This document shows, piece after piece, positions 1 through 64,000 of a stretch of DNA of 64,000 nucleotides; positions within the stretch are counted from its first letter, which is position 1, and the number at the start of each line of letters is the position of its first letter. This DNA comes from Acidobacteriota bacterium (GTDB lineage Bacteria; Acidobacteriota; Thermoanaerobaculia; Multivoradales; J023). The stretch is from the NCBI GenBank assembly GCA_038747035.1, contig JBCDKB010000001.1, positions 2,029 to 66,028 on the forward strand. Reading direction: 5' to 3'. Under the pieces are notes generated by a model. It saw only the letters and a program-made list of their open reading frames with translations, had not been told where the DNA came from and searched no databases. A program made the translations under genes and the position numbers.

Positions 1-212
1 TCGGGGGCCTTGAGCTCAAAGCCGCACGAGGCGAAAAACTTGCGCGGCAGCGTGGCGTAGGCGGAGTCGGCGCGGACGAAGCGGGTGAGGAGGGCCTCGC
101 CGATCGACGGCGGAGGCACGGACGGATCGGCCCCTTCGCGGAGCTCCTCAAGGTCTTCGCGAAGGATCGCAAGCCGTTCGCGCTCGTCGGGTCGGAGGGA
201 AGCCTGGGCCAT
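1..212 (-). CDS. Hypothetical protein, partial (N-terminal ~70 aa; runs off the window edge)
   Basis: Minus-strand ATG at 212-210 opens MAQASLRPDERERLAILREDLEELREGADP... with no stop before position 1. It sits downstream of the VWA gene on the same strand. No recognisable motif. Confidence 0.3.
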   Translation of the reverse strand, partial: MAQASLRPDERERLAILREDLEELREGADPSVPPPSIGEALLTRFVRADSAYATLPRKFFASCGFELKAP

Positions 213-300
213 CGGGTCGCTCTGCTTTCAGTCGCTGGTCATTCGTGATCGCGTTCACTACGCGCGCGGTGGCGGAGCCACGACTCGGGCGAAGCGGGTC

Positions 301-2442
301 CTACTGCGGTGTCGCTCCGCCGACGCCGACGACGGTGCGAGCTTCGAGGCCCTTGCCGCGCACTTTCACTTCGACCTTGCGCTTGTCGTCGTCGGTCAAA
401 TCGTCTTGGGCGTAGAAGCCCAAAGAGTATTGGCTGCGGAGCTCGGCGTTGATCTGGGCGTACGCTTCGGCCAGCTGCTCGAAGGTGTCGACGAAGAAGA
501 GATTGCCGCCGGTCTCTTCCGTGATCTGCCGCAGCTCCCGCTTCGGCAGGCTGCGGCGGAGCGTGTCGAGGGCGCCGAGGCCGATGACGTAGACCGGAAC
601 GCCGGCGTCCCGGGCCATATCGATGCACTGTTTCGGCCCAAAGCGGGAATCGAGATCATCGCCGTCGCTGAGCACCACCAGGGCCCGTCGACCGCCTTGA
701 TTTTCGAATTGCAGGAGCGAGAAGACAATCGCGTCGTACATCGCGGTCTTGCCCGCCGCCTCCAGGCGATTGAGCCCCCGCATCAGGCTCACCACGTCGC
801 CGCTCACGTCGTGCAATAGCCGCGGCTGTTCGTCGAAGTCGACGACGAACGCCTGGTCCCTCGGCAGGATCGTCTGCCCGATGAACTTCGCCGCCGCGCG
901 GCGGGTATCGTGCATCAGCAGCTCCATCGAACCCGAGGTATCCACCAGCAGGCCGAGCACCAGCGGCACGTCGTCGGCGTAGGCGAAGCTCGCGGTCTCC
1001 TGCGGCCGGCCGCGGTAGAGAATTTCAAAGGCGTCGCGGGGCAGGTCGGACACCGTCTGGCCGCCGCGGCCGGTGACCACGGCGTGGAGCTCGACCAGGT
1101 TCACGTCGACCTCTTCGACCTCCGGCGCCGCCAGCAGCAAGACGTCATCAATCGACGAGCCGTCGGAGAGGTACGCCGCTAGACGGAGGTAGTCGGTCGG
1201 CGACACGTCGGGCGTCTGGAGGTCGAGGCGAATCGAGCGCTCCCGGACGGTCTCCACGAGCTCCTCGTTGTACCAAACCTCCAACCTATCGAGCGTCGCG
1301 TCGGCCGGCACCGTCACCAGGCCCTCGAGGGTCACCTGGCCGGCATTCGGGTCGCCGTCGAAATCCGTGATGCGGACGCGGAAGGGCGCGTCGACGAGGT
1401 TGATCCGCACTTCGTCCTCGGCCATCGGAACGCCGAGACCGTCGTAGCCGATGGCGCGCACCGTCTGAATGGTGGCGGGCTTGGCGAGCGGGACCCGCAG
1501 CCGGAAGGGCGGTCGCTTATCCTCCGCCACTTTCACGCCGTCCACTTCGATCGCCACCCGCTCCACCGCCACGGTCGAGGTCAAGACGTGGAAAAAGGTC
1601 GGCCCGGAGGCCGGCTGCCTGCGGGGCGGCACCAGTCTCAGGATCTGTTCGCCGGCGAGCTTCTCGACCTGCGGCGCCGGCCGTCGGCTGCCGAGTCGCG
1701 GCGCCTGCACCGAGCGCGGAAAGAGCTCGACGTCGCCGCCGGTATCAGCGGGACCGCCTCGACTTCCGGACGCTCCGGCCCGCGGCCTGTCCGCGGAGGG
1801 CGCGCCGCCCGCCGGCGGCGACCCGAGGTCGCGTCCGGCGACCGTGCTCCCGCCGCCGCCCGCGGCCGCCGCCCGCCGGGACACCTCGTAATAAGCCCCT
1901 TCGTATTCCGCGACCCTCGTCGCCGTGAAGCTGGGGCCGGAGATGGAGCCGCCCGGCTCTTCCATCGCCACCGCGCCCCACAGACCGCTCTTCTCTTCGA
2001 CGGCCACGAAGACCATCTGACGAGTCCCTTCGGGAAGGTCCGCCCGCAGGACGTAGCGCAGCGAGGCGAACGTGCCGAAATCATCGATATCGAGCCGCTT
2101 GCTGTGGTTCATGATCGGCTCACCGTCCACGTTGAGCAGCAGGAAGACGCAGAGCGTCGCGTCGGCTCGCCGATTCAGAGGGCCGGCTTCCAGCCGCCCT
2201 TCCACCGTCGCTTGGACCCGTCCCTCGTCGAGCAGGATGGCCTCATCGACGAGGAACTGCGCCTCAAGCGGCAGGTCGCCGCGGTCGAGGCTGCCCTGGA
2301 GCAGCGGGCCTGCCAATTCGGCAGGGAAGCGACACCCCGCGTCGGCTTGACCAGACGCCGTCCCGGCGACGGTCAGGATCAGAAAAAGACTCAGGCCCAC
2401 AGCCAGGGCGCACGGACGTTGGGTTTTCAGCATCTTCGACAT
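301..2442 (-). CDS. Secreted von Willebrand factor type A (VWA) domain protein
   Basis: Start chosen at MSKMLKTQRPCALAVGLSLFLILTVAGTASGQ (signal peptide) with a GGAG RBS. The C-terminal ~200 aa carry VWA hallmarks (LVLGLLVDTSGSM ... ALVVLSDGDD ... VPVYVIGLG). The longer ORF start at 2508 was rejected. Confidence 0.7.
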   Translation of the reverse strand: MSKMLKTQRPCALAVGLSLFLILTVAGTASGQADAGCRFPAELAGPLLQGSLDRGDLPLEAQFLVDEAILLDEGRVQATVEGRLEAGPLNRRADATLCVFLLLNVDGEPIMNHSKRLDIDDFGTFASLRYVLRADLPEGTRQMVFVAVEEKSGLWGAVAMEEPGGSISGPSFTATRVAEYEGAYYEVSRRAAAAGGGGSTVAGRDLGSPPAGGAPSADRPRAGASGSRGGPADTGGDVELFPRSVQAPRLGSRRPAPQVEKLAGEQILRLVPPRRQPASGPTFFHVLTSTVAVERVAIEVDGVKVAEDKRPPFRLRVPLAKPATIQTVRAIGYDGLGVPMAEDEVRINLVDAPFRVRITDFDGDPNAGQVTLEGLVTVPADATLDRLEVWYNEELVETVRERSIRLDLQTPDVSPTDYLRLAAYLSDGSSIDDVLLLAAPEVEEVDVNLVELHAVVTGRGGQTVSDLPRDAFEILYRGRPQETASFAYADDVPLVLGLLVDTSGSMELLMHDTRRAAAKFIGQTILPRDQAFVVDFDEQPRLLHDVSGDVVSLMRGLNRLEAAGKTAMYDAIVFSLLQFENQGGRRALVVLSDGDDLDSRFGPKQCIDMARDAGVPVYVIGLGALDTLRRSLPKRELRQITEETGGNLFFVDTFEQLAEAYAQINAELRSQYSLGFYAQDDLTDDDKRKVEVKVRGKGLEARTVVGVGGATPQ

Positions 2443-2460
2443 CTCCTCGGGTCGCCGACG

Positions 2461-2476
2461 GCCCCGGGCCCGGGGC
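2461..2476. terminator. Perfect GC palindrome GCCCCGGGCCCGGGGC between the metB-like stop and the VWA start; a candidate stem-loop terminator or attenuator
   Basis: The 16-nt self-complementary sequence is read directly. There is no T-run, which is typical of high-GC genomes. Confidence 0.3.
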
Positions 2477-2521
2477 TCGTCTCCTATCAACCTGCAAGCT
2501 CCGTGCAAGCCGCCGCGGCGC

Positions 2522-3661
2522 TCATGGGACGAGTGCGGCGCTGAGATCGGCGATCAAGTCTTCCGGATCTTCGAGCCCCACCGAGACCCGGAGCAAGTCG
2601 TCCGGCGTCTTGCTATCCGGCCCCTCCACCAGCGCCCGGTGCTCGAGCAGGCTCTCGACGCCGCCGAGACTGGTGGCGCAGGTGAAGAGCTCCACCCGCG
2701 AAGCGAACCGAGCGGCGCCGTCAAATCCCCCCGAGACCCGGAAGGAAAGCATCGCGCCGAAGCCCGTCGCCTGGCGGCGGGTGACCGCGTGGCCGGGGTC
2801 GCTCTCCAGGCCCGGATAGCCGACCCACTCCACCGTCGGATGTTCCAGGAGGAACCGAGCGAGGCGTTCAGCCGTCCGGGACTGGGCTCGGACCCGCACG
2901 CCGAGGGTCATCAACCCTCGGCGCAAGAGCCAACAATCAAAAGGCGACGGCACGGCGCCGGCGTGGGCCTGGATGTCGAGCAGGCGCTCCGACGTCGGCC
3001 CGCCGTCGGCCGTGACCACGGCCCCGCCCATCACGTCACTGTGGCCACCGAAATATTTGGTGCTGGAATGCACCACCGCGTCGGCGCCCAGCTCCAAAGG
3101 ACGCTGCCATACCGGCGTCATCCACGTATTGTCGACGGCTAGCTGCGCGCCCGCGGCGTGGGCGATGCGCGCCGTCGCTTCGATATCGGTCGTAAAGAGC
3201 TGGGGATTCGACGGCGTTTCCGCCATCACCAGCCGAGTCCGCGGGGTGAGAGCCCGCTCGATCGCCCCCAGGGATCCGGACTCCACGACGCTCACCTCGA
3301 GACCCCACCGGCTTAAAGGGCCCGTGAGCAGTACCTTCGTGCCGTGGTAAAGATCCTCCGGAATGAGGACGTGATCACCCGGATCGAGGGTCTGGAAAAG
3401 GGCGTGCATCGCCGCCAGTCCGGACGCAAAGGCAAAGCCGTGGGCGCCGCCTTCGAGTTGCGCCAGCGCCGTTTCAAGGGCTCGGCGGTTCGGATTGCCT
3501 TCTCGTGAATAAACGAAGTCGCCGCGGAGCTCTCCGTCCGGCCGACGCGAGTAGGTCGTGGAGAGGTGGATCGGCGGCGCGACCGCGCCGGTGGGATCGT
3601 CGCCGAGGCCGGCGTGCAGGGCGACGGTATCGAAGCGGTGGCTCTTTCGGCTCTCGGTCAT
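2522..3661 (-). CDS. metB: PLP-dependent trans-sulfuration enzyme (cystathionine gamma-synthase / beta-lyase / methionine gamma-lyase family)
   Basis: N-terminus FDTVALHAG; the PLP-lysine motif SSTKYFGGHSDVMGG; a C-terminus typical of the Cys/Met metabolism PLP family. Exact substrate specificity cannot be called from sequence. Confidence 0.85.
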   Translation of the reverse strand: MTESRKSHRFDTVALHAGLGDDPTGAVAPPIHLSTTYSRRPDGELRGDFVYSREGNPNRRALETALAQLEGGAHGFAFASGLAAMHALFQTLDPGDHVLIPEDLYHGTKVLLTGPLSRWGLEVSVVESGSLGAIERALTPRTRLVMAETPSNPQLFTTDIEATARIAHAAGAQLAVDNTWMTPVWQRPLELGADAVVHSSTKYFGGHSDVMGGAVVTADGGPTSERLLDIQAHAGAVPSPFDCWLLRRGLMTLGVRVRAQSRTAERLARFLLEHPTVEWVGYPGLESDPGHAVTRRQATGFGAMLSFRVSGGFDGAARFASRVELFTCATSLGGVESLLEHRALVEGPDSKTPDDLLRVSVGLEDPEDLIADLSAALVP

Positions 3662-3715
3662 CCGACTCTCCTCATCTCCACGTCTGCCCGGGTCAACGGC
3701 GAAGGTCCAGGGGGC

Positions 3716-4552
3716 TTATAGGTGCCGATTGGCCCGGCCGCGGCGTACGAAACTATAGAGCGTCAGCCCGCCGCGGCGCGCCGCGTCGACGGCCAAGCTC
3801 GAAGCGGCGCCGACCGTCACCAGGACCGGCGCCCTCGCCATCAGAGCTTTCTGCACGATCTCAAAGCCGGCCCGAGAGGACATCACCACGATGCGCTCGC
3901 GCCAGGGAAACTCGCCGTTTAGAAGGGCCGCGCCGATCAGCTTGTCGAGGGCGTTGTGGCGGCCGACGTCTTCGGCGACGTCGAGCAAAGCCCCGGATCG
4001 GTCGAAGAGCGCCGCGCCGTGCACGCCGCCGGTGCGCGGGAAGAGCACCTGGGCGTCCTCCATCACCTTCGGCAGGCCTTGGACGAGGCGGGCGTCCACC
4101 TCCATGGGCTCGATCTCGGGCCAGCGTCGGTAGATCTCTTCCAGCTGGGCCTTGCCGCACAATCCACACGCCGAGACCGCCAGGCGCTCCCGTCGGGCGA
4201 GGCCCCGGCTCAGGAGACGTTCGGCGGCCCCGGCGCTCAGCCGGGCGTCGACGACGTTATCGGGGTCGTAGGCCAACGGATCCGCCAGCCGCTCCAAGCT
4301 TCGGAGATCCTGCGCGCCTTCGATCACGCCTTCGGTCAACAAATAGCCGGCGGTGAGCTCCCGGTCGGCCCCCGGGGTGCGCAGGGTAACCGCGAAGGAT
4401 TCTCCGTCCACCCGGATCTCGAGGGGCAGCTCGACGATGACCTCGTCTTCCGTCGCTTCGCCCCGACGCTCGACCGCCACCGGGAGGAGCCCGGACGTCC
4501 CAGGGGCTGCGCCGGGCGGCGGGGACGCAGCGCCGCGCTCCAGGTCGCTCAC
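3716..4552 (-). CDS. fdhD: Formate dehydrogenase accessory sulfurtransferase FdhD
   Basis: Active-site motif SACGLCG and VGRHNALDKLIGAALL; ~278 aa, typical for FdhD. Confidence 0.85.
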   Translation of the reverse strand: MSDLERGAASPPPGAAPGTSGLLPVAVERRGEATEDEVIVELPLEIRVDGESFAVTLRTPGADRELTAGYLLTEGVIEGAQDLRSLERLADPLAYDPDNVVDARLSAGAAERLLSRGLARRERLAVSACGLCGKAQLEEIYRRWPEIEPMEVDARLVQGLPKVMEDAQVLFPRTGGVHGAALFDRSGALLDVAEDVGRHNALDKLIGAALLNGEFPWRERIVVMSSRAGFEIVQKALMARAPVLVTVGAASSLAVDAARRGGLTLYSFVRRGRANRHL

Positions 4553-6495
4553 TCGAAAGTAGCGCTCACGCCGCCGTCCGCGGCCACCCGGATGCTCAAG
4601 ACGTGGGAGCCGCCGGCGTCAAAGAGCCCGTCGACTTCGGCGGTTCGGGTCTGCCCGTCGCTGTAGACGTAGACCCGAAGCCGGGTGCCGCCGGCGGCGA
4701 CCTCGGCGTCCTTCGTCAAGCGGCCGGACGTTTTCTTGTCCCGCCCGAAGACGCCGGTGGCTTTCTTGATGAAAGCGAACCTCTCGTTCACGACCTGGTC
4801 GCCGCCGTGGAAGACGCTCAGCAGGCCCTCGGAGACTTCTGAAAAAAAGTCGACCCGGAGCGAAGATAAAGCCACCTCCTGCGTGGACGCCGTGCGATCG
4901 GCGCGCTCTCGAGGGGCCGACTCGGTCTCACTGTCGCCGCCGGAGCCGGTCCTCTTGCGGAAGCGGTCCTGCACCCGTTCCCGGGCGTCTTGCTCCCGCC
5001 GCTGGCCCTCTTCGGCGTCCGCCAGCAGCTGGGCGGCGCGCTCGTTCTCGGCGTCAAAATCCAGGACCAGCTGGGCGAGCTCCATGGCTTTCGCGTAGTC
5101 CTTGGAGGCCAATGCGGAGTCGGCCGAACGGAGCTGGTCGCGGGCCTGCGCCTCTTCAACCGTCAGGCCCTCGTTTTCGAGCATGCGCTCCGCTTCTTCA
5201 CGGAGGCGTCGAATTTCTTTATCGCCCGGCATGAAGACCAGGGCCTGGTCGAAATATTCGATCGCCCGCACCGCTTCACCGTCGGCGAGGGACGCTTCGC
5301 CCTTCTCCACGAGCGGGCGGTACTGGCTTTCGACCGAATCCATCGGGTCCACCGCTTCGACCGGTTCCTCGCCGCCAGGACGGAGAACGAAGAATGCGGC
5401 ACCGAGCACCGCCACCAAGGCGACGGCGACCAAGCCGATGATCAGTCCCTTGCTGAGACCGGGCGGCTCTTCCTCCGGCGGCGGCGCCCTCACCACCGAC
5501 GGCTGCCCGGTGAGCGTGCCCGTCGGGATGGCGCCGCTCGACGAGGTGTTGAGCGGATACGGGGCCCGGCCGGCCGGGGCGGCGGCCGGAGCCGGGGCGC
5601 CGGCGGGCTGCTGTGGCGGCGGTTCCGGCGGCGCCAGGAAAGAGGCCGTGCCGCCGTCGGCGCGACCCGGCGAGGCGAAGACCGCCCGGAGGTCCCGGGC
5701 CATCTCGGAGCCGCGGGCGTAGCGACGATTGGCGTCCTTTTCAAGGGCCTTCTCGAGCACCCCGCTCAGGCGAGCCGGCAGGCCCGCCACCAGCTGGCTC
5801 GGCGGCGTAAAGGCGTCATAGACGATGCGGTGCGTCACCATCGTCAAGTTGTCGCCCTGGAAAGGCTTCTTGCCGGTCACCATCTCGTAGAGCATCACGC
5901 CCAGCGAAAAAAGATCGGCTCGGTGGTCGACTTCTCGGCCCTGGATCTGCTCCGGCGCCATGTAGTTCGGAGTGCCGAGCAACTGCCCTTCCACGGTCAG
6001 GTTCGACTGCTCGACCCGGGCGATTCCGAAGTCCGTGATCTTGGCCTGCTTATCCGCCGTCAGGATGATGTTGGCCGGCTTGATGTCGCGGTGCACGACC
6101 CCTTTGCTGTGGGCATAGTCCAAGCCGTCGGCGATTTGCGCGATGATGTCCACCACAAAGCGCACGTCGAGTCGGCCCTGGCGCTGCATCAGCTGCTTCA
6201 GGTCCGTACCTTTGACGTACTCCATCGCGATGAAAAAATCACCGCTTGCGTCCTCGACGACGTCGTGGATCGTGACGATATTGGGATGGCTCAGGATGCC
6301 CGCGCTCTGGGCTTCCCGGAGGAAGCGCACCTTGAATTGCTCCCGGTCCGCGTCCTTGGCGGAGAAGCCGAGGCGAAAGGTTTTGAGCGCCAGCTGACGG
6401 CCGATGAGCGGATCTTTGGCCAGATAGACCTGACCCATAGCACCCTTGCCGAGTTCCCCTACGATTTCATATCGGCCAAGTTTGTTCAGGGTCAT
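4549..6495 (-). CDS. Ser/Thr protein kinase with a transmembrane segment, TPR-like region and C-terminal extracytoplasmic domain
   Basis: Kinase subdomains GELGKGAMGQVY, ALK, HRDIKPANIIL, DFGIA, GTPNYMAPE; a hydrophobic stretch GLIIGLVAVALVAVLGAAFFVL. The stop overlaps the fdhD start by 4 bp. Confidence 0.85.
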   Translation of the reverse strand: MTLNKLGRYEIVGELGKGAMGQVYLAKDPLIGRQLALKTFRLGFSAKDADREQFKVRFLREAQSAGILSHPNIVTIHDVVEDASGDFFIAMEYVKGTDLKQLMQRQGRLDVRFVVDIIAQIADGLDYAHSKGVVHRDIKPANIILTADKQAKITDFGIARVEQSNLTVEGQLLGTPNYMAPEQIQGREVDHRADLFSLGVMLYEMVTGKKPFQGDNLTMVTHRIVYDAFTPPSQLVAGLPARLSGVLEKALEKDANRRYARGSEMARDLRAVFASPGRADGGTASFLAPPEPPPQQPAGAPAPAAAPAGRAPYPLNTSSSGAIPTGTLTGQPSVVRAPPPEEEPPGLSKGLIIGLVAVALVAVLGAAFFVLRPGGEEPVEAVDPMDSVESQYRPLVEKGEASLADGEAVRAIEYFDQALVFMPGDKEIRRLREEAERMLENEGLTVEEAQARDQLRSADSALASKDYAKAMELAQLVLDFDAENERAAQLLADAEEGQRREQDARERVQDRFRKRTGSGGDSETESAPRERADRTASTQEVALSSLRVDFFSEVSEGLLSVFHGGDQVVNERFAFIKKATGVFGRDKKTSGRLTKDAEVAAGGTRLRVYVYSDGQTRTAEVDGLFDAGGSHVLSIRVAADGGVSATFE

Positions 6496-6589
6496 AGATT
6501 CGCCGGGCGCCAGAAGCCAGAAACTCTACGATTTTAGGAGCAGCTACCACCGGCGTCAAACAGCCGCATCCGATCCCGCGCCCCCTCGG

Positions 6590-6880
6590 CTAGCGTCGAG
6601 GCAAGAAAATGAGCCCGTGGAAGACGCCGAGCACGACGATTTCATCGTCGTCGCCGACCTGGTAGGCGATGCGAAAGTGGCCGTAGGTCAGCAGGTGGAT
6701 GTCGGGGCGATCCAAATACGGGTAGTGCTGCCCGAGGTGGGGCGAGCCGGAAAGGGAGACGACCTTGTTGAGGATCGACTCGACCGTTCGCATCGCCGTA
6801 TGCGGCCGATCCTGGGCGATGTATTCGTAAATATCGCGCAGGGACTCGGCGGCTTCCCGCGACCATCTGGGTTGGGCCAC
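6590..6880 (-). CDS. parE: Type II toxin, ParE/RelE superfamily
   Basis: 96 aa. The C-terminus HFRIAYQVGDDDEIVVLGVFHG is the classic ParE/RelE fold signature. It sits immediately downstream of a small antitoxin ORF with a 2-nt gap. Confidence 0.7.
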   Translation of the reverse strand: MAQPRWSREAAESLRDIYEYIAQDRPHTAMRTVESILNKVVSLSGSPHLGQHYPYLDRPDIHLLTYGHFRIAYQVGDDDEIVVLGVFHGLIFLPRR

Positions 6881-6882
6881 CG

Positions 6883-7185
6883 CTAGCTCCTTCGACCGCG
6901 GTGCCAGACGCGAAGCCGCCGGCGCATCTCGAGGTCGCCGAGCGTCCGGCCGGCGCCGATGTCCACGAGACCGCGGCCGATCATGCGGTCAAAGGCGAGC
7001 TCGCGCAGAATCTCGTCATAGGAGCTGTCGTCCGGCTGATCACCGACGATCGTCAAGATTCTGTGTTTGGCGGCGGACTCCAGGTGCCGGGGCTCGCTGT
7101 CCCCGGAGGCCTGGGCGCCGTCCTCCGGCGAAGCTGCGGTGACGTCCTGGTCGTCCCGCGGTCGAGTCACCGGTGGCTTGGGCAT
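6883..7185 (-). CDS. Putative antitoxin partner of ParE (ParD/addiction-module component-like)
   Basis: ~100 aa, start chosen at MPKPPVTRPRDD; the C-terminus SYDEILRELAFDRMIGRGLVDIGAGRTLGDLEMRRRL; tight coupling to the toxin gene. Confidence 0.5.
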   Translation of the reverse strand: MPKPPVTRPRDDQDVTAASPEDGAQASGDSEPRHLESAAKHRILTIVGDQPDDSSYDEILRELAFDRMIGRGLVDIGAGRTLGDLEMRRRLRVWHRGRRS

Positions 7186-7219
7186 CGTTTCTAGTGGGCC
7201 CGCTGGCTCGCTGGACGGA

Positions 7220-7672
7220 CTACTCGCTGATCGACAGCGCCTTGACGCCGTCGAGGCTGGCCCGGGGCGACACGTAGCCGATCGCACCCGGGTTCTTGCT
7301 GACCCAGGCGATGACCTCCGCGTCGTTCGAGAGCTCGGGCGGCGGCGAGTTGCGGCCGCTGAAAATCTGTTTCTGCCAATAGCTCTTGATCGACGAGACG
7401 GATCGGCTGTGCAGGTCTCGGGAGAGAAACTCCCGGACTTCAGATTTGCCGTCGAGGTCTACCGGCGCCGCCTTCAGATCCGAATCGGGCCAGCGCGAAC
7501 GCTTTTTGAGCAGCAAGGAGGAAGCTTGATTCTTGGAGAGGCTGTCGTGCGGCGTCTCAGGATGCGTAATCATCACGTACCCGGAGCTGTTTTGCGCAAC
7601 AGCGGTGCTGTTGGTTTGCACAGTCACAAGGACCGTGAGAGCGATTAAAGCGAGAAGATATTTCTTCATCAC
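7220..7672 (-). CDS. Small secreted PstS/PBP-like substrate-binding domain protein
   Basis: Signal peptide MMKKYLLALIALTVLVTVQTNSTAVAQ. The C-terminus IKSYWQKQIFSGRNSPPPEL ... NPGAIGYVSPRA resembles the phosphate-binding-protein-like standalone domain. The gene is conspicuously AT-rich in its 5' half relative to its neighbours. Confidence 0.5.
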   Translation of the reverse strand: MMKKYLLALIALTVLVTVQTNSTAVAQNSSGYVMITHPETPHDSLSKNQASSLLLKKRSRWPDSDLKAAPVDLDGKSEVREFLSRDLHSRSVSSIKSYWQKQIFSGRNSPPPELSNDAEVIAWVSKNPGAIGYVSPRASLDGVKALSISE

Positions 7673-7963
7673 CTCACCTCTACTTTTGAGAGCGGGCGCG
7701 ATAAAGACAGCCCCGAAAAGGGCGGGGCCAGTGTTCCTTGCCGCTGTATAGCCGAAGGTGGCGGTGCTTTAGCCGCCCAAAAGCGACCAGAACAACTGTT
7801 GCCAATCGACACGTCGCGGACTCGGGAGGCAGAAACCCTAGGAGAAGAGGGCACAGCGAGCCCAGACAGGAACGTCGAAGAGGAAGTATAACAGCTCGCT
7901 CCCCCTCTGTGCGTTCCCCTTAACCCTGTCAACGTCCATCCCGCCAACGAGATGGCGGCAAAG

Positions 7964-9049
7964 CTACCCGGCCACCCAGCCTCCGCCCAAGCAGACCTCT
8001 TTCTGGTAAACCACGGCCGCTTGGCCCGGGGCGATGCCGATGTCACTCTCTTCGAGCTGCACCTCGAAGTCGCCGCCCCGGTCGCTGCAGGTTGCCCGGT
8101 GTAGACGGGGGCCGTGCCGGATGCGCACAAACGCTTCGCCGGCGGTCAAGGGCTCGCCGATCCAGTGCATAGCTTTGGCGACGAATCGACCGTCCGCCAC
8201 CCCACCCATCCGATCGCCGTGGCGGACCCACAGCGCGTCGGACTCGATGTCCTTGTCCACCACGAACCATGGGCCGCCGCCGAGGCCGAGGCCGCGGCGC
8301 TGGCCGATCGTGTAGAACCAGTGGCCGCGGTGTTCACCGAGCGTCGCCCCTGTTTCGAGATCCCGGATCGGTCCCGGACGCTCGCCGAGGTGGGCGCGCA
8401 CAAAGTCACCGAAATCGACGCCGCCGAGGAAGCACAGGCCTTGACTGTCGCGGCGGGCGCGGTTCGGCAGACTGAGCGCCTCGGCGCGGCGACGGACCTC
8501 CGACTTATCGAGGTCGCCCAGTGGGAAGACCAGCCGCCGCAGCTGCCGTTGATGCAGGCGGTGGAGGAAATAGGTCTGGTCCTTCACCGGGTCGACGCCG
8601 CGCAAGAGCTCCGACTGCCCGTCGGGCCGACGCCGCGTGCGGGCGTAGTGGCCCGACGCGATCACGTCGAAATCCCCGAGCTCCGTCAAGCGATCGTCGA
8701 AGGCGCCGAACTTGATCCGTCGGTTGCAGAGAATGTCCGGACTTGGCGTCCTTCCGGCGCGCAGCTCGTCGAGCGCGTCCTCAATGACCAGCTCGCGGTA
8801 GGAGCGCTGGAGCGACACCACCGCCAACTCGACCCCCGCCCGGCGACAGACTTCCCGGGCGTAGCTGAGGTCGTCCTCCCAGGGACACTCGCCGAGGAAC
8901 GAGAGCTCGTCTTCGAGCCAAATTTTGAGATAGCACGCCAGCACGTCCCCCGGCGCCACCGGGCCGAGCTCCGGCACTTCGCCCGCCAGCAGACGGTGGA
9001 GGGCGACGGAGCTGTCGACCCCTCCCGAAAGGAGCACCGCGACGCGCAT
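7964..9049 (-). CDS. mnmA: tRNA 2-thiouridine(34) synthase MnmA
   Basis: PP-loop MRVAVLLSGGVDSS; CYLKIWLEDE; the C-terminus matches the MnmA architecture. Start chosen at MRVAV (9049), not the arginine-rich extension to 9262. Confidence 0.85.
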   Translation of the reverse strand: MRVAVLLSGGVDSSVALHRLLAGEVPELGPVAPGDVLACYLKIWLEDELSFLGECPWEDDLSYAREVCRRAGVELAVVSLQRSYRELVIEDALDELRAGRTPSPDILCNRRIKFGAFDDRLTELGDFDVIASGHYARTRRRPDGQSELLRGVDPVKDQTYFLHRLHQRQLRRLVFPLGDLDKSEVRRRAEALSLPNRARRDSQGLCFLGGVDFGDFVRAHLGERPGPIRDLETGATLGEHRGHWFYTIGQRRGLGLGGGPWFVVDKDIESDALWVRHGDRMGGVADGRFVAKAMHWIGEPLTAGEAFVRIRHGPRLHRATCSDRGGDFEVQLEESDIGIAPGQAAVVYQKEVCLGGGWVAG

Positions 9050-9051
9050 GG

Positions 9052-11202
9052 CTATCCCGCGGGGCGTGGCGCGCGGGCGCCGGCGATCCACGGCATGGCG
9101 ACCAGCGCCAGGGCCGCGGCGGCCGCCGTGCCGACGGCCACGGCGATGCCGAATCGCTGCGTCGGCGGGAAGCTCGAGAGAGAAAAAATGCCGAAGCCGG
9201 CGGCGAGGATGGCCGCGGCGCCGAGCACGGCCGGCCACAGGGCGGCGCGGGCGCCGGCCCACGCCTCAGGGGCGGACTGGCCGTCGCGACGACGGCGGCG
9301 GAAGGCCACCACCAGGTGGATCATGGAGTCAATACCGAGGGCGATGGCGACGTTGGCCGCCGGCGAAGAGATCAGATCGAGCGGTAGCCCGAAGTGTCCA
9401 TAAAGGCCCAGGACAAGCACCGGCACGGCCGCCAGGCACGCAATCATCGCCGCCGCCACCCGAAAGCTCCGGGCCGCCCACGCCGCCACGACGATGAAGA
9501 GCGCCAGCAGGCCCGCCAGACCGCGGAAGACGCTCGACGCGACGAGCTCGCCGAGACCGGCCTGCAGGTCGTAGAGACCGCCGGCGAGCTCCAGCTGCAG
9601 ATCCGCCGCTTCGACTTCGCCCTGGAGTCTCTCAATCACCTGCCGCCGGGGCTCACCGCGCTCGACCTCCCGCATGCGCAAGAAGTAGAGACCGCGGGTC
9701 CGATCTTCGGTAATGAAAGACCCCGCGACGTGGTCGAATTGGGCGCTATCCAAAATGTTGACGAGCTGTTCCGTGCCGAGAAACATCGCCATCGGCACCC
9801 GCTTGGCTTCATCGATCAGCACCGGCAGGGACAGGGCGGTACCGACTTCCGGATCGGTCTCTAGGGCCTTCTGTAATGCCGCCATCTTGGCCTGCGCGGG
9901 AGCGCTCACCAGGCGACCGGCGTCGACGGCCCCTTCGCGCTCTCGGACCACCAAAAGGAGCGGGCTCGAGCCGCCGCTCCGGTCGATGCGCTCGAGGCCC
10001 CGGCGGAGCTCTCCGCCCTCCTCGAAATAAGACAGCAGGTGGGGGTCGGTGATCAGGCGCGGCACGCCGACCGCGGCGACCGCCGTCGCCACCGCCAGCG
10101 CCGCGGTGATCGGCACTTGCCAGCGGCTGAGGAATTCTCCGCGGGACCGCGTCTTGGTCACCCGCGGACGGGCCCGGTCGAGGAAAGCGGGGTAAAGACC
10201 GAAGGCCAGGACCAGCGCCACCGCCGTGCCCACGGCGCCGGCGAGTCCCAGCTCCCGGAGCGGCTTGGCGCTGGCGAAGAGCAGGCTCGAGAAGCCCAGG
10301 AAGGTCGTGAGCGCGCAGCCGCAGGACGCGGGGACGGTCAAGCGCACGCCGGAAGATACCGGGTCTTCGCCTCCCCCGTCGACCGCGCAACGCGACCAGT
10401 TCGCTGTCAAGAAAACGATGTGCGACAGCGTCAACACGAAGACGATCGTGACGATATTCGCCGTCAAGAGGCCGATCGGCGCCCCCACCGCCCACAGCGC
10501 GGCGAGGGTCACGGCGCAGGCCGCGAGGCAGGTCAGGAGCGTGCCGGCGATTACCCACGGCGACCGGTAGACCGCGGCGATGACCAGCGCAAAGACCAGC
10601 AGCGACGCCGCGCTGAAGACCTGCAGGTCGCGGCCGAGGGCGCGCCGAATCTGCTCAACGACCCACGGCACCCCGGACACATCGAGGGCGAAGCTCGCCC
10701 GCTCATGGTCCGACACCACCGCCTCGACCGCCGCCACCAAGTCCCGCGCCGCGTCGCCGCTCGCTTCGGGGGCCACCTCGTCGAGGTAGGCGATCACCAA
10801 GGTCCGGCGCGGATCGTCACTCAGCAGGAGGCGGCTCCACAGCGGACTCGAAGCGACCGAACCGGGGTTGCCGGGGCCGTGGGTCAGGCTGTGCACCGAC
10901 CCGACGCCCGGGACGGCCTGGAGCGCCTCGGAGAAAGCCCGCAGACGCTCGAGAAAATCCCTATCGGCGAGGTCCGGGGTGGTGACCGAGATCAGCAGCT
11001 GGTCGCCGGCCGGGAAGAGCTCGCCGATGCGTTCGGACGTCTGCATCTGCGGATCTTCCGTCGAGAAGAAGAAGTCACTTTCAACCCGCGGCGACAGGTC
11101 GGCGACGAAGAGCACCAGCGCCGTCGAGAGCGTCGCCAAAGCGGCGACCGCCGCGGAAAAGACTCGCCGTCGGTTCGCGGAGGACGTCATCGTCGGGGGC
11201 AC
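9052..11202 (-). CDS. MMPL/RND-superfamily membrane exporter
   Basis: 716 aa with two blocks of ~6 TM helices separated by periplasmic loops, the MMPL topology (cf. HpnN-like lipid exporters). Adjacent to the upstream c-di-GMP gene. Confidence 0.7.
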   Translation of the reverse strand: MPPTMTSSANRRRVFSAAVAALATLSTALVLFVADLSPRVESDFFFSTEDPQMQTSERIGELFPAGDQLLISVTTPDLADRDFLERLRAFSEALQAVPGVGSVHSLTHGPGNPGSVASSPLWSRLLLSDDPRRTLVIAYLDEVAPEASGDAARDLVAAVEAVVSDHERASFALDVSGVPWVVEQIRRALGRDLQVFSAASLLVFALVIAAVYRSPWVIAGTLLTCLAACAVTLAALWAVGAPIGLLTANIVTIVFVLTLSHIVFLTANWSRCAVDGGGEDPVSSGVRLTVPASCGCALTTFLGFSSLLFASAKPLRELGLAGAVGTAVALVLAFGLYPAFLDRARPRVTKTRSRGEFLSRWQVPITAALAVATAVAAVGVPRLITDPHLLSYFEEGGELRRGLERIDRSGGSSPLLLVVREREGAVDAGRLVSAPAQAKMAALQKALETDPEVGTALSLPVLIDEAKRVPMAMFLGTEQLVNILDSAQFDHVAGSFITEDRTRGLYFLRMREVERGEPRRQVIERLQGEVEAADLQLELAGGLYDLQAGLGELVASSVFRGLAGLLALFIVVAAWAARSFRVAAAMIACLAAVPVLVLGLYGHFGLPLDLISSPAANVAIALGIDSMIHLVVAFRRRRRDGQSAPEAWAGARAALWPAVLGAAAILAAGFGIFSLSSFPPTQRFGIAVAVGTAAAAALALVAMPWIAGARAPRPAG

Positions 11203-11203
11203 C

Positions 11204-13075
11204 TCATGGCTCGGGCGTCAGCGACGACTCGAAGTCGCGGCTTGAAGGCGGAGTCGACTCGGCGTCGAGATAATCGGCGACGTTTTCCGACGGCTGGATC
11301 GGGCGCGGCCGGGCCAGGTGATAGCCCTGGCCGAAGTCGATATCGAGATCTTGCAGCGCCTGGAGCAGCGCGACGCTTTCGACATTCTCGGCGATCGTGC
11401 GCGCGTCGATCACGTGGGCCACCTTGTGGATCGAGTCCACCACCGCCCGCGACAGCTTCGAATGCAGCAACTCGCTGACGATATTGCCGTCGATCTTGAC
11501 GAAATCCACCGGCAGCTCGTGCAGGTAGCGGAACGACGACATGCCCGAGCCGAAGTCGTCGAGCGCCCAGCGACAGCGCAACCGGCGCACCTGCTCGATC
11601 ATCTCGGCGGCGCGGCGCAGGTTCGAGACGGCCGCCGTCTCCGTGATCTCGAAACAGAGCTTTTGCCCCGGCAGACCGGTCCGCTCCAGCTCCGAGGCGA
11701 TGCAGCGCGCCACATCGCGGTCGCCCACGGAAGCGCCCGACAGGTTGACCGTGCAGCAGTCGAGCACGTCGAGGAACGACTGGGACTGGGCCACCAGGAT
11801 CGACATGATGCGGCGGATCACCCAGCAGTCGATGGCGGGCATCAAGCCGAATCGCTCCGCCGCCGGCAGGAACTCCCCCGGCGAGTGGCGGGTGCCGTCG
11901 CGGTCGCGGAAGCGCAGCAGCACTTCGAAGTAGAGCGGACCATCCGCCACCAGCGACTTGATGGGCACGATGCGCTGCCACTCGAGCTCGAAGAGGTCTT
12001 GGTCCAGGGCCTGCTGCAGCTTCACGACCCAGTTCATTTGCCCTTGGTGACGGCGCACCTCGGCGGCATCTTTACGGTAGAGCTGGGTCCGCCCGCGGCC
12101 GCGCTGCTTGGCGAGGAAGCACGCCCGGTCGGCGGCGCCCGTCAGGTCATTGAGATCGGCGAAGTCGCCACTGATCGCCACCATGCCGATGGAGACGCCG
12201 ACGCTGAAGCTTTTGTCTTGCCAGACGAATCGGAAGTTGCGGAGCGCTTGGTGCACGTCTTCCGCCACGTGCTCGGCGACCGCCAGGGGGGTATCGTGGA
12301 TCAGCAGGCCAAACTCGTCGCCGCCCAGCCGGGCGAGCACGTCGGCGTCGCGCAGGCGCTCACGGATCAAGCTCGCGATCCACTGCACCAGCATGTCGCC
12401 GGCGGCGTGTCCACAGGTGTCGTTGACCACCTGGAACTGGTCCAGATCCATGTGGCAGAGCACGTCCCCGCGCGGCGCGCCGTCGTCGACGGGGAGCCAC
12501 GAGCCGTCCTGCTGCGCCCGCTCGAAGGCCTCCTCCACATGCTGTTCGAAGGCGCGCCGATTCAAGAGGCCGGTGAGGGCGTCGAACCGGGCGACCCGCG
12601 ATAGACGCTGCGCCAAACGTTCCCGGTCGCTGACGTCCCGGAGCACGAGCACCGCGCCGAGCAGTGGCAGGGGCCGACCGTCGGCCACCGGCTCGTCGTA
12701 GATCGGCCTGACCCCGCCCTCCACCACGAGGCGCTCGCCGTCGCCGCGCACCAAACGCGTACCCTCGGCCAGCGGCAGGGTCTCGCCGCGCCGGACGCAC
12801 TCGGCGATCTCGATTTCGAAATCCTCGTCGTCCAGCAGGGTCAGGACTTCATCGAGCGGCCGACTGCGGGCGTGCTCGAGGGTCCAGCCGACCAGTACCT
12901 CGGCCGCCGGGTTCAGCTCGTCGAGGCGTCCGTCCGGATCGAAGACCAAAACGGCTTCGCCGACGCTCGCCAAGGCGCTCCGCACCTTGCGCAGCATCCT
13001 GCCATCGTCTCGAGGTTCGTGGCCGGCCCGCGGCGGACTGAGCTCGGCCCGTCCAGAGGGAATCGTCGTAGACAC
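11204..13075 (-). CDS. PAS-GGDEF-EAL c-di-GMP signalling protein
   Basis: GGDEF region RLGGDEFGLL with an upstream LTGLLNRRAF; EAL region with motifs ...FEVLLR, DDFGSGMSSFRYL, KIDGNIV. Confidence 0.85.
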   Translation of the reverse strand: MSTTIPSGRAELSPPRAGHEPRDDGRMLRKVRSALASVGEAVLVFDPDGRLDELNPAAEVLVGWTLEHARSRPLDEVLTLLDDEDFEIEIAECVRRGETLPLAEGTRLVRGDGERLVVEGGVRPIYDEPVADGRPLPLLGAVLVLRDVSDRERLAQRLSRVARFDALTGLLNRRAFEQHVEEAFERAQQDGSWLPVDDGAPRGDVLCHMDLDQFQVVNDTCGHAAGDMLVQWIASLIRERLRDADVLARLGGDEFGLLIHDTPLAVAEHVAEDVHQALRNFRFVWQDKSFSVGVSIGMVAISGDFADLNDLTGAADRACFLAKQRGRGRTQLYRKDAAEVRRHQGQMNWVVKLQQALDQDLFELEWQRIVPIKSLVADGPLYFEVLLRFRDRDGTRHSPGEFLPAAERFGLMPAIDCWVIRRIMSILVAQSQSFLDVLDCCTVNLSGASVGDRDVARCIASELERTGLPGQKLCFEITETAAVSNLRRAAEMIEQVRRLRCRWALDDFGSGMSSFRYLHELPVDFVKIDGNIVSELLHSKLSRAVVDSIHKVAHVIDARTIAENVESVALLQALQDLDIDFGQGYHLARPRPIQPSENVADYLDAESTPPSSRDFESSLTPEP

Positions 13076-13578
13076 GTAGAGTCTAAGTCTTGCGCGGTAG
13101 GGAGCTGGTGGGGAAAGAGATCCTGGATCGGCGTAGCGTCAACGGCACCGCGGCAATCTATCAAACCGTCGGCTTCCCACCGAGGGCCCCGGTGGGTCCC
13201 TGGAAGCCAGCCTCGATACCCTTCATCTCAAGGGACTCGCCCGCCCACCCTTTGCGGGTCGTCCCGGGCTCTTTGGGACTCAATCCGTCGGCATTTACGC
13301 GGTTCCAGAGGCGTGCCCACCGCACAAATGAGACTCGATCTCAACAAACACTCAAACGACGCTAGCTCAAGTGAATCTACAAATATGCGGGGACCGAAGC
13401 TGGTGGTGGGCCCACAAAATTAGAAGCCCGCCGAGTTTTGCAGAACCCGGCGAGCCGCCAGAGTAACGCTCGACGACGCGTCGTGACCAGCCAGTCGAAC
13501 CGCGCCTGTTCGAGCACTAATACCGGCGCCTTCCTATACGGAAATCTCACATCCGTGGTTTGGCGCGAGGAGAACCCC

Positions 13579-14343
13579 GTGGATTTACCGACCCTCTCAA
13601 TCGGCCAATTCGACCTGGTCTACAACTTCTTTTCGCTAACGATCGCGACGATGTTCGCGTCGGGCATCTTCTTCTTTTTAGGCCAGCGCCTGGTCGCGCC
13701 GAAGTACCGCGTCGGCGTGATCGTTTCCGGCATTGTCGTCTTCGTCGCCGGCTACCACTATTATCGAATCTGGGAGAGCTGGCACGCCGCTTATACCTTG
13801 ACCGAAGGCTCCTACGTGGCGAGCGGCGTGCCGTTCAACGACGCTTATCGCTACGCCGACTGGCTGATCACCGTGCCGCTGCTGCTGATTGAGCTCATCG
13901 CCGTGCTCGGCCTCGCCAAGGCCATTTCCGGCCCGATGCTGCGCAACCTTTCGATCGCTTCCGTCATCATGATCGCCCTCGGCTACCCCGGCGAAGTCGC
14001 CAGTGACTCCGGCACGGCTTGGATTTTCTGGTTCCTCGCCATGATTCCGTTCCTCTACATCCTCTACGTGCTCTTCGCCCAGCTCAAGGATACGATCGCG
14101 AACGAAACCGGCGAAGTCGCGACGCTCTTCAAGCGAGCGCGCGCCGTCATCGCGATCTCCTGGTGGGTCTATCCGCTCGCCTTCGTGCTGCCGATCCTCG
14201 GCGTGCTTTCGGGTGCGGTCGGCGAGGTCGGACTTCAGGTCGGCTACAGCATCGCCGACCTGATCGCCAAGGCGTTCTACGGCGTCGTGATTTTCCAGAT
14301 CGCGCGCGCCAAGTCGGACGCGGACGGCTACGAACCCGCCTGA
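13579..14343 (+). CDS. Microbial (type I) rhodopsin of the xanthorhodopsin / Gloeobacter-rhodopsin clade; predicted light-driven proton pump
   Basis: Helix C RYADWLITVPLLLIELIAV gives a D/T/E triad at the BR 85/89/96-equivalent positions. Helix G SIADLIAKAFYG carries the Schiff-base Lys. His in GYHYYRIW. The N-terminus LSIGQFDLVYNFFSLTIATMFASGIFFF resembles GR/XR. GTG start at 13579 with AGGAG 7 nt upstream; the longer TTG-initiated ORF from 13438 was rejected. Confidence 0.9.
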   Translation: MDLPTLSIGQFDLVYNFFSLTIATMFASGIFFFLGQRLVAPKYRVGVIVSGIVVFVAGYHYYRIWESWHAAYTLTEGSYVASGVPFNDAYRYADWLITVPLLLIELIAVLGLAKAISGPMLRNLSIASVIMIALGYPGEVASDSGTAWIFWFLAMIPFLYILYVLFAQLKDTIANETGEVATLFKRARAVIAISWWVYPLAFVLPILGVLSGAVGEVGLQVGYSIADLIAKAFYGVVIFQIARAKSDADGYEPA

Positions 14344-14365
14344 TCGGGCGCCGTCACTAGTGAAA

Positions 14366-14386
14366 GGGCCGGGCGAGTCCCGGCCC
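14366..14386 (+). terminator. Stem-loop GGGCCGGG-cgagt-CCCGGCCC immediately after the rhodopsin stop
   Basis: Perfect 8-bp GC stem with a 5-nt loop 22 nt downstream of the stop. A second imperfect hairpin lies at ~14418-14440. May be a partial terminator or attenuator ahead of crtIB. Confidence 0.45.
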
Positions 14387-14482
14387 CCTTCTCCCCAGCT
14401 AGAGTTTTCCTATCGGCATGCTTCGGCGTGCTCCCAGACGGCGTCCTGACGCCGTGCCCCCGCCTGTTCTAAGGAGCTTTCC

Positions 14483-17053
14483 GTGAAGCCAATGAAAGCC
14501 CTCGTCATCGGCGCCGGATTCGGTGGCCTCGCCGCGGCCCTCCGCTTGCGCGCCCGCGGCTACGACGTCACGATCTTCGAGCGTCAAGATCGGCCCGGCG
14601 GCCGGGCGGTGGTCCACCGCCGCGGCGGCTATACGTTCGACGCCGGTCCGACCATCATCACCGCGCCTTTTCTGCTCGACGAGCTTTTCGAGCTCTTCGG
14701 GCGACGTACCGATGACTACGTCACGCTGCGGTCCCTCGAACCGTGGTATCGGATCCGCTTCGACGGCGGTGAGCACCTCGACTACAGCGGCAACCTCGAC
14801 ACGATGGTCGAGGAGATTCGCCGATTCGACGGTCGTGACGCGGACGGCTACCTCCGTCTCCTGGAACACACCCGCAAGATCTACAAAGAGGGCTTCGAGC
14901 GCCTCGGCGACCAGCCGTTCCACGACTTCGGCACCATGATGAAGCTCGCCCCGGCCTTGGCGCGGTTGCGCAGCGACCGCAGCGTCTACCGCCAGACCGC
15001 CCGCTACATCAAACATCCGCTGCTGCGCCAGGCCCTGAGCTTCCATCCGCTGCTCGTCGGCGGCAATCCGTTCACCACCACGTCTATCTATTCCCTGATT
15101 CACTACCTCGAGCGCACCGGCGGAGTGCATTTCGCCATGGGGGGAACCGCCGCCCTCGTCGATGGTTTGGTGCGCCTCTTCGAGGACCAGGGGGGCACCA
15201 TCCGCTACGACGCCACCGTCGACGAAATCCTCGCCGAAGGGGCCACGGGCGGTCGCCGTCGCGCCCGGGCGAAGGGCATCCGTCTGGCCGACGGTGAAGT
15301 GGTCGAGGCCGACGTGGTCGTCGCCAACGCCGACGCGCCCTTCGTCTATAAAAACCTCGTGGCCCCCGAACATCGGGGCAAGTGGAATGACCGGCGCATC
15401 CTGGGCCGCAAGTACTCGATGGGACTTTTTGTACTCTACTTCGGCGCTACGCGCCAGTATGACGAGCTGGCGCACCACGAGATTCTTCTCGGACCCCGCT
15501 ACCGCGGCCTCATCAACGACATCTTCGAGCGCAAAGTCCTTGCGGACGATATGAGTCTTTACCTCCACGCGCCGACCCGCACCGATGCCTCGCTCGCGCC
15601 GGAGGGCTGCGAATCCATGTACGCGCTGGTGCCCGTGCCTAACCTCGAGGCCGGCATCGACTGGTCCGACGCCGGCCCGAGACTGCGGGATCGCCTCGTT
15701 GAACACCTCTCCCAAACGGTCTGCCCGGGGCTCGACTCGGCGATCACCGAAGACTTCTACGTCACCCCGGAGCACTTCAAGAATCGCCTGCTGTCGGTCA
15801 ACGGCGCCGGATTCTCCATCCAACCCGTGCTGACCCAATCCGCCTACTTCCGCTTCCACAACCGCTCCGAGGAGCTGCGGGACCTCTACCTCGTCGGGGC
15901 GGGGACCCATCCGGGCGCCGGCGTCCCGGGGGTCCTGTGCTCCGCGAAAGTCCTCGACCGGCTGCTCGACGAGCGCGAGGACGCCGGGCGGCGACCCGCG
16001 GTGACCGTGCCGGACGTCGGGGCGAGGCAGCCCGAGGCCCTCGATCTGCGTCCGGCCGCCCGCGCCGATCTGGGATCCGACGCGCCCGACTTCTTCGCCG
16101 CGCCCGCCGCCGCCCTGATGGCGAAACGCGCCAAGACATTCAACTTCGCCGCCCGCCTGCTGCCGCGGGCCACGCGGGACCAGGTGGCGACCCTCTACCG
16201 CTTCTGCCGCGTCGTTGACGACCTCGCCGACGACCTCCCCGACCCCGGGGAGAGTCGCGCTTGGCTCAACCGGGTCTACCTCGACCTGGAACGGGGACAC
16301 TCCGAGCTGACGCCGATTTCGGACTTCCTCGACCTCGCCGAGCGGCGGAACATCCCGCGGGAACTCGCCCTCGAGCTCGTCCGCGGCCTGCGTTCAGACC
16401 TCGGCCGCGTGCGCTGCGGCTCAGTGGACGAGCTGGTGCGCTATTGCTACCAGGTCGCGTCGACCGTCGGCGTCATGATGTGCAAGGTCCTCGGCGCGGC
16501 CTCTCCCCAGGCGCCGCTCTACGCCGTCGATCTCGGCATCGCCATGCAGCTGACCAACATAGCCCGCGACGTCGCAGAAGACCTCGAGCACGATCGCATC
16601 TATCTCCCGGCCGCCTGGGTCGACGGAGAAACGGTTCGCCGGGGGGTCGGGGGCGACGCCCGCGCCGCCGCGACGGTCTACAAGACGGTGGAGAGGCTCC
16701 TCGACTTGGCCCACGACTACTACCGGAGCGCCGATTCGGGCATCGAGCTCCTGCCCGCGGGTGCCCAGTGGTCGATCCTCACCGCCGGCCGCAGCTACGA
16801 GGCCATCGGGCACCGCATCCGCGGCCTCGGCCCGGGTTATTGGCAGGGCCGCGTCTTTACCGGCACCGGCCGCAAAGTCGCCGAAAGCCTCAAGGCCGCC
16901 TCCACCCTGACGGCGCGCCAGATCGCCACCGCCTTCGGGCGCGACCCGCGGCCGCGGCGTCACCGCGACCGCCTCCACCTGCCGCTCGCCACGTTGCCGA
17001 GCGCCGCCCTCTGGCGACCGGCCGAATTCGGCCCGGCGCGGGGTCTCGGATGA
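14483..17053 (+). CDS. crtIB: Phytoene desaturase (CrtI) fused in-frame to phytoene synthase (CrtB)
   Basis: N-terminus KALVIGAGFGGLAAALRL (FAD Rossmann) and CrtI-family body to ~aa 495. P/A-rich linker. C-terminus FAARLLPRATRDQVATLYRFCRVVDDLADD ... YCYQVASTVGVM ... NIARDVAEDL is the squalene/phytoene synthase fold. Single 856-aa ORF with no stop. GTG start with AAGGAG. Confidence 0.85.
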   Translation: MKPMKALVIGAGFGGLAAALRLRARGYDVTIFERQDRPGGRAVVHRRGGYTFDAGPTIITAPFLLDELFELFGRRTDDYVTLRSLEPWYRIRFDGGEHLDYSGNLDTMVEEIRRFDGRDADGYLRLLEHTRKIYKEGFERLGDQPFHDFGTMMKLAPALARLRSDRSVYRQTARYIKHPLLRQALSFHPLLVGGNPFTTTSIYSLIHYLERTGGVHFAMGGTAALVDGLVRLFEDQGGTIRYDATVDEILAEGATGGRRRARAKGIRLADGEVVEADVVVANADAPFVYKNLVAPEHRGKWNDRRILGRKYSMGLFVLYFGATRQYDELAHHEILLGPRYRGLINDIFERKVLADDMSLYLHAPTRTDASLAPEGCESMYALVPVPNLEAGIDWSDAGPRLRDRLVEHLSQTVCPGLDSAITEDFYVTPEHFKNRLLSVNGAGFSIQPVLTQSAYFRFHNRSEELRDLYLVGAGTHPGAGVPGVLCSAKVLDRLLDEREDAGRRPAVTVPDVGARQPEALDLRPAARADLGSDAPDFFAAPAAALMAKRAKTFNFAARLLPRATRDQVATLYRFCRVVDDLADDLPDPGESRAWLNRVYLDLERGHSELTPISDFLDLAERRNIPRELALELVRGLRSDLGRVRCGSVDELVRYCYQVASTVGVMMCKVLGAASPQAPLYAVDLGIAMQLTNIARDVAEDLEHDRIYLPAAWVDGETVRRGVGGDARAAATVYKTVERLLDLAHDYYRSADSGIELLPAGAQWSILTAGRSYEAIGHRIRGLGPGYWQGRVFTGTGRKVAESLKAASTLTARQIATAFGRDPRPRRHRDRLHLPLATLPSAALWRPAEFGPARGLG

Positions 17054-18249
17054 CGACCAAGCCGGTCGTTATCGCCGGCGCCGGGGCCGCCGGCCTGAGC
17101 CTGGCGGTCCACCTCCTGGACTCGGGCTGGACCGACCCCCTGGTCTTGGTCGAGCCCCGTGAACACTACCGGGACGATCGCACCTGGTGCTATTGGCATT
17201 TCGGAGACCATCCATTCGAGGGCTGCGTGAGTCGCCGGTGGCGCCGGTGGCGCCTTCGCGCCGCTGACCGCGACGTGGTCAGCGGCTCAACGCAGCATCC
17301 CTACTGCCATATCCGCGGCGGCGACTTCTACGACCATGCCCTGGAGCGGCTGCGCTCCCATCGCCAGGTGCACCTAGAGCTCGGCGCCCGGGTGATCGAC
17401 GTTGAAGACAAAGCCGACGGCGTGCGCGTTGAAACCACCGGCGGCGTGATCGACGGGCGCTACCTTTTCGACTCCCGCCCGACGCCCGTCGCCGACGGAC
17501 TCATCCAGCACTTCGCGGGCCTCTTCGTGCGGGCCGAGGCCGACGTCTTCGACCCCTCCACGCCGACCCTCATGGACTTTCAAGCGATCCGCCCCACCGT
17601 CGACGGCGTGCCGCTGACCGGCGTCCACTTCATCTACCTGCTTCCATTCTCAGCCCGGGAAGCGCTGGTCGAGTCCACGCTCCTGACGCCGAGGGACGAG
17701 TTCTCCGGCTTGGCTTCGGTGGAGACGGGTCATGTCAACGCCGCCCTCGCCTACCTCGAACGGGACTACCCGGCGGCACACGTCGCCGTGCTTCGGCGGG
17801 AAAGGGGCGCGATCCCCATGGCGATCCCGGCGGAGGTCCGCTCGACCCCATCGCCCGACTTCCCGAAACGGCGGTCCCACCGACCCTCCGCCGTGATTCC
17901 GATCGGAACCGCCGCCGGCTGCGCCCGCCCGTCGAGCGGCTACGCCTTCGACGCCATCCAGCGCACCTCGGGGGCGATGGCCCGCGCCCTGACCCTCGGA
18001 CACGATCCCCGCGACGTCCAGGTCTGGAGACGACGAGCGCGCTGGCTGGACAGAATCTTTCTTTCCTTCCTCGAGTCACGGCCCGAGCTGGCGCCTTCGG
18101 TCTTTACGTCACTCTTCGATCACCTGCCCGGGGACCTGATGCCGCGTTTCCTCTCCGACCGCGAGTCGATCCCTGAGGTGATTCGCATGATGAGCGCCAT
18201 GCCGGTGGGGGTCTTTACCCGGGAATGGCTGAGGGTCCAAACGGCCTAG
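17050..18249 (+). CDS. crtY: Lycopene beta-cyclase (CrtY/CrtL family)
   Basis: MTTKPVVIAGAGAAGLSLAVHLL (FAD dinucleotide fold). The ATG overlaps the crtIB stop (ATGA). Length ~399 aa. The longer ORF from 16261 is an out-of-frame artefact overlapping crtB. Confidence 0.75.
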   Translation: MTTKPVVIAGAGAAGLSLAVHLLDSGWTDPLVLVEPREHYRDDRTWCYWHFGDHPFEGCVSRRWRRWRLRAADRDVVSGSTQHPYCHIRGGDFYDHALERLRSHRQVHLELGARVIDVEDKADGVRVETTGGVIDGRYLFDSRPTPVADGLIQHFAGLFVRAEADVFDPSTPTLMDFQAIRPTVDGVPLTGVHFIYLLPFSAREALVESTLLTPRDEFSGLASVETGHVNAALAYLERDYPAAHVAVLRRERGAIPMAIPAEVRSTPSPDFPKRRSHRPSAVIPIGTAAGCARPSSGYAFDAIQRTSGAMARALTLGHDPRDVQVWRRRARWLDRIFLSFLESRPELAPSVFTSLFDHLPGDLMPRFLSDRESIPEVIRMMSAMPVGVFTREWLRVQTA

Positions 18250-18267
18250 CTCGGTTGACTTTCCACG

Positions 18268-19302
18268 ATGCCAGCCCCATTCACCGTCACCTTCGCGTCG
18301 CCCGCTTCCGGAAATGCGACCCCTGAAACCGGCCGAGTCCCCAAAGACTGGTGGCGGGGCCACGCGCGGCTCCTGACCGTCCTCAGCGGGCTCGCCGCCG
18401 CCGCTGTCATCGCTTGGGGATCCCCTCAGCTGAAGACCCAGCTGCTGCTCCTCGCCGTCGGCGTCGCCGTCCTCGGCGTTCCCCACGGAGCCCTGGACCA
18501 TGTGATCGGCCGCCGACTCCTCCGGCGGCCCCTCGGCCCCTATTGGGCGCCCGCCTTCTTCGGCACCTACCTCGGCCTCGCGGCGCTGGTGCTGGTGGCG
18601 TGGTGGCACTGGCCGATCGCGTCGCTGGTCGCTTTTCTCGGGATATCAGCGCTCCACTTCGGACTCGGCGACGTCCGCCGGGAGCTCTCGGCGTCGACGC
18701 TTTTCCCCCTTGAGGTGGCCGCCCGCGGTGCGCTGCCCCTCGCGGCGCCCATGCTTTTCCACCCGCAGGAAGTCGCCCACCTCTTCGGCGCATTGGTCGC
18801 CGGCCCTGGGCCGACCGCGGAGGCGGTTTGGCGATACGCGGCGATCATCGCCGCCATGCTGGCGCCCGCCCTCGGCTGGTCCCTCTATCACCACGCCCGG
18901 CGAACGTTCGCCCGCGCACCCGGCCCCCACGGCGAGGTGATCGCCGAGGTCCTCGGCCTGCTGGTTCTCTTTTGGGCCGCTCCGCCGCTCATCGCTTTCC
19001 TCCTCTACTTCTGCGGCTGGCACTCGGCTCGACACACCCTTGAAACGGCCGAAGAGCTGATGCCGGGTCCACTGCGTGAGGGACTCTCGACGTTTATTCG
19101 TCTGGCGGTCCCGCTCACCGTCGCGACGCTGGCCCTCGCCGCCGTCGCCTGGATGCTGCTCACTACGCACGGCCAAGGCGTGGACCCGGCGCTGCTCCAG
19201 GTGGTCTTTATCGGACTTGCGGCGCTGACCGTGCCCCATATGATGCTGTGCGCCGCCGCCCAGAGGCTGCCGGAGGAGTCACCGGCCTCCGTCCGGTCCT
19301 AA
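18268..19302 (+). CDS. blh: Brp/Blh-family beta-carotene 15,15'-dioxygenase (retinal-forming)
   Basis: Multi-pass membrane protein with conserved His-containing motifs VPHGALDH, ALHFGLGD, CGWHSARH, VPHMML. Confidence 0.8.
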   Translation: MPAPFTVTFASPASGNATPETGRVPKDWWRGHARLLTVLSGLAAAAVIAWGSPQLKTQLLLLAVGVAVLGVPHGALDHVIGRRLLRRPLGPYWAPAFFGTYLGLAALVLVAWWHWPIASLVAFLGISALHFGLGDVRRELSASTLFPLEVAARGALPLAAPMLFHPQEVAHLFGALVAGPGPTAEAVWRYAAIIAAMLAPALGWSLYHHARRTFARAPGPHGEVIAEVLGLLVLFWAAPPLIAFLLYFCGWHSARHTLETAEELMPGPLREGLSTFIRLAVPLTVATLALAAVAWMLLTTHGQGVDPALLQVVFIGLAALTVPHMMLCAAAQRLPEESPASVRS

Positions 19303-19423
19303 GCGTTCGGTCCTAGGCGTTCGGTTCTCAGCGATCCAGTCGCGGTGGAGGACACCGCAGCCCCGCGCCCTGGGACCGATCCCGAGCAGGCGGGCCCCCA
19401 GGGACCGAGCTAAACTCGGGGCC

Positions 19424-19837
19424 ATGACTGCCACCATCTTCGACAAAATTCTTGACGGCGACATCCCTTGCCACCGCGTCTACGAGAACGAGCACGTGCT
19501 CGCTTTCTTGGACATCAACCCCCTGGCCCCCGGCCACACGCTGGTGATCCCCAAGGAGCGCCGCGCCCATCTCCACGAGCTCTCGGACGACGCCGCGGCG
19601 GCCCTCGGGCGGGCGCTGCCGCGGATCTGCCGGGCGGTGCTCGCGGCCACCGGTGCCGAGCACTACAACGTGCTGCAAAATAACGGCGCCCCAGCACACC
19701 AGGCGGTCTTCCACGTGCACTTCCACATCATTCCGCGCGTCGGCGAGCGCGGGCTCGGCGTCGGCTGGCGCCCGGAGAGCCTCACCGACGCCGAGGCGCT
19801 GCTCGAGCAGCTCCACGCCGCCCTCGACGCGGAGTAG
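19424..19837 (+). CDS. HIT-family (histidine triad) nucleotide hydrolase
   Basis: HVHFHIIPR histidine triad; ~137 aa. Confidence 0.85.
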   Translation: MTATIFDKILDGDIPCHRVYENEHVLAFLDINPLAPGHTLVIPKERRAHLHELSDDAAAALGRALPRICRAVLAATGAEHYNVLQNNGAPAHQAVFHVHFHIIPRVGERGLGVGWRPESLTDAEALLEQLHAALDAE

Positions 19838-19997
19838 GAACTTCAACTGACGGCTGTGTCAAAGACGTCACGGGGCGTCGCCAGATCATCACGCCTTGTC
19901 AGGGCCGGGTTTACGAACGTCACGCTTTGGCGACGAAGGGCCGGGCGGTGACTCTAGATTGGCCTCGGCTTCTAAGGTCAGCGTCAGGAGGCCTGAC

Positions 19998-21131
19998 ATG
20001 ACCAACCCGACTCTGAACGACACCGCACACAAAACCGCCCCCGAGACCGGGATCGCCAGCCTCGGCGTGGCGTTACCTTCCCTCTTCCTCGAATTGGATG
20101 ACCTGGCTGAGCTTCGCGGCGCCGATCCCGCCAAGTTCCGCTTCGGCCTCGGCTGCCACCAGATGGCGCTCTGCGACGCCGAAGAAGGCGTCGTCGATCT
20201 GGCCCAGCGCGCCGCCCAGCGCGCCCTCGACCGCTGGTCGGGAAGCGTTGAAGACATTGGCCTGATCGCCGTCGGCACCGAATCCGCGGTCGATATGTCC
20301 CGTCCGCTTTCGGCGTGGGTCGCCGAAGCGATCGGCGTGCGCGGCGCCGTGCGCAGCTACGAAGTCAAGCACGCTTGCTACGGCGGCACCTTGGCCCTCC
20401 GGCAGGCCATTGAGTGGCGCCGCTCCGGCGCCGCCCGCGGCAAGGCCGCTTTGGTGATCGCCGCCGACGTGGCTCTCTATGCCCCGGAAGACCCCGGTGA
20501 ACCGACCCAAGGGGCCGGCGCCGTCGCCTTCATCGTCGCCGAGCCGGAGGTCGCCCGCGTCGACCTCGAGACCGCCGTTTTCTCCGAACCCGCCTTCGAC
20601 TTCTGGCGCCCCGTGGGCGAAGACTTCCCGCGGGTCGACGGCAAGTTCAGCCTCGACTGCTATAAGCGCGCCACCCTGGAATGCCTCGGCCAGTGGGCCG
20701 GGGACGGCGCGGCGGTCGACGCCCTCGAAGCCCTCGACGCGGCCTGCTTCCACGTGCCCTTCCCCAAGATGGTGCAAAAAGCGGTGCGCCACGTGGGCGA
20801 AGAGCTCGGCGCCGAGGCCGACTGGGCCGACGACTACTTCAAACGGCGGATCGCGCCGTCCATGGGGTGGAATCAAAAGGTCGGCAACGCCTACACCGCG
20901 AGCCTGTGGATTTCCGTCGCCCAGGCCCTCGGCGGCCGGGCCGACGGCGAACGCCTGATCGCCTTTTCCTACGGCTCCGGCTACGGCTCCGAGCTCTTGG
21001 GACTCGAGGCGGGCCCGCGCGCCGCCGACGCCGCGTGGTTCACCGACGTCGAGCAGGACCTCGAAAGCCGGCGCCGCCTCGACATCGCCGCCTACCGCCA
21101 GCTGCGCGGCCAGGCGAAGAAAGCCGCCTAG
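19998..21131 (+). CDS. mvaS: Hydroxymethylglutaryl-CoA synthase
   Basis: Motifs GTESAVDMSRP, HACYGGT, FSYGSG; ~378 aa; CAGGAGG RBS ahead of the ATG at 19998. Confidence 0.85.
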   Translation: MTNPTLNDTAHKTAPETGIASLGVALPSLFLELDDLAELRGADPAKFRFGLGCHQMALCDAEEGVVDLAQRAAQRALDRWSGSVEDIGLIAVGTESAVDMSRPLSAWVAEAIGVRGAVRSYEVKHACYGGTLALRQAIEWRRSGAARGKAALVIAADVALYAPEDPGEPTQGAGAVAFIVAEPEVARVDLETAVFSEPAFDFWRPVGEDFPRVDGKFSLDCYKRATLECLGQWAGDGAAVDALEALDAACFHVPFPKMVQKAVRHVGEELGAEADWADDYFKRRIAPSMGWNQKVGNAYTASLWISVAQALGGRADGERLIAFSYGSGYGSELLGLEAGPRAADAAWFTDVEQDLESRRRLDIAAYRQLRGQAKKAA

Positions 21132-21215
21132 ACCTCTGAACGTCCGCAGCTGCCTCGGAATCGCCACGCCGTCGCCACGCCACCGGCGGCGGCGTTCCGC
21201 TACCATCCCGTTGCC

Positions 21216-22421
21216 ATGATCGCCACGCCCACACCCGCCGCCGATCCGAAACCCGCTGACGTCTCCCCGGACACACGCCACCTCAACAGCTGGCTCGAAA
21301 TCGACGGCGACGCGTATCGCCACAACCTCCGCTTCCTCCGCGACGCCGTCGGCCCCGCGGTCGAGCTCTCGGCGGTGGTCAAGTCCAACGCCTACGGCCA
21401 CGGACTCGAAGCCATCGCTCGATTGGCGATCGACGGCGGCGCCGATTCCTTCTGCGTCCATTCGATCGACGAAGCGCTCGCCCTCAGGGCCCTCGGTTTC
21501 GGCGAAGACATCCTGGTCATGGGGCATATTCCGCTCGCCCGGTTGCGCGAAGCGGTGGCCCACAACCTGCGGATCGTGCTTTTCAATCGCGAAACGGTCG
21601 AAGAGCTGGGGACCCTCGCCGAGGCGGTCGGCGTTCGACCGCGGGTGCACCTCAAAATCGAAACCGGCACCCACAGACAGGGGCTCGCCGGCGCCGAGCT
21701 TGATTCGCTTATCGAAGCGTTGGAGCGCCACCCCGCGATCGATATTGAAGGGGCGTACACCCACTTCGCCGATATCGAAGACACCACCGACCACGCCTAC
21801 GCCCAGGGACAGCTCAGCCGATTCCGCGGCGAGCTCGAACGCCTCGCCGACCGCGGTATCCGTCCGCGCTGCCGACACTCCGCGTGCTCGGCGGCGGCGG
21901 TGCTCTTCCCGGAGACCCATTTTGAGATGGCGCGGGTCGGCATCAGCCAATACGGTTTCTGGTCGTCGAAGGAAACGAAGCTAAGCTTCGAACACCGCCG
22001 GGGCCACGGCCTCGGACCGCGGCCGGTCCTGGCTTGGAAAACGCGCGTCAGCCAGGTCAAGTCGATCGCCGGCGGCGCCTCGGTCGGCTACGGACGCACG
22101 TGGCGGGCGACCCGGGATAGCCGTATCGCCATCCTGCCCATCGGCTACTCCGACGGCTACGACCGCGGTTTCTCCAACGCCGCCCACGTCCTCATCCGCG
22201 GTCGGCGGGCGCCGGTGCGCGGCCGCATTTGCATGAACCTGACGATGGTCGACGTGACCGACATTCCCGGCGTCGGCCTCGAGGACGCCGTGGTCTTACT
22301 CGGCGCCGACGGCGAGGAGCGCATCACCGCCGATGACCTGGCGGCCCTCGCCGGCACGATTCACTACGAAGTGGTGACCCGGATCTCGCCGCACCTGCCG
22401 CGACTCGTCGTCAAGGGCTGA
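21216..22421 (+). CDS. alr: Alanine racemase
   Basis: PLP-lysine motif AVVKSNAYGHG; full-length alr architecture. Confidence 0.9.
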   Translation: MIATPTPAADPKPADVSPDTRHLNSWLEIDGDAYRHNLRFLRDAVGPAVELSAVVKSNAYGHGLEAIARLAIDGGADSFCVHSIDEALALRALGFGEDILVMGHIPLARLREAVAHNLRIVLFNRETVEELGTLAEAVGVRPRVHLKIETGTHRQGLAGAELDSLIEALERHPAIDIEGAYTHFADIEDTTDHAYAQGQLSRFRGELERLADRGIRPRCRHSACSAAAVLFPETHFEMARVGISQYGFWSSKETKLSFEHRRGHGLGPRPVLAWKTRVSQVKSIAGGASVGYGRTWRATRDSRIAILPIGYSDGYDRGFSNAAHVLIRGRRAPVRGRICMNLTMVDVTDIPGVGLEDAVVLLGADGEERITADDLAALAGTIHYEVVTRISPHLPRLVVKG

Positions 22422-22443
22422 CGGCGCCGGCTAAGGCGTCCAG

Positions 22444-22507
22444 CCGTGCCTTCGGCTCGGGCGGCCGTACCTTCGGCACGAGGGGCCGTAGGCCGTACCT
22501 GCGGTAC
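22444..22507. repeat. Three imperfect copies of a CCGT(G/A)CCTTCGGC hairpin-forming element between convergent alr and tlpA
   Basis: ccgtgccttcggctcgg, ccgtaccttcggcacg and ccgtacctgcggtac are each able to form short GC stems (one with a CUUCGG-type loop). Probable bidirectional terminator. Confidence 0.4.
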
Positions 22508-22518
22508 TAGGGGATCTT

Positions 22519-23145
22519 TTAGGCCGCGCTTTCAGCGCGCAGGGCCCGCTCGATTTCGACGCGCAGCGCCGGAGCGCCGAGCACGCCGACTTTGAGCAGA
22601 CTGACCTCACCGCTGCGATCGATGACCATCACCGTCGGCAGGCCGTTCGAGCCGTAGCGCGCCCGAATGGACTCCCGGGGATCGAGAAGGACGGGGTACG
22701 GAAAGGGCGTCTTGGCTTGGTAAGCGCGGGCGGTGGTCTCAGACTCGCCCGAGTTGACGGCGAGAAAGTGCACGCCCTTACCGTCGAATTCCTTATGCAG
22801 CTCTTCGAGGAAGCGCGCCTGAATGCGGCACGGACCGCACCACGACGCCCATAGCTCGACCACCACCACGTCACCGGCGAAATCCGGCGGCCCGAGGGTC
22901 TGACCGTCGAGGCTCGGCAGCCGGAAATTCGGCGCCGGCCAGTCCCCGGGCGAACCCACTGACGAGGCGGCGCCCGCCCGGGCCTCCGCACCGCCGACGC
23001 CACTCGGCGCCGTCGGCGCGAAGGTATTCGCCGGCATCATCTGGGTGGCGTAGCTCATGCCGAAGAAAATCACGGTGAAGCCCACGGCGACGCTCATCAT
23101 CCATATCGCCGCCGATCGCAAGAAGGTCGTGGTGTCCACTGCCAT
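22519..23145 (-). CDS. TlpA/ResA-like membrane-anchored thiol:disulfide oxidoreductase
   Basis: N-terminal TM; the thioredoxin motif WASWCGPC. Confidence 0.8.
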   Translation of the reverse strand: MAVDTTTFLRSAAIWMMSVAVGFTVIFFGMSYATQMMPANTFAPTAPSGVGGAEARAGAASSVGSPGDWPAPNFRLPSLDGQTLGPPDFAGDVVVVELWASWCGPCRIQARFLEELHKEFDGKGVHFLAVNSGESETTARAYQAKTPFPYPVLLDPRESIRARYGSNGLPTVMVIDRSGEVSLLKVGVLGAPALRVEIERALRAESAA

Positions 23146-23285
23146 AGATCAGTCTCCGAGGGTGTCCATCGCCGGGGCCGCGTCGGTGGGCGGCACGCTC
23201 CGGCGGGAGCGGTATTTTAGCGACGGCGACACCCCGCCTTTGCACGGGCACTGTAAAATTCCCGTCCCACTTCCAACCGCCCACG

Positions 23286-24863
23286 ATGCGGAAAGAAAAC
23301 ACCATGAGCTCGACACTGCGATATCTCCGCCTCCGCGGCAGGCTCGGTGAAACCGGTCCTCCGTTCCTCGCGGAGCTCGCCCCCGGCGTGCATCGCCTCG
23401 GCAGCGTGGACGATAACGACATCGTGCTGCGCTTCCACGGCGTGTCCCGCCACCACCTGCTGCTGCGGGTCGGCGATGAAGTCTCCTTTGAAGACCTGGG
23501 CAGCAAGAACGGCACCCGCGTCAACGGCCGCTCCAGACTCCAGTCGACGCTCGAGGTCGGGGACGACCTCTTCATCGGCCCGGTCCGCCTGCGCCTCGAG
23601 GCCGTTGAAGCCGACGATGTGCGACTGGCGGTCACCGCCGCCGCGGACCGCGAGCTCTTCGATATCGCCGACCTCGAGCTCGACGGCCGCAGCTCCTACG
23701 ACGATCACGAGCTCGACCGGCTCGAGCGCGTGCTCGAGACCTGGGGCGTCGAGCCCCTCGACCCGTCCGAGGCCCTCGCCACCCTCGGCCATGTCGTCGG
23801 CGCCGGCGGCGCCAGCTGGGTGTCGTGGCGGGACCGTCAAAAAGCCCGCGTCGAAGCGAGTTGGGGCGTTGACTTCCACGGCTTGATCGACCTCGAGGAA
23901 CTCTTCAGACGCGCGGAGGCCCGCGCCGGCTCGCGGCAGGCCGTGGTCCTCAAGACCTCGGGGCCGCCGCGGCTCGGCGCCGCGGTTGTGCTCGCGCGGC
24001 CACACCCGATGGCGCTCCTGCTCTGGGACCTCGACGCCCACCCGACCTTCGTCCGCGTCGCCGCTCGCCTGCTCGACCGCGGTCTCCACGGGCTGCCCTT
24101 TACGGCGGACGAAACCCTCGAGACCCCGCCCGGCGTCGATTGGGTGTGGGGCTCGGGCCCGGCCGGACGACGTCTCCAGACCGACGCCGCCCGCGCCCTC
24201 GGACATCGAAAGCCGCTTTTCATCCACGGCGGACCGGGCACCGGCAAGAAACACTTGGCGCGCTGCCTCCACGCCGTCGCCAGGCGACCCGGACCGATGG
24301 TCATCGCCGGTTGCTCGGAGCTCAGCGACGCCGCCCTCGCCCAGGGCTTTCGGGTGGCCGTCGAGGAGCAGGGGACGCTCTTACTCGAAGGGATCGGCGA
24401 CCTGAGCCCCGATCTCTTCGAAGCCGTGCTCCAGCTCGCCGGCGCCACGACGACCCGCGCCGGGCTCATCGTGACCGCCCCGACGGCGGAGCCGGAGCTG
24501 CCCCAAGCGATCATCGACGCACTCTGCCAACACCCCCTCGAGCTGCTACCCCTGGCCCAGCGACGGGACGAAATTCCTGGGCTGGTCTCCCACGTGCTCG
24601 GCCGCTCCCAGGACGAGCGCCCCCCGGGGCTGACCGTCGAAACCCTGCGCCAGCTCATGCGGCGACCGTGGCCCGGCGGGGTCACCGAGCTGCGGGCGAC
24701 GGTCGAGGCCCTGGTCGACGCCGCGCCTGAAGGCCGCGCCGTCGAGAGTTCCATGCTTTCCCAGGCCCTCGAAGCTGCGGGCCTCGGCGTCATGGTCGCG
24801 GGGGCCTCCGGCCCGGAAACCGACGCGTGGCGTGATCCATCCTCCGCCGACTCGGAGCCGTAG
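23286..24863 (+). CDS. FHA-domain protein with a degenerate sigma-54-activator-like AAA+ domain (no GAFTGA, no C-terminal HTH)
   Basis: N-terminal FHA (GSVDDNDIVL ... SRHHLLLRV ... SKNGTRVNG). Central Walker A GGPGTGKKHLARCLH. No recognisable GAFTGA loop or Fis-type HTH. Confidence 0.65.
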   Translation: MRKENTMSSTLRYLRLRGRLGETGPPFLAELAPGVHRLGSVDDNDIVLRFHGVSRHHLLLRVGDEVSFEDLGSKNGTRVNGRSRLQSTLEVGDDLFIGPVRLRLEAVEADDVRLAVTAAADRELFDIADLELDGRSSYDDHELDRLERVLETWGVEPLDPSEALATLGHVVGAGGASWVSWRDRQKARVEASWGVDFHGLIDLEELFRRAEARAGSRQAVVLKTSGPPRLGAAVVLARPHPMALLLWDLDAHPTFVRVAARLLDRGLHGLPFTADETLETPPGVDWVWGSGPAGRRLQTDAARALGHRKPLFIHGGPGTGKKHLARCLHAVARRPGPMVIAGCSELSDAALAQGFRVAVEEQGTLLLEGIGDLSPDLFEAVLQLAGATTTRAGLIVTAPTAEPELPQAIIDALCQHPLELLPLAQRRDEIPGLVSHVLGRSQDERPPGLTVETLRQLMRRPWPGGVTELRATVEALVDAAPEGRAVESSMLSQALEAAGLGVMVAGASGPETDAWRDPSSADSEP

Positions 24864-24905
24864 CCTGGGCGAACCCCGGATGAACACTTTAAGGATTCCG
24901 AAAAT

Positions 24906-25694
24906 ATGCTGAAAATCGAAGCCGCCGCCACGGCGCTCCTCCTCCTGTTGGCCGCCGGTGCGGCCGCCGACGAGCCGTCCGCCCGCTCCTTCGCCGAGAA
25001 GACTGAGGCCGCCCACGGCGGCGACGTTTGGAATGGCAAGCAGGCCCTCGAGGCCTACATCACCGTCAGCTTCGGCGGCGAGCGCCTGTTCACCGGCAAA
25101 ATGCTCACCGACACGCCGGTCGGCAAGACGCGATTCGAGCTCACCGACGGCACGGTCTTGGTTTTCGACGGCGAGACGGCCTGGAAGTCCCCCGCGGACT
25201 CCGAGTTCCAGGGCACGCGGTTCCACGTCCTCACCTGGCCCTATTTCCTCGCCGCCGCGCTGAAGCTCGACGACCCGGGCACCCACCTCGAGGACCTCGG
25301 TACGCAGCCCTACCGCGGCGGGCGTAGCCTCCCCGCGGCGCGTCTGACCTTCGGTGACGGCGTCGGCGACAGCCCCGACGACTGGTATGTGATCTACAGC
25401 CATCCGAAGACCCACCAGCTCCAGGCGATGGCCTATATCGTCACCTTCGGCAAGGACGCGGAGGCCGCGGAGGCCGCGGAGCCCAGCGCCATCGTCTATG
25501 ACAACTACGTCGACGTCGAGGGCGTGAAGATCGCCCGCAACTGGTCGTTCTTCAAGTGGAATCCGGAAGACGGCGTGATGGGTGACCAGATCGGTGAAGT
25601 CCAGATCACCCAGCCCGCTTTCGTCACGCCGGCGGCCGACGCGTTCGAAGCCCCCGAAGACGCCGAAGAGGCCCCGGCGCCGCCGGCGCGCTGA
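24906..25694 (+). CDS. Secreted hypothetical protein
   Basis: Signal peptide MLKIEAAATALLLLLAAGAAA; no recognisable catalytic motif; acidic A/E/P-rich tail. Confidence 0.45.
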   Translation: MLKIEAAATALLLLLAAGAAADEPSARSFAEKTEAAHGGDVWNGKQALEAYITVSFGGERLFTGKMLTDTPVGKTRFELTDGTVLVFDGETAWKSPADSEFQGTRFHVLTWPYFLAAALKLDDPGTHLEDLGTQPYRGGRSLPAARLTFGDGVGDSPDDWYVIYSHPKTHQLQAMAYIVTFGKDAEAAEAAEPSAIVYDNYVDVEGVKIARNWSFFKWNPEDGVMGDQIGEVQITQPAFVTPAADAFEAPEDAEEAPAPPAR

Positions 25695-25730
25695 CGCCGG
25701 CGGTCGCTCCACCGAGGGCGTCGAGCCCCG

Positions 25731-25748
25731 TTCGGATTGATCTCCGAA
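25731..25748. promoter_or_regulatory. Inverted repeat TTCGGA-N6-TCCGAA in the 250-bp leader of the AsnB-like/radical-SAM/halogenase-like module
   Basis: Perfect 6-bp arms read directly; a candidate dimeric regulator operator. Confidence 0.25.
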
Positions 25749-25947
25749 TCAAACCGCCTGGTTTCTGCGAAACCCCTACGGAACCCGGCGGCGGGGCCAG
25801 GCTACGGGCTCTACCGCCGGAGCCGGCGCCGCTATACTCGGCGCCGGCATCGAGACGCGGGCCAAGCACCCGATCCGCCGTTTAGCCCCGGCCCACAGCC
25901 GCACTCCAGAAGCCCACAAACGAGTCGCACCCAAGAGGGATCCCCCC

Positions 25948-27300
25948 ATGTCGTCGTCGCCCGAAGCCCGTCCCCATCAGCATGCTTACGTCGCGAAAGT
26001 CGTCGACCTGATCTCGCCGGACTCCCAGCATCTCGTCAACGCCGAGCTCGACGACGCCACCCGCGCGGTGCTCGCCAACGACGCCGCGGCTGTCCGGGAG
26101 CTTTCCGGCTCCTTCGCCGTCACCGCCCGCGACGGTGAGATCGTGCGCATGGCGCGCAGCCTCGACCGCCCCCTCCGCTTTTTCCTCGCCAAGGAGGTCG
26201 AAGGGCCGATGCTCGTCGTCGCCGAGCGCATCGACCAGATCGGTGAGTACCTGGACGGCCTCGGCTACGGCGATCAATTCCATCCGTCCTACACCCGCAT
26301 GGTGCCGGCGCACCACATCACCACGCTGCGCCTGGTGGGCTGCCCGGACCCGAACCCGGAGCACCGGCGCTTCTTCGATCCGCCCATGGGCACACTCCCC
26401 GCCGACCTCGACGTGATCGGCGAGCGCTACGTCGGCGCGCTGCTCGACGAAGTCGGCCAGTGGCTCAAAGCCCAGGATCCGCAGCAGCCGATCGGCGTGC
26501 TCTTCTCCGGCGGCATCGACTCCGGCGCCGTCCTCCTGGCCCTGCACCACCAGATTCTCGCCCAGGGCCAAAGCGCCGCGCGCCTTAAAGCCTTCACCCT
26601 GGCGGTCGAGAGCGGCGGCCAAGACCTCTCCCAGGCCCGAGAATTCCTGCGTCGCACCGACCTCGAGTTCCTCGGGGAAGCCATCGACGTTCCGGCCGAG
26701 GACCTCGACCCCCTCGGCGCCGTCGAAGTGATCGAGGACTACAAGCCCCTCGACGTGGAATGCGCCGCCGTCGCCCTCGCCGTGCTCGACGGCATCCGCT
26801 CGCGCTACCCCGACTGGGAGCTGGTCGTCGACGGCGACGGCGGTGATGAGAATCTGAAGGACTATCCGATCGAAGAGAACCCCGAGCTCACGATCCGCAG
26901 CGTCGTCAACAACTCGATGCTCTACCAAGAGGGCTGGGGCGTCGAGGCGGTGAAGCATTCCCAAACCTACAGCGGCGGCTACTCCCGCGGCTGCGTGCGC
27001 ACCTGGGCGCCGGTCCGGCGATTCGGCTTCACGGGATTTTCACCGTTCACGCGTCCGAACCTGCTCGCGGTCGCCGAGGCGATCCCCTTCAAGGCGCTCA
27101 CCGAAGGCAGTCACGACAAACTCTATGCCCTCAAGGGTGACATCGTGCGACGCGGTATGCAGCGCTTGCTCGGCGTCGAGATGCCGATTTTCGAGAAGCG
27201 CCGATTCCAGCACGGCGCCCTGCCGCCGACCCTCAACCACCCCTTCGACGTGCCCCGCCACCACTACCGGCGGCACTTCCTGAGTCTCTACGCCAGCTGA
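25948..27300 (+). CDS. Asparagine-synthetase-domain (AsnB-like, PP-loop ATP pyrophosphatase) protein lacking the N-terminal Cys glutaminase domain
   Basis: PP-loop VLFSGGIDSGAVLLAL; ~450 aa. No MCG N-terminus, so it is not a class-II glutamine amidotransferase. Confidence 0.65.
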   Translation: MSSSPEARPHQHAYVAKVVDLISPDSQHLVNAELDDATRAVLANDAAAVRELSGSFAVTARDGEIVRMARSLDRPLRFFLAKEVEGPMLVVAERIDQIGEYLDGLGYGDQFHPSYTRMVPAHHITTLRLVGCPDPNPEHRRFFDPPMGTLPADLDVIGERYVGALLDEVGQWLKAQDPQQPIGVLFSGGIDSGAVLLALHHQILAQGQSAARLKAFTLAVESGGQDLSQAREFLRRTDLEFLGEAIDVPAEDLDPLGAVEVIEDYKPLDVECAAVALAVLDGIRSRYPDWELVVDGDGGDENLKDYPIEENPELTIRSVVNNSMLYQEGWGVEAVKHSQTYSGGYSRGCVRTWAPVRRFGFTGFSPFTRPNLLAVAEAIPFKALTEGSHDKLYALKGDIVRRGMQRLLGVEMPIFEKRRFQHGALPPTLNHPFDVPRHHYRRHFLSLYAS

Positions 27301-27301
27301 C

Positions 27302-28270
27302 GTGCACGCCTTCGATCGGCGCCTGCGGGCGCAGCGGCCCGCGAAAATACCGCCCGAATCCGGGCGGCCGATCGCGGCGCAGGTCGAGCTGGAGCGGACG
27401 CCCGAAGGGGACCTCGAGCGCGCCCTGACGATTTTTCTCGCCGGACGGGAATGCCCGTTCACCTGCATCTTCTGCGACCTGTGGCGCCACACCACCGACG
27501 CGCCGACGCCCCCCGGCGCGATCCCGGAGCAGATCCGCATCGCCCTCGAAGAACACGCGCCGAAGGGCGCCCCGCCGGTTGAGAGCGTGAAGCTTTACAA
27601 CGCGTCGAATTTCTTCGACGCCGGCTCCGTGCCGCCGGCTGACGACGCGAAGATCCTCGACCTGGTCGGCGGGCTCCGCCGGGTGATCGTCGAGTGTCAC
27701 GCCAAACTCGTCGGCCGACGGGCCGCCAGATACGCCGAGCGCCTAGGCGGCGCCGGATCGCGCCTCGAAGTCGCCGTCGGCTTCGAGACCGTGCACCCCC
27801 AAGCCCTGGCCCAGCTCAACAAGCGGGTCACCGTCAACGACCTGCGCGCCGCCTCCCGCCGCCTGCGCGAAATGGACGCCGACCTGCGGGCCTTCGTCCT
27901 GATCGGCGTGCCGTTTATCGACCTCGGCGACGAGGAGGCGTGGGTCCTGCGCAGCGTCCAGGAAGCGCTCGACTGCGGCGCGCGGGTGGTGAGCTTGATC
28001 CCGATGCGCAGCGGCGAGTCGGAATTGGTCCGACTCGAACGCGAGGGCCTGTGGACACCCCCGGATCTCGACCGCGTCGAGGCGGCCTACACCCGCGCCC
28101 GGGAGCTCGCGCCGGACCGGGTCTTCCTCGACACCTGGGACCTCGACAAGCTCCGCCGCGCCCCCGGGGACGGACGTCGGGTCGAACGACTCCGAGGTCA
28201 ACAGCTCGGGGCCTTGAAGCAGGGCGGCGCGGCCGAAACAGCCGGCCGGGCCGGCGGGGCGGCGGCGTGA
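27302..28270 (+). CDS. Radical SAM enzyme
   Basis: CPFTCIFC (CxxxCxxC) near residue 60. GTG start 1 nt after the AsnB-like stop. ~320 aa. Confidence 0.6.
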   Translation: MHAFDRRLRAQRPAKIPPESGRPIAAQVELERTPEGDLERALTIFLAGRECPFTCIFCDLWRHTTDAPTPPGAIPEQIRIALEEHAPKGAPPVESVKLYNASNFFDAGSVPPADDAKILDLVGGLRRVIVECHAKLVGRRAARYAERLGGAGSRLEVAVGFETVHPQALAQLNKRVTVNDLRAASRRLREMDADLRAFVLIGVPFIDLGDEEAWVLRSVQEALDCGARVVSLIPMRSGESELVRLEREGLWTPPDLDRVEAAYTRARELAPDRVFLDTWDLDKLRRAPGDGRRVERLRGQQLGALKQGGAAETAGRAGGAAA

Positions 28271-29844
28271 ATCGCAGCACGCCCTATTTCGCCGTCATCA
28301 TCGGCTCCGGCTTCGCCGGATCGATTCTGGCGCGCGTCCTCCGACGACTGAAAAAGCGAGTCGTGGTGGTGGAGAAGAGCCGCCATCCGCGCTTCGCCCT
28401 CGGAGAATCGACGACGCCGATCGGCGGCCTGGCGCTCGAGCGCCTAGCCGCCCGCTATCGCCTGGACGACCTGCGCCACATGGCCGCCTACGGACGGTGG
28501 CTCGACGACCTGCCCCACCTGCGCCGGGGCTTGAAGCGCGGCTTTACGTTCTTCCATCACCAAAACGGCGAGCCGTATGCGAATGGTCCAGACAACGACC
28601 ATCGCCTGATGGTCGCCGCCAGCCCCGACGACCGCCTCGCCGATACCCACTGGCTGCGCTCCGACGTCGATCACCACCTCGCGAAACGGGCCGTCGCCGA
28701 GGGTGCCCGGCTGCTCCAAGAGACGACCGTCGAGGATGTGGAGGTGACCGAGGGCGGCGTCCGGGTGCGTATTCGCAGCGACCAAGGCGTCGACTTCCTC
28801 GAATCGCGCTACGTCATCGACGCCAGCGGCGGCGGCCACAGCGTGCTCGCCCGCGCTTTTGACCTGCCGTCGAAGACCGACCGGGTGCCGATCGATACGT
28901 CGCTGCTCTTCTGCCATATGGACGGCGTGCGCCATCTGCGGGACTCGGTCCCGGACCCGCACCCCGAGCTCGCGCCCTATCCGGAGGAGCGGGCGGCGGT
29001 CCACCACCTGCTCGATATCGGCTGGCTCTACGTGCTGCGCTTCGACCACGGCCCCGCCAGCGTCGGCCTGGTGCTGCGCAAGGATCGGCTGCCGATCTCC
29101 CAGGAACAGCTCGAGGTGCGCCCGGGAAGGGCGCTTCGACGCCTGCTGGACCGCTACCCGAGCCTCGGCGAGATCTTCCGAGACGCCCGGCCGGTGGACG
29201 GCGTGGTCGGCTATAAGGCCAGACTCCAGCACCGGTACAGCAGCGCCGCCGGCAAGCGGTTCTTCCTGCTGCCGTCGGCCTACGCCTTCTACGACCCGCT
29301 CTTCTCCACCGGCATCGCCTGGAACCTGCTCGCCGTCGAGCGCCTGGCGTCCCTCTTCGAGGGCCGCTACGGCGACGCCCGCGACTACGCCCTGCTGCTC
29401 AGCCAAGAGGCGGACCAGCTCGAGTCCCTCATCGAGAGCTGCTACCTGTCGATGGACAACTTCGATCGGTTCGTCGGCGTCACCGAGCTCTACTTCGCCG
29501 GCGTCAGCTTCGCAGAAGCACAGCAGCGGCTCATGCCCATGCGCGACGGACGCCCCGACGCCTGGGACGGCTTCCTCGGCGCCCGCGACCCGGTAATGTC
29601 GTCGCTCGTGGTGCAGACCCGCGACCGCCTGCGGCGCGACGCGAAGGGCCTGGCGAGCGCGTCGAATCTGCTGCCATGGCTCCGCCAGCGACTTTCCAGC
29701 CGTGACATCATCGGACTGGACCAGGCCCCGACGCCTCGGCTCTATCCGGTCGATCTCGACGTCCTGCAAGAGCGCAGCGACCGGCTGGGCCTCAGTCCCG
29801 AAGAGGTCTTCGCCGCCCTCCCCCGGCTGCGCGGCGAAGCGTAA
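28267..29844 (+). CDS. FAD-dependent oxidoreductase of the flavin-dependent (tryptophan) halogenase family
   Basis: AVIIGSGFAGSILA (GxGxxG) followed by FALGESTTPIGG (cf. PrnA IGVGEATIP). ~525 aa. No clear WxWxIP motif. GTGA overlap with the radical SAM stop. Confidence 0.65.
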   Translation: MNRSTPYFAVIIGSGFAGSILARVLRRLKKRVVVVEKSRHPRFALGESTTPIGGLALERLAARYRLDDLRHMAAYGRWLDDLPHLRRGLKRGFTFFHHQNGEPYANGPDNDHRLMVAASPDDRLADTHWLRSDVDHHLAKRAVAEGARLLQETTVEDVEVTEGGVRVRIRSDQGVDFLESRYVIDASGGGHSVLARAFDLPSKTDRVPIDTSLLFCHMDGVRHLRDSVPDPHPELAPYPEERAAVHHLLDIGWLYVLRFDHGPASVGLVLRKDRLPISQEQLEVRPGRALRRLLDRYPSLGEIFRDARPVDGVVGYKARLQHRYSSAAGKRFFLLPSAYAFYDPLFSTGIAWNLLAVERLASLFEGRYGDARDYALLLSQEADQLESLIESCYLSMDNFDRFVGVTELYFAGVSFAEAQQRLMPMRDGRPDAWDGFLGARDPVMSSLVVQTRDRLRRDAKGLASASNLLPWLRQRLSSRDIIGLDQAPTPRLYPVDLDVLQERSDRLGLSPEEVFAALPRLRGEA

Positions 29845-29887
29845 GCCCCGGGCTTCCGACGCCCCGAACGACCGCAAGGAGTCGCCC

Positions 29888-30211
29888 ATGTCCGACGAAC
29901 CCCACAACGACGACCTCGACGTGACGACGGTCTTTGCGACGTCCGAAGCCGACCTCATCCCGGTGATCAAGTCCGTGCTCCGGGGTGCGGATATCCCGTT
30001 CATCACCGACGGCGAGTCGATGATGAATCTCTTCCCGTCCGACCTGCTCGGCGCCGGGCTGCTCAGGCCGCGCGGCGAGATCCGCTTCAAGGTCGCCCGG
30101 GACCACGTCGAAGCCGCCCGCATCTTGCTTTCGGAATATCACGGCGCCGACGGGGGCGAAACGGCCGAGGGCGAGGCCGGCGAAGGCGAGGCGCCTGCGG
30201 GCGACGCCTGA
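29888..30211 (+). CDS. Small DUF2007-like protein with an acidic G/E/A tail
   Basis: 107 aa; AGGAG 6 nt upstream of the ATG; 44 bp after the halogenase-like gene. Confidence 0.4.
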   Translation: MSDEPHNDDLDVTTVFATSEADLIPVIKSVLRGADIPFITDGESMMNLFPSDLLGAGLLRPRGEIRFKVARDHVEAARILLSEYHGADGGETAEGEAGEGEAPAGDA

Positions 30212-30236
30212 GCCCGCCCCGCGGCCCTGATCGCCC

Positions 30237-31124
30237 ATGGACTCCCTCGAGCCCGTTCCGTTTCGCCTGCTCATCGACCGGGTCGTGCCGGTGGCCCGCC
30301 CCCACTTCGCCGGCGCCTTCTTGGCCACCGCCGCGCCGGTGGCGGCGGCGAGCGTCACCTTCGCCTTCCTCCAGCACCGGACCATGACCGGCTTCATCGA
30401 GGCGGACCCCTCCTTCGCCATGTTCGGCGGCTATGTGCTGTCGATTTTCGTGCTGCTGACCGTCTTTATCGCCTCCTACTCGGCGCTGGTGATCGCGGCC
30501 ATGGAAACTTTTGACGGCGGAGACATTCGCATCGGCCGCGCCTGGGCCTGGCTTTTCACCCCGCGCCTGCTGTGGACAGTCTTCCTGTGGACCGCGGTGA
30601 GCTTCATCAGCCTCATCCTCTGCGTGCTGCCGGCGGTGCTGATGATTCCGCTGCTCGCCTTCACGCTCAACGTCATGGTCGCTGAGCAAAGCTACGGCAT
30701 GGACGCGCTCAAGCGCAGCGCGTCCCTCGTGTGGTCAACGCCCACGGGTCGGCCCATCGACAGTGCATTCCTTCGGGTCTGCGCCGTTTTCCTCGTCGGC
30801 TACGGCATCCAGTCGGGCATCGGGCTGATCACCCAGGGCCCGTTCATGGCGCTCCAGCAGTATTACGTGCTGCGCGACGCGGCGGGCGGCGTCGGCGACC
30901 CGGCCCTCGCCCTCGGCCCCCTGTGGGTCCAGGTGACCGCCCAGTTCTTTAGCGCCATCACCACCGCCGTCGGCTGGCTCTACTGGGCCTTCGCCTTCTC
31001 GATGCTCTATTTCGAGCTTCGCCGGCGACGCGACGGCGACGACCTGCGGCGGGCGCTGGACGAGCTCACCGGCGTCACCCGGACGCAGACCGAAGCCGCA
31101 GGCGCCCTCGGAGCTACGCCCTGA
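30237..31124 (+). CDS. Polytopic membrane protein (6-7 TM), first gene of the MoxR-associated cluster
   Basis: Multiple hydrophobic helices; position and architecture resemble the membrane component that precedes DUF4129/DUF4350/MoxR/DUF58 in many genomes. Confidence 0.45.
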   Translation: MDSLEPVPFRLLIDRVVPVARPHFAGAFLATAAPVAAASVTFAFLQHRTMTGFIEADPSFAMFGGYVLSIFVLLTVFIASYSALVIAAMETFDGGDIRIGRAWAWLFTPRLLWTVFLWTAVSFISLILCVLPAVLMIPLLAFTLNVMVAEQSYGMDALKRSASLVWSTPTGRPIDSAFLRVCAVFLVGYGIQSGIGLITQGPFMALQQYYVLRDAAGGVGDPALALGPLWVQVTAQFFSAITTAVGWLYWAFAFSMLYFELRRRRDGDDLRRALDELTGVTRTQTEAAGALGATP

Positions 31125-31327
31125 GTCAGGCCCCGGCTCGGCCCCGGCCCATTGCCGTCGGCCTGCTGCTGGCGCTCGTCGCCCTGATTCTCCCCGCAGG
31201 GCTGACCGCGACGCCGTCCGATACGGGCGTCGGCACGGAGACCCGAGGGGCCCCGGAGGCCCTGGAAACCCCGCCCCCGCCGGGAGCCGATGCGCCCCCG
31301 GCGGACCGCGAGCTGCTCGCCGACGTC

Positions 31328-31882
31328 ATGCGCGAGGGGACCGTCGCCACCGATACGCCCCGCCCCCGGGTCATGCGCTACCTCGGCGACGTGGCGACGG
31401 CTTGGCTCGGCGGCTTCTTCGAGTGGCTCTTCGGCACGGGCGACTTTGAACAAACGGCGCTCGAGATCGTCCGCTGGATGATCATCGCCTTGAGCGCCTT
31501 GCTGCTCGGCCTGCTGCTCTTTCAGGCTTACCGTCGGTGGCGAGCGATGCACCTCAGCGCGCCGACGGCTCCGAAGGTAAAGGTGGAAACGCTGGCGCCG
31601 ACCCCGGCCGCCGCGACGGATTGGCGCCATGAAGTCGAAACGCGCCTCGAGGGCGGCGACCCGGATGCCGCCCTCGACGCCCTCTGGTGGTGGCTTGCGG
31701 AACGCCTTGACATCAAGGACGCCGACGCGTCGTGGACCACCCCCGAGCTCGCCCGGCGCGCCGGACGCCGCGACCTGCTGCCGCTCGTGCGACGCTGGGA
31801 TCGCCTCGTCTACGGCGGCGGCGCCGTGTCCGTCGAGCCCGTGCGCGCCCTCTGGCGAGGGTTTGAGGAGGCCTTGGCATGA
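31328..31882 (+). CDS. DUF4129-like membrane-anchored protein
   Basis: N-terminal TM IVRWMIIALSALLLGLLLF followed by W-rich ALDALWWWLAERL; overlaps the next gene (ATGA). Confidence 0.5.
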   Translation: MREGTVATDTPRPRVMRYLGDVATAWLGGFFEWLFGTGDFEQTALEIVRWMIIALSALLLGLLLFQAYRRWRAMHLSAPTAPKVKVETLAPTPAAATDWRHEVETRLEGGDPDAALDALWWWLAERLDIKDADASWTTPELARRAGRRDLLPLVRRWDRLVYGGGAVSVEPVRALWRGFEEALA

Positions 31883-33027
31883 GCTCAGACGACCTGCGGG
31901 CCGGCGTGCGCTCGCCGCCGCCGCCGAAGCTCTGGCCGTGGCTGCTCGGCGCGGTCGCCCTCGGCCTCTTCTTCGTGCTCTTGCCGTCGCCGGGGGCGGT
32001 ATCGAGCGCACTCTCGAAGGAATCCGGCGGCTGGTGGGCCCTGCGCGCTTATCTCGAAGCCCAAGGCGTCGAGGTTGAGCTTCTAGATGCCCCCCTCGGC
32101 ACGGTGCTCGACGAGCGCGAAGCCCAGCCTTCCGACCGGGACGAGCCGGCGGTTCTGGTCCTAGCGCTGCCCTGGCAGCGGCGCGCCGACCCCGAGTTCG
32201 AGCGCCAGCTGCGGCGACACCTGCGCGGCGGCGGTCGGGTCCTGCTCGCCTACGACGGCGCCGAGGAGTCGGCGACGCGCTCTTTCCTCTTCGACATGCT
32301 GGGGCTCAGCCCCGAATTCGAGCTGCGGAGCGAGCCGCCCCTAACGCCCAGGGCGTGGTGGCGCTACCAGCAGGAGACCTTCACCCTCAAGCCCGCCGAC
32401 GGCGCGCCCCAGCGCCGACTCGAAATCCCCGCCTTCTACACCGCGCCGACGGTGCCCCTCGACGCCGAGGTGCTCTACACCACCGCCCGTTCCTCCGAGC
32501 CCGTCATCTTCGAGGTCGAGCGCCACGGCGGTCTCATCTGGGCACTGCCGGCGGCCTTCTTCGCCAACGCCCACCTCGCCGAGTATGACCATATCGAGCT
32601 GGTCGCCCTCGCCCGCGAGCGGCTGGGCGATCGGTGGCTCTTCGACGAATACCACCACGGCCTGCTGCGGCCTGAGCTCGCCGAGGCCGGCCGGAATCGC
32701 TACGCCTGGGATCTCTTCATCGGCCACCTACTGCTGATCTACGCCCTGGCGCTGCTCGCCCTCGGACGCCGCTTCGGCCCGACCTGGCGGGAAGAGACGC
32801 TGCGCACCGGCTCGGCGAGCGATTTCCTGCGCAGCCTCGGGGTGCTCCACCACCAGCTCGGCCACCACCGCGACGCCGCCCGCCGACTGCTCGAGCGGAC
32901 CCGCCAGCTCGCCCCTGGTCTCGAGCTGCCGTCGGGGCCGGGGGAGGCCTTCGACCCCGAGGCCGTAGACGACGGCGCCTCCCTCACCGAATACGCCGCC
33001 CGACTTGCCGAACGCCGCGGCGCCTGA
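31879..33027 (+). CDS. DUF4350-like protein
   Basis: N-terminal TM, then a ~350-aa domain in the canonical position upstream of MoxR. Confidence 0.5.
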
Positions 33028-33080
33028 CGACAGCTCTAAAGACACCGCACTTCGCGATAGCCCGCCGTGAAAGGACCCCG

Positions 33081-34091
<1,011 letters not shown>

Positions 34092-34137
34092 GCCGTCGGC
34101 TGCGGACAGTTCGACTGAAGTTGGACTGGAGGCCACC

Positions 34138-35427
34138 GTGCCGGCCCTGAGGGTCTTCTACCTGCTCGGCGTCACGACGCTGCTCGGCGTCGTCGGCGTG
34201 CTGGTGCCGTGGGCCGGCTGGACCGCCCTCGGCCTCGACGCGCTGCTGCTCGCGGCGGTGTGGATCGACTGGCGTCGCGCCCGCGCCGTCCGCCTCGACG
34301 CCGAGCGCCACTGGCCGCGTCTCTTGACCCAAGGGACCCCCGCGACGCTGCGCCTCGAGATCGAGGGCCCCGAGGTCGCGACGACGGTCCGACTGCGCGA
34401 AACGCTCCACCCCGGACTGACTTCGACGCCGGCGCGCGCCGAGCTCCGTCTTCTGAGGCGCGCCGCCTGGGAGATCCCGCTCGAGCCGGCGAGGCGCGGC
34501 GAGCACAGCTCCGGGCCGCTTATGGCCCGCGTGCTCGGCCCGTGGGGCCTGGCGTGGCACCAGCGCGAGCTGGTCGGCGCCGAGCCCCGGAAGGTCTACC
34601 CGCAGGTCCGCTGGGACGGCAAGGTCGGCCAGCTGCTGCTGCTCGCCCACCGCCGGGCCCTCGGCCAGCACCCCCAGCGTCACCGCGGCCTCGGCACCGA
34701 GCCCTACGCCCTGCGCGAGTACCTGGCCGGCGATCCGCCGAACAAAATCCACTGGAAGGCGTCGGCGCGGCACGGCCGGCTGGTCAGCCGCGAAGACACC
34801 TGGGAGCGCGGAGCGCGCCTGGTGGTGCTGCTCGATTGCGGCCGCGGTATGTCGGGCGAGGACGGCGAGCGCGCCAAGCTCGACCACGCGCTCGCCGCCG
34901 CCTTGGCCTTGGCCCGCGTCGCCGCGGCCCGGGGCGACCGGGTGACGATCACCGCGTTCTCGGACCGTATCGAGAGGACAGTGCGCCTCACCGGCGGCGT
35001 CCGTCGCCTCCAGACCGCCTACGCCCAGCTCTACGACCTCCAGGCCCGCCTCGTCGAACCCGCCTTCGACCTGGCGGCCGATACCGCGGTCGCCCTCGAG
35101 TCTCGACGCTCGACCGTGGTGCTCTTCACCTCCGTGGTCGACCTCGCCGCCGCCGACTGGCTCAGGCGCGCCGTGCTCAAGCTGGAGCGCCGTCACCGAC
35201 CCGTGCTGCTCAACCTGCAGGACCCCGAGCTTCTAGCCCTGGCCGACTCGGCGCCGGCGACGCCCCGGGATGCCTTTGCCCAGGCCGCCGCCCTCGACAT
35301 CGGACTCGCCAATCGCGACCTCGCCACCCGACTCCGCCGCACCGGCGTGCGCGTTGTCAACGCGCCGGCCGACCGTTTGGCGCTTGAAGCTTTGGAGGCC
35401 TACCTGTCGATTTTCGGCGCCGGGTAG
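34138..35427 (+). CDS. DUF58 (VWA-like) protein, MoxR partner
   Basis: Two N-terminal TMs; the conserved [19 protein letters not shown] motif of DUF58; [13 protein letters not shown]-like beta strand. GTG start chosen at 34138. Confidence 0.7.
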
Positions 35428-35549
35428 CGCGTATTATTCATTTCACCTGACTGATTTCACATCTTTTTTCAAGTAAGGGTGAAACCGAGGGCGCCGGGCG
35501 GGCACTAGGGGATTGAACCTTCACATGCCCAAGTTGGGAAAGGAGTCCA

Positions 35550-36137
35550 ATGATGCCTGTCGCCCCGAAAACCCTCCGCCGTAACGCCCCGTCCGCCGAT
35601 CAATCCTCCATCCGTCGCGCGGTCGGCGTCCTCATGCTGGCCGTGGCGTGGATGACCATGGCCGTCCCGTCGAGCGCCCAAAGGCCGCCGTGCGAGCGCG
35701 CCGCCGCAACGCTGCAGGCGCTGCTCGGCAGCTCAAGCGAAGAAATCCGCCTGCGGGCGGCCATCGGCCTGCTCCAGCACAGCTGCTCGGCGACGACCGC
35801 GGTCGGGATCACCCTCCGCGCGAAGCCGGAATGTATTGAGCCCGCCAACAAAGACTTCGACGCCTGCATCCTGGTCTGTAAATCCCAAGATCCCCATGAG
35901 CAGGCGTGTTTCGACGCCTGCGTCGACGAGCTCGGGGTCGACCTGACGCACTGCCCCCAAGCCACCAACTCCGTCGCCGGCGACCGCAGCCCCTGTGATG
36001 ACTGCCTCCGGTATTGCGCCGAGGAGATTCAAGAGTGCAAACGCGACTGTCGGCGGGCGGAACCTTGGGACCCCGACTGCTACGACGACTGCGAATACAG
36101 CTGCTACGACGCATGCAGCGATCCCTGCCGAGGATAG
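35550..36137 (+). CDS. Secreted cysteine-rich protein with serial Cx3C/Cx2C repeats
   Basis: Signal peptide ending AVPSSAQ; >20 Cys in the last ~130 aa (C-ILV-C, C-FDA-C, C-DD-C-LRY-C, C-KRD-C, C-YDD-C-EYS-C-YDA-C-SDP-C). Confidence 0.55.
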   Translation: MMPVAPKTLRRNAPSADQSSIRRAVGVLMLAVAWMTMAVPSSAQRPPCERAAATLQALLGSSSEEIRLRAAIGLLQHSCSATTAVGITLRAKPECIEPANKDFDACILVCKSQDPHEQACFDACVDELGVDLTHCPQATNSVAGDRSPCDDCLRYCAEEIQECKRDCRRAEPWDPDCYDDCEYSCYDACSDPCRG

Positions 36138-36237
36138 GGCCGAAGTTCGCCAAAGACGTTTTCCCCAGCCCAGGGCTGCTTTCGCCCCTGGGCTCCTCGC
36201 TTTTCGCACCGGGGCCTGACTCCGACCGCCAGGCGCT

Positions 36238-36753
36238 TTACTTCCAGGCGGCGCCGGCGTGGCCGCTCGGCTCTTCCCCGGAGGCGAGGACCTGCATCAG
36301 CTCATCGGCCATTTCGCGGTCGAGCTTGGCGAGCGCCGCGTGGTCGGCTTTGGCGGCCGCTTCGTCACCGGCGAGGGCGTGGAGCACGCCGCGGTAGTGG
36401 TAGGCCTGGGCCATCTTGGGGTCGAGCTCGAGGGCCCGGTTGTAATGCTTGAGGGCGGCGTCATAGTGCTCCGCACCCTGCTTGCGCAGCGAGTAGCCCA
36501 GGTTGTTGTGGGCGGCGGCGAAGTCTTCTTTCATGTCGAGCGCTTCACTGAACTTGCTAGCGGCGCCGGCGAAGTCGCCTTTCTTCAGGTGATCGATGCC
36601 GGTGTTGTAAAGGCTCTCCGCCGTGTTCTTGGGCTCTTCCTTCTTCGGCGAACCGGCGCCGAAGGCCGGACCGGCGAGCAGGCCGAGGGCGGCGATGAAG
36701 AGGGCCGTCAGGGTGAGGCGACGGGCGATCGATGGCGCGGGGCTTTGGCTCAT
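36238..36753 (-). CDS. Secreted TPR-repeat protein
   Basis: Signal peptide; three TPR-like units (AESLYNTGIDHLKKGDFAGAASKFSEAL, AAAHNNLGYSLRKQG, AQAYHYRGVLHALAG). Confidence 0.65.
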   Translation of the reverse strand: MSQSPAPSIARRLTLTALFIAALGLLAGPAFGAGSPKKEEPKNTAESLYNTGIDHLKKGDFAGAASKFSEALDMKEDFAAAHNNLGYSLRKQGAEHYDAALKHYNRALELDPKMAQAYHYRGVLHALAGDEAAAKADHAALAKLDREMADELMQVLASGEEPSGHAGAAWK

Positions 36754-36811
36754 GGGTTTCTCCAGGGTTAAGCGTCAAGTGAGTGGCGGGGCCCCGACGC
36801 AGAGGCACGGT

Positions 36812-36847
36812 TTTAGTGGGCGTGTCCGCTTTAGTGGGCGTGTCCGC
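36812..36847. repeat. Exact 18-bp tandem duplication (tttagtgggcgtgtccgc x2) spanning the amidohydrolase stop codon
   Basis: Read directly. The second copy encodes ...GGHAH-stop; the first copy is its downstream duplicate. Confidence 0.6.
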
Positions 36848-38537
36848 CGATCACCCTTTTCTCCGACGGAGTCGACGGAGTGGTTTCAACGTCGGCTTCG
36901 AGATTCGGGATATCCCCCGGCAGGCCCGGCTGAATCAGCTCAGGGCGCCCCGACTCGAGCTTGGCGGCGTCGACGATGGCTCGCACGTCGTCGAGGAGCT
37001 TTTTGGCGTCGTAAACGATGCCGTCTTTGATGGTGTATTTCACGCCGCCGACGCGACGCGGCACGTTGGCCGCGTCGAGCTGGATGGCGCCGGTGCCGTA
37101 GAGCACTTTGAGGTTGCGCAGCGGGTTCTCTTCCACCACCACCAGGTCGGCGAGCTTGCCCGGTTCGACGCTACCGATTTCGTCCTCGACGCCGAGCACC
37201 TCGGCGCCCTTCATCGTCGCCGAACGGATCACTTCGAGCGGGTGGAAGCCCGCCTCCCGCAGCAGCTCGAGCTCGCGGATATAGCCGAAGCCGTAGAGCT
37301 TGTAGATGAACCCGGAGTCGGAGCCGGTGGCGATCCGGCCGCCGGCATTCTTATAGTCGACGAGGAAGTCCATCCACTTGCGGAAATTGGCCCGCCAGTC
37401 GACTTCGTGCTCGGTGGACCAGTCGAACCAGTAGGAGCCGTGCGCCTTGCGCGACGGGCGGTAGAAATCCCACAGCGCCGGCAGGGTATAGGTTTCATGC
37501 CACTCGGCCCGGCGGGCGCGCATCAGGTCGCGACTCGCTTCGTAGATGGTAAGGGTCGGCACGAGGGTGAAGTCGAGCTCGATCAGCTCGTCGATGACCT
37601 CGTTCCAGCGCTCGGAACCGCGGTCGGCGGCCTGCGCCCACAGCCGGCCAGCTTCGCCGAATCGGTCCTGTTCATTGAGGTAGTTGTAGTCGAGCGGATA
37701 GTGCTGCACCGTGCGGTCGACGAAGAGGGCCTCCGGCAGACCGTACCAGTGCTCCATGGTGGTCAGACCCCAGCGGGCCGTGGTCAAGACGTTGACCCGC
37801 GCGACGTCGATCTGGGCGTGGTGGCAGGCCGAGCCGAGGCCCCGTTCGCCGATGCGGCGGATCGCCGCCTCCATGATGTCGGGCCGGTAGCCGAAAAACT
37901 TGACGCCGTCGGCGCCCTGGTCGGCCACGCGGTTGACCCAGGACACGGCTTCGTCGGGCGTCGTGAACGGCTCATCCCGGTCCATGCCGAAGAAGGCATA
38001 GGCCCAGATGCGCGGCGCCGTGATCGAATTTTTGGCGCTCTTCGCCTTGTGGTCGAGGCAAAAATCGAGGCCGAGGCCGCAGCCCGGATCCCGGATCGTG
38101 GTGATGCCGTGGGCCATCCACAGCTTGAACACATATTCCGCCGGAGTGCCCTGGGACTCGCCGCCGATATGGCCGTGGAGGTCGACGAAGCCCGGCAGAA
38201 TATAGTGACCTGCGAGGTCCATCTCGCGGCCGCCGGCCCGCAGCTCGGGCCGATCCTCTACGTCGATGGGCACCCCCGGGTAGCCGACGTTCTTCACCTC
38301 GACGATGCGGTTGCCTTCGATCACGATATCGACCGGACCGATGGGCGGCGCCCCGGTCCCGTTGATCAAAGTCGCTCCGCGCAGGATCAGCTGGTCGTAC
38401 GGACCGTCCCCTTCCGCGCGCGCCGGGGCGGCGGGAACTGCATATGGGGACTCCTCGGCGGCGGGCCCGAGCGCGGCGAGACAAAGACCGAGGCAGGCGG
38501 CGGTGCCCACCAGCCACTTGGTGACGCGTTGGCGCAT
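36831..38537 (-). CDS. Secreted metal-dependent amidohydrolase-superfamily protein
   Basis: Signal peptide MRQRVTKWLVGTAACLGLCLAALGPAA with GGAGGA RBS; HGH metal-binding motif (GFVDLHGHIGG); ~568 aa. The upstream arginine-rich extension to 38843 was rejected. Confidence 0.8.
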   Translation of the reverse strand: MRQRVTKWLVGTAACLGLCLAALGPAAEESPYAVPAAPARAEGDGPYDQLILRGATLINGTGAPPIGPVDIVIEGNRIVEVKNVGYPGVPIDVEDRPELRAGGREMDLAGHYILPGFVDLHGHIGGESQGTPAEYVFKLWMAHGITTIRDPGCGLGLDFCLDHKAKSAKNSITAPRIWAYAFFGMDRDEPFTTPDEAVSWVNRVADQGADGVKFFGYRPDIMEAAIRRIGERGLGSACHHAQIDVARVNVLTTARWGLTTMEHWYGLPEALFVDRTVQHYPLDYNYLNEQDRFGEAGRLWAQAADRGSERWNEVIDELIELDFTLVPTLTIYEASRDLMRARRAEWHETYTLPALWDFYRPSRKAHGSYWFDWSTEHEVDWRANFRKWMDFLVDYKNAGGRIATGSDSGFIYKLYGFGYIRELELLREAGFHPLEVIRSATMKGAEVLGVEDEIGSVEPGKLADLVVVEENPLRNLKVLYGTGAIQLDAANVPRRVGGVKYTIKDGIVYDAKKLLDDVRAIVDAAKLESGRPELIQPGLPGDIPNLEADVETTPSTPSEKRVIGGHAH

Positions 38538-38794
38538 ATCGTCTGTTTCCTCCACGGTGTGCTTGGGCATTGTAGCCGCCCCACATCCAAGACGCCGTCC
38601 CCAGACGGACACTACCGGTGTCAGCGCGACAGCGGGAGACATCCCGTGACCGGCCACTGGCCCCCATCGGCCAGACACGAACGGGCAATCACGGAATCCT
38701 GCGCCTGCTATTTCCTCTGATTTTCTCGTCGGTATGACTCGCACGCCGGCCGAGGGCCGGCCCCCAACCAATGGCAGCTCATCAAGGAGCACCC

Positions 38795-41197
38795 ATGACG
38801 CGGAACGCCCGTATCCCTGTCTCTTGGAAAACCCCGAGCGCACCGCCGCCGTGGCGATATCTCGCCGCGTCGGTCCTGTGCCTCGCCCTCGCGACCCCCG
38901 CCACCGCCGCGACGCCGGAGCAGCGTCTGGTCGGCGGCACGTGGCAAGCCCAAGGCCCCGGCCCCGCCACCAACGGCCAGGTGGAAAACGTCGGCACCGA
39001 CGACCAGGTCGTCGGCGCCGTCCACACCGTCGTCGCCCACCCCAACGACGCCGACACGCTGTGGATCGGCGGCGTCAACGCCGGACTGTGGAAGACCACG
39101 AACGCCACCGCCTCCTCGCCGAACTGGACGCGTTTGACCGACGATCAGCCGTCCTTGTCGATCGGCGCCTTGGCCCTCGACCCGACGGACGCGGCGATCG
39201 AGACGCTGGTCGCCGGTTCCGGCGGATTCTCGAGCTTCGGCGCCCGAGGTGACCGGATCGGCCTGCTGCGCACCACCGACGGCGGCACGACGTGGACCCT
39301 GCTCGACGGCGGCGGCACCCTCAATAACGTCAACGTCTCCGGCGTGGCGCCGCGCTGCGCCACGATCGTCGTCTCCGCCAACTCGGGCTCGTCCGGCATC
39401 TTCCGATCGACCAACACCGGCGCCGCGTTTACGCAGATCACAACGGGCGACGGCACCGCCAACGGCATCCCCGCCGGCGTCAGCCACGATCTGGTGGGCG
39501 ACCCGAGCGACAACGCGATTCTCTTCACCAGCGTCTCCGACGCCGAAGTCAACGGCGGCACCTCGGGCTTTTACCGCAGCACCGACACCGGCGCCTCCTG
39601 GACCCGGGTCTCCAGCTCCGCCATCGAGGCCCTCATGGTGAGCGACGTCAGCAACGTCGAGTTCGCCGTCGGTCCGAGCGGCGACAACGTCTACGCCGGC
39701 ATCGTTCGCTCCGGCCGCCTGGCGGGGGTCTTCCGCTCCGGCAACGGCGGCACCACCTGGACCGCCATGGACCTGCCGGAAACCATCGAAGACGGCGTCG
39801 CCATCGGCGCCCACCCGGGCGGCCAGGGCCGCATCCACTTCGCCATCGTCGCCGACCCGTCCAACGTCAACATCGTCTATCTGTCGGGCGATCGGCAGCC
39901 GTTTAGAACCGAAGCCTCCGGCGGCGGCGGACCTTTCTTCCCGAACTCGAGCAACGCCTTCGATTTCTCCGGCCGCGTCTTCCGCGGCGACGCCTCGGCC
40001 AACCCCGGTTCGCAGTGGACGCGCTTGACCCATAGCGGCACGTCGAGCAACTCCTCGCCCCACGCCGATTCGCGGGAGATGACCTTCGACGCCGCCGGCA
40101 ACCTGATCGAGACCGACGACGGCGGCATCTACAAGCGCACGTCGCCGCAAACTTCCGGCGGCGACTGGTTCTCGCTCATCGGCGATCTGCAGACCACCGA
40201 GTACCACGGCATTTCCTATGACTCGAACGCCAATATCGTTTTCGGCGGCGCCCAAGACACCGGCACCACCGAGCAGCTGGTGCCGGATATGCCGGAGTTC
40301 TTTTCGATCTCCACCGCCGACGGCGGCGATACGGCCGTCGACGACGTTTCGGCCGGGGGCCTCTCGACTCGCTTTACGAGCAACCAATTCCTCGGCGGCG
40401 CCCGGAGGCGGACTTATAACGCCGCGAACGTCTTCCAGACCCAGATCTTCCTGACCTTCACGCCGCTCGCCGGCAGCGCCCCGCTTACGGCCCAGTTCTA
40501 CACGCCGATCGCCGCCAATGAGGTGGATGGCGACCGCCTGCTGATCGGCGGCGGCAACGGCCTCTACGAGTCCCTGGACCAAGGCTCCACGGTCACCGCC
40601 GTGGCGCCGGGGCGGATCGTCAACGCTTTCCGCGGCGATCCGCTGCTCTACGGCGTCCCGGGCAATGCCGACCTCGTCTACTTCGCCGACGGACCGGAGA
40701 TCTTCCAGCGCACCGCCGCGCCGCCGGCGGCGTTCACCGCCGTCACCACGCCGGGTGGCGATATCAACGACCTCGCGATCGACCCGGATACGCCGACGCG
40801 ACTCTTCGCCTCGGACTCCAACCAGGTCTTTTTCTCGACCAACGCCGGCACGTCCTGGGCCGACGTGACCTCCAACCTCATCTCGGATTTCGATCCGGGC
40901 ACGCTGCGCACGCTGGCCTTCATTCCGGGCACCAACGATGCCCTGGTGGTCGGCACCAACCGCGGCATCTACGTCGCCTTTGACAGCACGGGATTCACCA
41001 CCTGGGACCAGCTCGGCAGCGGGCTACCCAACGCCCTGGTCTACGAGCTCGACTACGACATCGCCGACGACGTGTTGATCGCCGGCCTGGTCGGCCGCGG
41101 CGCCTTCAAGCTCCAGCCGGCCACGGACAACTCGTCCATCTTCGCCGACGGATTCGAATCCGGCAACACCACGGCTTGGACCATCACGTTCCCGTGA
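38795..41197 (+). CDS. Secreted BNR/Asp-box repeat protein (sialidase / sortilin-like beta-propeller fold)
   Basis: Signal peptide; repeated S/T-x-D-G-G-T-T-W boxes (TTDGGTTW, STNTGAAF, STDTGASW, SGNGGTTW). ~800 aa. AGGAG RBS before the ATG at 38795. Confidence 0.7.
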   Translation: MTRNARIPVSWKTPSAPPPWRYLAASVLCLALATPATAATPEQRLVGGTWQAQGPGPATNGQVENVGTDDQVVGAVHTVVAHPNDADTLWIGGVNAGLWKTTNATASSPNWTRLTDDQPSLSIGALALDPTDAAIETLVAGSGGFSSFGARGDRIGLLRTTDGGTTWTLLDGGGTLNNVNVSGVAPRCATIVVSANSGSSGIFRSTNTGAAFTQITTGDGTANGIPAGVSHDLVGDPSDNAILFTSVSDAEVNGGTSGFYRSTDTGASWTRVSSSAIEALMVSDVSNVEFAVGPSGDNVYAGIVRSGRLAGVFRSGNGGTTWTAMDLPETIEDGVAIGAHPGGQGRIHFAIVADPSNVNIVYLSGDRQPFRTEASGGGGPFFPNSSNAFDFSGRVFRGDASANPGSQWTRLTHSGTSSNSSPHADSREMTFDAAGNLIETDDGGIYKRTSPQTSGGDWFSLIGDLQTTEYHGISYDSNANIVFGGAQDTGTTEQLVPDMPEFFSISTADGGDTAVDDVSAGGLSTRFTSNQFLGGARRRTYNAANVFQTQIFLTFTPLAGSAPLTAQFYTPIAANEVDGDRLLIGGGNGLYESLDQGSTVTAVAPGRIVNAFRGDPLLYGVPGNADLVYFADGPEIFQRTAAPPAAFTAVTTPGGDINDLAIDPDTPTRLFASDSNQVFFSTNAGTSWADVTSNLISDFDPGTLRTLAFIPGTNDALVVGTNRGIYVAFDSTGFTTWDQLGSGLPNALVYELDYDIADDVLIAGLVGRGAFKLQPATDNSSIFADGFESGNTTAWTITFP

Positions 41198-41208
41198 AGG
41201 AGATCGTC

Positions 41209-42201
41209 ATGACATCCCTGAAAGGTACAAAAGTAGCCATGATTCGCACGATCTCGCTCCTCGTCGCCTTCGCGGCGATCCCAGCCTTCGCCTACACACC
41301 GCCGAGCCAGCAGCAGCTCGACCTCTCCGCCGAGAGCTTCCAGCTGCGCGACGGCGTGGTCGCCGATCCGGCGCGCTCGGCGGTCTACGTGATGACCCGG
41401 GCCGGCGTCCAGGCGATCGACGTCGAGGGCGGCGACACGCTGTGGACCACAGACGCCGCCCAGCGTCCGGTGGGTCTCTACGGCGACCAGCTGGTGGCCC
41501 TCGCGACCCCCGAAGCCGCCGGTCGCTTGAAGCTCGCCCTGCTCGATGTGCGCACCGGACAAGTCGTCACGACGATCTCGGCCGGGCTGCCTGAAGGCGT
41601 CTCGGCGACCGTCGTCGACGGCCCCGGCCGCCAGTTCCAGGCCGGACTGAATGTGGCCGGCGGCGCCTTCTTCCAGTGGCGCTCCGTCGGCCGGCCGCTC
41701 GTCGGCGCCCCGGTGGTGGCCGGTGAGCTGCCGAGCGTGCAGCAGGTCCAGGAGGGCGTCCTCCAGCTGAACCCGGCGGCCGGGGAAGCGACAGCGGTTG
41801 ACCGCGCCGCGGCGCCAAAGCCGCCGGCCTTCCGCTTCGACCTCGCCGCCGACGAGCAGCTCGCCGGCGTCCAGGGGCGGCAATTCCGGGCGGGCGACGA
41901 CCGCCACGTGCTGGCGACGGAGAAACGGAGCGGCTCCGATGGCTTCAATCGCTATCGCTGGACCCTCCACGACCGCGTCGGCGGAGCTATCGGCAGCGTC
42001 GATCGCCCGGTATCGACGGCGCCGTTCTTCGTCAGCGGCGCGACTTTGGTGCATGAAGCCGGTCCGGTCCTCCGTCGCTTGGACACCGGCGACTTCGAGA
42101 CCAAAGGCCTGCGCTTGGTCGCCGCCGACCTGCGCAGCGGCGTTGAGCTTTGGAGCGTCGACCTGCGGGACACGGCGTACCGGGGCGTCTTGCCTCCGTA
42201 G
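41209..42201 (+). CDS. Secreted hypothetical protein
   Basis: Signal peptide MTSLKGTKVAMIRTISLLVAFAAIPAFA with AAGGAG RBS; G/V-rich beta-strand-like composition. No catalytic motif identified. Confidence 0.45.
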   Translation: MTSLKGTKVAMIRTISLLVAFAAIPAFAYTPPSQQQLDLSAESFQLRDGVVADPARSAVYVMTRAGVQAIDVEGGDTLWTTDAAQRPVGLYGDQLVALATPEAAGRLKLALLDVRTGQVVTTISAGLPEGVSATVVDGPGRQFQAGLNVAGGAFFQWRSVGRPLVGAPVVAGELPSVQQVQEGVLQLNPAAGEATAVDRAAAPKPPAFRFDLAADEQLAGVQGRQFRAGDDRHVLATEKRSGSDGFNRYRWTLHDRVGGAIGSVDRPVSTAPFFVSGATLVHEAGPVLRRLDTGDFETKGLRLVAADLRSGVELWSVDLRDTAYRGVLPP

Positions 42202-42323
42202 GAGCCCATTCGGCGTCGCCGATTCTCCACAGCCGGGCCCCCCGCGGCCCGGCTTTTTCGTGCGACGAGACCGGGATACCAAGCCGGTTGGGTTTCCCCC
42301 GGGCGACGCGTACAATCGCCGCC

Positions 42324-43163
42324 ATGGACATAAAAGACAAAGTGGCCTTGGTGACGGGGGGCGCCCACGGCATCGGACGCGCTCTCTGCGTGGGCTTTGC
42401 GGGCGCCGGCGCGCGAGCCATCGCCGTCTGCGATATTGATCTGGACGCCGCCGAAGGTACCGCCGAGCTGGTGCGCGAAGCCGGCGCTCGGGCGCTGGTG
42501 CTTGAAGCGGACGTCTCGGAAGAAGCGCCGATCCGACGGGCCGTCGCGATGACGGAGAAAGAACTCGGCCGCCTTGACCTGATGGTCTCGAACGCCGGCT
42601 TCGGTTATTCCGACAAGCCGGGGTGGACCGCCGCCTCCCAAACCAACGAGCAGTGGGACGAGGTCTGGCGGGTGAATGTCATGGCCCACGTGTGGGGCGT
42701 GCGCGCGGCGCTGCCGGGCATGCTCAGCCGAGGTTCCGGCTATTTCTTGCACACGGTCTCCGCCGCCGGCTTGATCACCCAGGTCGGTGACGCCTCCTAC
42801 GCCACCACCAAGCACGCGGCCATCGGCTTTGCGGAAAGCGTGGCGATCACCCACGGCGACCAGGGCATCGGCGTCTCCGTACTGTGTCCCCAGGGTGTGC
42901 GCACCCGCCTCATCGAGCTCGAGGAAGTGGTCAGCAAGTCGGTCGGTGTCGACGGCATCCGGGAGCCGGAAGAAGTCGCCGCCATCACCATCCAGGGTCT
43001 CGCCGACGAGCGCTTCCTGATCTTGCCCCACCCGGAAACGCTCGAGTACCTGCGCCGCAAGACGGCGGACTACGACCGCTGGATCGGCGGCATGCGGCGG
43101 TTTCGCCGCCACCTTTTCCCGAGCGACGACATCATCGACCCGGGCGAGCCCCCCAAGGCTTGA
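42324..43163 (+). CDS. Short-chain dehydrogenase/reductase (SDR)
   Basis: VALVTGGAHGIGRAL (TGxxxGxG); NAG; YATTKHA (YxxxK). Confidence 0.85.
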   Translation: MDIKDKVALVTGGAHGIGRALCVGFAGAGARAIAVCDIDLDAAEGTAELVREAGARALVLEADVSEEAPIRRAVAMTEKELGRLDLMVSNAGFGYSDKPGWTAASQTNEQWDEVWRVNVMAHVWGVRAALPGMLSRGSGYFLHTVSAAGLITQVGDASYATTKHAAIGFAESVAITHGDQGIGVSVLCPQGVRTRLIELEEVVSKSVGVDGIREPEEVAAITIQGLADERFLILPHPETLEYLRRKTADYDRWIGGMRRFRRHLFPSDDIIDPGEPPKA

Positions 43164-43180
43164 CCGGAAGGGACGAATCC

Positions 43181-43564
43181 ATGAGCCGTCGACATCCGAC
43201 CCCGGTCAATATCCGCAACTTCTCGGTCAAGTGTGGCAAATGCGGCGAGTATCCCGCGCTTGCGGTCTACGAGCCCGGCGACGAAATCAACACTTACAAA
43301 TTCGAGTGCGACGAACCGACCCACGGCGGCGATGCGTGTCCGCAGATCCTGCTCGAGATCCCGACGGATCTCGACGAATTCGCGAACCGCGACCCCAAGT
43401 GGCGCGGCGGCAAGAAGCACGCCGGCGCCGAAGCGCGGGCCGAAGAGGCCGGGTCCCAGGACGCGGAGGCCGGAGAGGCCACGGTCCATGAGGCCACGCC
43501 GGAAGCCGCCTCCGAAGCCCCATCCAGCCGCGCCGGTGGCCTCCTGCCGGTGCTCACCGAGTAG
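43181..43564 (+). CDS. Small hypothetical protein with a Cys4 zinc-ribbon-like N-terminus and an acidic tail
   Basis: CGKCGEYPALAVYEPGDEINTYKFECDEPTHGGDACPQ (CxxC ... C ... C). 127 aa. Confidence 0.4.
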   Translation: MSRRHPTPVNIRNFSVKCGKCGEYPALAVYEPGDEINTYKFECDEPTHGGDACPQILLEIPTDLDEFANRDPKWRGGKKHAGAEARAEEAGSQDAEAGEATVHEATPEAASEAPSSRAGGLLPVLTE

Positions 43565-43610
43565 TCAGCCCTAGGCCAGGCGAGCCGTCGGCGTCCGATA
43601 TGCTCGCCTC

Positions 43611-45008
43611 ATGCACGATTCGCAGGAAAACGACGAGGGCTTGGTACTGACCGGACCGCCGCCGAGGGCGCTGATCGCCGACGACCAGCGCGACGTGCTC
43701 GAGTCTTTGCGCTTCTTGCTGCGCGCCGAAGGGTGGCAAGTCGACACCGTGACGTCGCCGCGGCTGCTCGTCGAGCGCCTCAAGCACATGGAAGTCGACG
43801 TGGTGTTGATCGACCTCAACTACACCCGCGACACCACTTCCGGCCAGGAAGGCCTCGATCTCATCCGCGATATCCAGGCCGTGGACGCGGCGCTGCCGAT
43901 CGTCGTGATGACGGCCTGGGCGAGCGTTGAGCTCGCCGTGGAGGCGATGCGTCGAGGCGCCAGCGACTTCGTCGAGAAGCCGTGGGACAATCAGCGCCTA
44001 CTGTCGATCCTGCGGGCGCAAACCGCCCTCTCCCGGGCGGTGCGCCGAGGCCACAGGCTAGAGGCTGAAAACCGCCTGCTGCGTAACGACGCCGCCACGG
44101 AAATGATCGCCGAGTCCAAGGCCATGGCGCCGGTGATGACGCTGATCGAGCGGGTCGGGCCCTCGGACGCCAACGTCTTGATCACGGGCGAAAACGGCAC
44201 CGGCAAGGGCCTCGTGGCGCAGGTGCTGCACCGCGTGTCGAAGCGCGCTGAACGGCCGCTGATTACGGTCAATATCGGCGGGCTGTCGGAGACGATTTTC
44301 GAAAGCGAGCTCTTCGGCCACGTCAAGGGCGCCTTCACCGACGCCAAGAGTGACCGCGTCGGCCGCTTCGAGCTCGCCAGCTCGGGCACGCTCTTCATGG
44401 ACGAGATCGCCAATATGACGCTCTCACAGCAGGCGCGGCTGCTGCGCGTGCTCGAGACCGGTGAGCTCGAGCGGGTCGGTTCTTCGCGCACGCGCCAGGT
44501 CGACGTCCGGCTCGTCTCCGCCACCAACGCCGACCTCGACGACGCCGTGCGCGAGGGCACCTTCCGCCAAGATCTGCTCTTCCGGCTCAATACGGTCGAG
44601 ATTCCGCTGCCGCCGCTGCGCGAGCGGCGTGAAGACATCCCGCTGCTCGCCCACCACTTCCTCGCCGAGCAGGCCCGGCACTACGGCAAGGACCTCGAGC
44701 GCTTCGACGACCAGGCCATGCAGGCCATGCTCGGCCACGCTTGGCCCGGCAACGTCCGCGAGCTCTCCCACGTCATCGAGCGGGCCGTGCTCATGGCCGA
44801 CGGCCAGGTCGTGCGGGCCGCCGACCTCGGCCTCACCCGCGGCAAAGGGGAAGGGGTCAGTCTCGAAGAGATGTCCCTCGAAGAGGTCGAGAAGCTGCTG
44901 ATCAATAAGGCCCTCGAGCGCCACAGCGGCAACGTGTCCGACGCCGCCCGCGCCCTCGGTTTGTCGCGCAGCGCGCTCTATCGACGCCTGGAGAAATACG
45001 GCATTTGA
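43611..45008 (+). CDS. Sigma-54-dependent response regulator (NtrC family)
   Basis: REC domain (ALIADDQRDVLESL ... DVVLIDLNY); AAA+ with GENGTGKGLVA Walker A and GAFTDA loop; C-terminal Fis-type HTH SDAARALGLSRSALYRRL. Confidence 0.9.
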   Translation: MHDSQENDEGLVLTGPPPRALIADDQRDVLESLRFLLRAEGWQVDTVTSPRLLVERLKHMEVDVVLIDLNYTRDTTSGQEGLDLIRDIQAVDAALPIVVMTAWASVELAVEAMRRGASDFVEKPWDNQRLLSILRAQTALSRAVRRGHRLEAENRLLRNDAATEMIAESKAMAPVMTLIERVGPSDANVLITGENGTGKGLVAQVLHRVSKRAERPLITVNIGGLSETIFESELFGHVKGAFTDAKSDRVGRFELASSGTLFMDEIANMTLSQQARLLRVLETGELERVGSSRTRQVDVRLVSATNADLDDAVREGTFRQDLLFRLNTVEIPLPPLRERREDIPLLAHHFLAEQARHYGKDLERFDDQAMQAMLGHAWPGNVRELSHVIERAVLMADGQVVRAADLGLTRGKGEGVSLEEMSLEEVEKLLINKALERHSGNVSDAARALGLSRSALYRRLEKYGI

Positions 45009-46846
45009 CCGCCCCCGGGCCGGCGTCGGCGATCCTGCGCGACCCTTCGCGGGGCCTCTGGCTGGTCTTCGACGGCCGGCGTCGGGTGGTGTCGGCCCAA
45101 ACTCCGAAAGAAGTCCCGGCGGTGCTCGACGCCGTTGACCGGGCCCTCGGCCGGGGGGAGCACGTCGCCGGCTTCTTGAGCTACGAAGCGGCCCCGGCCC
45201 TCGACCCGACCCTGGATGCCCATCCGCCGGGCCCGGACGACCCTCCCCTCGCCTGGTTCCTCTGCGGACCGCCGCCGCGCGCGGTCCAGTCTTTGGACCT
45301 GCCGACCTCGGAGCGGGCGGCGGAGCTGCCGTGGCGGCCGCGGATCGACCGCGACGAACACGCCCGCGCCGTCGAGCAGATTCGAGAGCTGATCGCCGCC
45401 GGCGACACCTACCAGGTGAACTTCACGTTCCCCCTCGAGGCCCGCTGCGACGTCGACGGACTCGAGCTCTTCGCGCACCTGTGGCGCGCCCAAAGGGCCC
45501 CCTACTCGGCGTGGATCGACGCCGGTCGGTGGGCGGTCTGCTCGGCGTCGCCGGAGCTTTTCTTCCGCCAGGAGGGCGATCGCCTGCTCGCCCGGCCGAT
45601 GAAAGGCACGTCGCGCCGGGGGCGCTTCCCCGCCGAAGACGAGCGGCAGCTCCGCGAGCTCCGCTCGCCCAAGAATCGGGCCGAAAACGTCATGATCACC
45701 GACATGACCCGCAACGACCTCGGCCGGCTGGCGGAGCCCGGGAGCGTCCGGGTCGAGAAGCTCTTCGCCGAGCGGACCTACGCCACGGTGCACCAGCTGA
45801 TTTCCGAAGTGAGCGCCCGCACCGTCGCGGCGCCGCTCGACGTCCTGAGGACGCTCTTCCCGTGCGCGTCGATCACCGGCGCGCCGAAGAAGCGCACCAC
45901 GGAGATCATCCACCAGCTCGAGCGGGAGCCCCGCGGCCTCTACACCGGCGCCGTCGGCTGGATCGCCCCGGACCGGCGAGCTCTTTTCTCCGTGGCGATC
46001 CGCACGGCGGTGGTTGACCGCGGGCGCCGGCTGGCCCGCTACGGCGTCGGCGGCGGCATCGTCTGGGACTCGGAGCCGGAGGCGGAATATGACGAGTGCC
46101 GCGCCAAGGCCCTGGTCTTGGCCTCGAAGCCCCGAACTTTCGAGCTGCTCGAGACCCTCCAGTGGCGTCCGACGAGCGGTTTCGGGCACCTCGAGGAGCA
46201 CCTCGATCGCCTCCAAGCGTCGGCGCGGTATTTCGCGTACCCGTGCGACCGGGCGGCGATCCGGGCAGCCGTTGAGGCGCGGGCGGCGGACTGGCCGCCG
46301 GAGCGCCACCGAGTGCGCCTGCGACTCGACGACGCCGGCGCCCTCAGCGTCGAGGCCGCGCCGTGGCCGTGCGCGGGTCGAGAGCGCTGGCGCCTGTGCC
46401 TGGACGACCGTCCGGTCGACGAGCGGGAGCCCCTGCTCTTCCACAAGACCACGGATCGGCGGGTCTACGACGGTGCCCGGCGGCGTCACCCCGGGGCCGA
46501 CGAAGTCGCCCTGTGGAATCGCCACGGTCGGCTGACGGAGGGGACGCGCAGCAACCTCGTCGTGCGATTCGGAGACGACTGGCTGACCCCGCCGCTCGAA
46601 GACGGTCTGCTGCCCGGCGTCTACCGGGCCGTCTTGCTCCGGCGGGGTCGCCTCCGCGAAGCGCCCATCGAGCTTGAAACGCTGGGGCGCGCCGACGCGA
46701 TTTTCGCCGTCAACAGCCTGCGCGGCTGGGTCCGCTGCGAGCTCCAGCCGCCTTCCCACCCAGGCCCCGACGCCCGGGCTCGCTTCGGCGGCGACGCCGC
46801 GGATTCGGATATCGCCGACTCCCGCGTTCCGAGGGAAACTCCATGA
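45005..46846 (+). CDS. pabBC: Aminodeoxychorismate synthase component I fused to an aminodeoxychorismate-lyase-like (class IV aminotransferase fold) domain
   Basis: Chorismate-binding domain (PYSAWIDAG ... SPELFF, GAPK, TGAVGW); the C-terminal ~230 aa has class-IV PLP fold features. ATGA overlap with the preceding regulator. Confidence 0.75.
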   Translation: MTAPGPASAILRDPSRGLWLVFDGRRRVVSAQTPKEVPAVLDAVDRALGRGEHVAGFLSYEAAPALDPTLDAHPPGPDDPPLAWFLCGPPPRAVQSLDLPTSERAAELPWRPRIDRDEHARAVEQIRELIAAGDTYQVNFTFPLEARCDVDGLELFAHLWRAQRAPYSAWIDAGRWAVCSASPELFFRQEGDRLLARPMKGTSRRGRFPAEDERQLRELRSPKNRAENVMITDMTRNDLGRLAEPGSVRVEKLFAERTYATVHQLISEVSARTVAAPLDVLRTLFPCASITGAPKKRTTEIIHQLEREPRGLYTGAVGWIAPDRRALFSVAIRTAVVDRGRRLARYGVGGGIVWDSEPEAEYDECRAKALVLASKPRTFELLETLQWRPTSGFGHLEEHLDRLQASARYFAYPCDRAAIRAAVEARAADWPPERHRVRLRLDDAGALSVEAAPWPCAGRERWRLCLDDRPVDEREPLLFHKTTDRRVYDGARRRHPGADEVALWNRHGRLTEGTRSNLVVRFGDDWLTPPLEDGLLPGVYRAVLLRRGRLREAPIELETLGRADAIFAVNSLRGWVRCELQPPSHPGPDARARFGGDAADSDIADSRVPRETP

Positions 46847-47229
46847 ATCGACGCACCTTCCTCACGACCCTGCTACTCGCCGCCGCGGCCCCGGCCACCT
46901 CCGGGGCCGAGGTGACAGCCACCGGAGACCCCGCCATGTACGGACTGATCGCCGAGATGAAAGCCGCCCCGGACCAGCGCGACGCGCTGATCGACATCCT
47001 GCTCGGAGGCACCCGCGACATGCCGGGCTGCTTGAGTTACGTCATCGCCCGCGACCCCAAGGACAGCGACACCCTGTGGATCACCGAGGTCTGGGACAGC
47101 CCGGAGAGCCACCGGGCGTCCTTGGCGCTCCCCGCCGTCCAGGACGCCATCTCCAAAGGACGCGCCCTCATCGCCGGCGTCGGCCAGCGCATCGAGACCG
47201 CGCCGGTCGGAGGCCACGGCCTTGGCTGA
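46843..47229 (+). CDS. Antibiotic-biosynthesis-monooxygenase (ABM)-like domain protein with a Tat/Sec-type signal
   Basis: MNRRTFLTTLLLAAAAPA twin-arginine-like leader; ~100-aa ferredoxin-fold ABM-like body (YGLIAEMKA ... LWITEVWDS). Confidence 0.5.
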   Translation: MNRRTFLTTLLLAAAAPATSGAEVTATGDPAMYGLIAEMKAAPDQRDALIDILLGGTRDMPGCLSYVIARDPKDSDTLWITEVWDSPESHRASLALPAVQDAISKGRALIAGVGQRIETAPVGGHGLG

Positions 47230-47773
47230 CGCCCCGGCGCTGCGCGCGGATCGCGCCGGGGACGGAGCCGCGATCCGGCGCGTGCACCTCGACGCCTTCC
47301 CCACCGCCGCGGAGGCGGATCTCGTCGACCGGCTGCTGGCACAATGCGACGAGCGGCTATCGTTCGTCGCCCTCGACGGCGACGAGATCGTCGCCCACCT
47401 ACTCTTGACCCCGGCCATCGGCCGCGGCGCAGGAGAAAGGGCAGAAGGAGAAAGGGCAGAAGGAGAAGGCGTGCCGATCAAAGGCCTCGGCCTCGCCCCC
47501 CTCGCCGTCCTCGCTTCACACCAGCGTCGAGGACTCGGCGCGGCCCTGACCGCATTCGGACTCGAGCGCGCCCGAGACGCCGGCTACCCCTTCGTGGTCG
47601 TGCTCGGCCACCCGGAGTACTACCCCCGCTTCGGTTTTAAGCCGGCGTCCCGGTTCGGCGTCGAGTGTCCCTACCCCGGCGTGCCCGACGACACGTTCAT
47701 GCTGCTTCCCCTGGACCGAGCCGTCACCGCGACCTTGGACGGCGTCATTCGCTATCGGCCGGAATTCGGCTGA
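47222..47773 (+). CDS. GNAT-family N-acetyltransferase
   Basis: QRRGLGAALT acetyl-CoA motif. Contains a 15-bp in-frame tandem duplication (GERAEGERAEGEG). Confidence 0.75.
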   Translation: MADAPALRADRAGDGAAIRRVHLDAFPTAAEADLVDRLLAQCDERLSFVALDGDEIVAHLLLTPAIGRGAGERAEGERAEGEGVPIKGLGLAPLAVLASHQRRGLGAALTAFGLERARDAGYPFVVVLGHPEYYPRFGFKPASRFGVECPYPGVPDDTFMLLPLDRAVTATLDGVIRYRPEFG

Positions 47774-47795
47774 AGAGCTCGCCCCGTGTACCCCC

Positions 47796-48422
47796 GTGTA
47801 CCCCCCTGGAGCCCCCATGTCCGAATCCTCTGACGTCGACCCTCGCCTCCGCGACCTGCCCGAGAACCCCTATGCGCCGCCCCAGGCCCAAGCGGCGCCG
47901 GTGCCGCGGGCGGAGCGGGAAGAAGACGACCTCCGGACCTTCATCGGCCCCCGCTCCGACTACTACCTCGATAAGTGGCGCCCGGTCCTCGAAGGCAGCG
48001 GCGAGAAGATCGGCTTCAACTGGGCCGCCTTCTTCCTCTCCGGACTGTGGCTGACCTACCGAAAGATGTACCGATTCGCGTTCATCTTTGCCGCCATCAT
48101 CATCGTCGAGTCGGTCCTCGAAGAGATTTTCTTCGTCCAGGTCCTCGGCCACGAGACCGCCCCGGCCGTGGTCTCGAACGCCGTCAACGCCCTCACCGCG
48201 GTCGTCTTCGGGGCCTTCGGCAACTTCTGGTATCTGATCCACTGCCGACGCAAGATCCACCTCGCCGGCGCCCTCGCCCCGACCCCAGAATCCCGCGACG
48301 CCTCCCTGCAAAAGGCCGGCGGCACCAGCGCCCTCGGGCCCTTGCTCTTTACCGCGGCCTTCTTTACCGCGCTGGTCCTCGTATTCGTGCTGCTCGATCC
48401 GGTGATCTACGGCGCGGGCTAG
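47796..48422 (+). CDS. DUF2628-like small membrane protein
   Basis: Two or three TM helices after a P/Q-rich N-terminus; the pattern RSDYYLDKW ... FNWAAFFLSGLWLTYRKMY. Confidence 0.4.
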   Translation: MYPPGAPMSESSDVDPRLRDLPENPYAPPQAQAAPVPRAEREEDDLRTFIGPRSDYYLDKWRPVLEGSGEKIGFNWAAFFLSGLWLTYRKMYRFAFIFAAIIIVESVLEEIFFVQVLGHETAPAVVSNAVNALTAVVFGAFGNFWYLIHCRRKIHLAGALAPTPESRDASLQKAGGTSALGPLLFTAAFFTALVLVFVLLDPVIYGAG

Positions 48423-48431
48423 CCCCGAACG

Positions 48432-49925
48432 CTAGAGGTCCATCACCGCTTCGATGTCGGGGTCGAGGGGCTTGGGCGGCCTCGCGTAGGAGATGGTGAA
48501 GAAAAGCACCAGCGAGAGCAGCAGGGAAACTGCGCCGCCGCTCACGCCGTAGGGGATGGCGACGTCGAAGACCTCGACGCCGAGGTTAAAGGCCAGGCTC
48601 GAGAGAATCGCGACATTGGCCGCGAGCGCCGACGCCCGCTTCCAGTTGAAGCCGATGGCGACGGTGGGCGCCAGGGCGGCGCCGAATGTCCCCCAGCCGA
48701 AGGCGCCGAGGATCGCCACCATGCGCTCGTTCTGGTAGTGCGAATAGAGGGCGAATCCGCCGGCCACAAGCGCCAGCACCACGGTGGCGACGCGGGCCCA
48801 GAAAAGCTCGTTCTGCGGCACGCGGCCGCGCAGCGCCTTGGGGATGTCGTGGACCAGGGCGGCGGCGCCGATATTGAGGAATGCGTCGCCGGTCGACATG
48901 ATGGCGGCGAAAAGGCCGGCGAAGACCACGCCGGCGAGCAGCGGATGGGTGAAGACCTGGAGAAAGACGGCGGCCGCCGTGTCCGCGGCGCTGAGCTCCG
49001 GGTGCTGCCCCGAGAGCACCAGCGCCCGCATGGCGATGCCGATGGCGATCCACAGGAGGGCCGAAAAGAAATATCCGACGATCGACGTCGGCAGCACGCT
49101 GCGCAGATCCGAAACCCGGCGGACCATCATGTTCTTGGTGATGATGTGGGGCTGGCCCGTGCCGCCGATGACGAAGAGGAAGTACCACGAGAGGCAGCCG
49201 AGCATGCCGAGCGTGCCCCAGGGCGACATCGCCTCCCGGTCGTCCGCCATGATCGTCTGCACCATCTCGACGGGGCCGCCGTCCATCGACGCCATGGCGG
49301 CGAGGAAGACCAGGACGCCGCCCACGATCATCACGAACCCTTGGACTACGTCGGTATAGACCGACGCCAGGATGCCGCCGGTGACGCAATAGAAAACCAA
49401 GACGGCGAGGGAGATAAACACGCAGGCGTGCAGGCTGATCGCGTCAACGACGGTGCCTTCGAGCAGGCTCTGCAGCACCGTCGCCATGGCCAGCAGCTGG
49501 GTGGCGAGGTAGCCCATGACGCCCAGGAGGATGGCGATGGCGGTCAGAAGCCGGGTGCTTTCCGCACCGTAGCGCGCCGCCACCGCGTCCGGCAGCGACG
49601 CCGTATCGCAAAGCTCGGCGAAGAGGCGAAGCCGCTTGGCGATCAGGAAGGACGACAGCGCAAAGCCCATCGACGAGGTGATGATGATCCACAGCGAGCT
49701 GGTGCCCATGGCGTAGACCAGCCCGGGGCCGCCGACGAACGCGAAGCCCGAAAGCGTCGTCGAGAAGATCGCCATGCCGGTGACGAGCACGCCGAGGCCG
49801 CGGCCGGCCATGAAGAAGTCGTGGGCGGAGTTCGTGCGTCGCATCGCCCAGATTCCCACCGCCATGCACAGCACCAGGTAGGCGCCGACGCAGCTCAGGA
49901 TGACGAGATCGCGGTGCGCTTCCAT
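48432..49925 (-). CDS. Sodium:solute symporter (SSS family)
   Basis: ~497 aa, 13 TM; SSS signature regions (GRGLGVLVTGMAIFSTTLSG ...); start MEAHRD overlaps the upstream small-subunit stop (ATGA). Confidence 0.85.
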   Translation of the reverse strand: MEAHRDLVILSCVGAYLVLCMAVGIWAMRRTNSAHDFFMAGRGLGVLVTGMAIFSTTLSGFAFVGGPGLVYAMGTSSLWIIITSSMGFALSSFLIAKRLRLFAELCDTASLPDAVAARYGAESTRLLTAIAILLGVMGYLATQLLAMATVLQSLLEGTVVDAISLHACVFISLAVLVFYCVTGGILASVYTDVVQGFVMIVGGVLVFLAAMASMDGGPVEMVQTIMADDREAMSPWGTLGMLGCLSWYFLFVIGGTGQPHIITKNMMVRRVSDLRSVLPTSIVGYFFSALLWIAIGIAMRALVLSGQHPELSAADTAAAVFLQVFTHPLLAGVVFAGLFAAIMSTGDAFLNIGAAALVHDIPKALRGRVPQNELFWARVATVVLALVAGGFALYSHYQNERMVAILGAFGWGTFGAALAPTVAIGFNWKRASALAANVAILSSLAFNLGVEVFDVAIPYGVSGGAVSLLLSLVLFFTISYARPPKPLDPDIEAVMDL

Positions 49926-50542
49926 CACGCCACCCCGCCGTCGGGCGGCATGTTCTGCGCGGCGTGCCGCTTTTCGACCAGCGCCATGAAGGCGGCTTCG
50001 TCGTCCTGCGAGTAAACCCACCGGCGGAACCCGACCACATAGAGCACGGCGAAGAAGACCGGCACCGACCACAGCAGATAGAGCATCGTCGCCGCCGGCG
50101 CGGGCAGCGCGAAGTAGAGCGCCGGGTCGGGGTCGCCCAGGTAGCGCCCGTAGCTGACCATCAGGAGCGTCCACACGCCGAGGCACCCGACGGTGACCAC
50201 GGTCAGCGGCCAGCCGAGTCCGCGGAGCCCGAGGCCCGACGTGTCGCCGCCGAGGGACGGTCCGCGGCGGGCGCCGAAAGCCATCAAGACGGCGAAAAGC
50301 ACGATCTGCGCGGCGCCGAAGGCCCAGCCGAGCCAGAGCATGCCGCCGTGGCGCGCTTCGCCGTCGCCGCCCCGGAGCATGGTCTGGAAGTCGGGGTGGG
50401 GGATCCCGAAGCTGCCGGGCACCGCCGGCTGGGCGAGGGCGTAGGTGAAAAGGATCGAAAGCACCACCAGGACGCCGAAGCTCACGCCGGCCCACACGGT
50501 TTCGGGGGACTTTCCGGAAGACGAAGGTTCTGAAGCTGGCAC
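49925..50542 (-). CDS. Small polytopic membrane protein translationally coupled to the SSS symporter (possible symporter small subunit, DUF4212-like, with N-terminal extension)
   Basis: 4 predicted TM helices. Translational coupling to the transporter is typical of SSS small subunits, but the length (up to 205 aa) is atypical. Confidence 0.45.
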   Translation of the reverse strand: MPASEPSSSGKSPETVWAGVSFGVLVVLSILFTYALAQPAVPGSFGIPHPDFQTMLRGGDGEARHGGMLWLGWAFGAAQIVLFAVLMAFGARRGPSLGGDTSGLGLRGLGWPLTVVTVGCLGVWTLLMVSYGRYLGDPDPALYFALPAPAATMLYLLWSVPVFFAVLYVVGFRRWVYSQDDEAAFMALVEKRHAAQNMPPDGGVA

Positions 50543-50713
50543 GATGTCTTTACCTTGCCGGAGCCTCGGCTCTTTGTAAAGCTGATCATTCGCTTAAGGA
50601 AGGGCGCGTCTTGAATTGACCCGCTCTCGACATCCGCACACCCGGCGCACCGACGCCCATGGCCTGCCGGAGCCCCTCGCCCGGCCGTCGACGGGCGGCT
50701 ATGATGCGGAGGC

Positions 50714-52417
50714 TTGACCCCTTTGCCCAAAGACGAGGAGATCTCGATGGACCGTGACGCTCTGATCCATACCCTGGACCGCGCCCGCTGGCTCGATTTG
50801 ACCCAGCCGCTTTCGATCATGACGCCGCCGTGGCCCGGAGAGATGCCGCTCCAGGTCCATTTCTTCAAGCGCCTCACGGGCTCGTTCGGCGGCGGCCAAG
50901 GCGCCAACGGTCAGCTCATCGAGTGGAGCAACAACACCGGCACCCACCTCGTGGGGCCGACGGCCTTCCACTCCGGCCTGCGGTCCCTGTCGGAGATCCC
51001 GCTCACCGAAACCTGCGGCCCGGCGGCGATCGCCGACGTGTCGGCGGAGGTCGAGGACTACGGCTTCTACACCCCCGAGATGGTCGAACGGACCGTCGAG
51101 GTGCGGGAAGGCGACATCCTGATCGTCTATACGGGCTATAGCCGCTACGCGTGGGATCAGCCGGATTGCGAGAATCCCGAAGCCCAGGGCGGCGTCGAAA
51201 ACAAGGAATTCGGCTATTACGTCCGCCACCCCGGACCGTCGCCCGACTTCTTCGACTGGGCGATTTCCAAGAACCTCAAGGTCTTCGGCGTCGACTGCGG
51301 CTGCGCCGAGCATCCGATGAATACGAATATTCGGTTCATGCACGGCCGCGACTACGACAAGGCCTGCGCCCTCGCCAAAGAGCGAACCGGCAAGGAGTGG
51401 GAAGTGCTCTTTCCGCCCGAGGATTACCAGCGCCTGACCCACCAGACCGTGCCCAAGGCCGGCCTCCTGCTGCTGGAAGCGCTGGGCGGCGACCTCGCCG
51501 AGCTTCGCGGACAGCGCACGTGGCTGATGGTGCAGCCCGTCCCCTTCATGGAGGTCGAGTCGGCCTGGTGCCGGGTGGCCGCCGTCGAGCCCGGCGAAGG
51601 CCAAGACCGAGACGAGCTGCACCGCGCCCTCGACTCGATGGAAATGCTCGATATGACCCTGCCGTTCTCGGTGCGCACGCCGCAGTGGGCCAACTACGAG
51701 CCGCTGTCGGTGAAGTACACCAAACGGGTCGGCGGCCTCGACTACGGCTTGGGCCGAAACAACGCCCACTGCCGCGCCAGTTTCCACCTGGCGACCCACA
51801 TGGACGGCGAGAAGCACTTCTGGGCCGGCGGACGCACCGTCGGCGAGGTGCCCCTCGACTATTGGCACGGACCCGGCGTCATCGTCGACATCTCCGATCA
51901 GATCAGCGACTCCAGCGTCTACACGCCGGCGATGATCGAGGAGCGGGTCGACCTGCGGGACGGCGACATCCTGCTGATCAAGACCGGCTTCCACCGCTTC
52001 GGCTGGAACAGCCCGGATTCGGACGAGTTCCGCTACATGATCAAGCACCCCGGCCCGTCCCCGGACTTCGCCCAGTGGTGCATCGACCGCCGGATCAAGT
52101 GGCTCGGCATCGACTGCGTGGCCATGGAACACCCCATGAACACCATCCAGCGCCGCTTCCACCCCAAGACCTTCGCCGAAGCCGAGGCCAAGCTGATCGC
52201 CCAGTTCGGCAAGACCTGGGACGAGATGTACCCCCTCGACCAGTATTACCAAGACATGCACCTGAACCTCTTCCCGAAGGCCATCGTGCACGCCGAGAAC
52301 CTCGGCGGCGCCATCGCCGAGGCCGAAAGCGGGCGCTACTACATCGGCGCCTTCATCCAGCGGGGCATGGAGCTCGCGTCGTGCTGGGGTCGCTTCGTGG
52401 CGATCAAGGAACGCTAG
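50714..52417 (+). CDS. Tandem (duplicated) cyclase-family protein (kynurenine-formamidase-like fold x2)
   Basis: Two homologous halves, each with HxGTHxD-like (NNTGTHLVGP / NNAHCRASFHLATHMDG) and downstream acidic motifs; 567 aa. Confidence 0.65.
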   Translation: MTPLPKDEEISMDRDALIHTLDRARWLDLTQPLSIMTPPWPGEMPLQVHFFKRLTGSFGGGQGANGQLIEWSNNTGTHLVGPTAFHSGLRSLSEIPLTETCGPAAIADVSAEVEDYGFYTPEMVERTVEVREGDILIVYTGYSRYAWDQPDCENPEAQGGVENKEFGYYVRHPGPSPDFFDWAISKNLKVFGVDCGCAEHPMNTNIRFMHGRDYDKACALAKERTGKEWEVLFPPEDYQRLTHQTVPKAGLLLLEALGGDLAELRGQRTWLMVQPVPFMEVESAWCRVAAVEPGEGQDRDELHRALDSMEMLDMTLPFSVRTPQWANYEPLSVKYTKRVGGLDYGLGRNNAHCRASFHLATHMDGEKHFWAGGRTVGEVPLDYWHGPGVIVDISDQISDSSVYTPAMIEERVDLRDGDILLIKTGFHRFGWNSPDSDEFRYMIKHPGPSPDFAQWCIDRRIKWLGIDCVAMEHPMNTIQRRFHPKTFAEAEAKLIAQFGKTWDEMYPLDQYYQDMHLNLFPKAIVHAENLGGAIAEAESGRYYIGAFIQRGMELASCWGRFVAIKER

Positions 52418-52421
52418 GTCG

Positions 52422-53531
52422 ATGGCGGGGAATTCCTTCGGCCAGGCCCTGCGCCTGACCACGGCGGGCGAATCCCACGGCCCGGCGAATGTCGTCATCC
52501 TCGACGGCGTGCCGCCGGGTCTGGAGCTCTCCGTCGACGACCTCATACCGGACCTCGAGCGGCGACGGCCCGGGCAATCGAAAATCACCACCCAGCGCAA
52601 AGAGCCGGATCTGCCGAAGATTCTCTCCGGCGTCTTCGAGGGACGCACCACCGGCACCTCGATCGCGATCGTGATCGAGAACGTCGACCAGCGGTCGCGG
52701 GACTATTCAGAGATCCAAGGCAAGTACCGGCCCGGCCACGCCGACTTCACCTTCGACGCCAAGTACGGCTTCCGCGACTACCGCGGCGGCGGCCGCTCGA
52801 GCGCCCGCGAAACCGGCGTCCGGGTCGCCGCCGGGGCGGTGGCGAAAAAATTGCTCCGCAGCCTCGGCGTCGAGGTCTTGGGCTGGGTGATCCAGGTCGG
52901 CGACATCCACGCGGACGTTCCTGACGTGAATGCCGTGACCCTCGCCGACGTGGAGGCGACCCCGGTCCGCTGCCCCGATCCCGAGACGGCGCCGCGCATG
53001 ATCGAGCTGATCGAACGGGTCCGCTCCGAGCGGGACTCGATCGGCGGCGTCGCCGAGATCGTCGCCACCGGCGTGCCGCCGGGCTGGGGCGAGCCGGTCT
53101 TCGACAAGCTCAAAGCCGACCTCGGCAAAGCGATGTTCAGCCTGCCGGCGGTGGTCGGCGTCGAGTACGGCGCCGGTTTCGCCGTCGCGTCGGCCCGCGG
53201 CAGCGAGAATAACGACGTCTTCACGCCGCGCCCGCGCGGCGGCATCACCACCCGCGGCAATCGCCACGGCGGCATGCTCGGCGGCATCTCGACCGGCCTG
53301 CCGATCGTGCTGCGCTGCGCCGTCAAGCCCACCAGCTCGATCCCGCAGGACCTTGACACCGTCACCCGCGACGGCGAGCCGACCCAGCTCTCCACCCGCG
53401 GTCGCCACGACCCGTGCCTGCTGCCCCGCTTCGTGCCCATGGCCGAAGCGATGGCGGCGCTGGTGCTCGCCGACCACATGCTTCGCCACCGCGCCCAGAC
53501 CGGCGGGACCGGTCCGCTGCGCCACGGCTAG
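52422..53531 (+). CDS. aroC: Chorismate synthase
   Basis: N-terminus GESHGP; RPGHADFTFDAKYG; RSSARETG. Canonical AroC. Confidence 0.9.
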   Translation: MAGNSFGQALRLTTAGESHGPANVVILDGVPPGLELSVDDLIPDLERRRPGQSKITTQRKEPDLPKILSGVFEGRTTGTSIAIVIENVDQRSRDYSEIQGKYRPGHADFTFDAKYGFRDYRGGGRSSARETGVRVAAGAVAKKLLRSLGVEVLGWVIQVGDIHADVPDVNAVTLADVEATPVRCPDPETAPRMIELIERVRSERDSIGGVAEIVATGVPPGWGEPVFDKLKADLGKAMFSLPAVVGVEYGAGFAVASARGSENNDVFTPRPRGGITTRGNRHGGMLGGISTGLPIVLRCAVKPTSSIPQDLDTVTRDGEPTQLSTRGRHDPCLLPRFVPMAEAMAALVLADHMLRHRAQTGGTGPLRHG

Positions 53532-53544
53532 CGGGACCTTCGCG

Positions 53545-54222
53545 ATGGAGGACGCTTCGATGGAGCAGGACGCCCGGCCCGAGCCGGACACTGAGCGAGA
53601 GCCCGCGGCCGCCCTACCGGAACAGGAACCCGCGCCGCGGAGCTGGCCTCGGCTCGTCGGCGAGGCGCTGTGGATCGTGCTCGCCGTCCTGCTCGCCCTC
53701 GCCGCCGACCAGTGGCGGGAGAACAAGGCCAATCAGAAACTCGCGGACAAAGCGCTCCGCGGCATCGTCGAGGAAATTCAGTCGAATCGCGGCATGGTCC
53801 TCTACTTCCTGCCGCGCCACCGCGAGATCCAAGACGCCCTGCCGGAGTCCCACGAGGATTGGACACAGCCATCCTTAGAAGACGAAGACTCCCGCTTCGA
53901 CCCCATCGTGCTGCGCGACACCGCCTGGCGCACGGCCCTCGAGACCAACGCCCTCGTCCACATGGACTATCAAACCGTGCGCCAGCTCACCGAGGTCTAC
54001 ACCTTCCAGCGGGCCTATAACGACCTCACGCGAGACCTCCTCCGCTCCGTTTTCGACCTCGAGTTCCACGACCCCAAACGGCTCGAGGCCCAATTCGCCG
54101 CGACCAAATTTGCGCTCTACATCTTCGTCGAGAACGAAGAAGCCCTCGTCGAAGCTTACGACCGCGCCCTCGGGGAGATCGAAATCACTCCAACTCCCCG
54201 TCCGGCGGGCGGACCGCAATAA
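53545..54222 (+). CDS. Hypothetical membrane-anchored protein
   Basis: Single TM ALWIVLAVLLALAA after an acidic N-terminus. No motif identified. Confidence 0.4.
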   Translation: MEDASMEQDARPEPDTEREPAAALPEQEPAPRSWPRLVGEALWIVLAVLLALAADQWRENKANQKLADKALRGIVEEIQSNRGMVLYFLPRHREIQDALPESHEDWTQPSLEDEDSRFDPIVLRDTAWRTALETNALVHMDYQTVRQLTEVYTFQRAYNDLTRDLLRSVFDLEFHDPKRLEAQFAATKFALYIFVENEEALVEAYDRALGEIEITPTPRPAGGPQ

Positions 54223-56248
54223 CGACGAGGGTCACGTCGTCGTCGGGCGGACCGGAACCGGCGTGGCGGCGTCCGGCGTCGAGAAGGCTTTCGATGAGGT
54301 CCCGGGGCTCGAGGTGGCCGTGCTCGGCGACCAGCGCTTCGACGCGCTCATAGCTGAGGGGCTGGAGCTCGGCGTCAACCCGTTCCGGCAAGCCGTCGCT
54401 CATCATGACGACGCGGTCGCCGGGGTGCAGTGGGACGGTGGTTTGCTCGTAGCTTTCTTCTTTGAAGCTGCCGAGGGGAAGGCTGGGGATGATGACGGTG
54501 GAGACGCTGCGGTCCGCCGCGCGGTAGACCAGCACCGGCGGCATGGCCGCCGCGGCGAGCGTCATCGCCGACTCCTCCAGGTCGAAGCGGGCGGCGGCGA
54601 GCGCCATATGGCGACGGCGTAAGCCCATGCGGCGCAGTCCCCGCGACAGTCGGTCGAGGCACGCCGCGGGCGAGCTATCGCGGGCGGCGAGCAGCATGCC
54701 CTTGGTGGCGGCGACCAGGCTGCCGGCCTGGGCGCCGTGGCCGCTGGCGTCACCGACGATCACGGTCAGGTGGTCCGGGGTGCTGAGGAAGTCGTAATAG
54801 TCGCCGCCGACCTCGGTGGCGGTTTCGGCGTGCACCTCGATGGCGTAGAAGTCCGTCGGCGGCACGGTCGACGGCAGCATCGACGTCTGCAGCCGACGCG
54901 CTTCTTCCAGCTCTTCGGCGCGGCGGGCGTTCTCCGCCTCGAGTCGGGCCCGCTCCACTTCCTTTTCCCGCGCCAGCCGCTCCTGCTCGAGTTTTTCCGC
55001 GGAGAGCTTCCGGACGGTCTCGAGCTCCCTTTCGAGCTGACGCTGGGTCTTGCCGTAGTTGCGGCCGATGAATACCGTCATCGCGAACATGAGGACCGCC
55101 AGGCCGTAATAGGGCGACGGAAACGTCAGGAAATCGACGAGCTGCGGCAGGAGGCCCAAAGCCGCCAGCAGCTGGTAAGGCGAAAGAACCAGGAGCGGCA
55201 GCGCGCCGAGGCCCAATATCCACGTGTCGTCCACCAGCGCCTCGTCGCCGGACGGGGAGCGGATCACGGCCCTGACGATCTCGACATTCGCCAAGAGCAT
55301 AAAAAGCAAGCCGAAGGGTTCAGACCGGTGGGGCTGCCAGAGTGCCCAAAGAGCGAGCACCGCCGCTACGGCCACGAAGACGACGAAGACCTTCGGCGGC
55401 CGACGGGCGGTGCACGAGTAGACGAAGCGCAAACTCGCCAGCGCCAAGGCGATGAAGGCGACCTGGAAGAGTGTGAAGTAGACCAGGTAAGCGTGCGGGT
55501 CGGGCTGGACGTAGCTCGCAAAATTGAGAAAGACCGCGGCGCCTGAGGAGGCCGCCGCCAGGCCGCAGAAAAGATTCGGCCCGGCCACCGGCCGGAAGAG
55601 AAAGAGCATCAGGTTGACGAGGGCGAAGGCCAGGAAAAGTCCGGACAGGAACATCTGGTGGAACGTCAGCAGCTTCACCAGACGTAGCCGCTCCTCCGCC
55701 ATCGGTCGCAGCTCGGCAAAAAGCACACCGAGGCCCGCGCGCTCCCCCACCCACCGAGGCCCGTCGAGCAGCCACGATGAGTAGCGCACGGCGACGCGGT
55801 GACTCCCGGACGCGTCGAAGACCAGCGGCCGCGGATCGCGGGTGCGGTCCGCCACCTCATCGGCGGGGATCTGCGAGACGGTGCCGAAGCTGTGCACGCG
55901 CCGGCCGTTGAGGTACACCTCGGCGGCGCCTTCCTGGATCACCCGGACGCCGACGGGTCGACCGACCAGCGCCGCGTCGACCTCAACGTCGACCCAAAAC
56001 CAGCCGTAGCCCTCGAATTCGGCCGGGAAAAGGTCGGCGTCAATCCTCCGACCCGACGCCGCGTCCCCCGACGCCGATCCGGGACCGGGGTCCGCCGCGG
56101 AGAATTCGTAGTGATCCGGGACACCGAGACCGGAAATCGTCGACCGAAAAAGCTGCGCCGAGGTCTCCGGCGTCCACCCGAGCGACGCGGCGAGGGCGAC
56201 GAGCACAACCAGCGACCGACGGGCCGGCGGAAAGTCGAGAAGAGACAC
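54185..56248 (-). CDS. 7TM-DISM receptor (extracellular 7TMR-DISMED2 plus 7TM) fused to a PP2C/SpoIIE-type Ser/Thr phosphatase
   Basis: Signal peptide; ~200-aa extracytoplasmic domain; 7 TM helices; coiled coil; C-terminal PPM domain with GDYYDF ... GDASGHG ... MMSDGL metal-binding motifs. Confidence 0.8.
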   Translation of the reverse strand: MSLLDFPPARRSLVVLVALAASLGWTPETSAQLFRSTISGLGVPDHYEFSAADPGPGSASGDAASGRRIDADLFPAEFEGYGWFWVDVEVDAALVGRPVGVRVIQEGAAEVYLNGRRVHSFGTVSQIPADEVADRTRDPRPLVFDASGSHRVAVRYSSWLLDGPRWVGERAGLGVLFAELRPMAEERLRLVKLLTFHQMFLSGLFLAFALVNLMLFLFRPVAGPNLFCGLAAASSGAAVFLNFASYVQPDPHAYLVYFTLFQVAFIALALASLRFVYSCTARRPPKVFVVFVAVAAVLALWALWQPHRSEPFGLLFMLLANVEIVRAVIRSPSGDEALVDDTWILGLGALPLLVLSPYQLLAALGLLPQLVDFLTFPSPYYGLAVLMFAMTVFIGRNYGKTQRQLERELETVRKLSAEKLEQERLAREKEVERARLEAENARRAEELEEARRLQTSMLPSTVPPTDFYAIEVHAETATEVGGDYYDFLSTPDHLTVIVGDASGHGAQAGSLVAATKGMLLAARDSSPAACLDRLSRGLRRMGLRRRHMALAAARFDLEESAMTLAAAAMPPVLVYRAADRSVSTVIIPSLPLGSFKEESYEQTTVPLHPGDRVVMMSDGLPERVDAELQPLSYERVEALVAEHGHLEPRDLIESLLDAGRRHAGSGPPDDDVTLVVIAVRPPDGELE

Positions 56249-56307
56249 GCCTCAAGATTACCCGAAGAGACGGGCGATGGCGGGCGCCGTAGAATGTGAA
56301 TTGAGCC

Positions 56308-59300
56308 ATGGATCTCACGGGACGCACTATCGGGCAGATCCGCTTCGACTCGCTGATCGGAAGGGGCGGCATGGGGGCGGTTTACCGCGCCTTCGATCTG
56401 CGCCTCAAACGTCCGGTGGCGGTCAAAGTGCTGCGCGACCATAGTCGCCGCGCCGCCGAAGCGCGCGGGCGCTTCATGCGCGAAGCCCGGCTCCTGTCGC
56501 AGCTCGACCACCCCGGCATTTGTCGGGTCTATGACCTGATCGTGCATCCGGAAGGCAATCTTCTGGTCCTCGAGCTGATCGAAGGCCAAACCCTCCGTGA
56601 GGTCGAGCCGAGCACCTGGCCCCTCGCCCGCCAGCTGGAGTTGGCCCGCGATATCGCCGATGCGCTGGCGTCCGCCCACCGCCAGCTGATCCTGCACCGC
56701 GACCTCAAGCCCGACAACGTCATGATCGCCGAGGGCGGTCAGGTGAAGCTGCTGGACTTCGGCATCGCCCGGCCCCTCGACGCATTCCGCGCGGGGGACC
56801 TCCAGAAAGAAGAAATCCACGGCGACGACGTGCTGGGCGAGGTCGCGACCGACGACGACGGCCGGCACGGCGGCGATCCCTTAGAAGCGGCCAACCCCGA
56901 CGACGAGATCACGCTCTTCGCCGGCGCCTTTGCTCCGCTCAAAGAGGCGGCGGGGCGGCCGGACCCGCCGTCGCCCGAATCCCCGCGGTCCCCGGATCCG
57001 CCGTCCGGCGAGACATTCCACACCCTCCGGGGCACCACCGTCGGCACCGTCGCTTATATGAGCCCGGAGCAAGCCCTCGGCCACGACCTGACGGTGGCGA
57101 GCGATATGTACGCCTTCGGCGTGCTGCTCCAAGAGCTCTTCACCGGCCGGCGCGCCTACCCGAAGGCGGGCCTTTTGGAGCTCTTTCAACGGGTGGCGAA
57201 GGCGGAGCTGGAGCCGATCCGCGGGGTGGACGGCGATCTGCGGGAGCTGATCCTCGCCCTCGAACGCCGGGACCCGAAAGCTCGCCCTTCGGCGGAAGAG
57301 ACCCGCGACCGTCTGCAGGCACTGATCGATCGACCGGCCCTCAGGCGACGCCGTCAAAGGCGCTGGGCGGCGGCGATCGCGGCCCTCGCTCTGATCGCCG
57401 CAGCGGCCGGCGCGATCGTCTTCTCGCGGGCCGAGAGCCGACGCCAGGCGGAGATGGCGGAGCGATTCTCCCGCCAAGCGAGCGCGGTGGAATGGCTGCT
57501 GCGGGCCGAGCACCTCAGTCCCGCCCACGATATTTTGCCGGCCCGCCGCGACGTCGAAGCCCAGCTCCAGAGCCTCGCGGACCAGCTGCCCGGCACCGGC
57601 CAGCTCGGACGCGCCGCCGGCCACTACGCCCTCGGCCGCGCCCACCTCGCCCTCGGCGACGTCGAGGCCGCCCGCCGCCATCTGCAGGACGCCTGGGACG
57701 GCGGCTACCGCGGACCCGAGGTTGACGCTTACCTCGGCTTGGCCATGGTCCGCCTCCACGAGCTCTCGAGCGAAGAGGCGCTGCGCCTACCCGAGGGGCC
57801 GCGGCGCCGTGAACGGCTCGAATCTCTCGACCTCGAGCTGCGACGCCCGGGCATCGAGCGGCTCAAGTCCGGACGCTTCGCCGGCTCCACCGCCGACGGC
57901 CGCTCGACGATTCTGGCCATCGAGCCCGAGCACTATCCGCGGGCCCTCGTCGCGGTCGGCGAAGGTCGTCTCGACGACGCGCTCGATCACGCCCGGGCCG
58001 CGGCGAATAAGTGGCCCTGGTTTTACGAAGCGCACCTCTTGGCGGCGCAGATCGACCAGCGGCGGGGCCATGCCCAAGTCGACGCCGGGGACGTCGGCGC
58101 CGCGACCCTCGCCTTCATCGCCGCCCGCGGGCGGGCCGCCGTCGCCGCCGACATCGCCCGCAGCGATCCCCGGGTCGCGGTTGAGCAGTGCCTGATCGAG
58201 CGCACGCTGCTCGACCTGGAGATCAGCCACTCCCACCTCTCGCCGGAGAGGGTCCGGGAGATTTTCCGCCTCGGCGAAGCGGCCTGCCGCCGGGCGGTGC
58301 TCTTCGACGGCGAAGACAGCCGCGCCCTCGGCCTGCTCGCGTCGATCCTGCAGCGCGGCCTCGAAGCCAGTGACGTCGGCGAAGACGACCCCCGTCCGAC
58401 GCTCACCGAAGCCGCCCAGCACGCCCGGCGTGCGGTCGAGCTCGACCCGGACGACGCCGCGTCGTGGAAGTCCCTGGGCGACATCTTTTCGATGTACGCC
58501 GACTGGGAATTCTTCCGCGGTATCGACCCGACGGCGGCGATCGGGCAGATGCAGACCGCCTACGAACACGCCGTTCGTCTCGACCCCGTCGAAGGTCGAT
58601 ACCTAAACGCCCTCGGCAACGCCGTATGCTTCCGCGCCGAAGTGCTCGCCCAGCGCGGCGGCGACCCGCGGCAGCTCTTCCGGGCGTCCGCCGATGCGCA
58701 CTTGGCGAGCCACGAGCTGAGCTCCAGCGGCGTCGGCAATCTGGCGCTCAATAACCTCGGCGTGTGCTTGGTGCAATCGGCCCACTACGAGCTCTCCGTG
58801 GGTATCGATCCGGCGGCGACGCTCGAGGAGATCGAAGCGGCCCTCGACCTCGCCCTCAGCCTCGACGACGGCACCTTCCGCTTGTGGCGCCAAGTGGCGG
58901 AGCTCCACCGCACCCGGGCCCTGCGCCAGTGGAGCGTCGGTGAGGACGGTCGGGAGTCCGCCGGACGGGCGCGCGAAGCCATCGAGCGCGCCCTCGAGCT
59001 AAAAACCAACGACCCCCACAGCCGCACCGTCGATGTCTTGCTCGACGTGCTCGAAGCCCAGCTCTACCCGCAGCGGGCGCGGCGGGTCCTGGACGGCGCC
59101 GACGCCAAGATCCAAGCCCTGCGCGACGAGGACCCGTCGTGGCTGCCGGCACTGCTCGCGCGCGGCGCCGTGGCGCGGAGCCGGCTCGCCGCAGGACTGG
59201 TCACAGGACCGGCGGCCCGTGACGAGCTCCGCGCCGGCGCGGCGGCCCTGCGGCAGATCACCGCGGCCGGCACCCGGGACGCGAGCGCCCACCTGGAGCT

Positions 59301-59583
59301 GGCTCGCCTCGCCATGGCCAGCGCCTCGGTCGTCGGCGACGATCGGGCCTGGCGCCGGGCCAAGGCGGCGCTCGACGAAGCGGCCCGGCTGTGGCCTGAA
59401 CGCCCGGATGTGCCGCTCGCCCGCGCCGCCCTCCTAAGCCAAAGCGCGCCGCTGGAGGTCGATTCGACCCTCGAGCGCGCCCGTGAGCTGCGGACCGCGC
59501 TCACCGAGACCCCGCCGACGGCCAGCTGGATGGCCGGGGCCCGGCTCGACGGCCAGACCCGGTGGCCATTCCTCAGCTATTGA
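56308..59583 (+). CDS. Ser/Thr protein kinase with a single TM and a ~700-aa TPR-like sensor domain
   Basis: GRGGMGAVYRA; VAVK; HRDLKPDNVMI; DFGIA; SPEQ. TM RRWAAAIAALALIAAAAGAIVF. Long alpha-helical TPR-like C-terminus. Confidence 0.85.
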   Translation: MDLTGRTIGQIRFDSLIGRGGMGAVYRAFDLRLKRPVAVKVLRDHSRRAAEARGRFMREARLLSQLDHPGICRVYDLIVHPEGNLLVLELIEGQTLREVEPSTWPLARQLELARDIADALASAHRQLILHRDLKPDNVMIAEGGQVKLLDFGIARPLDAFRAGDLQKEEIHGDDVLGEVATDDDGRHGGDPLEAANPDDEITLFAGAFAPLKEAAGRPDPPSPESPRSPDPPSGETFHTLRGTTVGTVAYMSPEQALGHDLTVASDMYAFGVLLQELFTGRRAYPKAGLLELFQRVAKAELEPIRGVDGDLRELILALERRDPKARPSAEETRDRLQALIDRPALRRRRQRRWAAAIAALALIAAAAGAIVFSRAESRRQAEMAERFSRQASAVEWLLRAEHLSPAHDILPARRDVEAQLQSLADQLPGTGQLGRAAGHYALGRAHLALGDVEAARRHLQDAWDGGYRGPEVDAYLGLAMVRLHELSSEEALRLPEGPRRRERLESLDLELRRPGIERLKSGRFAGSTADGRSTILAIEPEHYPRALVAVGEGRLDDALDHARAAANKWPWFYEAHLLAAQIDQRRGHAQVDAGDVGAATLAFIAARGRAAVAADIARSDPRVAVEQCLIERTLLDLEISHSHLSPERVREIFRLGEAACRRAVLFDGEDSRALGLLASILQRGLEASDVGEDDPRPTLTEAAQHARRAVELDPDDAASWKSLGDIFSMYADWEFFRGIDPTAAIGQMQTAYEHAVRLDPVEGRYLNALGNAVCFRAEVLAQRGGDPRQLFRASADAHLASHELSSSGVGNLALNNLGVCLVQSAHYELSVGIDPAATLEEIEAALDLALSLDDGTFRLWRQVAELHRTRALRQWSVGEDGRESAGRAREAIERALELKTNDPHSRTVDVLLDVLEAQLYPQRARRVLDGADAKIQALRDEDPSWLPALLARGAVARSRLAAGLVTGPAARDELRAGAAALRQITAAGTRDASAHLELARLAMASASVVGDDRAWRRAKAALDEAARLWPERPDVPLARAALLSQSAPLEVDSTLERARELRTALTETPPTASWMAGARLDGQTRWPFLSY

Positions 59584-59599
59584 GCAGCGGGCGCCTGGG

Positions 59600-60319
59600 C
59601 TACCGCAGGGTAAAAGAGACTTCCACTCGATAGAGCACCGGCACCGGCTGACCGTTGAGCACGGACGGCTCGAATCGCCACCGCGCCACCGCGTCGAGGG
59701 CGGCTTCGGAAAGGCCCAGCGGCCGGCCCGCCACCACCTTGAGGTCCACCACCTGGCCGTCGGTATCGATCGTCGCTTCGAGCACGACCGTGCCTTCTAT
59801 CCGCGCGCGCTTGGCCGGCGCGGGATAGCGGGGCTGGACATAAAAAGTCCGCTCCGGCGCCGCCAAGCGCCCGCCGACGCGGATCGGCTCCGTGGGCGCC
59901 GCGGCGACCGGTTTCGGCGGCGGCGGAGCCACGGGCAGGTCGAGGTAGGTGTCGTCGATCTCCAAAACGACGTCCGGAGCCAGATCGACGATGTAGGGAT
60001 CATCGTCGGGGTCTTGGTCCGGTACCGGGATGGAGGTCACTTTCTGCCTCAGCTTATTCCTCGGCGGCGGGTCCGGCGGCGGCGGCCGGAAGCGCGGTGT
60101 CGCCGACAGGCGAATGGCCTTCGGTTTCGCGGCGGGCTCCGCTTCCATCGCCTGCCAACTCGGGATCGCAGTGCATAGAAAGACCCCGTGAACGAGCACG
60201 GCGATCGCGCATGACACGCGGAAACTGCGGGCGTCCGCACGGTCTATCTCGACATAGGTGGAGACCACGTCTTCTTCGGTGCCGGGCGCGCCGGCGGGCA
60301 AATGTGCTGAACGTGTCAT
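59600..60319 (-). CDS. tonB: TonB-family energy transducer
   Basis: N-terminal TM; Pro-rich spacer (PPPPDPPPRN ... PPPPKP); C-terminal TonB domain (GTVVLEATIDTDGQVVDLKVVAGR). GGAGG RBS. The upstream extension to 60463 was rejected. Confidence 0.75.
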   Translation of the reverse strand: MTRSAHLPAGAPGTEEDVVSTYVEIDRADARSFRVSCAIAVLVHGVFLCTAIPSWQAMEAEPAAKPKAIRLSATPRFRPPPPDPPPRNKLRQKVTSIPVPDQDPDDDPYIVDLAPDVVLEIDDTYLDLPVAPPPPKPVAAAPTEPIRVGGRLAAPERTFYVQPRYPAPAKRARIEGTVVLEATIDTDGQVVDLKVVAGRPLGLSEAALDAVARWRFEPSVLNGQPVPVLYRVEVSFTLR

Positions 60320-60479
60320 CGTACCTCCAAGGTTTCGAGGGGGACGAGGACGGCGCCGTTCGTCGGGTGCTGGTCTAAGAGACTCGACTTCCGAAGGGAA
60401 GGTTCCCGGCGTTTTGCCCGAGGCATTTTTCAAGTGGCGTCCCAGCAGGTAAAGTCGCGCCACTTTTTAGGAGACCCCG

Positions 60480-60959
60480 ATGGAATTTACGTTTGCGCAG
60501 CTGCGTGAAGCCGAGAAAGTTGACCTCGGCGCCAGCAGCTGGATGCCGATCGATCAATCGCGCATCGATGCCTTCGCCGAGGCGACCGATGATCGCCAGT
60601 GGATACATATCGACCCGGACCGGGCGAAGAAGTCGCAGTGGGGCAACACCATCGCCCACGGCTTCCTGCTCGTCTCCGTCGTCCCGAGGCTCTTCACCGA
60701 GCTCTTTCGGGTGCCGGAGGCCAAGATGCTGGTCAACTACGGGGTCGACAAGATTCGCTTCATCCACCCCGTGCCTTGCAACAGCGCGGTCCAGCTCGCG
60801 TGCCGCATCGCTTCGGTCAAGGAACGCGCCGGCAATATGCTCGTTCGGGTTCGGGGGGAGCTGAGCTCTCGGGCGCTCGAAGACGAAGGCGACACCCGCC
60901 GCTCCGTCCTGCTCGACATCCTCTTCCTGGTGGTGCCGCCCGATCCGGAGACGGCTTAA
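60480..60959 (+). CDS. MaoC-like (R)-specific enoyl-CoA hydratase / hot-dog fold dehydratase
   Basis: DxxxxHID... motif (DDRQWIHIDPDRAKKSQWGNTIAHG) characteristic of the MaoC dehydratase. Confidence 0.8.
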   Translation: MEFTFAQLREAEKVDLGASSWMPIDQSRIDAFAEATDDRQWIHIDPDRAKKSQWGNTIAHGFLLVSVVPRLFTELFRVPEAKMLVNYGVDKIRFIHPVPCNSAVQLACRIASVKERAGNMLVRVRGELSSRALEDEGDTRRSVLLDILFLVVPPDPETA

Positions 60960-61044
60960 CCACATCGCATCAGCACAAGCCCTTTGGCTAAACAGCACTT
61001 GACCCCGCGAGGCGAGGCCAAGTGCACAGTCTCCCGCGGGAGTC

Positions 61045-61896
61045 TCAGCCCTTCTTCGGGCGCATCGCCGCGAGCTGCTGCTTCAGCTGCTCGCGCGGCG
61101 CGTTGGTGAACGCGGCGAACTCCTGGCCGATCTTCAGCCACTCGCCGCCGTCGATCGTCACGCACTCACCGTTGATATAGCTCGACCCCGGCGCAAAGAG
61201 GTAGGTCGCCAAGTCCCCGAGCTCCGACGGTTGGCCGAAGCGACCGAGCGGATTGTGCTTCTTGGCCTGCTCCATATAGCCCTCCGGCATCAGGCGCGAG
61301 AACGCACCCTCGGTCGGGAAAGGGCCCGGGGCGATCGAGTTGAAGCGAATGCCGTAGGCCGCCCATTCCACCGCCAGGGAGCGGGTCATGGCGAAGACGC
61401 CGGCTTTGGCGCAGGCGCTCGGCACCACAAAAGGCGAGCCGGTCCACGCATAGGTGGTCACGATCGATAGCACGTGGTGTCCGCCCTGGCCGCGCTCGAT
61501 CCAGCGACGGCCCAGCTCCTGGGTGGTGTGGAAAGTGCCGTAAAGCACGATCTTCACGACCGCATCGAACGCGTTCGGCGACAGATCCTCAGTGAACGCA
61601 AGGAAGTTGCCGGCCGCGTTATTGACCAAGCCGGTGATCTCACCCAGCTCGTCTTCGATGGAGTCGACGGCGGCCCGCACCGCCTGCGGGTCGCGGACGT
61701 CGGTCTGGGCGAAGGCGGCGGTACCGCCGGCCTCGCGGATCGCGGCGACGGTTTCCTCAAGCGGCTCCGCCCGCCGTCCGCAAACGCCCACCGACGCGCC
61801 GAGGGCGCCGAAGCGTTCGGCCATGGCGCGGCCGAGGCCGGAGCCGCCGCCGGTGATCAGGATTTTCTGTCCGTCGAGCACGTCGTCTTTGAACAT
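61045..61896 (-). CDS. SDR-family reductase (2,4-dienoyl-CoA / trans-2-enoyl-CoA reductase-like)
   Basis: ILITGGGSGLGRAM; NNAAGNF; the catalytic dyad region SACAKAG. The ATGA overlap places the start at MFKDD. Confidence 0.85.
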   Translation of the reverse strand: MFKDDVLDGQKILITGGGSGLGRAMAERFGALGASVGVCGRRAEPLEETVAAIREAGGTAAFAQTDVRDPQAVRAAVDSIEDELGEITGLVNNAAGNFLAFTEDLSPNAFDAVVKIVLYGTFHTTQELGRRWIERGQGGHHVLSIVTTYAWTGSPFVVPSACAKAGVFAMTRSLAVEWAAYGIRFNSIAPGPFPTEGAFSRLMPEGYMEQAKKHNPLGRFGQPSELGDLATYLFAPGSSYINGECVTIDGGEWLKIGQEFAAFTNAPREQLKQQLAAMRPKKG

Positions 61897-62993
61897 CAGG
61901 GCTCCTCGTCGGCCAGCATCTCGAAGCGGCCGATTTGTTCTTCGGTCAGGCTGCGTACGCTGCCTTGATTTTGGTAGCACCGCGTCCACTCGACGATCCA
62001 TTCGAGCGCCGCCGGCAGGGCGAGTCGCGGGCGCCATCCCAGGCGCACCCGAGCCTTCGTGGCGTCGAGCTTAAGCAGATTCGCTTCCGGCGGCTGTTCG
62101 CCCTCCGCCATCGACCACGCCACGTCCTCGCCGGTGGTTCGCTGCCACGCGTCGACCAGGGTCTTCACCACCCAGCCGACGGGCTGGGCGTCGTCTTCCG
62201 ACGGGCCGAAATTCCACCCTTCAGCCACCGACGCGCCCTCCTCGAGCAGCCTTTCGGTGAGCACCAGATACCCGTCCAGCGCTTCGAGCACGTGCTGCCA
62301 CGGCCGGATGGCGTGGGGGTTGCGGATGTGGACCTCGCGGCCGGCGAGGATGCCGCGCACCATATCCGGGATGAGCCGATCCAAGGCCCAGTCGCCGCCG
62401 CCGATCACGTTGCCCGCCCGCGCCGACGCCACCGCCGGCATGTGGCGACCGGTAAAAAACGAGTCGCGATACGACGCGGTCACCAGCTCCGCACAGCCCT
62501 TGCTGCTCGAATACGGATCCTTGCCGCCCATCGGCTCGTTCTCTCGGTACGGCCACAGCCATTCGCGATTCTCGTAGCACTTGTCGCTCGTGACCACGAC
62601 GACCGCCTCCACCCCCGGGGTGCGACGGACGGCCTCGAGCACGTGCACGGTGCCCATCACGTTGGCGCCGAAGGTCTCGACGGGCTGGTCATAGCCCGGA
62701 CGCACCAGCGCTTGGGCGGCGAGGTGGAGCACGACCTCCGGCTTCTGCTCGCGGAAGACCTTCAGCAACGCCTCGAGGTCACGCACGTCGCCGCGCACCG
62801 AGCGCATCCCTTCCGCAACGCCGGCGAGATCGAACAGACTCGGATTCGAAGGCGGCGCGAGGGCGTAGCCCGTCACCTCGGCCCCGAGGCGCTGGAGCCA
62901 TAGGCTCAGCCAGGCGCCTTTGAAACCGGTGTGCCCCGTCACCAACACCCGTCGGCCGCGCCAGGCACGGCGTCTTTGCTCGATCGCGCGCAT
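61896..62993 (-). CDS. rfbG: CDP-glucose 4,6-dehydratase
   Basis: VLVTGHTGFKGAWLSLWL (extended SDR Rossmann); YSSSKGCAEL (YxxxK). Length and C-terminus match RfbG/DdhB. Confidence 0.8.
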   Translation of the reverse strand: MRAIEQRRRAWRGRRVLVTGHTGFKGAWLSLWLQRLGAEVTGYALAPPSNPSLFDLAGVAEGMRSVRGDVRDLEALLKVFREQKPEVVLHLAAQALVRPGYDQPVETFGANVMGTVHVLEAVRRTPGVEAVVVVTSDKCYENREWLWPYRENEPMGGKDPYSSSKGCAELVTASYRDSFFTGRHMPAVASARAGNVIGGGDWALDRLIPDMVRGILAGREVHIRNPHAIRPWQHVLEALDGYLVLTERLLEEGASVAEGWNFGPSEDDAQPVGWVVKTLVDAWQRTTGEDVAWSMAEGEQPPEANLLKLDATKARVRLGWRPRLALPAALEWIVEWTRCYQNQGSVRSLTEEQIGRFEMLADEEP

Positions 62994-63122
62994 GCAGTCT
63001 CCCGCTCTAAGGCCGCCCCGCGGCGGCTGTTAGATTGACCCCCACTTTTACCACGGCCGGCCCACTCTGGGCGAGCGAAGGCGGGCCCGCGTGGGCCCTG
63101 GAAATCCCCACCTGCGACGACG

Positions 63123-63938
63123 ATGAACCTGCTCATTCTCGAAGCCCATGAACTCGACGCGGACGGCCGCGTGCACTTGACGGACCGCCGCGCGGACCAC
63201 CTGAATCAGGTCCTCCGGGTCGACGCCGGCGCCGAGGTCCGCGCCGGCGTGCTGGGTGGAGGCGTCGGCACCGCCACCGTGGAGCGGGTGGAACCGACGG
63301 GTCGACGGACCGCAGCGATCACCGTGCAGGTCAAAATTCCGCCGACCACGGCGGAGCGACCGGAGCTCGACCTGATCGTCGCCCTGCCCCGCCCCGCCGT
63401 GCTGCACCGGGTCCTGCAGCACGCCGCGACGCTCGGCGTCGGGGAGATTCATCTGATCAACGCCTGGCGGGTCGAGAAGAGCTATTTCCAATCCCCATCG
63501 CTCGAGCCCGAGGCTGTCCGCAAACACCTGTGGCTCGGCCTCGAGCAAGGGCGCCGCACGTGGCTCCCGGAGGTCCACATCCACCGTCGACTGGTGCCCT
63601 TCGTCGAAGGCCTCGGCCCACCGCCGCCCGACGTCCGTCGGCTGCTCGCGCACCCCGCGGCGGTGCCGATTGAAGACGCGGTGCCCGGTGGCGCCGACGC
63701 CCCGTGGCCGGAGCGGCTGCAGCTCGCCATCGGTCCGGAGGGCGGCTGGCGCGACCGTGAGCTCGAGACCTTCGCCGGCGCCGGTTTTGCGGCCGTCGCC
63801 CTCGGCGACTGGATCCTGCGTAGCGAAGCCGCGGTCACCGCCGCGGTCGCGCAGATCGCCCTCCTGCGTCGGCTCCGGTCGCCGGAACGACCCGCGCCGC
63901 AGGATCGTGCACGCACCACCGGCGCGAAACCTCTCTGA
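63123..63938 (+). CDS. rsmE: 16S rRNA (uracil1498-N3)-methyltransferase RsmE
   Basis: PUA-like N-terminus; C-terminus LAIGPEGGW ... E. Typical RsmE. Confidence 0.8.
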   Translation: MNLLILEAHELDADGRVHLTDRRADHLNQVLRVDAGAEVRAGVLGGGVGTATVERVEPTGRRTAAITVQVKIPPTTAERPELDLIVALPRPAVLHRVLQHAATLGVGEIHLINAWRVEKSYFQSPSLEPEAVRKHLWLGLEQGRRTWLPEVHIHRRLVPFVEGLGPPPPDVRRLLAHPAAVPIEDAVPGGADAPWPERLQLAIGPEGGWRDRELETFAGAGFAAVALGDWILRSEAAVTAAVAQIALLRRLRSPERPAPQDRARTTGAKPL

Positions 63939-64000
63939 TAAGCTCACCTCTACCGTTTATGACAACTCTCTTACGGGATCATCTCAAGCAGTTTTCCCCG

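Follow-up and report, generated by a model that had tools for sequence, protein, structure and literature searches.

A probable four-gene rhodopsin photosystem cassette with a fused crtIB gene in an uncultured Acidobacteriota bacterium

Gene cassettes that combine a rhodopsin with retinal synthesis are an established type, first recognized in the mid-2000s, and the phylum Acidobacteriota is known for chlorophototrophy (Chloracidobacterium). The photosystem cassette found in proteorhodopsin clusters and in the xanthorhodopsin (XR) loci of Planctomycetota has the order opsin-crtE-crtI-crtB-crtY-blh, with or without idi. The closest described opsins are those of the XR family, namely Salinibacter XR (3DDL), Gloeobacter rhodopsin (GR, 6NWD) and Kin4B8 (7YTB), all three of which bind a carotenoid antenna. 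The subgroup II xanthorhodopsins (Vollmers et al. 2013, PMC3646047), found mostly in marine Proteobacteria and eukaryotes, carry Trp at position 156 and have their opsin associated with retinal-synthesis genes. The first natural CrtIB fusion to be described, in 2023, came from Verrucomicrobiota; it was presented as distinctive of verrucomicrobial PR-1 operons (Ca. Pelagisphaera) and consists of one ORF that encodes CrtI at its N-terminal end and CrtB at its C-terminal end (PMC10284914). The eukaryotic CrtIBY and CrtIBY-Blh proteins of thraustochytrids and Thecamonas also follow the I-then-B order (PMC10016063).

In a 64-kb stretch of DNA from an uncultured Acidobacteriota bacterium (hereafter, the window), ORF and profile searches identified four co-directional genes, opsin, crtIB, crtY and blh, spanning positions 13579-19302 of the forward strand. 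The opsin gene is contiguous and co-directional with crtI, crtB, crtY and blh, the arrangement by which a photosystem cassette is recognized. The locus shares the order, direction and pathway logic of the six-gene cassette but lacks crtE and idi and has crtI fused to crtB, and hence comprises four ORFs instead of six. The opsin gene (13579-14343) is separated by a 139-nt spacer from crtIB (14483-17053), which is followed by crtY (17050-18249) and blh (18268-19302). The crtY start codon (ATG, 17050) overlaps the crtIB stop codon TGA (ggATGAcg), and crtY is translationally coupled to crtIB via this ATGA overlap; 18 nt lie between the crtY TAG and the blh ATG at 18268. An earlier note on this DNA had proposed an opsin and retinal-biosynthesis operon here, with crtIB, crtY and blh directly downstream across 4-bp and 18-bp junctions. 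The four ORFs, their domains and both junctions were recovered, and every peptide string quoted in that note is present in the ORF translations. Given the extreme E-values reported below and the recurrence of this gene order in dozens of independent genomes, the cassette is not a chance assembly.

We hold with good confidence that these genes constitute a rhodopsin photosystem cassette leading from GGPP to retinal and including a proton pump, and, judging from sequence, the cassette very probably works. In the proposed pathway, the C-terminal CrtB domain would join two molecules of GGPP from the host to give phytoene, which the N-terminal CrtI domain would desaturate to lycopene; CrtY would cyclize lycopene to beta-carotene, and Blh would split beta-carotene at its 15,15' bond to give two molecules of all-trans-retinal. 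Retinal would then bind the helix-G lysine of the opsin, and the holoprotein would supplement the proton-motive force in the light. As the earlier note had maintained, the family assignments of crtIB, crtY and blh cover every step from GGPP to retinal.

The opsin (254 aa) matches the seven-helix Pfam domain Bac_rhodopsin (PF01036, E 1.4e-36), and its start is best placed at GTG 13579, which is preceded by a GGAG ribosome-binding site. A phmmer search of the PDB returned XR (3ddl, 2.9e-79), psXR, GR (2.5e-76) and Kin4B8 (4.5e-75) as best matches, with proteorhodopsin at only ~1e-23 and BR at ~1e-13, and the protein, which is nearer to XR, GR and TR than to proteorhodopsin, NaR, ClR or BR, is therefore assigned to the XR family. 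It is 51-52% identical to XR, GR and Kin4B8 and resembles all three in its N-terminal helix A, its Schiff-base Lys, its DTE motif, its His-Asp counterion and a Leu at the PR-105 tuning site. In the alignment, the equivalents of XR H62, D96, T100, E107, D236 and K240 are all kept, and those of H62, D96, T100 and E107 are kept in the window opsin and in 123 of 123 aligned sequences. The features on which the earlier note had based an XR/GR-type opsin, a helix A very close to GR and XR, a helix-C D/T/E triad, a helix-B His and a helix-G Lys, are thus borne out, and neither the Lys nor the helix-C carboxylates are misassigned. The same note had considered a rhodopsin unusual for such an organism, which overstates the case: the protein is 100% identical to NCBI MEM1176711.1, already deposited from an Acidobacteriota MAG contig under the annotation 'bacteriorhodopsin-like', many Acidobacteriota MAGs carry XR-family opsins, and the cassette type is long established. 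In a search with AroC, the nearest matches likewise bore only the name 'Acidobacteriota bacterium', with no class.

The holoprotein is predicted to absorb green light and to pump protons outward, as judged from its DTE motif, its His-Asp counterion and the Leu at its tuning site. A role as a sensor, or as a pump of another ion (Na+, Cl- or inward protons), is extremely improbable, since a DTE motif with carboxylate donor and His partner matches characterized outward H+ pumps, the opsin contains no NDQ or NTQ motif, and no transducer gene adjoins it. Only slightly less improbable is that the opsin is a dual-chromophore xanthorhodopsin with a carotenoid antenna, as its family membership and its identity to three antenna-binding proteins might suggest. 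At the position of XR Gly156, the window opsin and its roughly 70 nearest relatives carry Trp. Trp here, together with a replaced helix-F carotenoid slot, makes a carotenoid antenna impossible according to bioRxiv 10.1101/2022.08.24.505090 and PMC3646047, and in published experiments a bulky residue (Gly-to-Phe/Trp) abolished carotenoid binding. In addition, XR, GR and Kin4B8 have T160, N191, G201, I205 and Y207 in common, whereas the corresponding residues of the window opsin are M, R, W, L and F, so that the groove which holds the carotenoid between helices E and F is replaced (T160M, N191R, G201W). Both hallmarks of a fenestrated XR, Gly156 and the conserved carotenoid groove, are thus absent from the opsin, and the cassette, with neither ketolase nor hydroxylase, would yield only beta-carotene. 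The opsin is best read as a non-fenestrated XR that, with Trp at the fenestration and the helix-F groove filled, should use retinal only. The antenna question, which the earlier note had held to be undecidable from sequence and for which it had singled out the Gly156 equivalent, can therefore largely be decided.

With respect to this residue and to gene linkage, the window opsin resembles the subgroup II xanthorhodopsins, and it resembles them too in that each of the six positions of the helix-F slot listed in PMC3646047 is altered; its host, however, belongs to the Acidobacteriota. In a neighbor-joining tree (without support values), it falls within a mostly-Trp branch, to which a Gly branch containing XR, GR and Kin4B8 is sister. 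Genes for crtI, crtB or blh adjoin the opsin in 27 of 34 Trp/Phe-type loci but in 0 of 20 Gly-type loci, and the linkage of the window opsin to retinal genes likewise sets it apart from classical Gly-type loci. We tentatively advance two connected readings, on balance doubtful: that the crtE-less fused cassette has spread as a unit, and that across the XR family an open fenestration and an attached retinal cassette exclude one another.

The crtIB gene is one uninterrupted ORF of 856 aa in which a CrtI domain (TIGR02734 crtI_fam, 590 bits, residues 6-502) precedes a CrtB domain (PF00494 SQS_PSY, 195 bits, residues 548-792). The protein can be divided into a phytoene desaturase (~1-495), a variable linker (~496-540) and a phytoene synthase (~541-856), and comparison of homologues shows a linker of 20-55 aa with no conserved sequence. 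An AGGAG ribosome-binding site lies 9 nt before the GTG at 14483; the NCBI call starts instead at ATG 14492 and gives an 853-aa product. The CrtI GxGxxG and the Asp-rich CrtB motifs VVDDLADD and RDVAED are visible in the translation, and from the family assignments we infer a bifunctional GGPP-to-lycopene activity. A separate internal start for CrtB at a retained Met (~16109) was considered and rejected, with no Shine-Dalgarno sequence found upstream. crtI and crtB are fused in six of the related loci (L001, L003, L004, L005, L007 and L049) and split in 16 others, and fusions of 800-873 aa make up 119 of the 120 best database matches to crtIB, which amounts to no fewer than 119 clusters at 90% identity in public data. 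Within the Acidobacteriota clade the fusion is maintained, and its distribution goes far beyond what the single verrucomicrobial report suggests. The fusion has the domain order of the verrucomicrobial protein, but its partner here is an XR-family opsin, its host is an acidobacterium and the cassette of the clade is crtE-less. As for the eukaryotic proteins, the I-B-Y-Blh order of Thecamonas is that of the window operon, but the eukaryotic cyclase domain is CrtYc/d whereas that of the window is a PF05834 CrtY; all mentions of 'crtIB' in PMC10016063 refer to eukaryotic crtIBY and were set aside.

The crtY product (399 aa), a putative CrtY-type lycopene beta-cyclase, matches Pfam Lycopene_cycl (PF05834) over its full length (E 5.8e-52, 177.5 bits). 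It scores below the cutoffs of the NCBIfam equivalogs TIGR01789 (41, cutoff 215) and TIGR01790 (71.7, cutoff 209.5), and is therefore a divergent CrtY-type member, for which a cyclase function is suggested by its place between crtB and blh, which does not change among the related cassettes. The blh product scores well above the cutoff of TIGR03753 (206.8 bits, cutoff 95.25) and matches PF15461 (3.4e-59). Of the four His that we take to be the iron ligands, with the spacing H-57-H...H-4-H in the reference numbering of 66A03 Blh, three (His73, His130 and His252) never vary among 30 homologues, and the fourth, His256, is kept in 28 of them.

The order opsin-(crtE)-crtI-crtB-crtY-blh is found in more than 25 loci, in Planctomycetota, Melainabacteria and other groups. 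The boundaries of the cassette enclose exactly four genes in three genomic contexts, the window and the related loci L085 and L086, in both of which blh is again the final gene. The window's PAS-GGDEF-EAL, MMPL, HIT, HMG-CoA-synthase and alanine racemase neighbors are absent from the loci of relatives, and hence are not considered part of the system. The cassette is not bordered by direct or inverted repeats of any note, and no integrase or transposase genes were found among the scanned ORFs. All four genes are under purifying selection, with dN/dS values of 0.10-0.44 that are approximate because dS is near saturation; a value of 1.52 for blh of L004 was discarded as an ORF-extraction artefact (pN 0.68). 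The cassette seems to have been moved as a whole, and is read as a derived, streamlined version of the six-gene opsin-crtE-crtI-crtB-crtY-blh module that arose by loss of crtE and fusion of crtI with crtB.

Upstream of the cassette, a motif of the form TGMATCTA-N13-GCCGAAG-N8-GGGCCCA (13372-13420, forward strand), ~200 nt 5' of the opsin start, is the only conserved block in an alignment of the window with L001, L002 and L003. It is found a single time in the 64-kb window, against 0.17 copies expected by chance, recurs at the corresponding place upstream in L001-L003, and is a candidate promoter or regulatory element. Consensus scans for a canonical terminator or sigma-70 promoter of the cassette returned neither. 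No Rfam family reached its gathering score in the window, with only chance-level matches in the opsin flanks, and the window contains no tRNAs. Minimum free energy folding confirms the GC-rich hairpin that the earlier note had placed between opsin and crtIB (14366-14386, 22 nt after the opsin stop; GGGCCGGG-CGAGU-CCCGGCCC), with an 8 bp stem and a 5-nt loop. Strong hairpins of unrelated sequence also lie 9-30 nt after the opsin stop in L001, L003, L004, L005 and L007; the Melainabacteria rows of this screen, in which the crtI start coordinates used were too far downstream, are disregarded. Compared with shuffled sequences, the hairpins of these relatives reach z of -2 to -5, and that of the window, at z -0.7 in a sliding-window measure, is not exceptional. 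Since its position but not its sequence is kept among relatives, the hairpin is probably an attenuator or partial terminator, or else a 3' stabilizer. By lowering read-through, it would keep the opsin, an abundant structural protein, in excess over the catalytic enzymes.

Two further alternatives concern the cassette as a whole. The 139-nt spacer with its strong GC hairpin, the hairpins at the same place in relatives and the separate AGGAG site of crtIB could mean that opsin and crt/blh are separate transcription units, with the hairpin as a full terminator and a crtIB promoter in the spacer. This arrangement is rather unlikely, although it is the most plausible of the alternatives: no T-run follows the stem and the terminator scan makes no call, no sigma-70-like promoter was found in the spacer or upstream of the opsin (a consensus that may not apply to Acidobacteriota), and the four genes always occur together in the same direction. 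Considerably less likely is that the cassette is non-functional here or reliant on an outside supply, a recently acquired relic without crtE. In line with the earlier note, no crtE was found in the window, either as a polyprenyl synthase (PF00348) among coding-like ORFs or by tblastn with a cassette crtE query (best E 0.4), whereas in the related Planctomycetota loci crtE sits between opsin and crtI. However, all four ORFs are intact, their low dN/dS holds against relatives diverged to dS ~1, and the crtE-less form persists in six or more Acidobacteriota genomes as well as in the fused-crtIB cassettes L082-L084; crtE does not adjoin the cassette in L085 or L086 either. An intact cassette fed with host GGPP remains the preferred reading.

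The locus belongs to a well-known type of module, is not a new kind of system, and leaves the current understanding of how rhodopsin and retinal systems work unchanged. Nevertheless, it extends the CrtI-CrtB fusion, known from one report on verrucomicrobial PR operons, to XR-type cassettes and shows that such fusions are common among metagenomes, and its four ORFs, a compact and naturally optimized GGPP-to-rhodopsin module, could serve synthetic biology. If the two connected readings hold, a four-ORF, crtE-less photosystem with a CrtI-CrtB fusion would have spread as a whole within an uncultured lineage of Acidobacteriota, antenna users would be found in hosts with xanthophyll or ketocarotenoid synthesis already in place, and self-sufficient, beta-carotene-only cassettes would be paired with closed, retinal-only pumps. 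Should the link between closed fenestration and retinal operon survive phylogenetic correction, antenna use in environmental rhodopsins might be predicted from sequence. For the Acidobacteriota, the locus adds a probable rhodopsin photoheterotroph, and rhodopsin-based phototrophy would then be a second form of phototrophy in the phylum of the chlorophototrophic Chloracidobacterium.

The forward-strand genes at 13579-19302, which the earlier note had read as a rhodopsin followed by crtIB, crtY and blh, were recovered at the same coordinates and in the same orientation by ORF listing and family scans. The opsin lies within an ORF spanning 13438-14343 and starts at a GTG codon (13579) preceded by GAGGAG, which yields a 254-aa protein 100% identical to NCBI MEM1176711.1, 'MAG: bacteriorhodopsin-like [Acidobacteriota bacterium]'. 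The crtIB gene (14483-17053, +) is an uninterrupted frame of 856 codons, matching crtI_fam TIGR02734 (590 bits) over residues 6-502 and squalene/phytoene synthase PF00494 over residues 548-792. Its stop codon is overlapped by the ATG of crtY (ATGA), and 18 nt separate the crtY stop from the blh start, in agreement with the 4-bp and 18-bp junctions reported before; the blh product matches TIGR03753 with 206.8 bits (cutoff 95). The reported absence of crtE also held, as no polyprenyl synthase was found in the window, either with Pfam in any coding-like ORF or by tblastn with a cassette crtE.

The solved structures closest to the opsin are Salinibacter xanthorhodopsin (XR; E 2.9e-79), psXR, Gloeobacter rhodopsin (GR) and Kin4B8, with proteorhodopsins at ~1e-23 and bacteriorhodopsins at ~1e-13 in the same search. 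Identity to XR, GR and Kin4B8 is 51-52%. Alignment of the opsin to 120 homologues from the database shows conservation at every position corresponding to XR His62, Asp96, Thr100, Glu107, Asp236 and Lys240, so the helix assignments made earlier are correct and an outward proton pump, working like other members of the xanthorhodopsin family, is expected. The proteorhodopsin-105 tuning position is occupied by Leu, which denotes the green-absorbing state.

Among 30 cassette-linked Blh homologues, His73, His130 and His252 are invariant and His256 is present in 28, with a spacing that corresponds to the iron-ligand pattern of the characterised marine Blh. CrtY is covered over its full length by PF05834, yet scores under the NCBIfam CrtY cutoffs, and its putative role as beta-cyclase rests partly on its invariant place between crtB and blh. 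A 14-nt unit (CGTTCGGTCCTAAG) is repeated in 3.1 tandem copies across the blh stop codon (19290-19333; TRF score 60).

The CrtI-CrtB fusion is not an assembly artefact: when the database was searched with the 856-aa protein, 119 of the top 120 matches were 800-873 aa long and carried both Pfam domains; all three fusion matches that were looked up lie within opsin-(crtE)-crtIB-crtY-blh cassettes. The conserved end of CrtI (SAKVLDRLL) is joined to the start of CrtB (...AKTFxxAxxLLP) by a linker of 20-55 unconserved residues. A natural CrtIB fusion was presented as the first in 2023, in Verrucomicrobiota proteorhodopsin operons (PMC10284914), and NCBI names the window protein only 'phytoene desaturase family protein'. 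The fusion is thus already published, but under-recognised and far more widespread than that paper suggests.

A genome-collection scan returned 80 loci. The opsin-crtI-crtB-crtY-blh order was found again in Acidobacteriota, Planctomycetota (including the cultured Saltatorellus ferox), Melainabacteria/Obscuribacterales, and loci binned to Spirochaetales and other taxa. Planctomycetota-type loci carry crtE between opsin and crtI, the classical six-gene form, whereas an Acidobacteriota clade (the window and loci L001, L003, L004, L005 and L007) is devoid of crtE and encodes crtI and crtB in one ORF; in 16 other loci the two are separate. The same four-gene boundaries recur in L085, L086 and the window amid entirely different neighbours, which suggests that the cassette has relocated or been transferred as one discrete unit; in the window, its edges are marked by neither repeats nor tRNA. 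Relative to L001, L003, L004 and L005, all four genes are under purifying selection, with dN/dS values, at a dS near saturation (~0.75-1.7), of 0.10-0.23 for the opsin, 0.17-0.26 for crtIB, 0.37-0.44 for crtY and 0.38-0.44 for blh. The window locus is a member of the known rhodopsin photosystem cassettes and probably works as they do. What sets it apart is the Acidobacteriota host, the four-ORF layout without crtE and the CrtIB fusion, and there is a precedent for each of these. Opsins in Acidobacteriota MAGs were mentioned in passing in a freshwater survey and are numerous in the genome-collection scan.

The hairpin that had been proposed at 14366-14386 (+) is present in the minimum-energy fold of the opsin-crtIB spacer (GGGCCGGG/CGAGU/CCCGGCCC). 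A strong GC hairpin also occurs 9-30 nt past the opsin stop in each of L001, L003, L004, L005 and L007, with unrelated sequences and folds 2-5 SD stabler than shuffles; the structure is hence conserved and the sequence is not. We interpret the hairpin as an attenuator, or else a 3' stabiliser, that gives a high opsin-to-enzyme ratio. A less likely alternative is that it terminates transcription fully and the downstream genes have a promoter of their own; at the window hairpin, a U-tract is absent and the terminator scan gives no call. Upstream, conservation among the four closest loci is limited to one block, the motif TGMATCTA-N13-GCCGAAG-N8-GGGCCCA (13372-13420, ~200 nt before the opsin start), which occurs once in the window, is common only to the window, L001, L002 and L003, and might, speculatively, be a promoter of the ECF-like or another non-sigma-70 type. 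A terminator-like inverted repeat with a 13-bp stem (13425-13456, -) lies in the same region, where no minus-strand gene ends, and no Rfam family matches the opsin flanks.

A gene for a PAS-GGDEF-EAL protein (11204-13075, -) diverges from the opsin, with 500 bp between them; relatives do not share it, and L085 has a hybrid histidine kinase in its place. In three other fused-crtIB cassettes, a divergent gene for a 309-aa MerR-family regulator (L081, 1954-2883; L082, 3245-4174; L083, 3245-4174 (-)), which could be a LitR/CarH-like light regulator, precedes a fasciclin gene and the opsin; no counterpart was found in the window. Two genes downstream of blh, an HMG-CoA synthase-like gene (19896-21131; 249.7 bits against an NCBIfam cutoff of 360), likewise not conserved beside the cassette in relatives, has an unproven link to isoprenoid supply, because the window holds no further mevalonate-pathway genes. 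Elsewhere in the window, a row of asparagine-synthase-like, radical-SAM and FAD-dependent halogenase-like ORFs (25948-29700) may form a small natural-product or peptide-modification cluster, and a GC dip (6001-8000; 0.617 against ~0.69 in the flanks) around a ParE toxin gene (6590-6880) may be an acquired toxin-antitoxin island. Chorismate-binding and aminotransferase class IV domains share one ORF (45005-46846), a PabB-PabC-type fusion; DUF4129, DUF4350, MoxR AAA ATPase and DUF58/VWA genes in succession form a MoxR-VWA module (31328-35427), and a second VWA protein is encoded at 301-2508.

Whether the opsin binds a carotenoid antenna, which the earlier note had deemed undecidable from sequence, proves largely decidable. 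In the alignment, XR Gly156 is replaced by Trp in the window opsin and its ~70 closest relatives, and the residues T160, N191, G201, I205 and Y207, kept in XR, GR and Kin4B8, are M, R, W, L and F in the window opsin, which thus lacks the features that define antenna-containing XRs. According to the Kin4B8 study, a bulky Trp or Phe at the Gly position makes a carotenoid antenna impossible, binding is lost in a G153F mutant, and the Gly is estimated to occur in only 55% of environmental XRs (bioRxiv 10.1101/2022.08.24.505090). Vollmers et al. described an XR 'subgroup II' in which Trp156 predominates, the helix-F slot is altered and the opsin genes lie in conserved clusters with retinal genes (PMC3646047); the window opsin resembles it in all three traits. 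A neighbour-joining tree without support values divides the family into a Gly branch (XR, GR, Kin4B8, Deinococcales and cyanobacteria) and a mostly-Trp branch (the window, other Acidobacteriota, Planctomycetota, Melainabacteria and Myxococcota); nested inside the latter is a single Gly subclade, made up of Blastocatellia-type Acidobacteriota.

When only loci with 5 kb or more of sequence next to the opsin are compared, 27 of the 34 Trp/Phe-type loci have crtI, crtB or blh adjacent to it, versus none of the 20 Gly-type loci (Fisher p 5.5e-9, an overstated value, as phylogeny is ignored). Six Gly-type Acidobacteriota/Blastocatellia loci (L008, L011, L012, L017, L053 and L067) have fenestrated XR genes with no crtI, crtB or blh nearby and a CrtY-like gene ~1.4 kb downstream, one gene intervening. 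A plausible reason for the association is that a cassette producing only beta-carotene would have no xanthophyll or ketocarotenoid on offer as an antenna, while Gly-type pumps would reside where the host, for example a cyanobacterium or a member of the Deinococcales, already produces these pigments.

Follow-up and report, generated by a model that had tools for sequence, protein, structure and literature searches.

A single 856-aa reading frame in the window (the whole 64,000-nt stretch of DNA analysed here) appears to encode a genuine bifunctional CrtI-CrtB enzyme, hereafter CrtIB, in which a phytoene desaturase is followed by a phytoene synthase. The gene is the second of four in a putative retinal-supply cassette ordered opsin, crtIB, crtY and blh. 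We put the probability of this reading at roughly 85%, judging from the sequence, from predicted structure and from comparison with homologues. The features concerned, all on the + strand, are:

13579..14343, +, predicted xanthorhodopsin-family opsin, 254 aa from GTG 13579 (Pfam Bac_rhodopsin, E 1.4e-36)
14471..14476, +, Shine-Dalgarno-like AAGGAG, 6 nt 5' of the crtIB GTG (read from the sequence)
14483..17053, +, crtIB, single 856-aa ORF with predicted phytoene desaturase and phytoene synthase domains (ORF listing, translation, Pfam/NCBIfam)
14483..15991, +, CrtI domain, aa 1-503 (TIGR02734, 4DGK, AF2 pLDDT, Foldseek)
15992..16105, +, interdomain linker, aa 504-541, Pro/Ala/Arg/Asp-rich (AF2 pLDDT, homologue comparison, GC3)
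16106..17050, +, CrtB (phytoene synthase-type) domain, aa 542-856 (PF00494, NCBIfam, Asp-rich motifs, CrtM 8IS6)
17050..18249, +, crtY, predicted FAD-type lycopene beta-cyclase (PF05834 Lycopene_cycl, E 5.8e-52)
18268..19302, +, blh, predicted retinal-forming Brp/Blh beta-carotene 15,15'-dioxygenase, exact start uncertain (PF15461, E 3.4e-59; TIGR03753, 206.8 bits against a cut-off of 95)

One reading frame with two domains

The earlier note had described one ORF holding CrtI and then CrtB, and this description was borne out: both domains are uninterrupted in the frame, and each half aligns over nearly the full length of its family (CrtI and phytoene/squalene synthase, respectively). The GTG at 14483 is backed as start codon by the AAGGAG 6 nt upstream and by how far homologues extend at the N-terminus. 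The NCBI annotation of the gene begins at ATG 14492 and gives a product of 853 aa.

In the N-terminal half, Pfam places Amino_oxidase at aa 14-488 and NAD_binding_8 at aa 8-62, the latter around the FAD-binding GAGFGG at aa 10-15 (nt 14510-14527). The NCBIfam crtI_fam model (TIGR02734) scores 590.1 bits against a cut-off of 238.1, with aa 6-502 on profile positions 1-495 of 504, and Pantoea CrtI (4DGK) is matched at full length over aa 6-494 (E 9.6e-148, about 500 bits). The C-terminal motif GAGTHPGAGVPGV at aa 472-484 corresponds to the family pattern GAGTHPGAG(V/I)PGV; all 62 fused homologues compared have its residues G472, P477, G478, G480 and P482. Foldseek returned 4DGK and 4REP as top structures for this domain, which is modelled by AF2 with pLDDT above 90. 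By curated cut-off, Rossmann motif and C-terminal motif, this half thus qualifies as a predicted member of the phytoene desaturase family. Four-step desaturation of phytoene to lycopene by this domain would follow from the crtY and blh genes found downstream.

The interdomain sequence quoted in the earlier note is present in the translation at aa 502-545. The linker proper, of about 40 aa, is predicted to be disordered (AF2 pLDDT below 50 for aa 504-533), and its GC3 of 0.89 is coding-like. Neither its sequence nor its length is conserved among fused homologues, in which 46-95 aa separate the flanking motifs. An open stretch of 45 codons is expected by chance at the local GC content with P of about 0.42, which is not significant alone; the fusion call depends instead on the presence of both domains in one stop-free frame and on the conservation of this arrangement elsewhere. 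The AF2 model of the whole protein has a mean pLDDT of 91.4, with both domains folding confidently; at a pTM of 0.66 it leaves the placement of one domain relative to the other, and hence any channel between the sites, unfixed.

A long, disordered and unconserved linker is also what might be seen if the genes were fused in the DNA while two proteins were made, through internal initiation near Met546 or proteolysis of the linker, in which case the fusion would have no functional meaning. The CrtB fold does start at Met546, and the closest clade conserves this residue. However, the ATG at 16119 lacks a purine-rich ribosome-binding site of the kind seen 6 nt before the opsin and crtIB starts, (A/G)AGGAG in both cases. 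Other fused clades carry Leu instead of Met at this position, and the N-terminus of unfused CrtBs lies about 25 aa further upstream. Met546 was ruled out on these grounds as a relic or internal start. Since the fused state has, in addition, been kept over deep divergence in several clades, we regard the production of two separate proteins as unlikely, and a single bifunctional polypeptide as the preferred reading.

The retinal cassette and the substrate of the CrtB half

The opsin carries a DTE proton-pump motif, whose residues align with D96, T100 and E107 of xanthorhodopsin, and a Schiff-base Lys in DLIAKAFYG. Among solved structures it is nearest to Salinibacter xanthorhodopsin (3DDL, E 5.9e-79), and its relatives are 254-260 aa long. 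Motif, lysine and nearest similarity together mark it as a predicted proton pump of the xanthorhodopsin type. Its GTG is preceded at 6 nt by GAGGAG (13567-13572), the same layout as at crtIB. At the other end of crtIB, the ATGA overlap with crtY pointed out in the earlier note was confirmed (...GGT CTC GGA TGA, with the crtY ATG at 17050 and a downstream frame that starts MTTKPVVIAGAGAAG), and with it the translational coupling of the two genes. That note had passed over the neighbouring opsin and blh genes, from which the locus takes its biological role. Altogether, the cassette is predicted to specify a light-driven proton pump and the route from GGPP to retinal, its chromophore.

No polyprenyl synthase (crtE) was detected by Pfam among 43 GC3-selected ORFs of the window and a few extra stretches; since the window has none, the supply of GGPP must depend on a synthase gene located elsewhere. 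Many relatives, in contrast to this locus, have crtE. A search of positions 12900-19900 for a sigma-70-like promoter found none, and a stem-loop in the gap between opsin and crtIB (14344-14482) was not significant (z-score -1.41).

The CrtB half matches Pfam PF00494 (SQS_PSY) at aa 548-792 with 194.8 bits against a cut-off of 26, covering positions 3-258 of 263 in the profile. The motifs that had been quoted for it, FCRVVDDLADD and NIARDVAEDL, were found at aa 574-584 and 692-701. Within them lie the Asp-rich DDLAD (aa 579-583, nt 16217-16231) and DVAED (aa 696-700, nt 16568-16582), of which D579, D580, D583, D696 and D700 are invariant in the 62 fused homologues. NCBIfam CrtB models span almost the whole of this half, with scores below their equivalog cut-offs (NF045921, 159.7 against 500; NF042419, 155.6 against 480). 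The HpnD model does about as well, at 156.9 bits against a cut-off of 278.6, and the best solved relative is a CrtM (8IS6, E 8.6e-27).

With HpnD level with the 155-160 bits of the CrtB models, all of them below cut-off, and a CrtM as nearest structure, the C-terminal domain might be some other head-to-head prenyl synthase (HpnD- or CrtM-like) whose product does not lead to lycopene. This appears highly unlikely given that the domain is joined to a canonical CrtI, which scores about 500 bits against the Pantoea enzyme, that the neighbouring crtY and blh require lycopene and beta-carotene and the opsin requires retinal, that the cassette is without any other phytoene synthase, and that the CrtB type of CrtIB is kept in retinal cassettes of many phyla. 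GGPP (C40) specificity is thus deduced for the CrtB half from its gene context.

Reading the reaction steps from established carotenoid biochemistry, we propose that the C-terminal CrtB would condense two GGPP into 15-cis-phytoene at two Asp-rich Mg2+/diphosphate sites, and that the N-terminal, FAD-dependent CrtI would carry out four desaturations from phytoene to all-trans-lycopene. The translationally coupled CrtY would convert lycopene to beta-carotene, and Blh would cut the latter into two retinal molecules, to be bound by the Schiff-base lysine of the proton pump. The flexible, fast-evolving linker of about 40 aa joining CrtI and CrtB would set a 1:1 stoichiometry and, at the membrane, keep the enzyme that makes the very hydrophobic phytoene next to the one that uses it. 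We infer channelling or stoichiometry as the selective advantage, but the fusion could be selectively neutral.

Recurrence and origin of the fusion

The search for the same fused architecture that had been suggested was positive, with recurrence in independent assemblies and taxa. Fusion and cassette are kept in independent Acidobacteriota MAGs at 66-73% identity, and in relatives at 49-73% identity the fused gene sits in the same cassette between unrelated flanks. Fusions in the desaturase-synthase (I-B) order were also found in cassettes of SAR324 and Polynucleobacter-type loci and in other metagenomic lineages; every fused gene near the present family, at least 11 of them, lies in a cassette of rhodopsin, crtY and blh. 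All full-length proteins among the top 120 matches are fused. Coverage values overstated the number of fusions, most full-coverage matches being adjacent unfused genes, and each locus was re-checked for stops. Fused I-B proteins make up about 16 of the 150 best clusters at 50% identity. The order, called uncommon in the earlier note, is therefore so only relative to unfused CrtI; in absolute terms it is abundant.

That a sequencing or assembly error deleted the crtI stop, or restored the frame of two genes that are really separate, is very improbable: the linker is poorly conserved between fused proteins and might be open by chance at the P given above, many relatives carry a stop in the same frame so that one base error could mimic a fusion, and one lone fused locus (L022) could be a case made by error, but a separate Logan assembly (P0271) yields an 856-aa protein identical to that of the NCBI MAG (P0001), fusions with linkers of differing length recur in five or more Acidobacteriota MAG proteins that are 66-73% identical (P0002-P0005, L002) and in further ones at about 55% identity, the fusion occurs in finished genomes of cultured Polynucleobacter, and GC3 holds steady at 0.89 through the linker. 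Recurrence across assemblies and taxa thus excludes a missed stop or frameshift for practical purposes.

In 35 unfused loci, crtB lies in frame a few codons past the crtI stop; the excess of same-frame over other-frame pairs (35 against 30) is not interpretable, as the ranking of loci favours same-frame tblastn joins. The L022 fusion differs from its unfused neighbours only by a change of the stop to Tyr (GSGG*IME against GSGGYIMG). The in-frame crtB just past the crtI stop and this stop-to-Tyr case indicate that the I-B order copies the gene order of unfused operons. Most probably, the two genes became one when crtI lost its stop codon in an operon with crtB close behind, which would account for an I-B rather than a pathway order. 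The "reversed" order, singled out in the earlier note, mirrors crtI-then-crtB and needs no special explanation.

A neighbour-joining tree of the CrtI domain required at least six switches between fused and unfused states in all 100 bootstraps. In the same tree, unfused lineages separate the clade of the present protein from the Verrucomicrobia-associated sequences (Ca. Pelagisphaera ISCC53 itself being outside the set), which may point to a fusion independent of the verrucomicrobial one. The linkers of the two groups show no similarity. A broader reading, that the I-B fusion is recurrent and convergent, gained independently at least about six times in different bacterial phyla when a stop codon was lost, with a separate origin in Acidobacteriota, is put forward tentatively, at somewhat less than even odds. 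If convergence were true, it would imply repeated selection for tethering phytoene synthesis to desaturation, by channelling or fixed stoichiometry, the effect being greatest where a small retinal-supply operon sustains a low carotenoid flux into one product. Independent fusions with unfused sister lineages would also offer a natural experiment on whether fusing consecutive enzymes is adaptive.

A restriction of the fusion to rhodopsin/retinal cassettes was considered and ruled out by three distant fusions. One (P0139) lies with UbiA/Lycopene_cyc and crtE, another (P0304) with crtY and crtE, and the third (P0316) alone; none has an opsin or blh gene nearby.

Relation to known carotenoid fusions

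Fungal CrtYB is a natural bifunctional fusion of lycopene cyclase and phytoene synthase. It shares with CrtIB a phytoene synthase domain in a natural fusion. However, this eukaryotic protein pairs the domain with a cyclase in place of a desaturase, and its two steps do not follow directly on each other. The unfused crtI and crtB of proteobacterial-type crt and (crtE)IBY-blh operons (e.g. Pantoea CrtI, PDB 4DGK) belong to the same families and stand in the same order, but translation stops after the first and starts anew for the second, giving two polypeptides in place of one.

A putative bacterial crtIB fusion was reported in verrucomicrobial PR-1 rhodopsin operons, in Ca. Pelagisphaera phototrophica ISCC53 (Bar-Shalom et al. 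2023, PMC10284914). Like that gene, the present one encodes an N-terminal CrtI and a C-terminal CrtB and lies within a cassette of rhodopsin, crt genes, crtY and blh, and both products are predicted to be bifunctional. They differ in phylum (here Acidobacteriota), in the opsin (xanthorhodopsin-type as against the proteorhodopsin of ISCC53) and in the lack of crtE from the present cassette. CrtIB is a further predicted instance of the bacterial fusion already reported in 2023, rather than the first of a new kind. Natural bacterial CrtIB is noted only once in the literature searched, yet it is abundant in freshwater and marine metagenomes and present in culturable Polynucleobacter. The locus offers a clean, compact rhodopsin phototrophy cassette in Acidobacteriota, with two consecutive membrane-associated carotenoid steps on one predicted polypeptide. 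Synthetic fusions of carotenoid enzymes cut the build-up of intermediates (PMC6350077, as summarised in PMC10284914), and CrtIB would be the natural counterpart of such constructs, designed by engineers against intermediate leakage.

Eukaryotic CrtIBY proteins are described in protists (PMC5924542, PMC10016063): a thraustochytrid CrtIBY, said to suffice for beta-carotene production in yeast (PMC5924542, as cited in PMC10016063), and a four-domain CrtIBY-Blh of Thecamonas. These share with CrtIB the I-then-B order and the tie to retinal and opsins. The present protein is bacterial and ends after CrtB, with separate genes for Blh and for a cyclase of the FAD type (CrtY, PF05834) rather than CrtYc/d. 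Proteins of the CrtIBY kind were recovered by our profile search, one of 1222 aa (P0243) and two of about 1450 aa that include a Blh domain (P0250 and P0267).

Conservation of the CrtI-CrtB fusion

The open reading frame reported in the earlier note was recovered as a plus-strand gene of 856 codons beginning with GTG, and its translation contains the linker and both motifs quoted there. The GTG, with AAGGAG 6 nt upstream, agrees with the N-termini of homologues; the NCBI start choice is an ATG three codons downstream (853 aa). The gene, crtIB, occupies second place in a run of four genes on one strand (opsin, crtIB, crtY, blh). Its stop overlaps the start of crtY, as claimed (GGA TGA / ATG ACG).

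Cassette genes and neighbours in the window
11204-13075, minus strand: PAS-GGDEF-EAL protein, divergent neighbour of the cassette
13579-14343, plus strand: opsin, 254 aa, GTG start with GAGGAG 6 nt upstream
14483-17053, plus strand: crtIB; Pfam Amino_oxidase at aa 14-488, SQS_PSY at aa 548-792
overlapping the crtIB stop: crtY, FAD-type lycopene cyclase (Pfam)
downstream of crtY: blh, Brp/Blh beta-carotene dioxygenase (Pfam, NCBIfam)
19424-19837: HIT-family gene, after blh
19896-21131: HMG-CoA synthase, after blh

At 70% GC, a linker of 45 codons could easily be open by chance (P about 0.42), so the evidence for a real fusion lies in its conservation. A missed stop or frameshift, which the earlier note had raised, is countered by the Logan assembly, which yields an 856-aa protein 100% identical to the present one; the same protein is annotated in the NCBI record 'MAG: Acidobacteriota bacterium'. 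Fused proteins occur in Acidobacteriota MAGs at 73, 69-70, 68-69 and 66-68% identity, with more at about 55%, and their linkers vary in length and sequence. The opsin-crtIB-crtY-blh cassette is also found in relatives, where its flanks are unrelated. All full-length proteins among the best 120 database matches are fused, and the architecture extends to SAR324 and to the cultured Polynucleobacter brandtiae and Polynucleobacter sp. TUM22923. Altogether, we consider it highly probable (roughly 0.85) that crtIB encodes a genuine bifunctional CrtIB within a retinal cassette. The earlier reading is supported; it overstated rarity and novelty.

The kind of protein is in fact already known as the putative bacterial CrtIB. 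The fusion described by Bar-Shalom et al. (2023; PMC10284914) in verrucomicrobial rhodopsin operons has the same architecture and lies in the same kind of cassette. The window gene differs in its phylum (Acidobacteriota) and its xanthorhodopsin opsin, and is probably of separate origin. It falls outside the definition of CrtIBY, the eukaryotic trifunctional fusion that is functional in thraustochytrids (PMC5924542, PMC10016063), because the cyclase is not fused.

The two domains

Both halves proved to be essentially full length, in line with the earlier note. The CrtI half matches the Pantoea CrtI crystal structure along its whole length (4DGK, E 9.6e-148) and scores 590 bits with NCBIfam crtI_fam (aa 6-502; cut-off 238). 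The C-terminal half spans nearly entire NCBIfam CrtB models, and both of its Asp-rich motifs are present: DDLAD at aa 579-583 and DVAED at aa 696-700. Since this half scores below the NCBI equivalog cut-offs for CrtB and about equally with HpnD, its C40 specificity is inferred from genomic context. In an AlphaFold2 model (input alignment of 62 sequences) both halves have pLDDT above 90 and aa 504-533 fall below 50; with a pTM of 0.66, the model does not fix the orientation of one domain to the other. The first Foldseek matches were CrtI (4DGK) and CrtD (4REP), and the search returned no solved structure of a fused protein.

Past the Pfam SQS_PSY match, a C-terminal extension (aa 793-856, about 16859-17050) bears a near-invariant H..(L)H..L motif (H827, L831, H832, L835). 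Fused homologues share it, and the extents of tblastn matches suggest that unfused CrtBs from retinal cassettes do too.

Frequency and origin of the fusion

An initial impression that fusions are everywhere in species-representative genomes was ruled out by checking each locus for stops. Only 5 of 81 loci carry a real fusion (two Acidobacteriota, two SAR324, one Azotimanducaceae). At 35, crtI ends in a stop and crtB begins within a few codons without a change of frame; at 30, an adjacent crtB lies in another frame; one (L047) has crtB farther downstream in another frame, and 10 have no adjacent crtB. About 16 of the best 150 matches among 1.84 billion representatives at 50% identity are I-B fusions. 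Two clusters (P0199, P0223) follow the pathway order instead, with SQS_PSY at the N-terminus and CrtI at the C-terminus. Three proteins of 1222-1466 aa (P0243, P0250, P0267) combine CrtI and CrtB, two of them with a C-terminal Blh dioxygenase domain, and resemble protist CrtIBY(-Blh) proteins. Restriction of the I-B fusion to retinal cassettes was also rejected: three fused clusters, all distant, are either solitary or part of ordinary carotenoid gene clusters.

A neighbour-joining tree built from 199 CrtI domains requires 8 fused/unfused changes (minimum 6 over 100 bootstraps; median 61 with permuted labels), and linkers of different fused clades show no relationship. Together these sequence comparisons indicate that fusions arose or were lost repeatedly, a recurrence of modest evolutionary interest. 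Having I before B simply mirrors the arrangement of the separate genes, crtI followed by crtB. In the Azotimanducaceae MAG locus (L022, about 2680-2800) the junction reads GSGG-Y-IMGN, versus GSGG-stop-IME in eight close relatives; this is either a fusion produced by one stop-to-Tyr substitution or a mistake confined to this MAG.

The retinal cassette

The opsin upstream, whose closest solved relative is Salinibacter xanthorhodopsin (XR; E 5.9e-79), has a DTE motif and the Schiff-base lysine. These features and the Brp/Blh dioxygenase after crtY mark the four-gene unit as a predicted retinal-supply cassette for a proton-pumping rhodopsin. The CrtB domain would convert GGPP to phytoene, the tethered CrtI domain would desaturate phytoene to lycopene, CrtY, whose translation is coupled to that of the fusion by the ATGA overlap, would form beta-carotene, and Blh would release retinal for the opsin. 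Fusion could plausibly fix the stoichiometry at 1:1 and, the intermediate being very hydrophobic, bring the two active sites usefully close; both gains agree with the behaviour of synthetic carotenoid fusions (PMC6350077, as summarised in PMC10284914).

By alignment, Gly156 of XR is Trp in the window opsin ('AWIFWFLAM'). In XR this glycine leaves the fenestration for the carotenoid antenna open. Judged from this residue, the opsin probably binds no antenna carotenoid, consistent with a cassette making retinal alone.

Pfam scans of the window's 43 likely genes found no polyprenyl (GGPP) synthase (crtE); many fused relatives have crtE either after blh or in the gap separating the opsin gene from crtIB. 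In two Acidobacteriota-type relatives (L083, 2875-3813; L086, 2048-2980) a divergent MerR/B12-binding (CarH-like) regulator sits beside the opsin gene, accompanied in one by a photolyase.

Elsewhere in the window, a 613-aa frame (45005-46846) fuses chorismate-binding (PabB-like) and aminotransferase class IV (PabC-like) domains. A 567-aa frame (50714-52417) with two matched stretches of 'Putative cyclase' (PF04199) adjoins chorismate synthase (52422-53531), and a ParE-family toxin gene lies at 6590-6880 on the minus strand.

Follow-up and report, generated by a model that had tools for sequence, protein, structure and literature searches.

A widespread bacterial gene trio encoding an AsnB-fold amide synthetase, a radical SAM enzyme and a halogenase homologue

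Four genes, g1 to g4, lie close together in the 64-kb window, the whole stretch of DNA that was analysed, and raise the question of which of them form a functional unit and what chemistry such a unit might perform. A first-pass annotation had placed their products in the Asn_synthase, radical SAM, Trp_halogenase and DUF2007-like families, and all four assignments hold. The genes g1 (25948..27300), g2 (27302..28270) and g3 (28267..29844), like every feature described here, are on the plus strand, and they are tightly packed. The TGA stop codon of g1 is followed by one base and then the GTG start codon of g2, and g2 overlaps g3 by four nucleotides, GTGA at 28267-28270, of which GTG is the g3 start. 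These junctions had been read correctly, except that the spacer between g3 and g4 (29888..30211) measures 43 nt, not 44; the sequence AAGGAG precedes the g4 start codon, ATG, by 7 nt.

The order and adjacency of g1, g2 and g3 are retained in 59 of 61 informative species-genome loci, these being the GTDB loci with enough downstream sequence, so that the neighbourhood comparison suggested by the first-pass annotation found the gene order conserved elsewhere. The hosts include Acidobacteriota, Gemmatimonadota, Planctomycetota, Abditibacterium and others, representing at least five named phylum-level groups. Across a more divergent metagenome set g2 is present in 38 of 46 loci and g3 in 25 of 46. 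Hundreds of bacterial species from soil and marine settings carry the three genes together; the distribution of the trio is patchy, and most bacteria lack it. These are the only three gene families common to the neighbourhoods across phyla, the other neighbours changing from locus to locus. The conserved unit is three genes, g1-g2-g3, and very probably a single functional unit. The trio is not accompanied by any conserved precursor-peptide ORF, carrier protein, protease or transporter, and no RiPP recognition element is conserved adjoining it.

The leader 5' of g1 (25695..25947, 253 bp) is a non-conserved element. An inverted repeat, TTCGGA-N6-TCCGAA, is present at 25731-25748 as previously described, and a second, GGTTTC-N3-GAAACC, begins at 25760. 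The leader contains six 6-bp inverted repeats compared with 1.5 expected, a number reached in 2.8% of shuffles, and this count does not exceed chance. The sequence could not be aligned with the leaders of two related loci, L087 and L088, whose g1 products are 81-83% identical to that of the window, and it yielded no Rfam match, no consensus promoter and no credible small ORF. A regulatory role for the inverted repeat is therefore unsupported, given the shuffle counts and the failure to align with the leaders of relatives.

The g1 product, a protein of 450 amino acids, was identified as an amide synthetase from a Pfam Asn_synthase match (38 bits, residues 179-313) and from its AF2 model (pLDDT 83); it scores only 32 bits against TIGR01536, for which the cut-off is 267. 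In the PDB its fold comes closest to that of beta-lactam synthetase (1mc1, E 9e-13; TM about 0.55-0.60), followed by ASNS, CarA, AsnB and TsnB9, and these matches span both domains. The PP-loop SGGIDS (residues 187-192; 26506..26523), an ATP pyrophosphatase signature, is intact, with S187, G188, G189, D191 and S192 invariant among 49 orthologues. The N-terminal cysteine that serves as the glutaminase nucleophile is absent, and the N-terminus is not conserved among orthologues; both the missing cysteine and the retained PP-loop had been recognized earlier. Given the intact PP-loop, the AsnB fold and the missing nucleophile, g1 is expected to convert a carboxyl group into an acyl-adenylate and to couple it, through an amide bond, to an amine whose source is not glutamine hydrolysis. 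Beta-lactam synthetase, carbapenam synthetase and TsnB9-type enzymes likewise combine a PP-loop and adenylation chemistry with a non-catalytic N-terminal domain, and such glutaminase-dead AsnB-fold synthetases are the best fold matches of g1. They are, however, no more than 12-18% identical to g1, g1 matches none of their curated models, and CEAS, CarB and CarC, their usual partners, are absent. The first-pass annotation had also drawn an analogy with lasso-peptide cyclases, which share with g1 the AsnB fold, the lack of glutaminase activity and amide-bond formation. This analogy fails, as the surroundings of the trio contain no conserved precursor ORF, B-protein (protease or RRE) or ABC exporter, and g1 matches no lasso-cyclase model.

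A segment of g1 that distinguishes it from the beta-lactam and carbapenam synthetases, DGDGGDENLKDYPIEEN...MLYQEGWGV...KHSxTYSGGxSRG (residues 295-348; 26830..26991), consists of near-invariant alignment columns, and its residues 301-342 were modelled by AF2 with pLDDT below 50. This segment is probably an active-site loop gated by a substrate or partner. Between phyla g1 is 57-70% identical, and it is conserved far better than g2 and g3. Such conservation exceeds by a wide margin that of typical secondary-metabolite enzymes and hints that the partner or substrate might be a macromolecule. Judged by profile searches, g1 is an isolated family, because its profile matches just 887 of 1.84 billion cluster representatives. 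In some lineages g1 occurs by itself, or together with g2 but not g3; solitary g1 genes may sit among housekeeping genes, for example those for succinate dehydrogenase and adenylosuccinate lyase, and a distant CPR subfamily also stands alone. Thus, g1 is presumably able to work without g2, which weakens the case for an obligatory two-step amidation.

The g2 product (322 amino acids) had been described generically as a radical SAM protein of about 320 residues. Its size and superfamily stand, and its relationships can be drawn more narrowly, since TIGR01210, the model for RaSEA, is the best curated family for 47 of 47 orthologues (best E 2e-23). The g2 of the window matches this model with E 2e-14 and 53.5 bits against a cut-off of 212, its C-terminal third failing to match, and scores 27.2 bits against Pfam Radical_SAM, slightly below the cut-off of 29.5. 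TIGR01212 (MnmL/YtqA) is the second-closest curated family and is also matched by 23 of 47 orthologues, weakly (best E 1e-7). By these family models the sole specific curated relatives of g2 are RaSEA and MnmL/YhcC. The cluster-binding motif CX3CX2C (C51, C55 and C58; 27452..27475) is invariant in 47 orthologues. The AF2 model (pLDDT 92.8) is a generic radical SAM barrel, and a sequence search of the PDB returned no relative. Most orthologues possess a C-terminal CxxC-x20-24-CxxC zinc-ribbon-like tail, which is missing from the g2 of the window and from several others.

RaSEA, working in complex with ArcS, which transfers lysine, turns preQ0-Lys into G+; ArcS first attaches lysine via its amine, and RaSEA then removes the carbon skeleton, leaving -NH2 (PMC11298593). 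MnmL/YhcC carries out the demodification of cmnm5s2U to nm5s2U (bioRxiv 10.64898/2026.05.18.725915; 10.1101/2023.12.21.572861), and in this chemistry, as in that proposed for g2, an amino-acid-derived carbon unit is taken off nitrogen. Kinship to both enzymes therefore points to radical N-dealkylation by g2. The parallel with the ArcS-RaSEA system of Euryarchaeota, which makes archaeosine, is that g2 belongs to the bacterial family closest to RaSEA and is translationally coupled to an amide-forming g1 without glutaminase. The systems differ in that the partner of g2 is AsnB-fold and not ArcTGT/ArcS-type, and that the trio occurs in bacteria and has a halogenase-like gene attached. MnmL, in turn, is partnered by the methylase MnmM and acts on the tRNA wobble uridine, neither of which is seen at the trio.

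The g3 product (525 amino acids) is a flavin-dependent halogenase homologue of the PltM/CtcP type, matching PltM (6bza/6bzt; E 3e-44, 154 bits) and CtcP (7v0b; E 4e-41) over about 360-400 residues and Pfam Trp_halogenase with 48.8 bits; weak matches to QhpG (57 bits), LodB and GoxB were also obtained. It retains the FAD-binding GxGxxG motif (G13-S-G-F-A-G18, GSGFAG; 28303..28320), the GE(S/A)xTP block in the form GESTTP, and FxDPxFSxG. Lys90 (28534..28536), within GLKRGF, aligns by HMMER with the GIKLGF lysine of PltM at chain residue 107, which becomes K87 after subtraction of an assumed 20-residue tag and which we take to be the catalytic lysine. Among 63 orthologues GLKRGF, with this lysine, shows at least 95% conservation, and this favours a halogenase over the hydroxylase or reductase that the first-pass annotation had listed beside it. 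As that annotation had observed, g3 lacks WxWxIP: WLYVLR (29023..29040) stands where PltM has WLWVIP, and the consensus across the g3 family at this position is GWMYxLxF. WxWxIP is the motif that defines flavin-dependent halogenases, and its absence, together with that of a flavin reductase linked to the trio, speaks against halogenation. Also unlike PltM and CtcP, whose substrates are free phenolic compounds, g3 is found outside a pyoluteorin or tetracycline cluster.

We propose that g1, g2 and g3 make up a self-contained module of three enzymes, conserved in several phyla, whose substrate is encoded elsewhere. In this scheme g1 would ligate a carboxylate to an amine donor, for instance through the amino group of an amino acid, used as 'masked ammonia'; g2 would strip the carbon skeleton of the donor by radical C-N cleavage (N-dealkylation), leaving a primary amide; and g3 would chlorinate or brominate an electron-rich aromatic ring on the same molecule, yielding a halogenated carboxamide metabolite or cofactor. 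The dealkylation step is suggested because the conversions of preQ0-Lys to archaeosine and of cmnm5s2U to nm5s2U follow the same logic. As a whole, ligation, dealkylation and halogenation by the trio is the best explanation, although we hold it tentatively, at slightly under an even chance. The specific ligate-then-dealkylate mechanism, which leans on analogy with relatives as distant as RaSEA is from g2, is itself doubtful. A small-molecule substrate has about an even chance; this reading draws on the lack of a conserved precursor ORF, the acidity of all three proteins (median pI 5.8-6.2) and the phenolic substrates of PltM and CtcP. The small-molecule or cofactor tailoring cassette put forward in the first-pass annotation is still the most likely class, though unproven.

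Both characterised relatives of g2, RaSEA and MnmL, act on tRNA, an observation that runs against a small-molecule substrate and favours hypermodification of a tRNA or rRNA nucleoside, in which g1 would amidate or ligate a carboxyl nucleoside, g2 trim the adduct and g3 oxidise or halogenate the base. tRNA modification often involves PP-loop ATPases, the zinc-ribbon-like tail of most g2 orthologues could bind nucleic acid, and the high conservation of g1 without a linked substrate gene would fit a universal macromolecular substrate. We nevertheless regard this as improbable: g1-g3 are acidic and contain no RNA-binding domain by Pfam, the tail is not general, the trio is missing from most bacteria, and we know of no AsnB-fold or PltM-type enzyme that acts on RNA. 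Still less probable is the maturation of a peptide or protein, with g2 and g3 as QhpD/QhpG- or LodB-like maturases generating a cross-link, a modified Trp or Tyr, or a protein-derived cofactor in a precursor encoded elsewhere or in the loop of g1 itself. AsnB-fold enzymes do include lasso-peptide cyclases, and the W/Y/K-rich, near-invariant loop of 40 residues, modelled as disordered, the exceptional conservation of g1 within the trio and the weak matches of g3 to QhpG, LodB and GoxB are consistent with this; but g3 is much nearer to small-molecule halogenases, no small ORF, recognition element, protease or exporter is conserved beside the trio, and the intact catalytic PP-loop argues that g1 is an enzyme and more than a scaffold.

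The trio might instead process or degrade an imported compound in functional association with secreted beta-propellers of the CRTAC1-like type (FG-GAP plus UnbV_ASPIC) and with TonB/SusD-type uptake, a reading suggested by the presence of FG-GAP/UnbV_ASPIC genes in several arrangements in the flanks of 53 of about 165 related loci. In L109 they lie immediately upstream, in the same orientation; in L089 one occupies the position of g3; in Gemmatimonadota they share a convergent block with the gene for an RnfD-like membrane protein; and genes for a TonB-dependent receptor and SusD are upstream in Gemmatimonadaceae loci. No such propeller gene occurs in the window or in most Acidobacteriota loci, however, the repeat proteins are probably numerous in these genomes, so that lineage synteny may account for part of the signal, and both ATP-dependent amide formation and halogenation belong to biosynthesis rather than catabolism; we think this reading quite unlikely. 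The four-gene cassette of the first-pass annotation, with a DUF2007-like partner or precursor and a cyclisation like that of lasso cyclases or beta-lactam synthetase, has in its favour that g4 follows g3 on the same strand with a good Shine-Dalgarno sequence and that beta-lactam synthetase is the best structural match of g1. That match barely surpasses the one to asparagine synthetase (E 6e-11), at 16-18% identity, and g4, which encodes a small protein of 107 amino acids with an acidic tail (pI 4.3), scores 20.2 bits against DUF2007, below the cut-off of 25.7. A DUF2007 homologue lies near the trio in just 4 of 84 related loci (the window, L002, L004 and L017) and is missing from the other 80. 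Thus, g4 is a lineage-specific neighbour, neither a general partner nor a precursor, and this co-occurrence largely refutes the four-gene cassette, leaving it very improbable. The occurrence of solitary g1 among housekeeping genes might suggest that three unrelated housekeeping genes are adjacent by chance, yet their order persists while other neighbours change, their start and stop codons overlap or abut, and no housekeeping family model is matched above its cut-off by any of the three; the synteny data refute chance adjacency, which is extremely improbable.

In the preferred reading, that of ligation, dealkylation and halogenation by the trio, g1 would be the core, g2 the usual partner and g3 a frequent yet dispensable tailoring enzyme. 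The g1-g2-g3 unit is not represented by any curated family model or solved structure, nor is it treated in any searchable paper, and no described pathway fits it, as the first-pass annotation had held. The g1-g2-g3 trio represents a widespread, uncharacterised enzyme module.

The window (GC content about 69%) derives from an Acidobacteriota metagenome-assembled genome, since g1 shows 100% identity to an NCBI protein of such a genome. Three genes follow one another on its forward strand: g1 (25948-27300), encoding an enzyme of the AsnB amide synthetase fold, g2 (27302-28270), encoding a radical SAM enzyme, and g3 (28267-29844), encoding a protein that resembles flavin-dependent halogenases. A single base separates the g1 stop codon from g2, and the g2 stop codon overlaps the GTG start codon of g3 (GTGA). 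A 43-nt spacer bearing AAGGAG then leads to g4 (29888-30211), a small gene on the same strand. The ORF map and the junction sequences agree with the first-pass annotation, which had read all four genes as a single tailoring cassette. That interpretation is supported in part, as the conserved, translationally coupled unit consists of three genes rather than four.

The distribution of this trio is broad. A search with g1 matched at least 8000 protein clusters (90% identity), and the best 120 of these are all 64-83% identical to g1 and include Gemmatirosa kalamazoonensis. When one genome per species was scanned, g1 relatives were confirmed in at least 566 GTDB species, the best 80 of which fall in the Acidobacteriota (Vicinamibacterales and Thermoanaerobaculia), Gemmatimonadota, Pirellulaceae, Abditibacterium, a Lysobacterales genome, a 'Deltaproteobacteria' genome and Candidatus Multivorans. 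Synteny was assessed by tBLASTn with the window proteins at loci where 3 kb or more of sequence follows g1. At 61 such loci in GTDB species genomes, g2 was detected at 60, g3 at 60 and both at 59, with g2 directly after g1 at 56 and g3 directly after g2 at 57. A more divergent metagenome set (46 loci; g1 45-61% identical, GC 33-70%) yielded g2 at 38 loci, g3 at 25 and both at 25. Gemmatirosa (G. kalamazoonensis KBS708, CP007128.1, about 4,646,014-4,650,160) and a TARA Oceans scaffold, looked up independently, likewise carry the trio. Clustering of all ORFs at these loci revealed that only the g1, g2 and g3 families, together with their antisense shadows, cross phyla, all other neighbours being lineage-specific. 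Since synteny is maintained across phyla and the gene order is kept at 59 of the 61 GTDB loci, the trio is not the assortment of unrelated housekeeping genes in unconserved order that the first-pass annotation had named as the outcome contrary to its reading. Chance adjacency of the three genes is essentially refuted, and we consider it very probable that they form one functional unit.

Departures from this arrangement were also observed. In Abditibacterium (locus L083) a class I SAM methyltransferase gene (3213-3992) is inserted between g1 and g2, and in a member of the Multivoradales (L010) a TonB C-terminal-domain gene (9329-10192) occupies that position and the flank contains no g3. Lone g1 genes, 55-58% identical to that of the window, lie among housekeeping genes such as those for succinate dehydrogenase, adenylosuccinate lyase and a YhdP-like protein (loci L130, L140, L141, L091, L138 and L156), with no g2 or g3 within 6-8 kb. 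In the metagenomic predicted proteins P0257, P0265, P0307, P0308 and P0251, a single ORF runs from the C-terminal part of g1 into the N-terminal part of g2. Either true fusion or a one-base error at the 1-nt junction could explain them, and they were set aside as evidence because most are fragments and such an error would create them.

The g1 product exceeds the cut-off of Pfam Asn_synthase over its central 135 residues only, and scores 32 bits against a cut-off of 267.1 for the AsnB equivalog family TIGR01536. Its N-terminus reads MSSSPEARP, the first 15-20 residues are variable, and no conserved N-terminal cysteine, the nucleophile of Ntn glutaminases, is found in 49 orthologues. The PP-loop SGGIDS is invariant among orthologues, placing g1 in the PP-loop ATP pyrophosphatase superfamily. 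A profile built from 14 orthologues retrieved only human asparagine synthetase from the PDB (E = 0.004). The best Foldseek match of the AlphaFold model (pLDDT 83) was beta-lactam synthetase (E = 9e-13, TM approximately 0.55-0.60), followed by human ASNS, carbapenam synthetase, E. coli AsnB and TsnB9, with both domains covered; beta-lactam synthetase, ASNS, CarA and AsnB aligned at E values of 1e-12 to 1e-10 over 430-465 columns. Beta-lactam synthetase, although the closest structural relative, shares only 16-18% sequence identity with g1. In that enzyme Tyr348, Glu382 and Lys443 are the catalytic residues for intramolecular lactam closure. No CEAS-, CarB- or CarC-like gene is conserved near the trio. 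From the AsnB-family fold, the invariant PP-loop and the lack of a conserved N-terminal cysteine, we predict that g1 is an adenylating amide synthetase unable to draw ammonia from glutamine.

Between phyla, g1 is 57-70% identical, as against 30-50% for g2 and g3. Invariance is highest in residues 295-348, a segment that the model renders mostly as disorder; this suggests that the loop may become ordered on binding a substrate or partner, by induced fit. Residues 301-342 (26848-26973) are the sole internal region with a pLDDT below 50. The family is an isolated one, since its profile matched 887 of 1.84 billion cluster representatives at E ≤ 1e-3. A rare subfamily of 15 proteins, about 30% identical to g1 and including one from Candidatus Kerfeldbacteria (CPR), has no radical SAM or halogenase neighbours and proved uninformative about the g1 substrate. 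Its genes invariably stand next to a TrmB-family regulator gene of divergent orientation (L084, 2561-4908; L085, 1208-3625; L086, 7083-9470).

The three cysteines of the CX3CX2C motif of g2 (C51, C55 and C58) are invariant among its orthologues, as befits the radical SAM superfamily. Curated families point to a more particular affiliation. TIGR01210 (RaSEA) was the top family for all 47 g2 orthologues (best E = 2e-23), yet always as a distant relative; the window protein scores 53.5 bits against an equivalog cut-off of 212.15 and thus falls outside RaSEA itself. TIGR01212 (MnmL/YtqA) was also matched by 23 of the 47. Structural comparison did not identify the enzyme further, as the AF2 model (pLDDT 92.8) matched LipA, HydE, Elp3 and PFL-AE, all generic radical SAM barrels, and a sequence search of the PDB returned no g2 relative. 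Most of the orthologues compared (L001-L083) end in a zinc-ribbon-like tail, CxxC-x20-24-CxxC, which is missing from the C-terminus of g2 in the window (28100-28270) and from L017, L011, L066, L079 and L037; its loss does not correlate with the presence of DUF2007.

RaSEA converts preQ0-lysine on tRNA to archaeosine in a complex with the lysine-attaching enzyme ArcS (PMC11298593), and cmnm5s2U is turned into nm5s2U through removal of its carboxymethyl group by MnmL or by the E. coli homologue YhcC (bioRxiv 10.64898/2026.05.18.725915; 10.1101/2023.12.21.572861). Both reactions are radical N-dealkylations that leave -NH2. To our knowledge, this is the only radical SAM lineage that strips an amino-acid skeleton off nitrogen.

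The g3 product matches Trp_halogenase and FAD-binding families in Pfam and NCBIfam, and its closest relatives in the PDB are PltM (phmmer E = 3e-44) and the tetracycline 7-halogenase CtcP (E = 4e-41), far above QhpG, LodB and geranylgeranyl reductases. The FAD-binding GxGxxG motif is present as GSGFAG (residues 13-18) and is kept in orthologues. K90, within GLKRGF, aligns with the lysine of GIKLGF in PltM, which is chain residue 107 and becomes K87 after subtraction of an assumed 20-residue tag; we take K87, at the position of PrnA K79, to be the catalytic lysine. Among 63 orthologues, conservation of the GLKRGF block is at least 95%. The WxWxIP motif, which reads WLWVIP in PltM and WMWIIP in CtcP, is replaced by WLYVLR in the window protein and by the consensus GWMYxLxF in the family. 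Two halogenase hallmarks are therefore retained and one is lost, and from its sequence g3 appears to be a halogenase-like enzyme for which halogenation is the likeliest activity.

By these comparisons each trio enzyme belongs to a known superfamily, and none scores high enough for a curated functional family. Solved structures include none close to g1 or g2. The family names in the first-pass annotation stand: g1 matches Asn_synthase and g3 Trp_halogenase, g2 falls marginally below the Pfam Radical_SAM cut-off (27.2 versus 29.5) and g4 below the DUF2007 (PF09413) gathering cut-off (20.2 versus 25.7 bits). A literature search found no paper on the combination, and a sponge 'Halo_AMP' preprint considered as a description of the trio concerns a different architecture.

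The proposal that g4 is a partner fails on its distribution: homologues lie near the trio at 4 of 84 loci, a sensitive phmmer search included, and a four-gene cassette is essentially refuted. The likeness to lasso-peptide cyclases drawn in the first-pass annotation fares no better. Within 900 nt of the trio at 84 loci, no small-ORF family is common across lineages, the clusters that did emerge being out-of-frame shadows of lineage-specific neighbours, and no other family crosses phyla, so that neither a precursor peptide nor a B protease/RRE goes with the trio. As the window leader, 5' of g1 (253 bp, 25695-25947), likewise contains no credible small ORF, a precursor peptide was rejected. In this GC-rich leader the inverted repeat TTCGGA-N6-TCCGAA (25731-25748), singled out in the first reading, is one of six 6-bp palindromic pairs where 1.5 are expected. 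A riboswitch or other regulatory leader was rejected because that repeat is near the chance count, Rfam (E ≤ 1, 24800-31500) gave a spurious viral match and no family, no sigma-70-like or consensus promoter was found, and no alignment was obtained between this leader and the leaders of close relatives (g1 81-83% identical). Terminator-like sites are at background level. A second, AT-richer inverted repeat, GGTTTC-N3-GAAACC, lies at 25760-25774, 12 nt past the end of the first; two repeats of this kind were found against 0.08 expected in shuffles, and neither is kept in relatives.

Flanking genes of the window are equally unlinked to the trio elsewhere. Upstream on the same strand lie an FHA-domain protein with a weak sigma-54-activator-type AAA+ core and lid (23286-24863) and a 262-aa protein without Pfam or NCBIfam match (24906-25694), neither of which accompanies the trio in other genomes. 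Downstream, 25 nt after g4, a fifth same-strand gene encodes a UPF0259/YciC-like membrane protein and is followed by a DUF4129-DUF4350-MoxR(AAA_3)-DUF58/VWA operon (together 30237-35427). These downstream genes may be co-transcribed with the trio in the window, and were rejected as part of the module because they do not accompany it elsewhere. PADLOC gave no matches, and anti-phage defence was rejected on that ground.

Secreted beta-propeller proteins with FG-GAP_3 and UnbV_ASPIC domains (CRTAC1-like) are encoded beside the trio at 53 of about 165 loci, in differing arrangements (L109, 36-7815; L089, 10329-12014; L115, 5974-7806; L152, 11833-17287; L001, 14751-17332). In L109 they immediately precede g1 on its strand, one takes the place of g3 in L089, and in the Gemmatimonadota they form a convergent block downstream of the trio; a low-GC lineage lacks g3 and has the order ASPIC-ASPIC-g1-g2, all in one orientation. 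Frequent companions of the beta-propeller proteins are an RnfD-like (PF03116) membrane protein and a protein of about 311 aa that bears no annotation.

Because g1 would lack an internal ammonia source and the g2 lineage strips amino-acid skeletons off nitrogen, a two-step scheme is the most economical. In such a scheme g1 would couple a donor amino acid, through its amine, to a carboxylate, and g2 would cleave the donor C-N bond, so that the carbon skeleton is lost and a primary amide is left; g3 would halogenate an activated aromatic ring, either last or ahead of the other two reactions. In function the nearest analogue is ArcS-RaSEA, whose logic would here be carried out on an asparagine-synthetase scaffold, the window neighbour of g2 having the AsnB fold and not being ArcS. 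We propose this ligate-then-dealkylate mechanism tentatively, by analogy. Since nothing else travels with the trio, its substrate would have to be produced elsewhere in the cell. The trio proteins are acidic, no precursor ORF is found, and free phenolic compounds are the substrates of PltM and CtcP; from these individually weak indications, we give a small-molecule substrate about an even chance. The fuller proposal is more speculative, namely that g1 and g2 perform a glutamine-independent 'masked-ammonia' amidation, as a bacterial counterpart of ArcS-RaSEA with an asparagine-synthetase fold, and together with g3 yield a halogenated carboxamide, either a metabolite or a cofactor, that would be new and shared by the Acidobacteriota, Gemmatimonadota, Planctomycetota and further phyla abundant in soil and sea.

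Other functions are conceivable for the trio. RNA modification would agree with the tRNA substrates of both g2 relatives, with the zinc-ribbon-like tail of most g2 orthologues and with the extreme conservation of g1, and we nonetheless judge it unlikely. We hold it improbable that the enzymes mature a peptide or protein, by analogy with QhpD/QhpG and LodB and perhaps through self-modification of the invariant g1 loop, as g3 has a much stronger affinity to halogenases and no RiPP hallmark is present; that g2 and g3 would install a protein-derived cofactor in that disordered loop seems very improbable indeed. A role in uptake or at the cell surface, to which the FG-GAP and UnbV_ASPIC proteins in so many flanks might point, is also quite doubtful, the window itself having no such gene.

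We rate the trio as a compact tailoring or biosynthetic enzyme cassette of unusually wide distribution and unusually strong conservation. It is not peculiar to one metagenome-assembled genome, and it occurs in several soil and marine phyla that are among the most abundant and the least cultured. Its interest lies in the combination rather than in any single gene: a phylum-spanning, unannotated trio in which a radical SAM enzyme akin to RaSEA is paired with an AsnB-fold enzyme devoid of glutaminase. Even without a mechanism it is a compact and tractable target for function discovery, present in the cultured Gemmatirosa kalamazoonensis. If g3 is an active halogenase, the trio would represent a widespread and phylogenetically broad source of organohalogens in soils. 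The ligate-then-dealkylate mechanism, if true, would constitute a new route to primary amides and would extend radical N-dealkylation of the RaSEA/MnmL type beyond tRNA.
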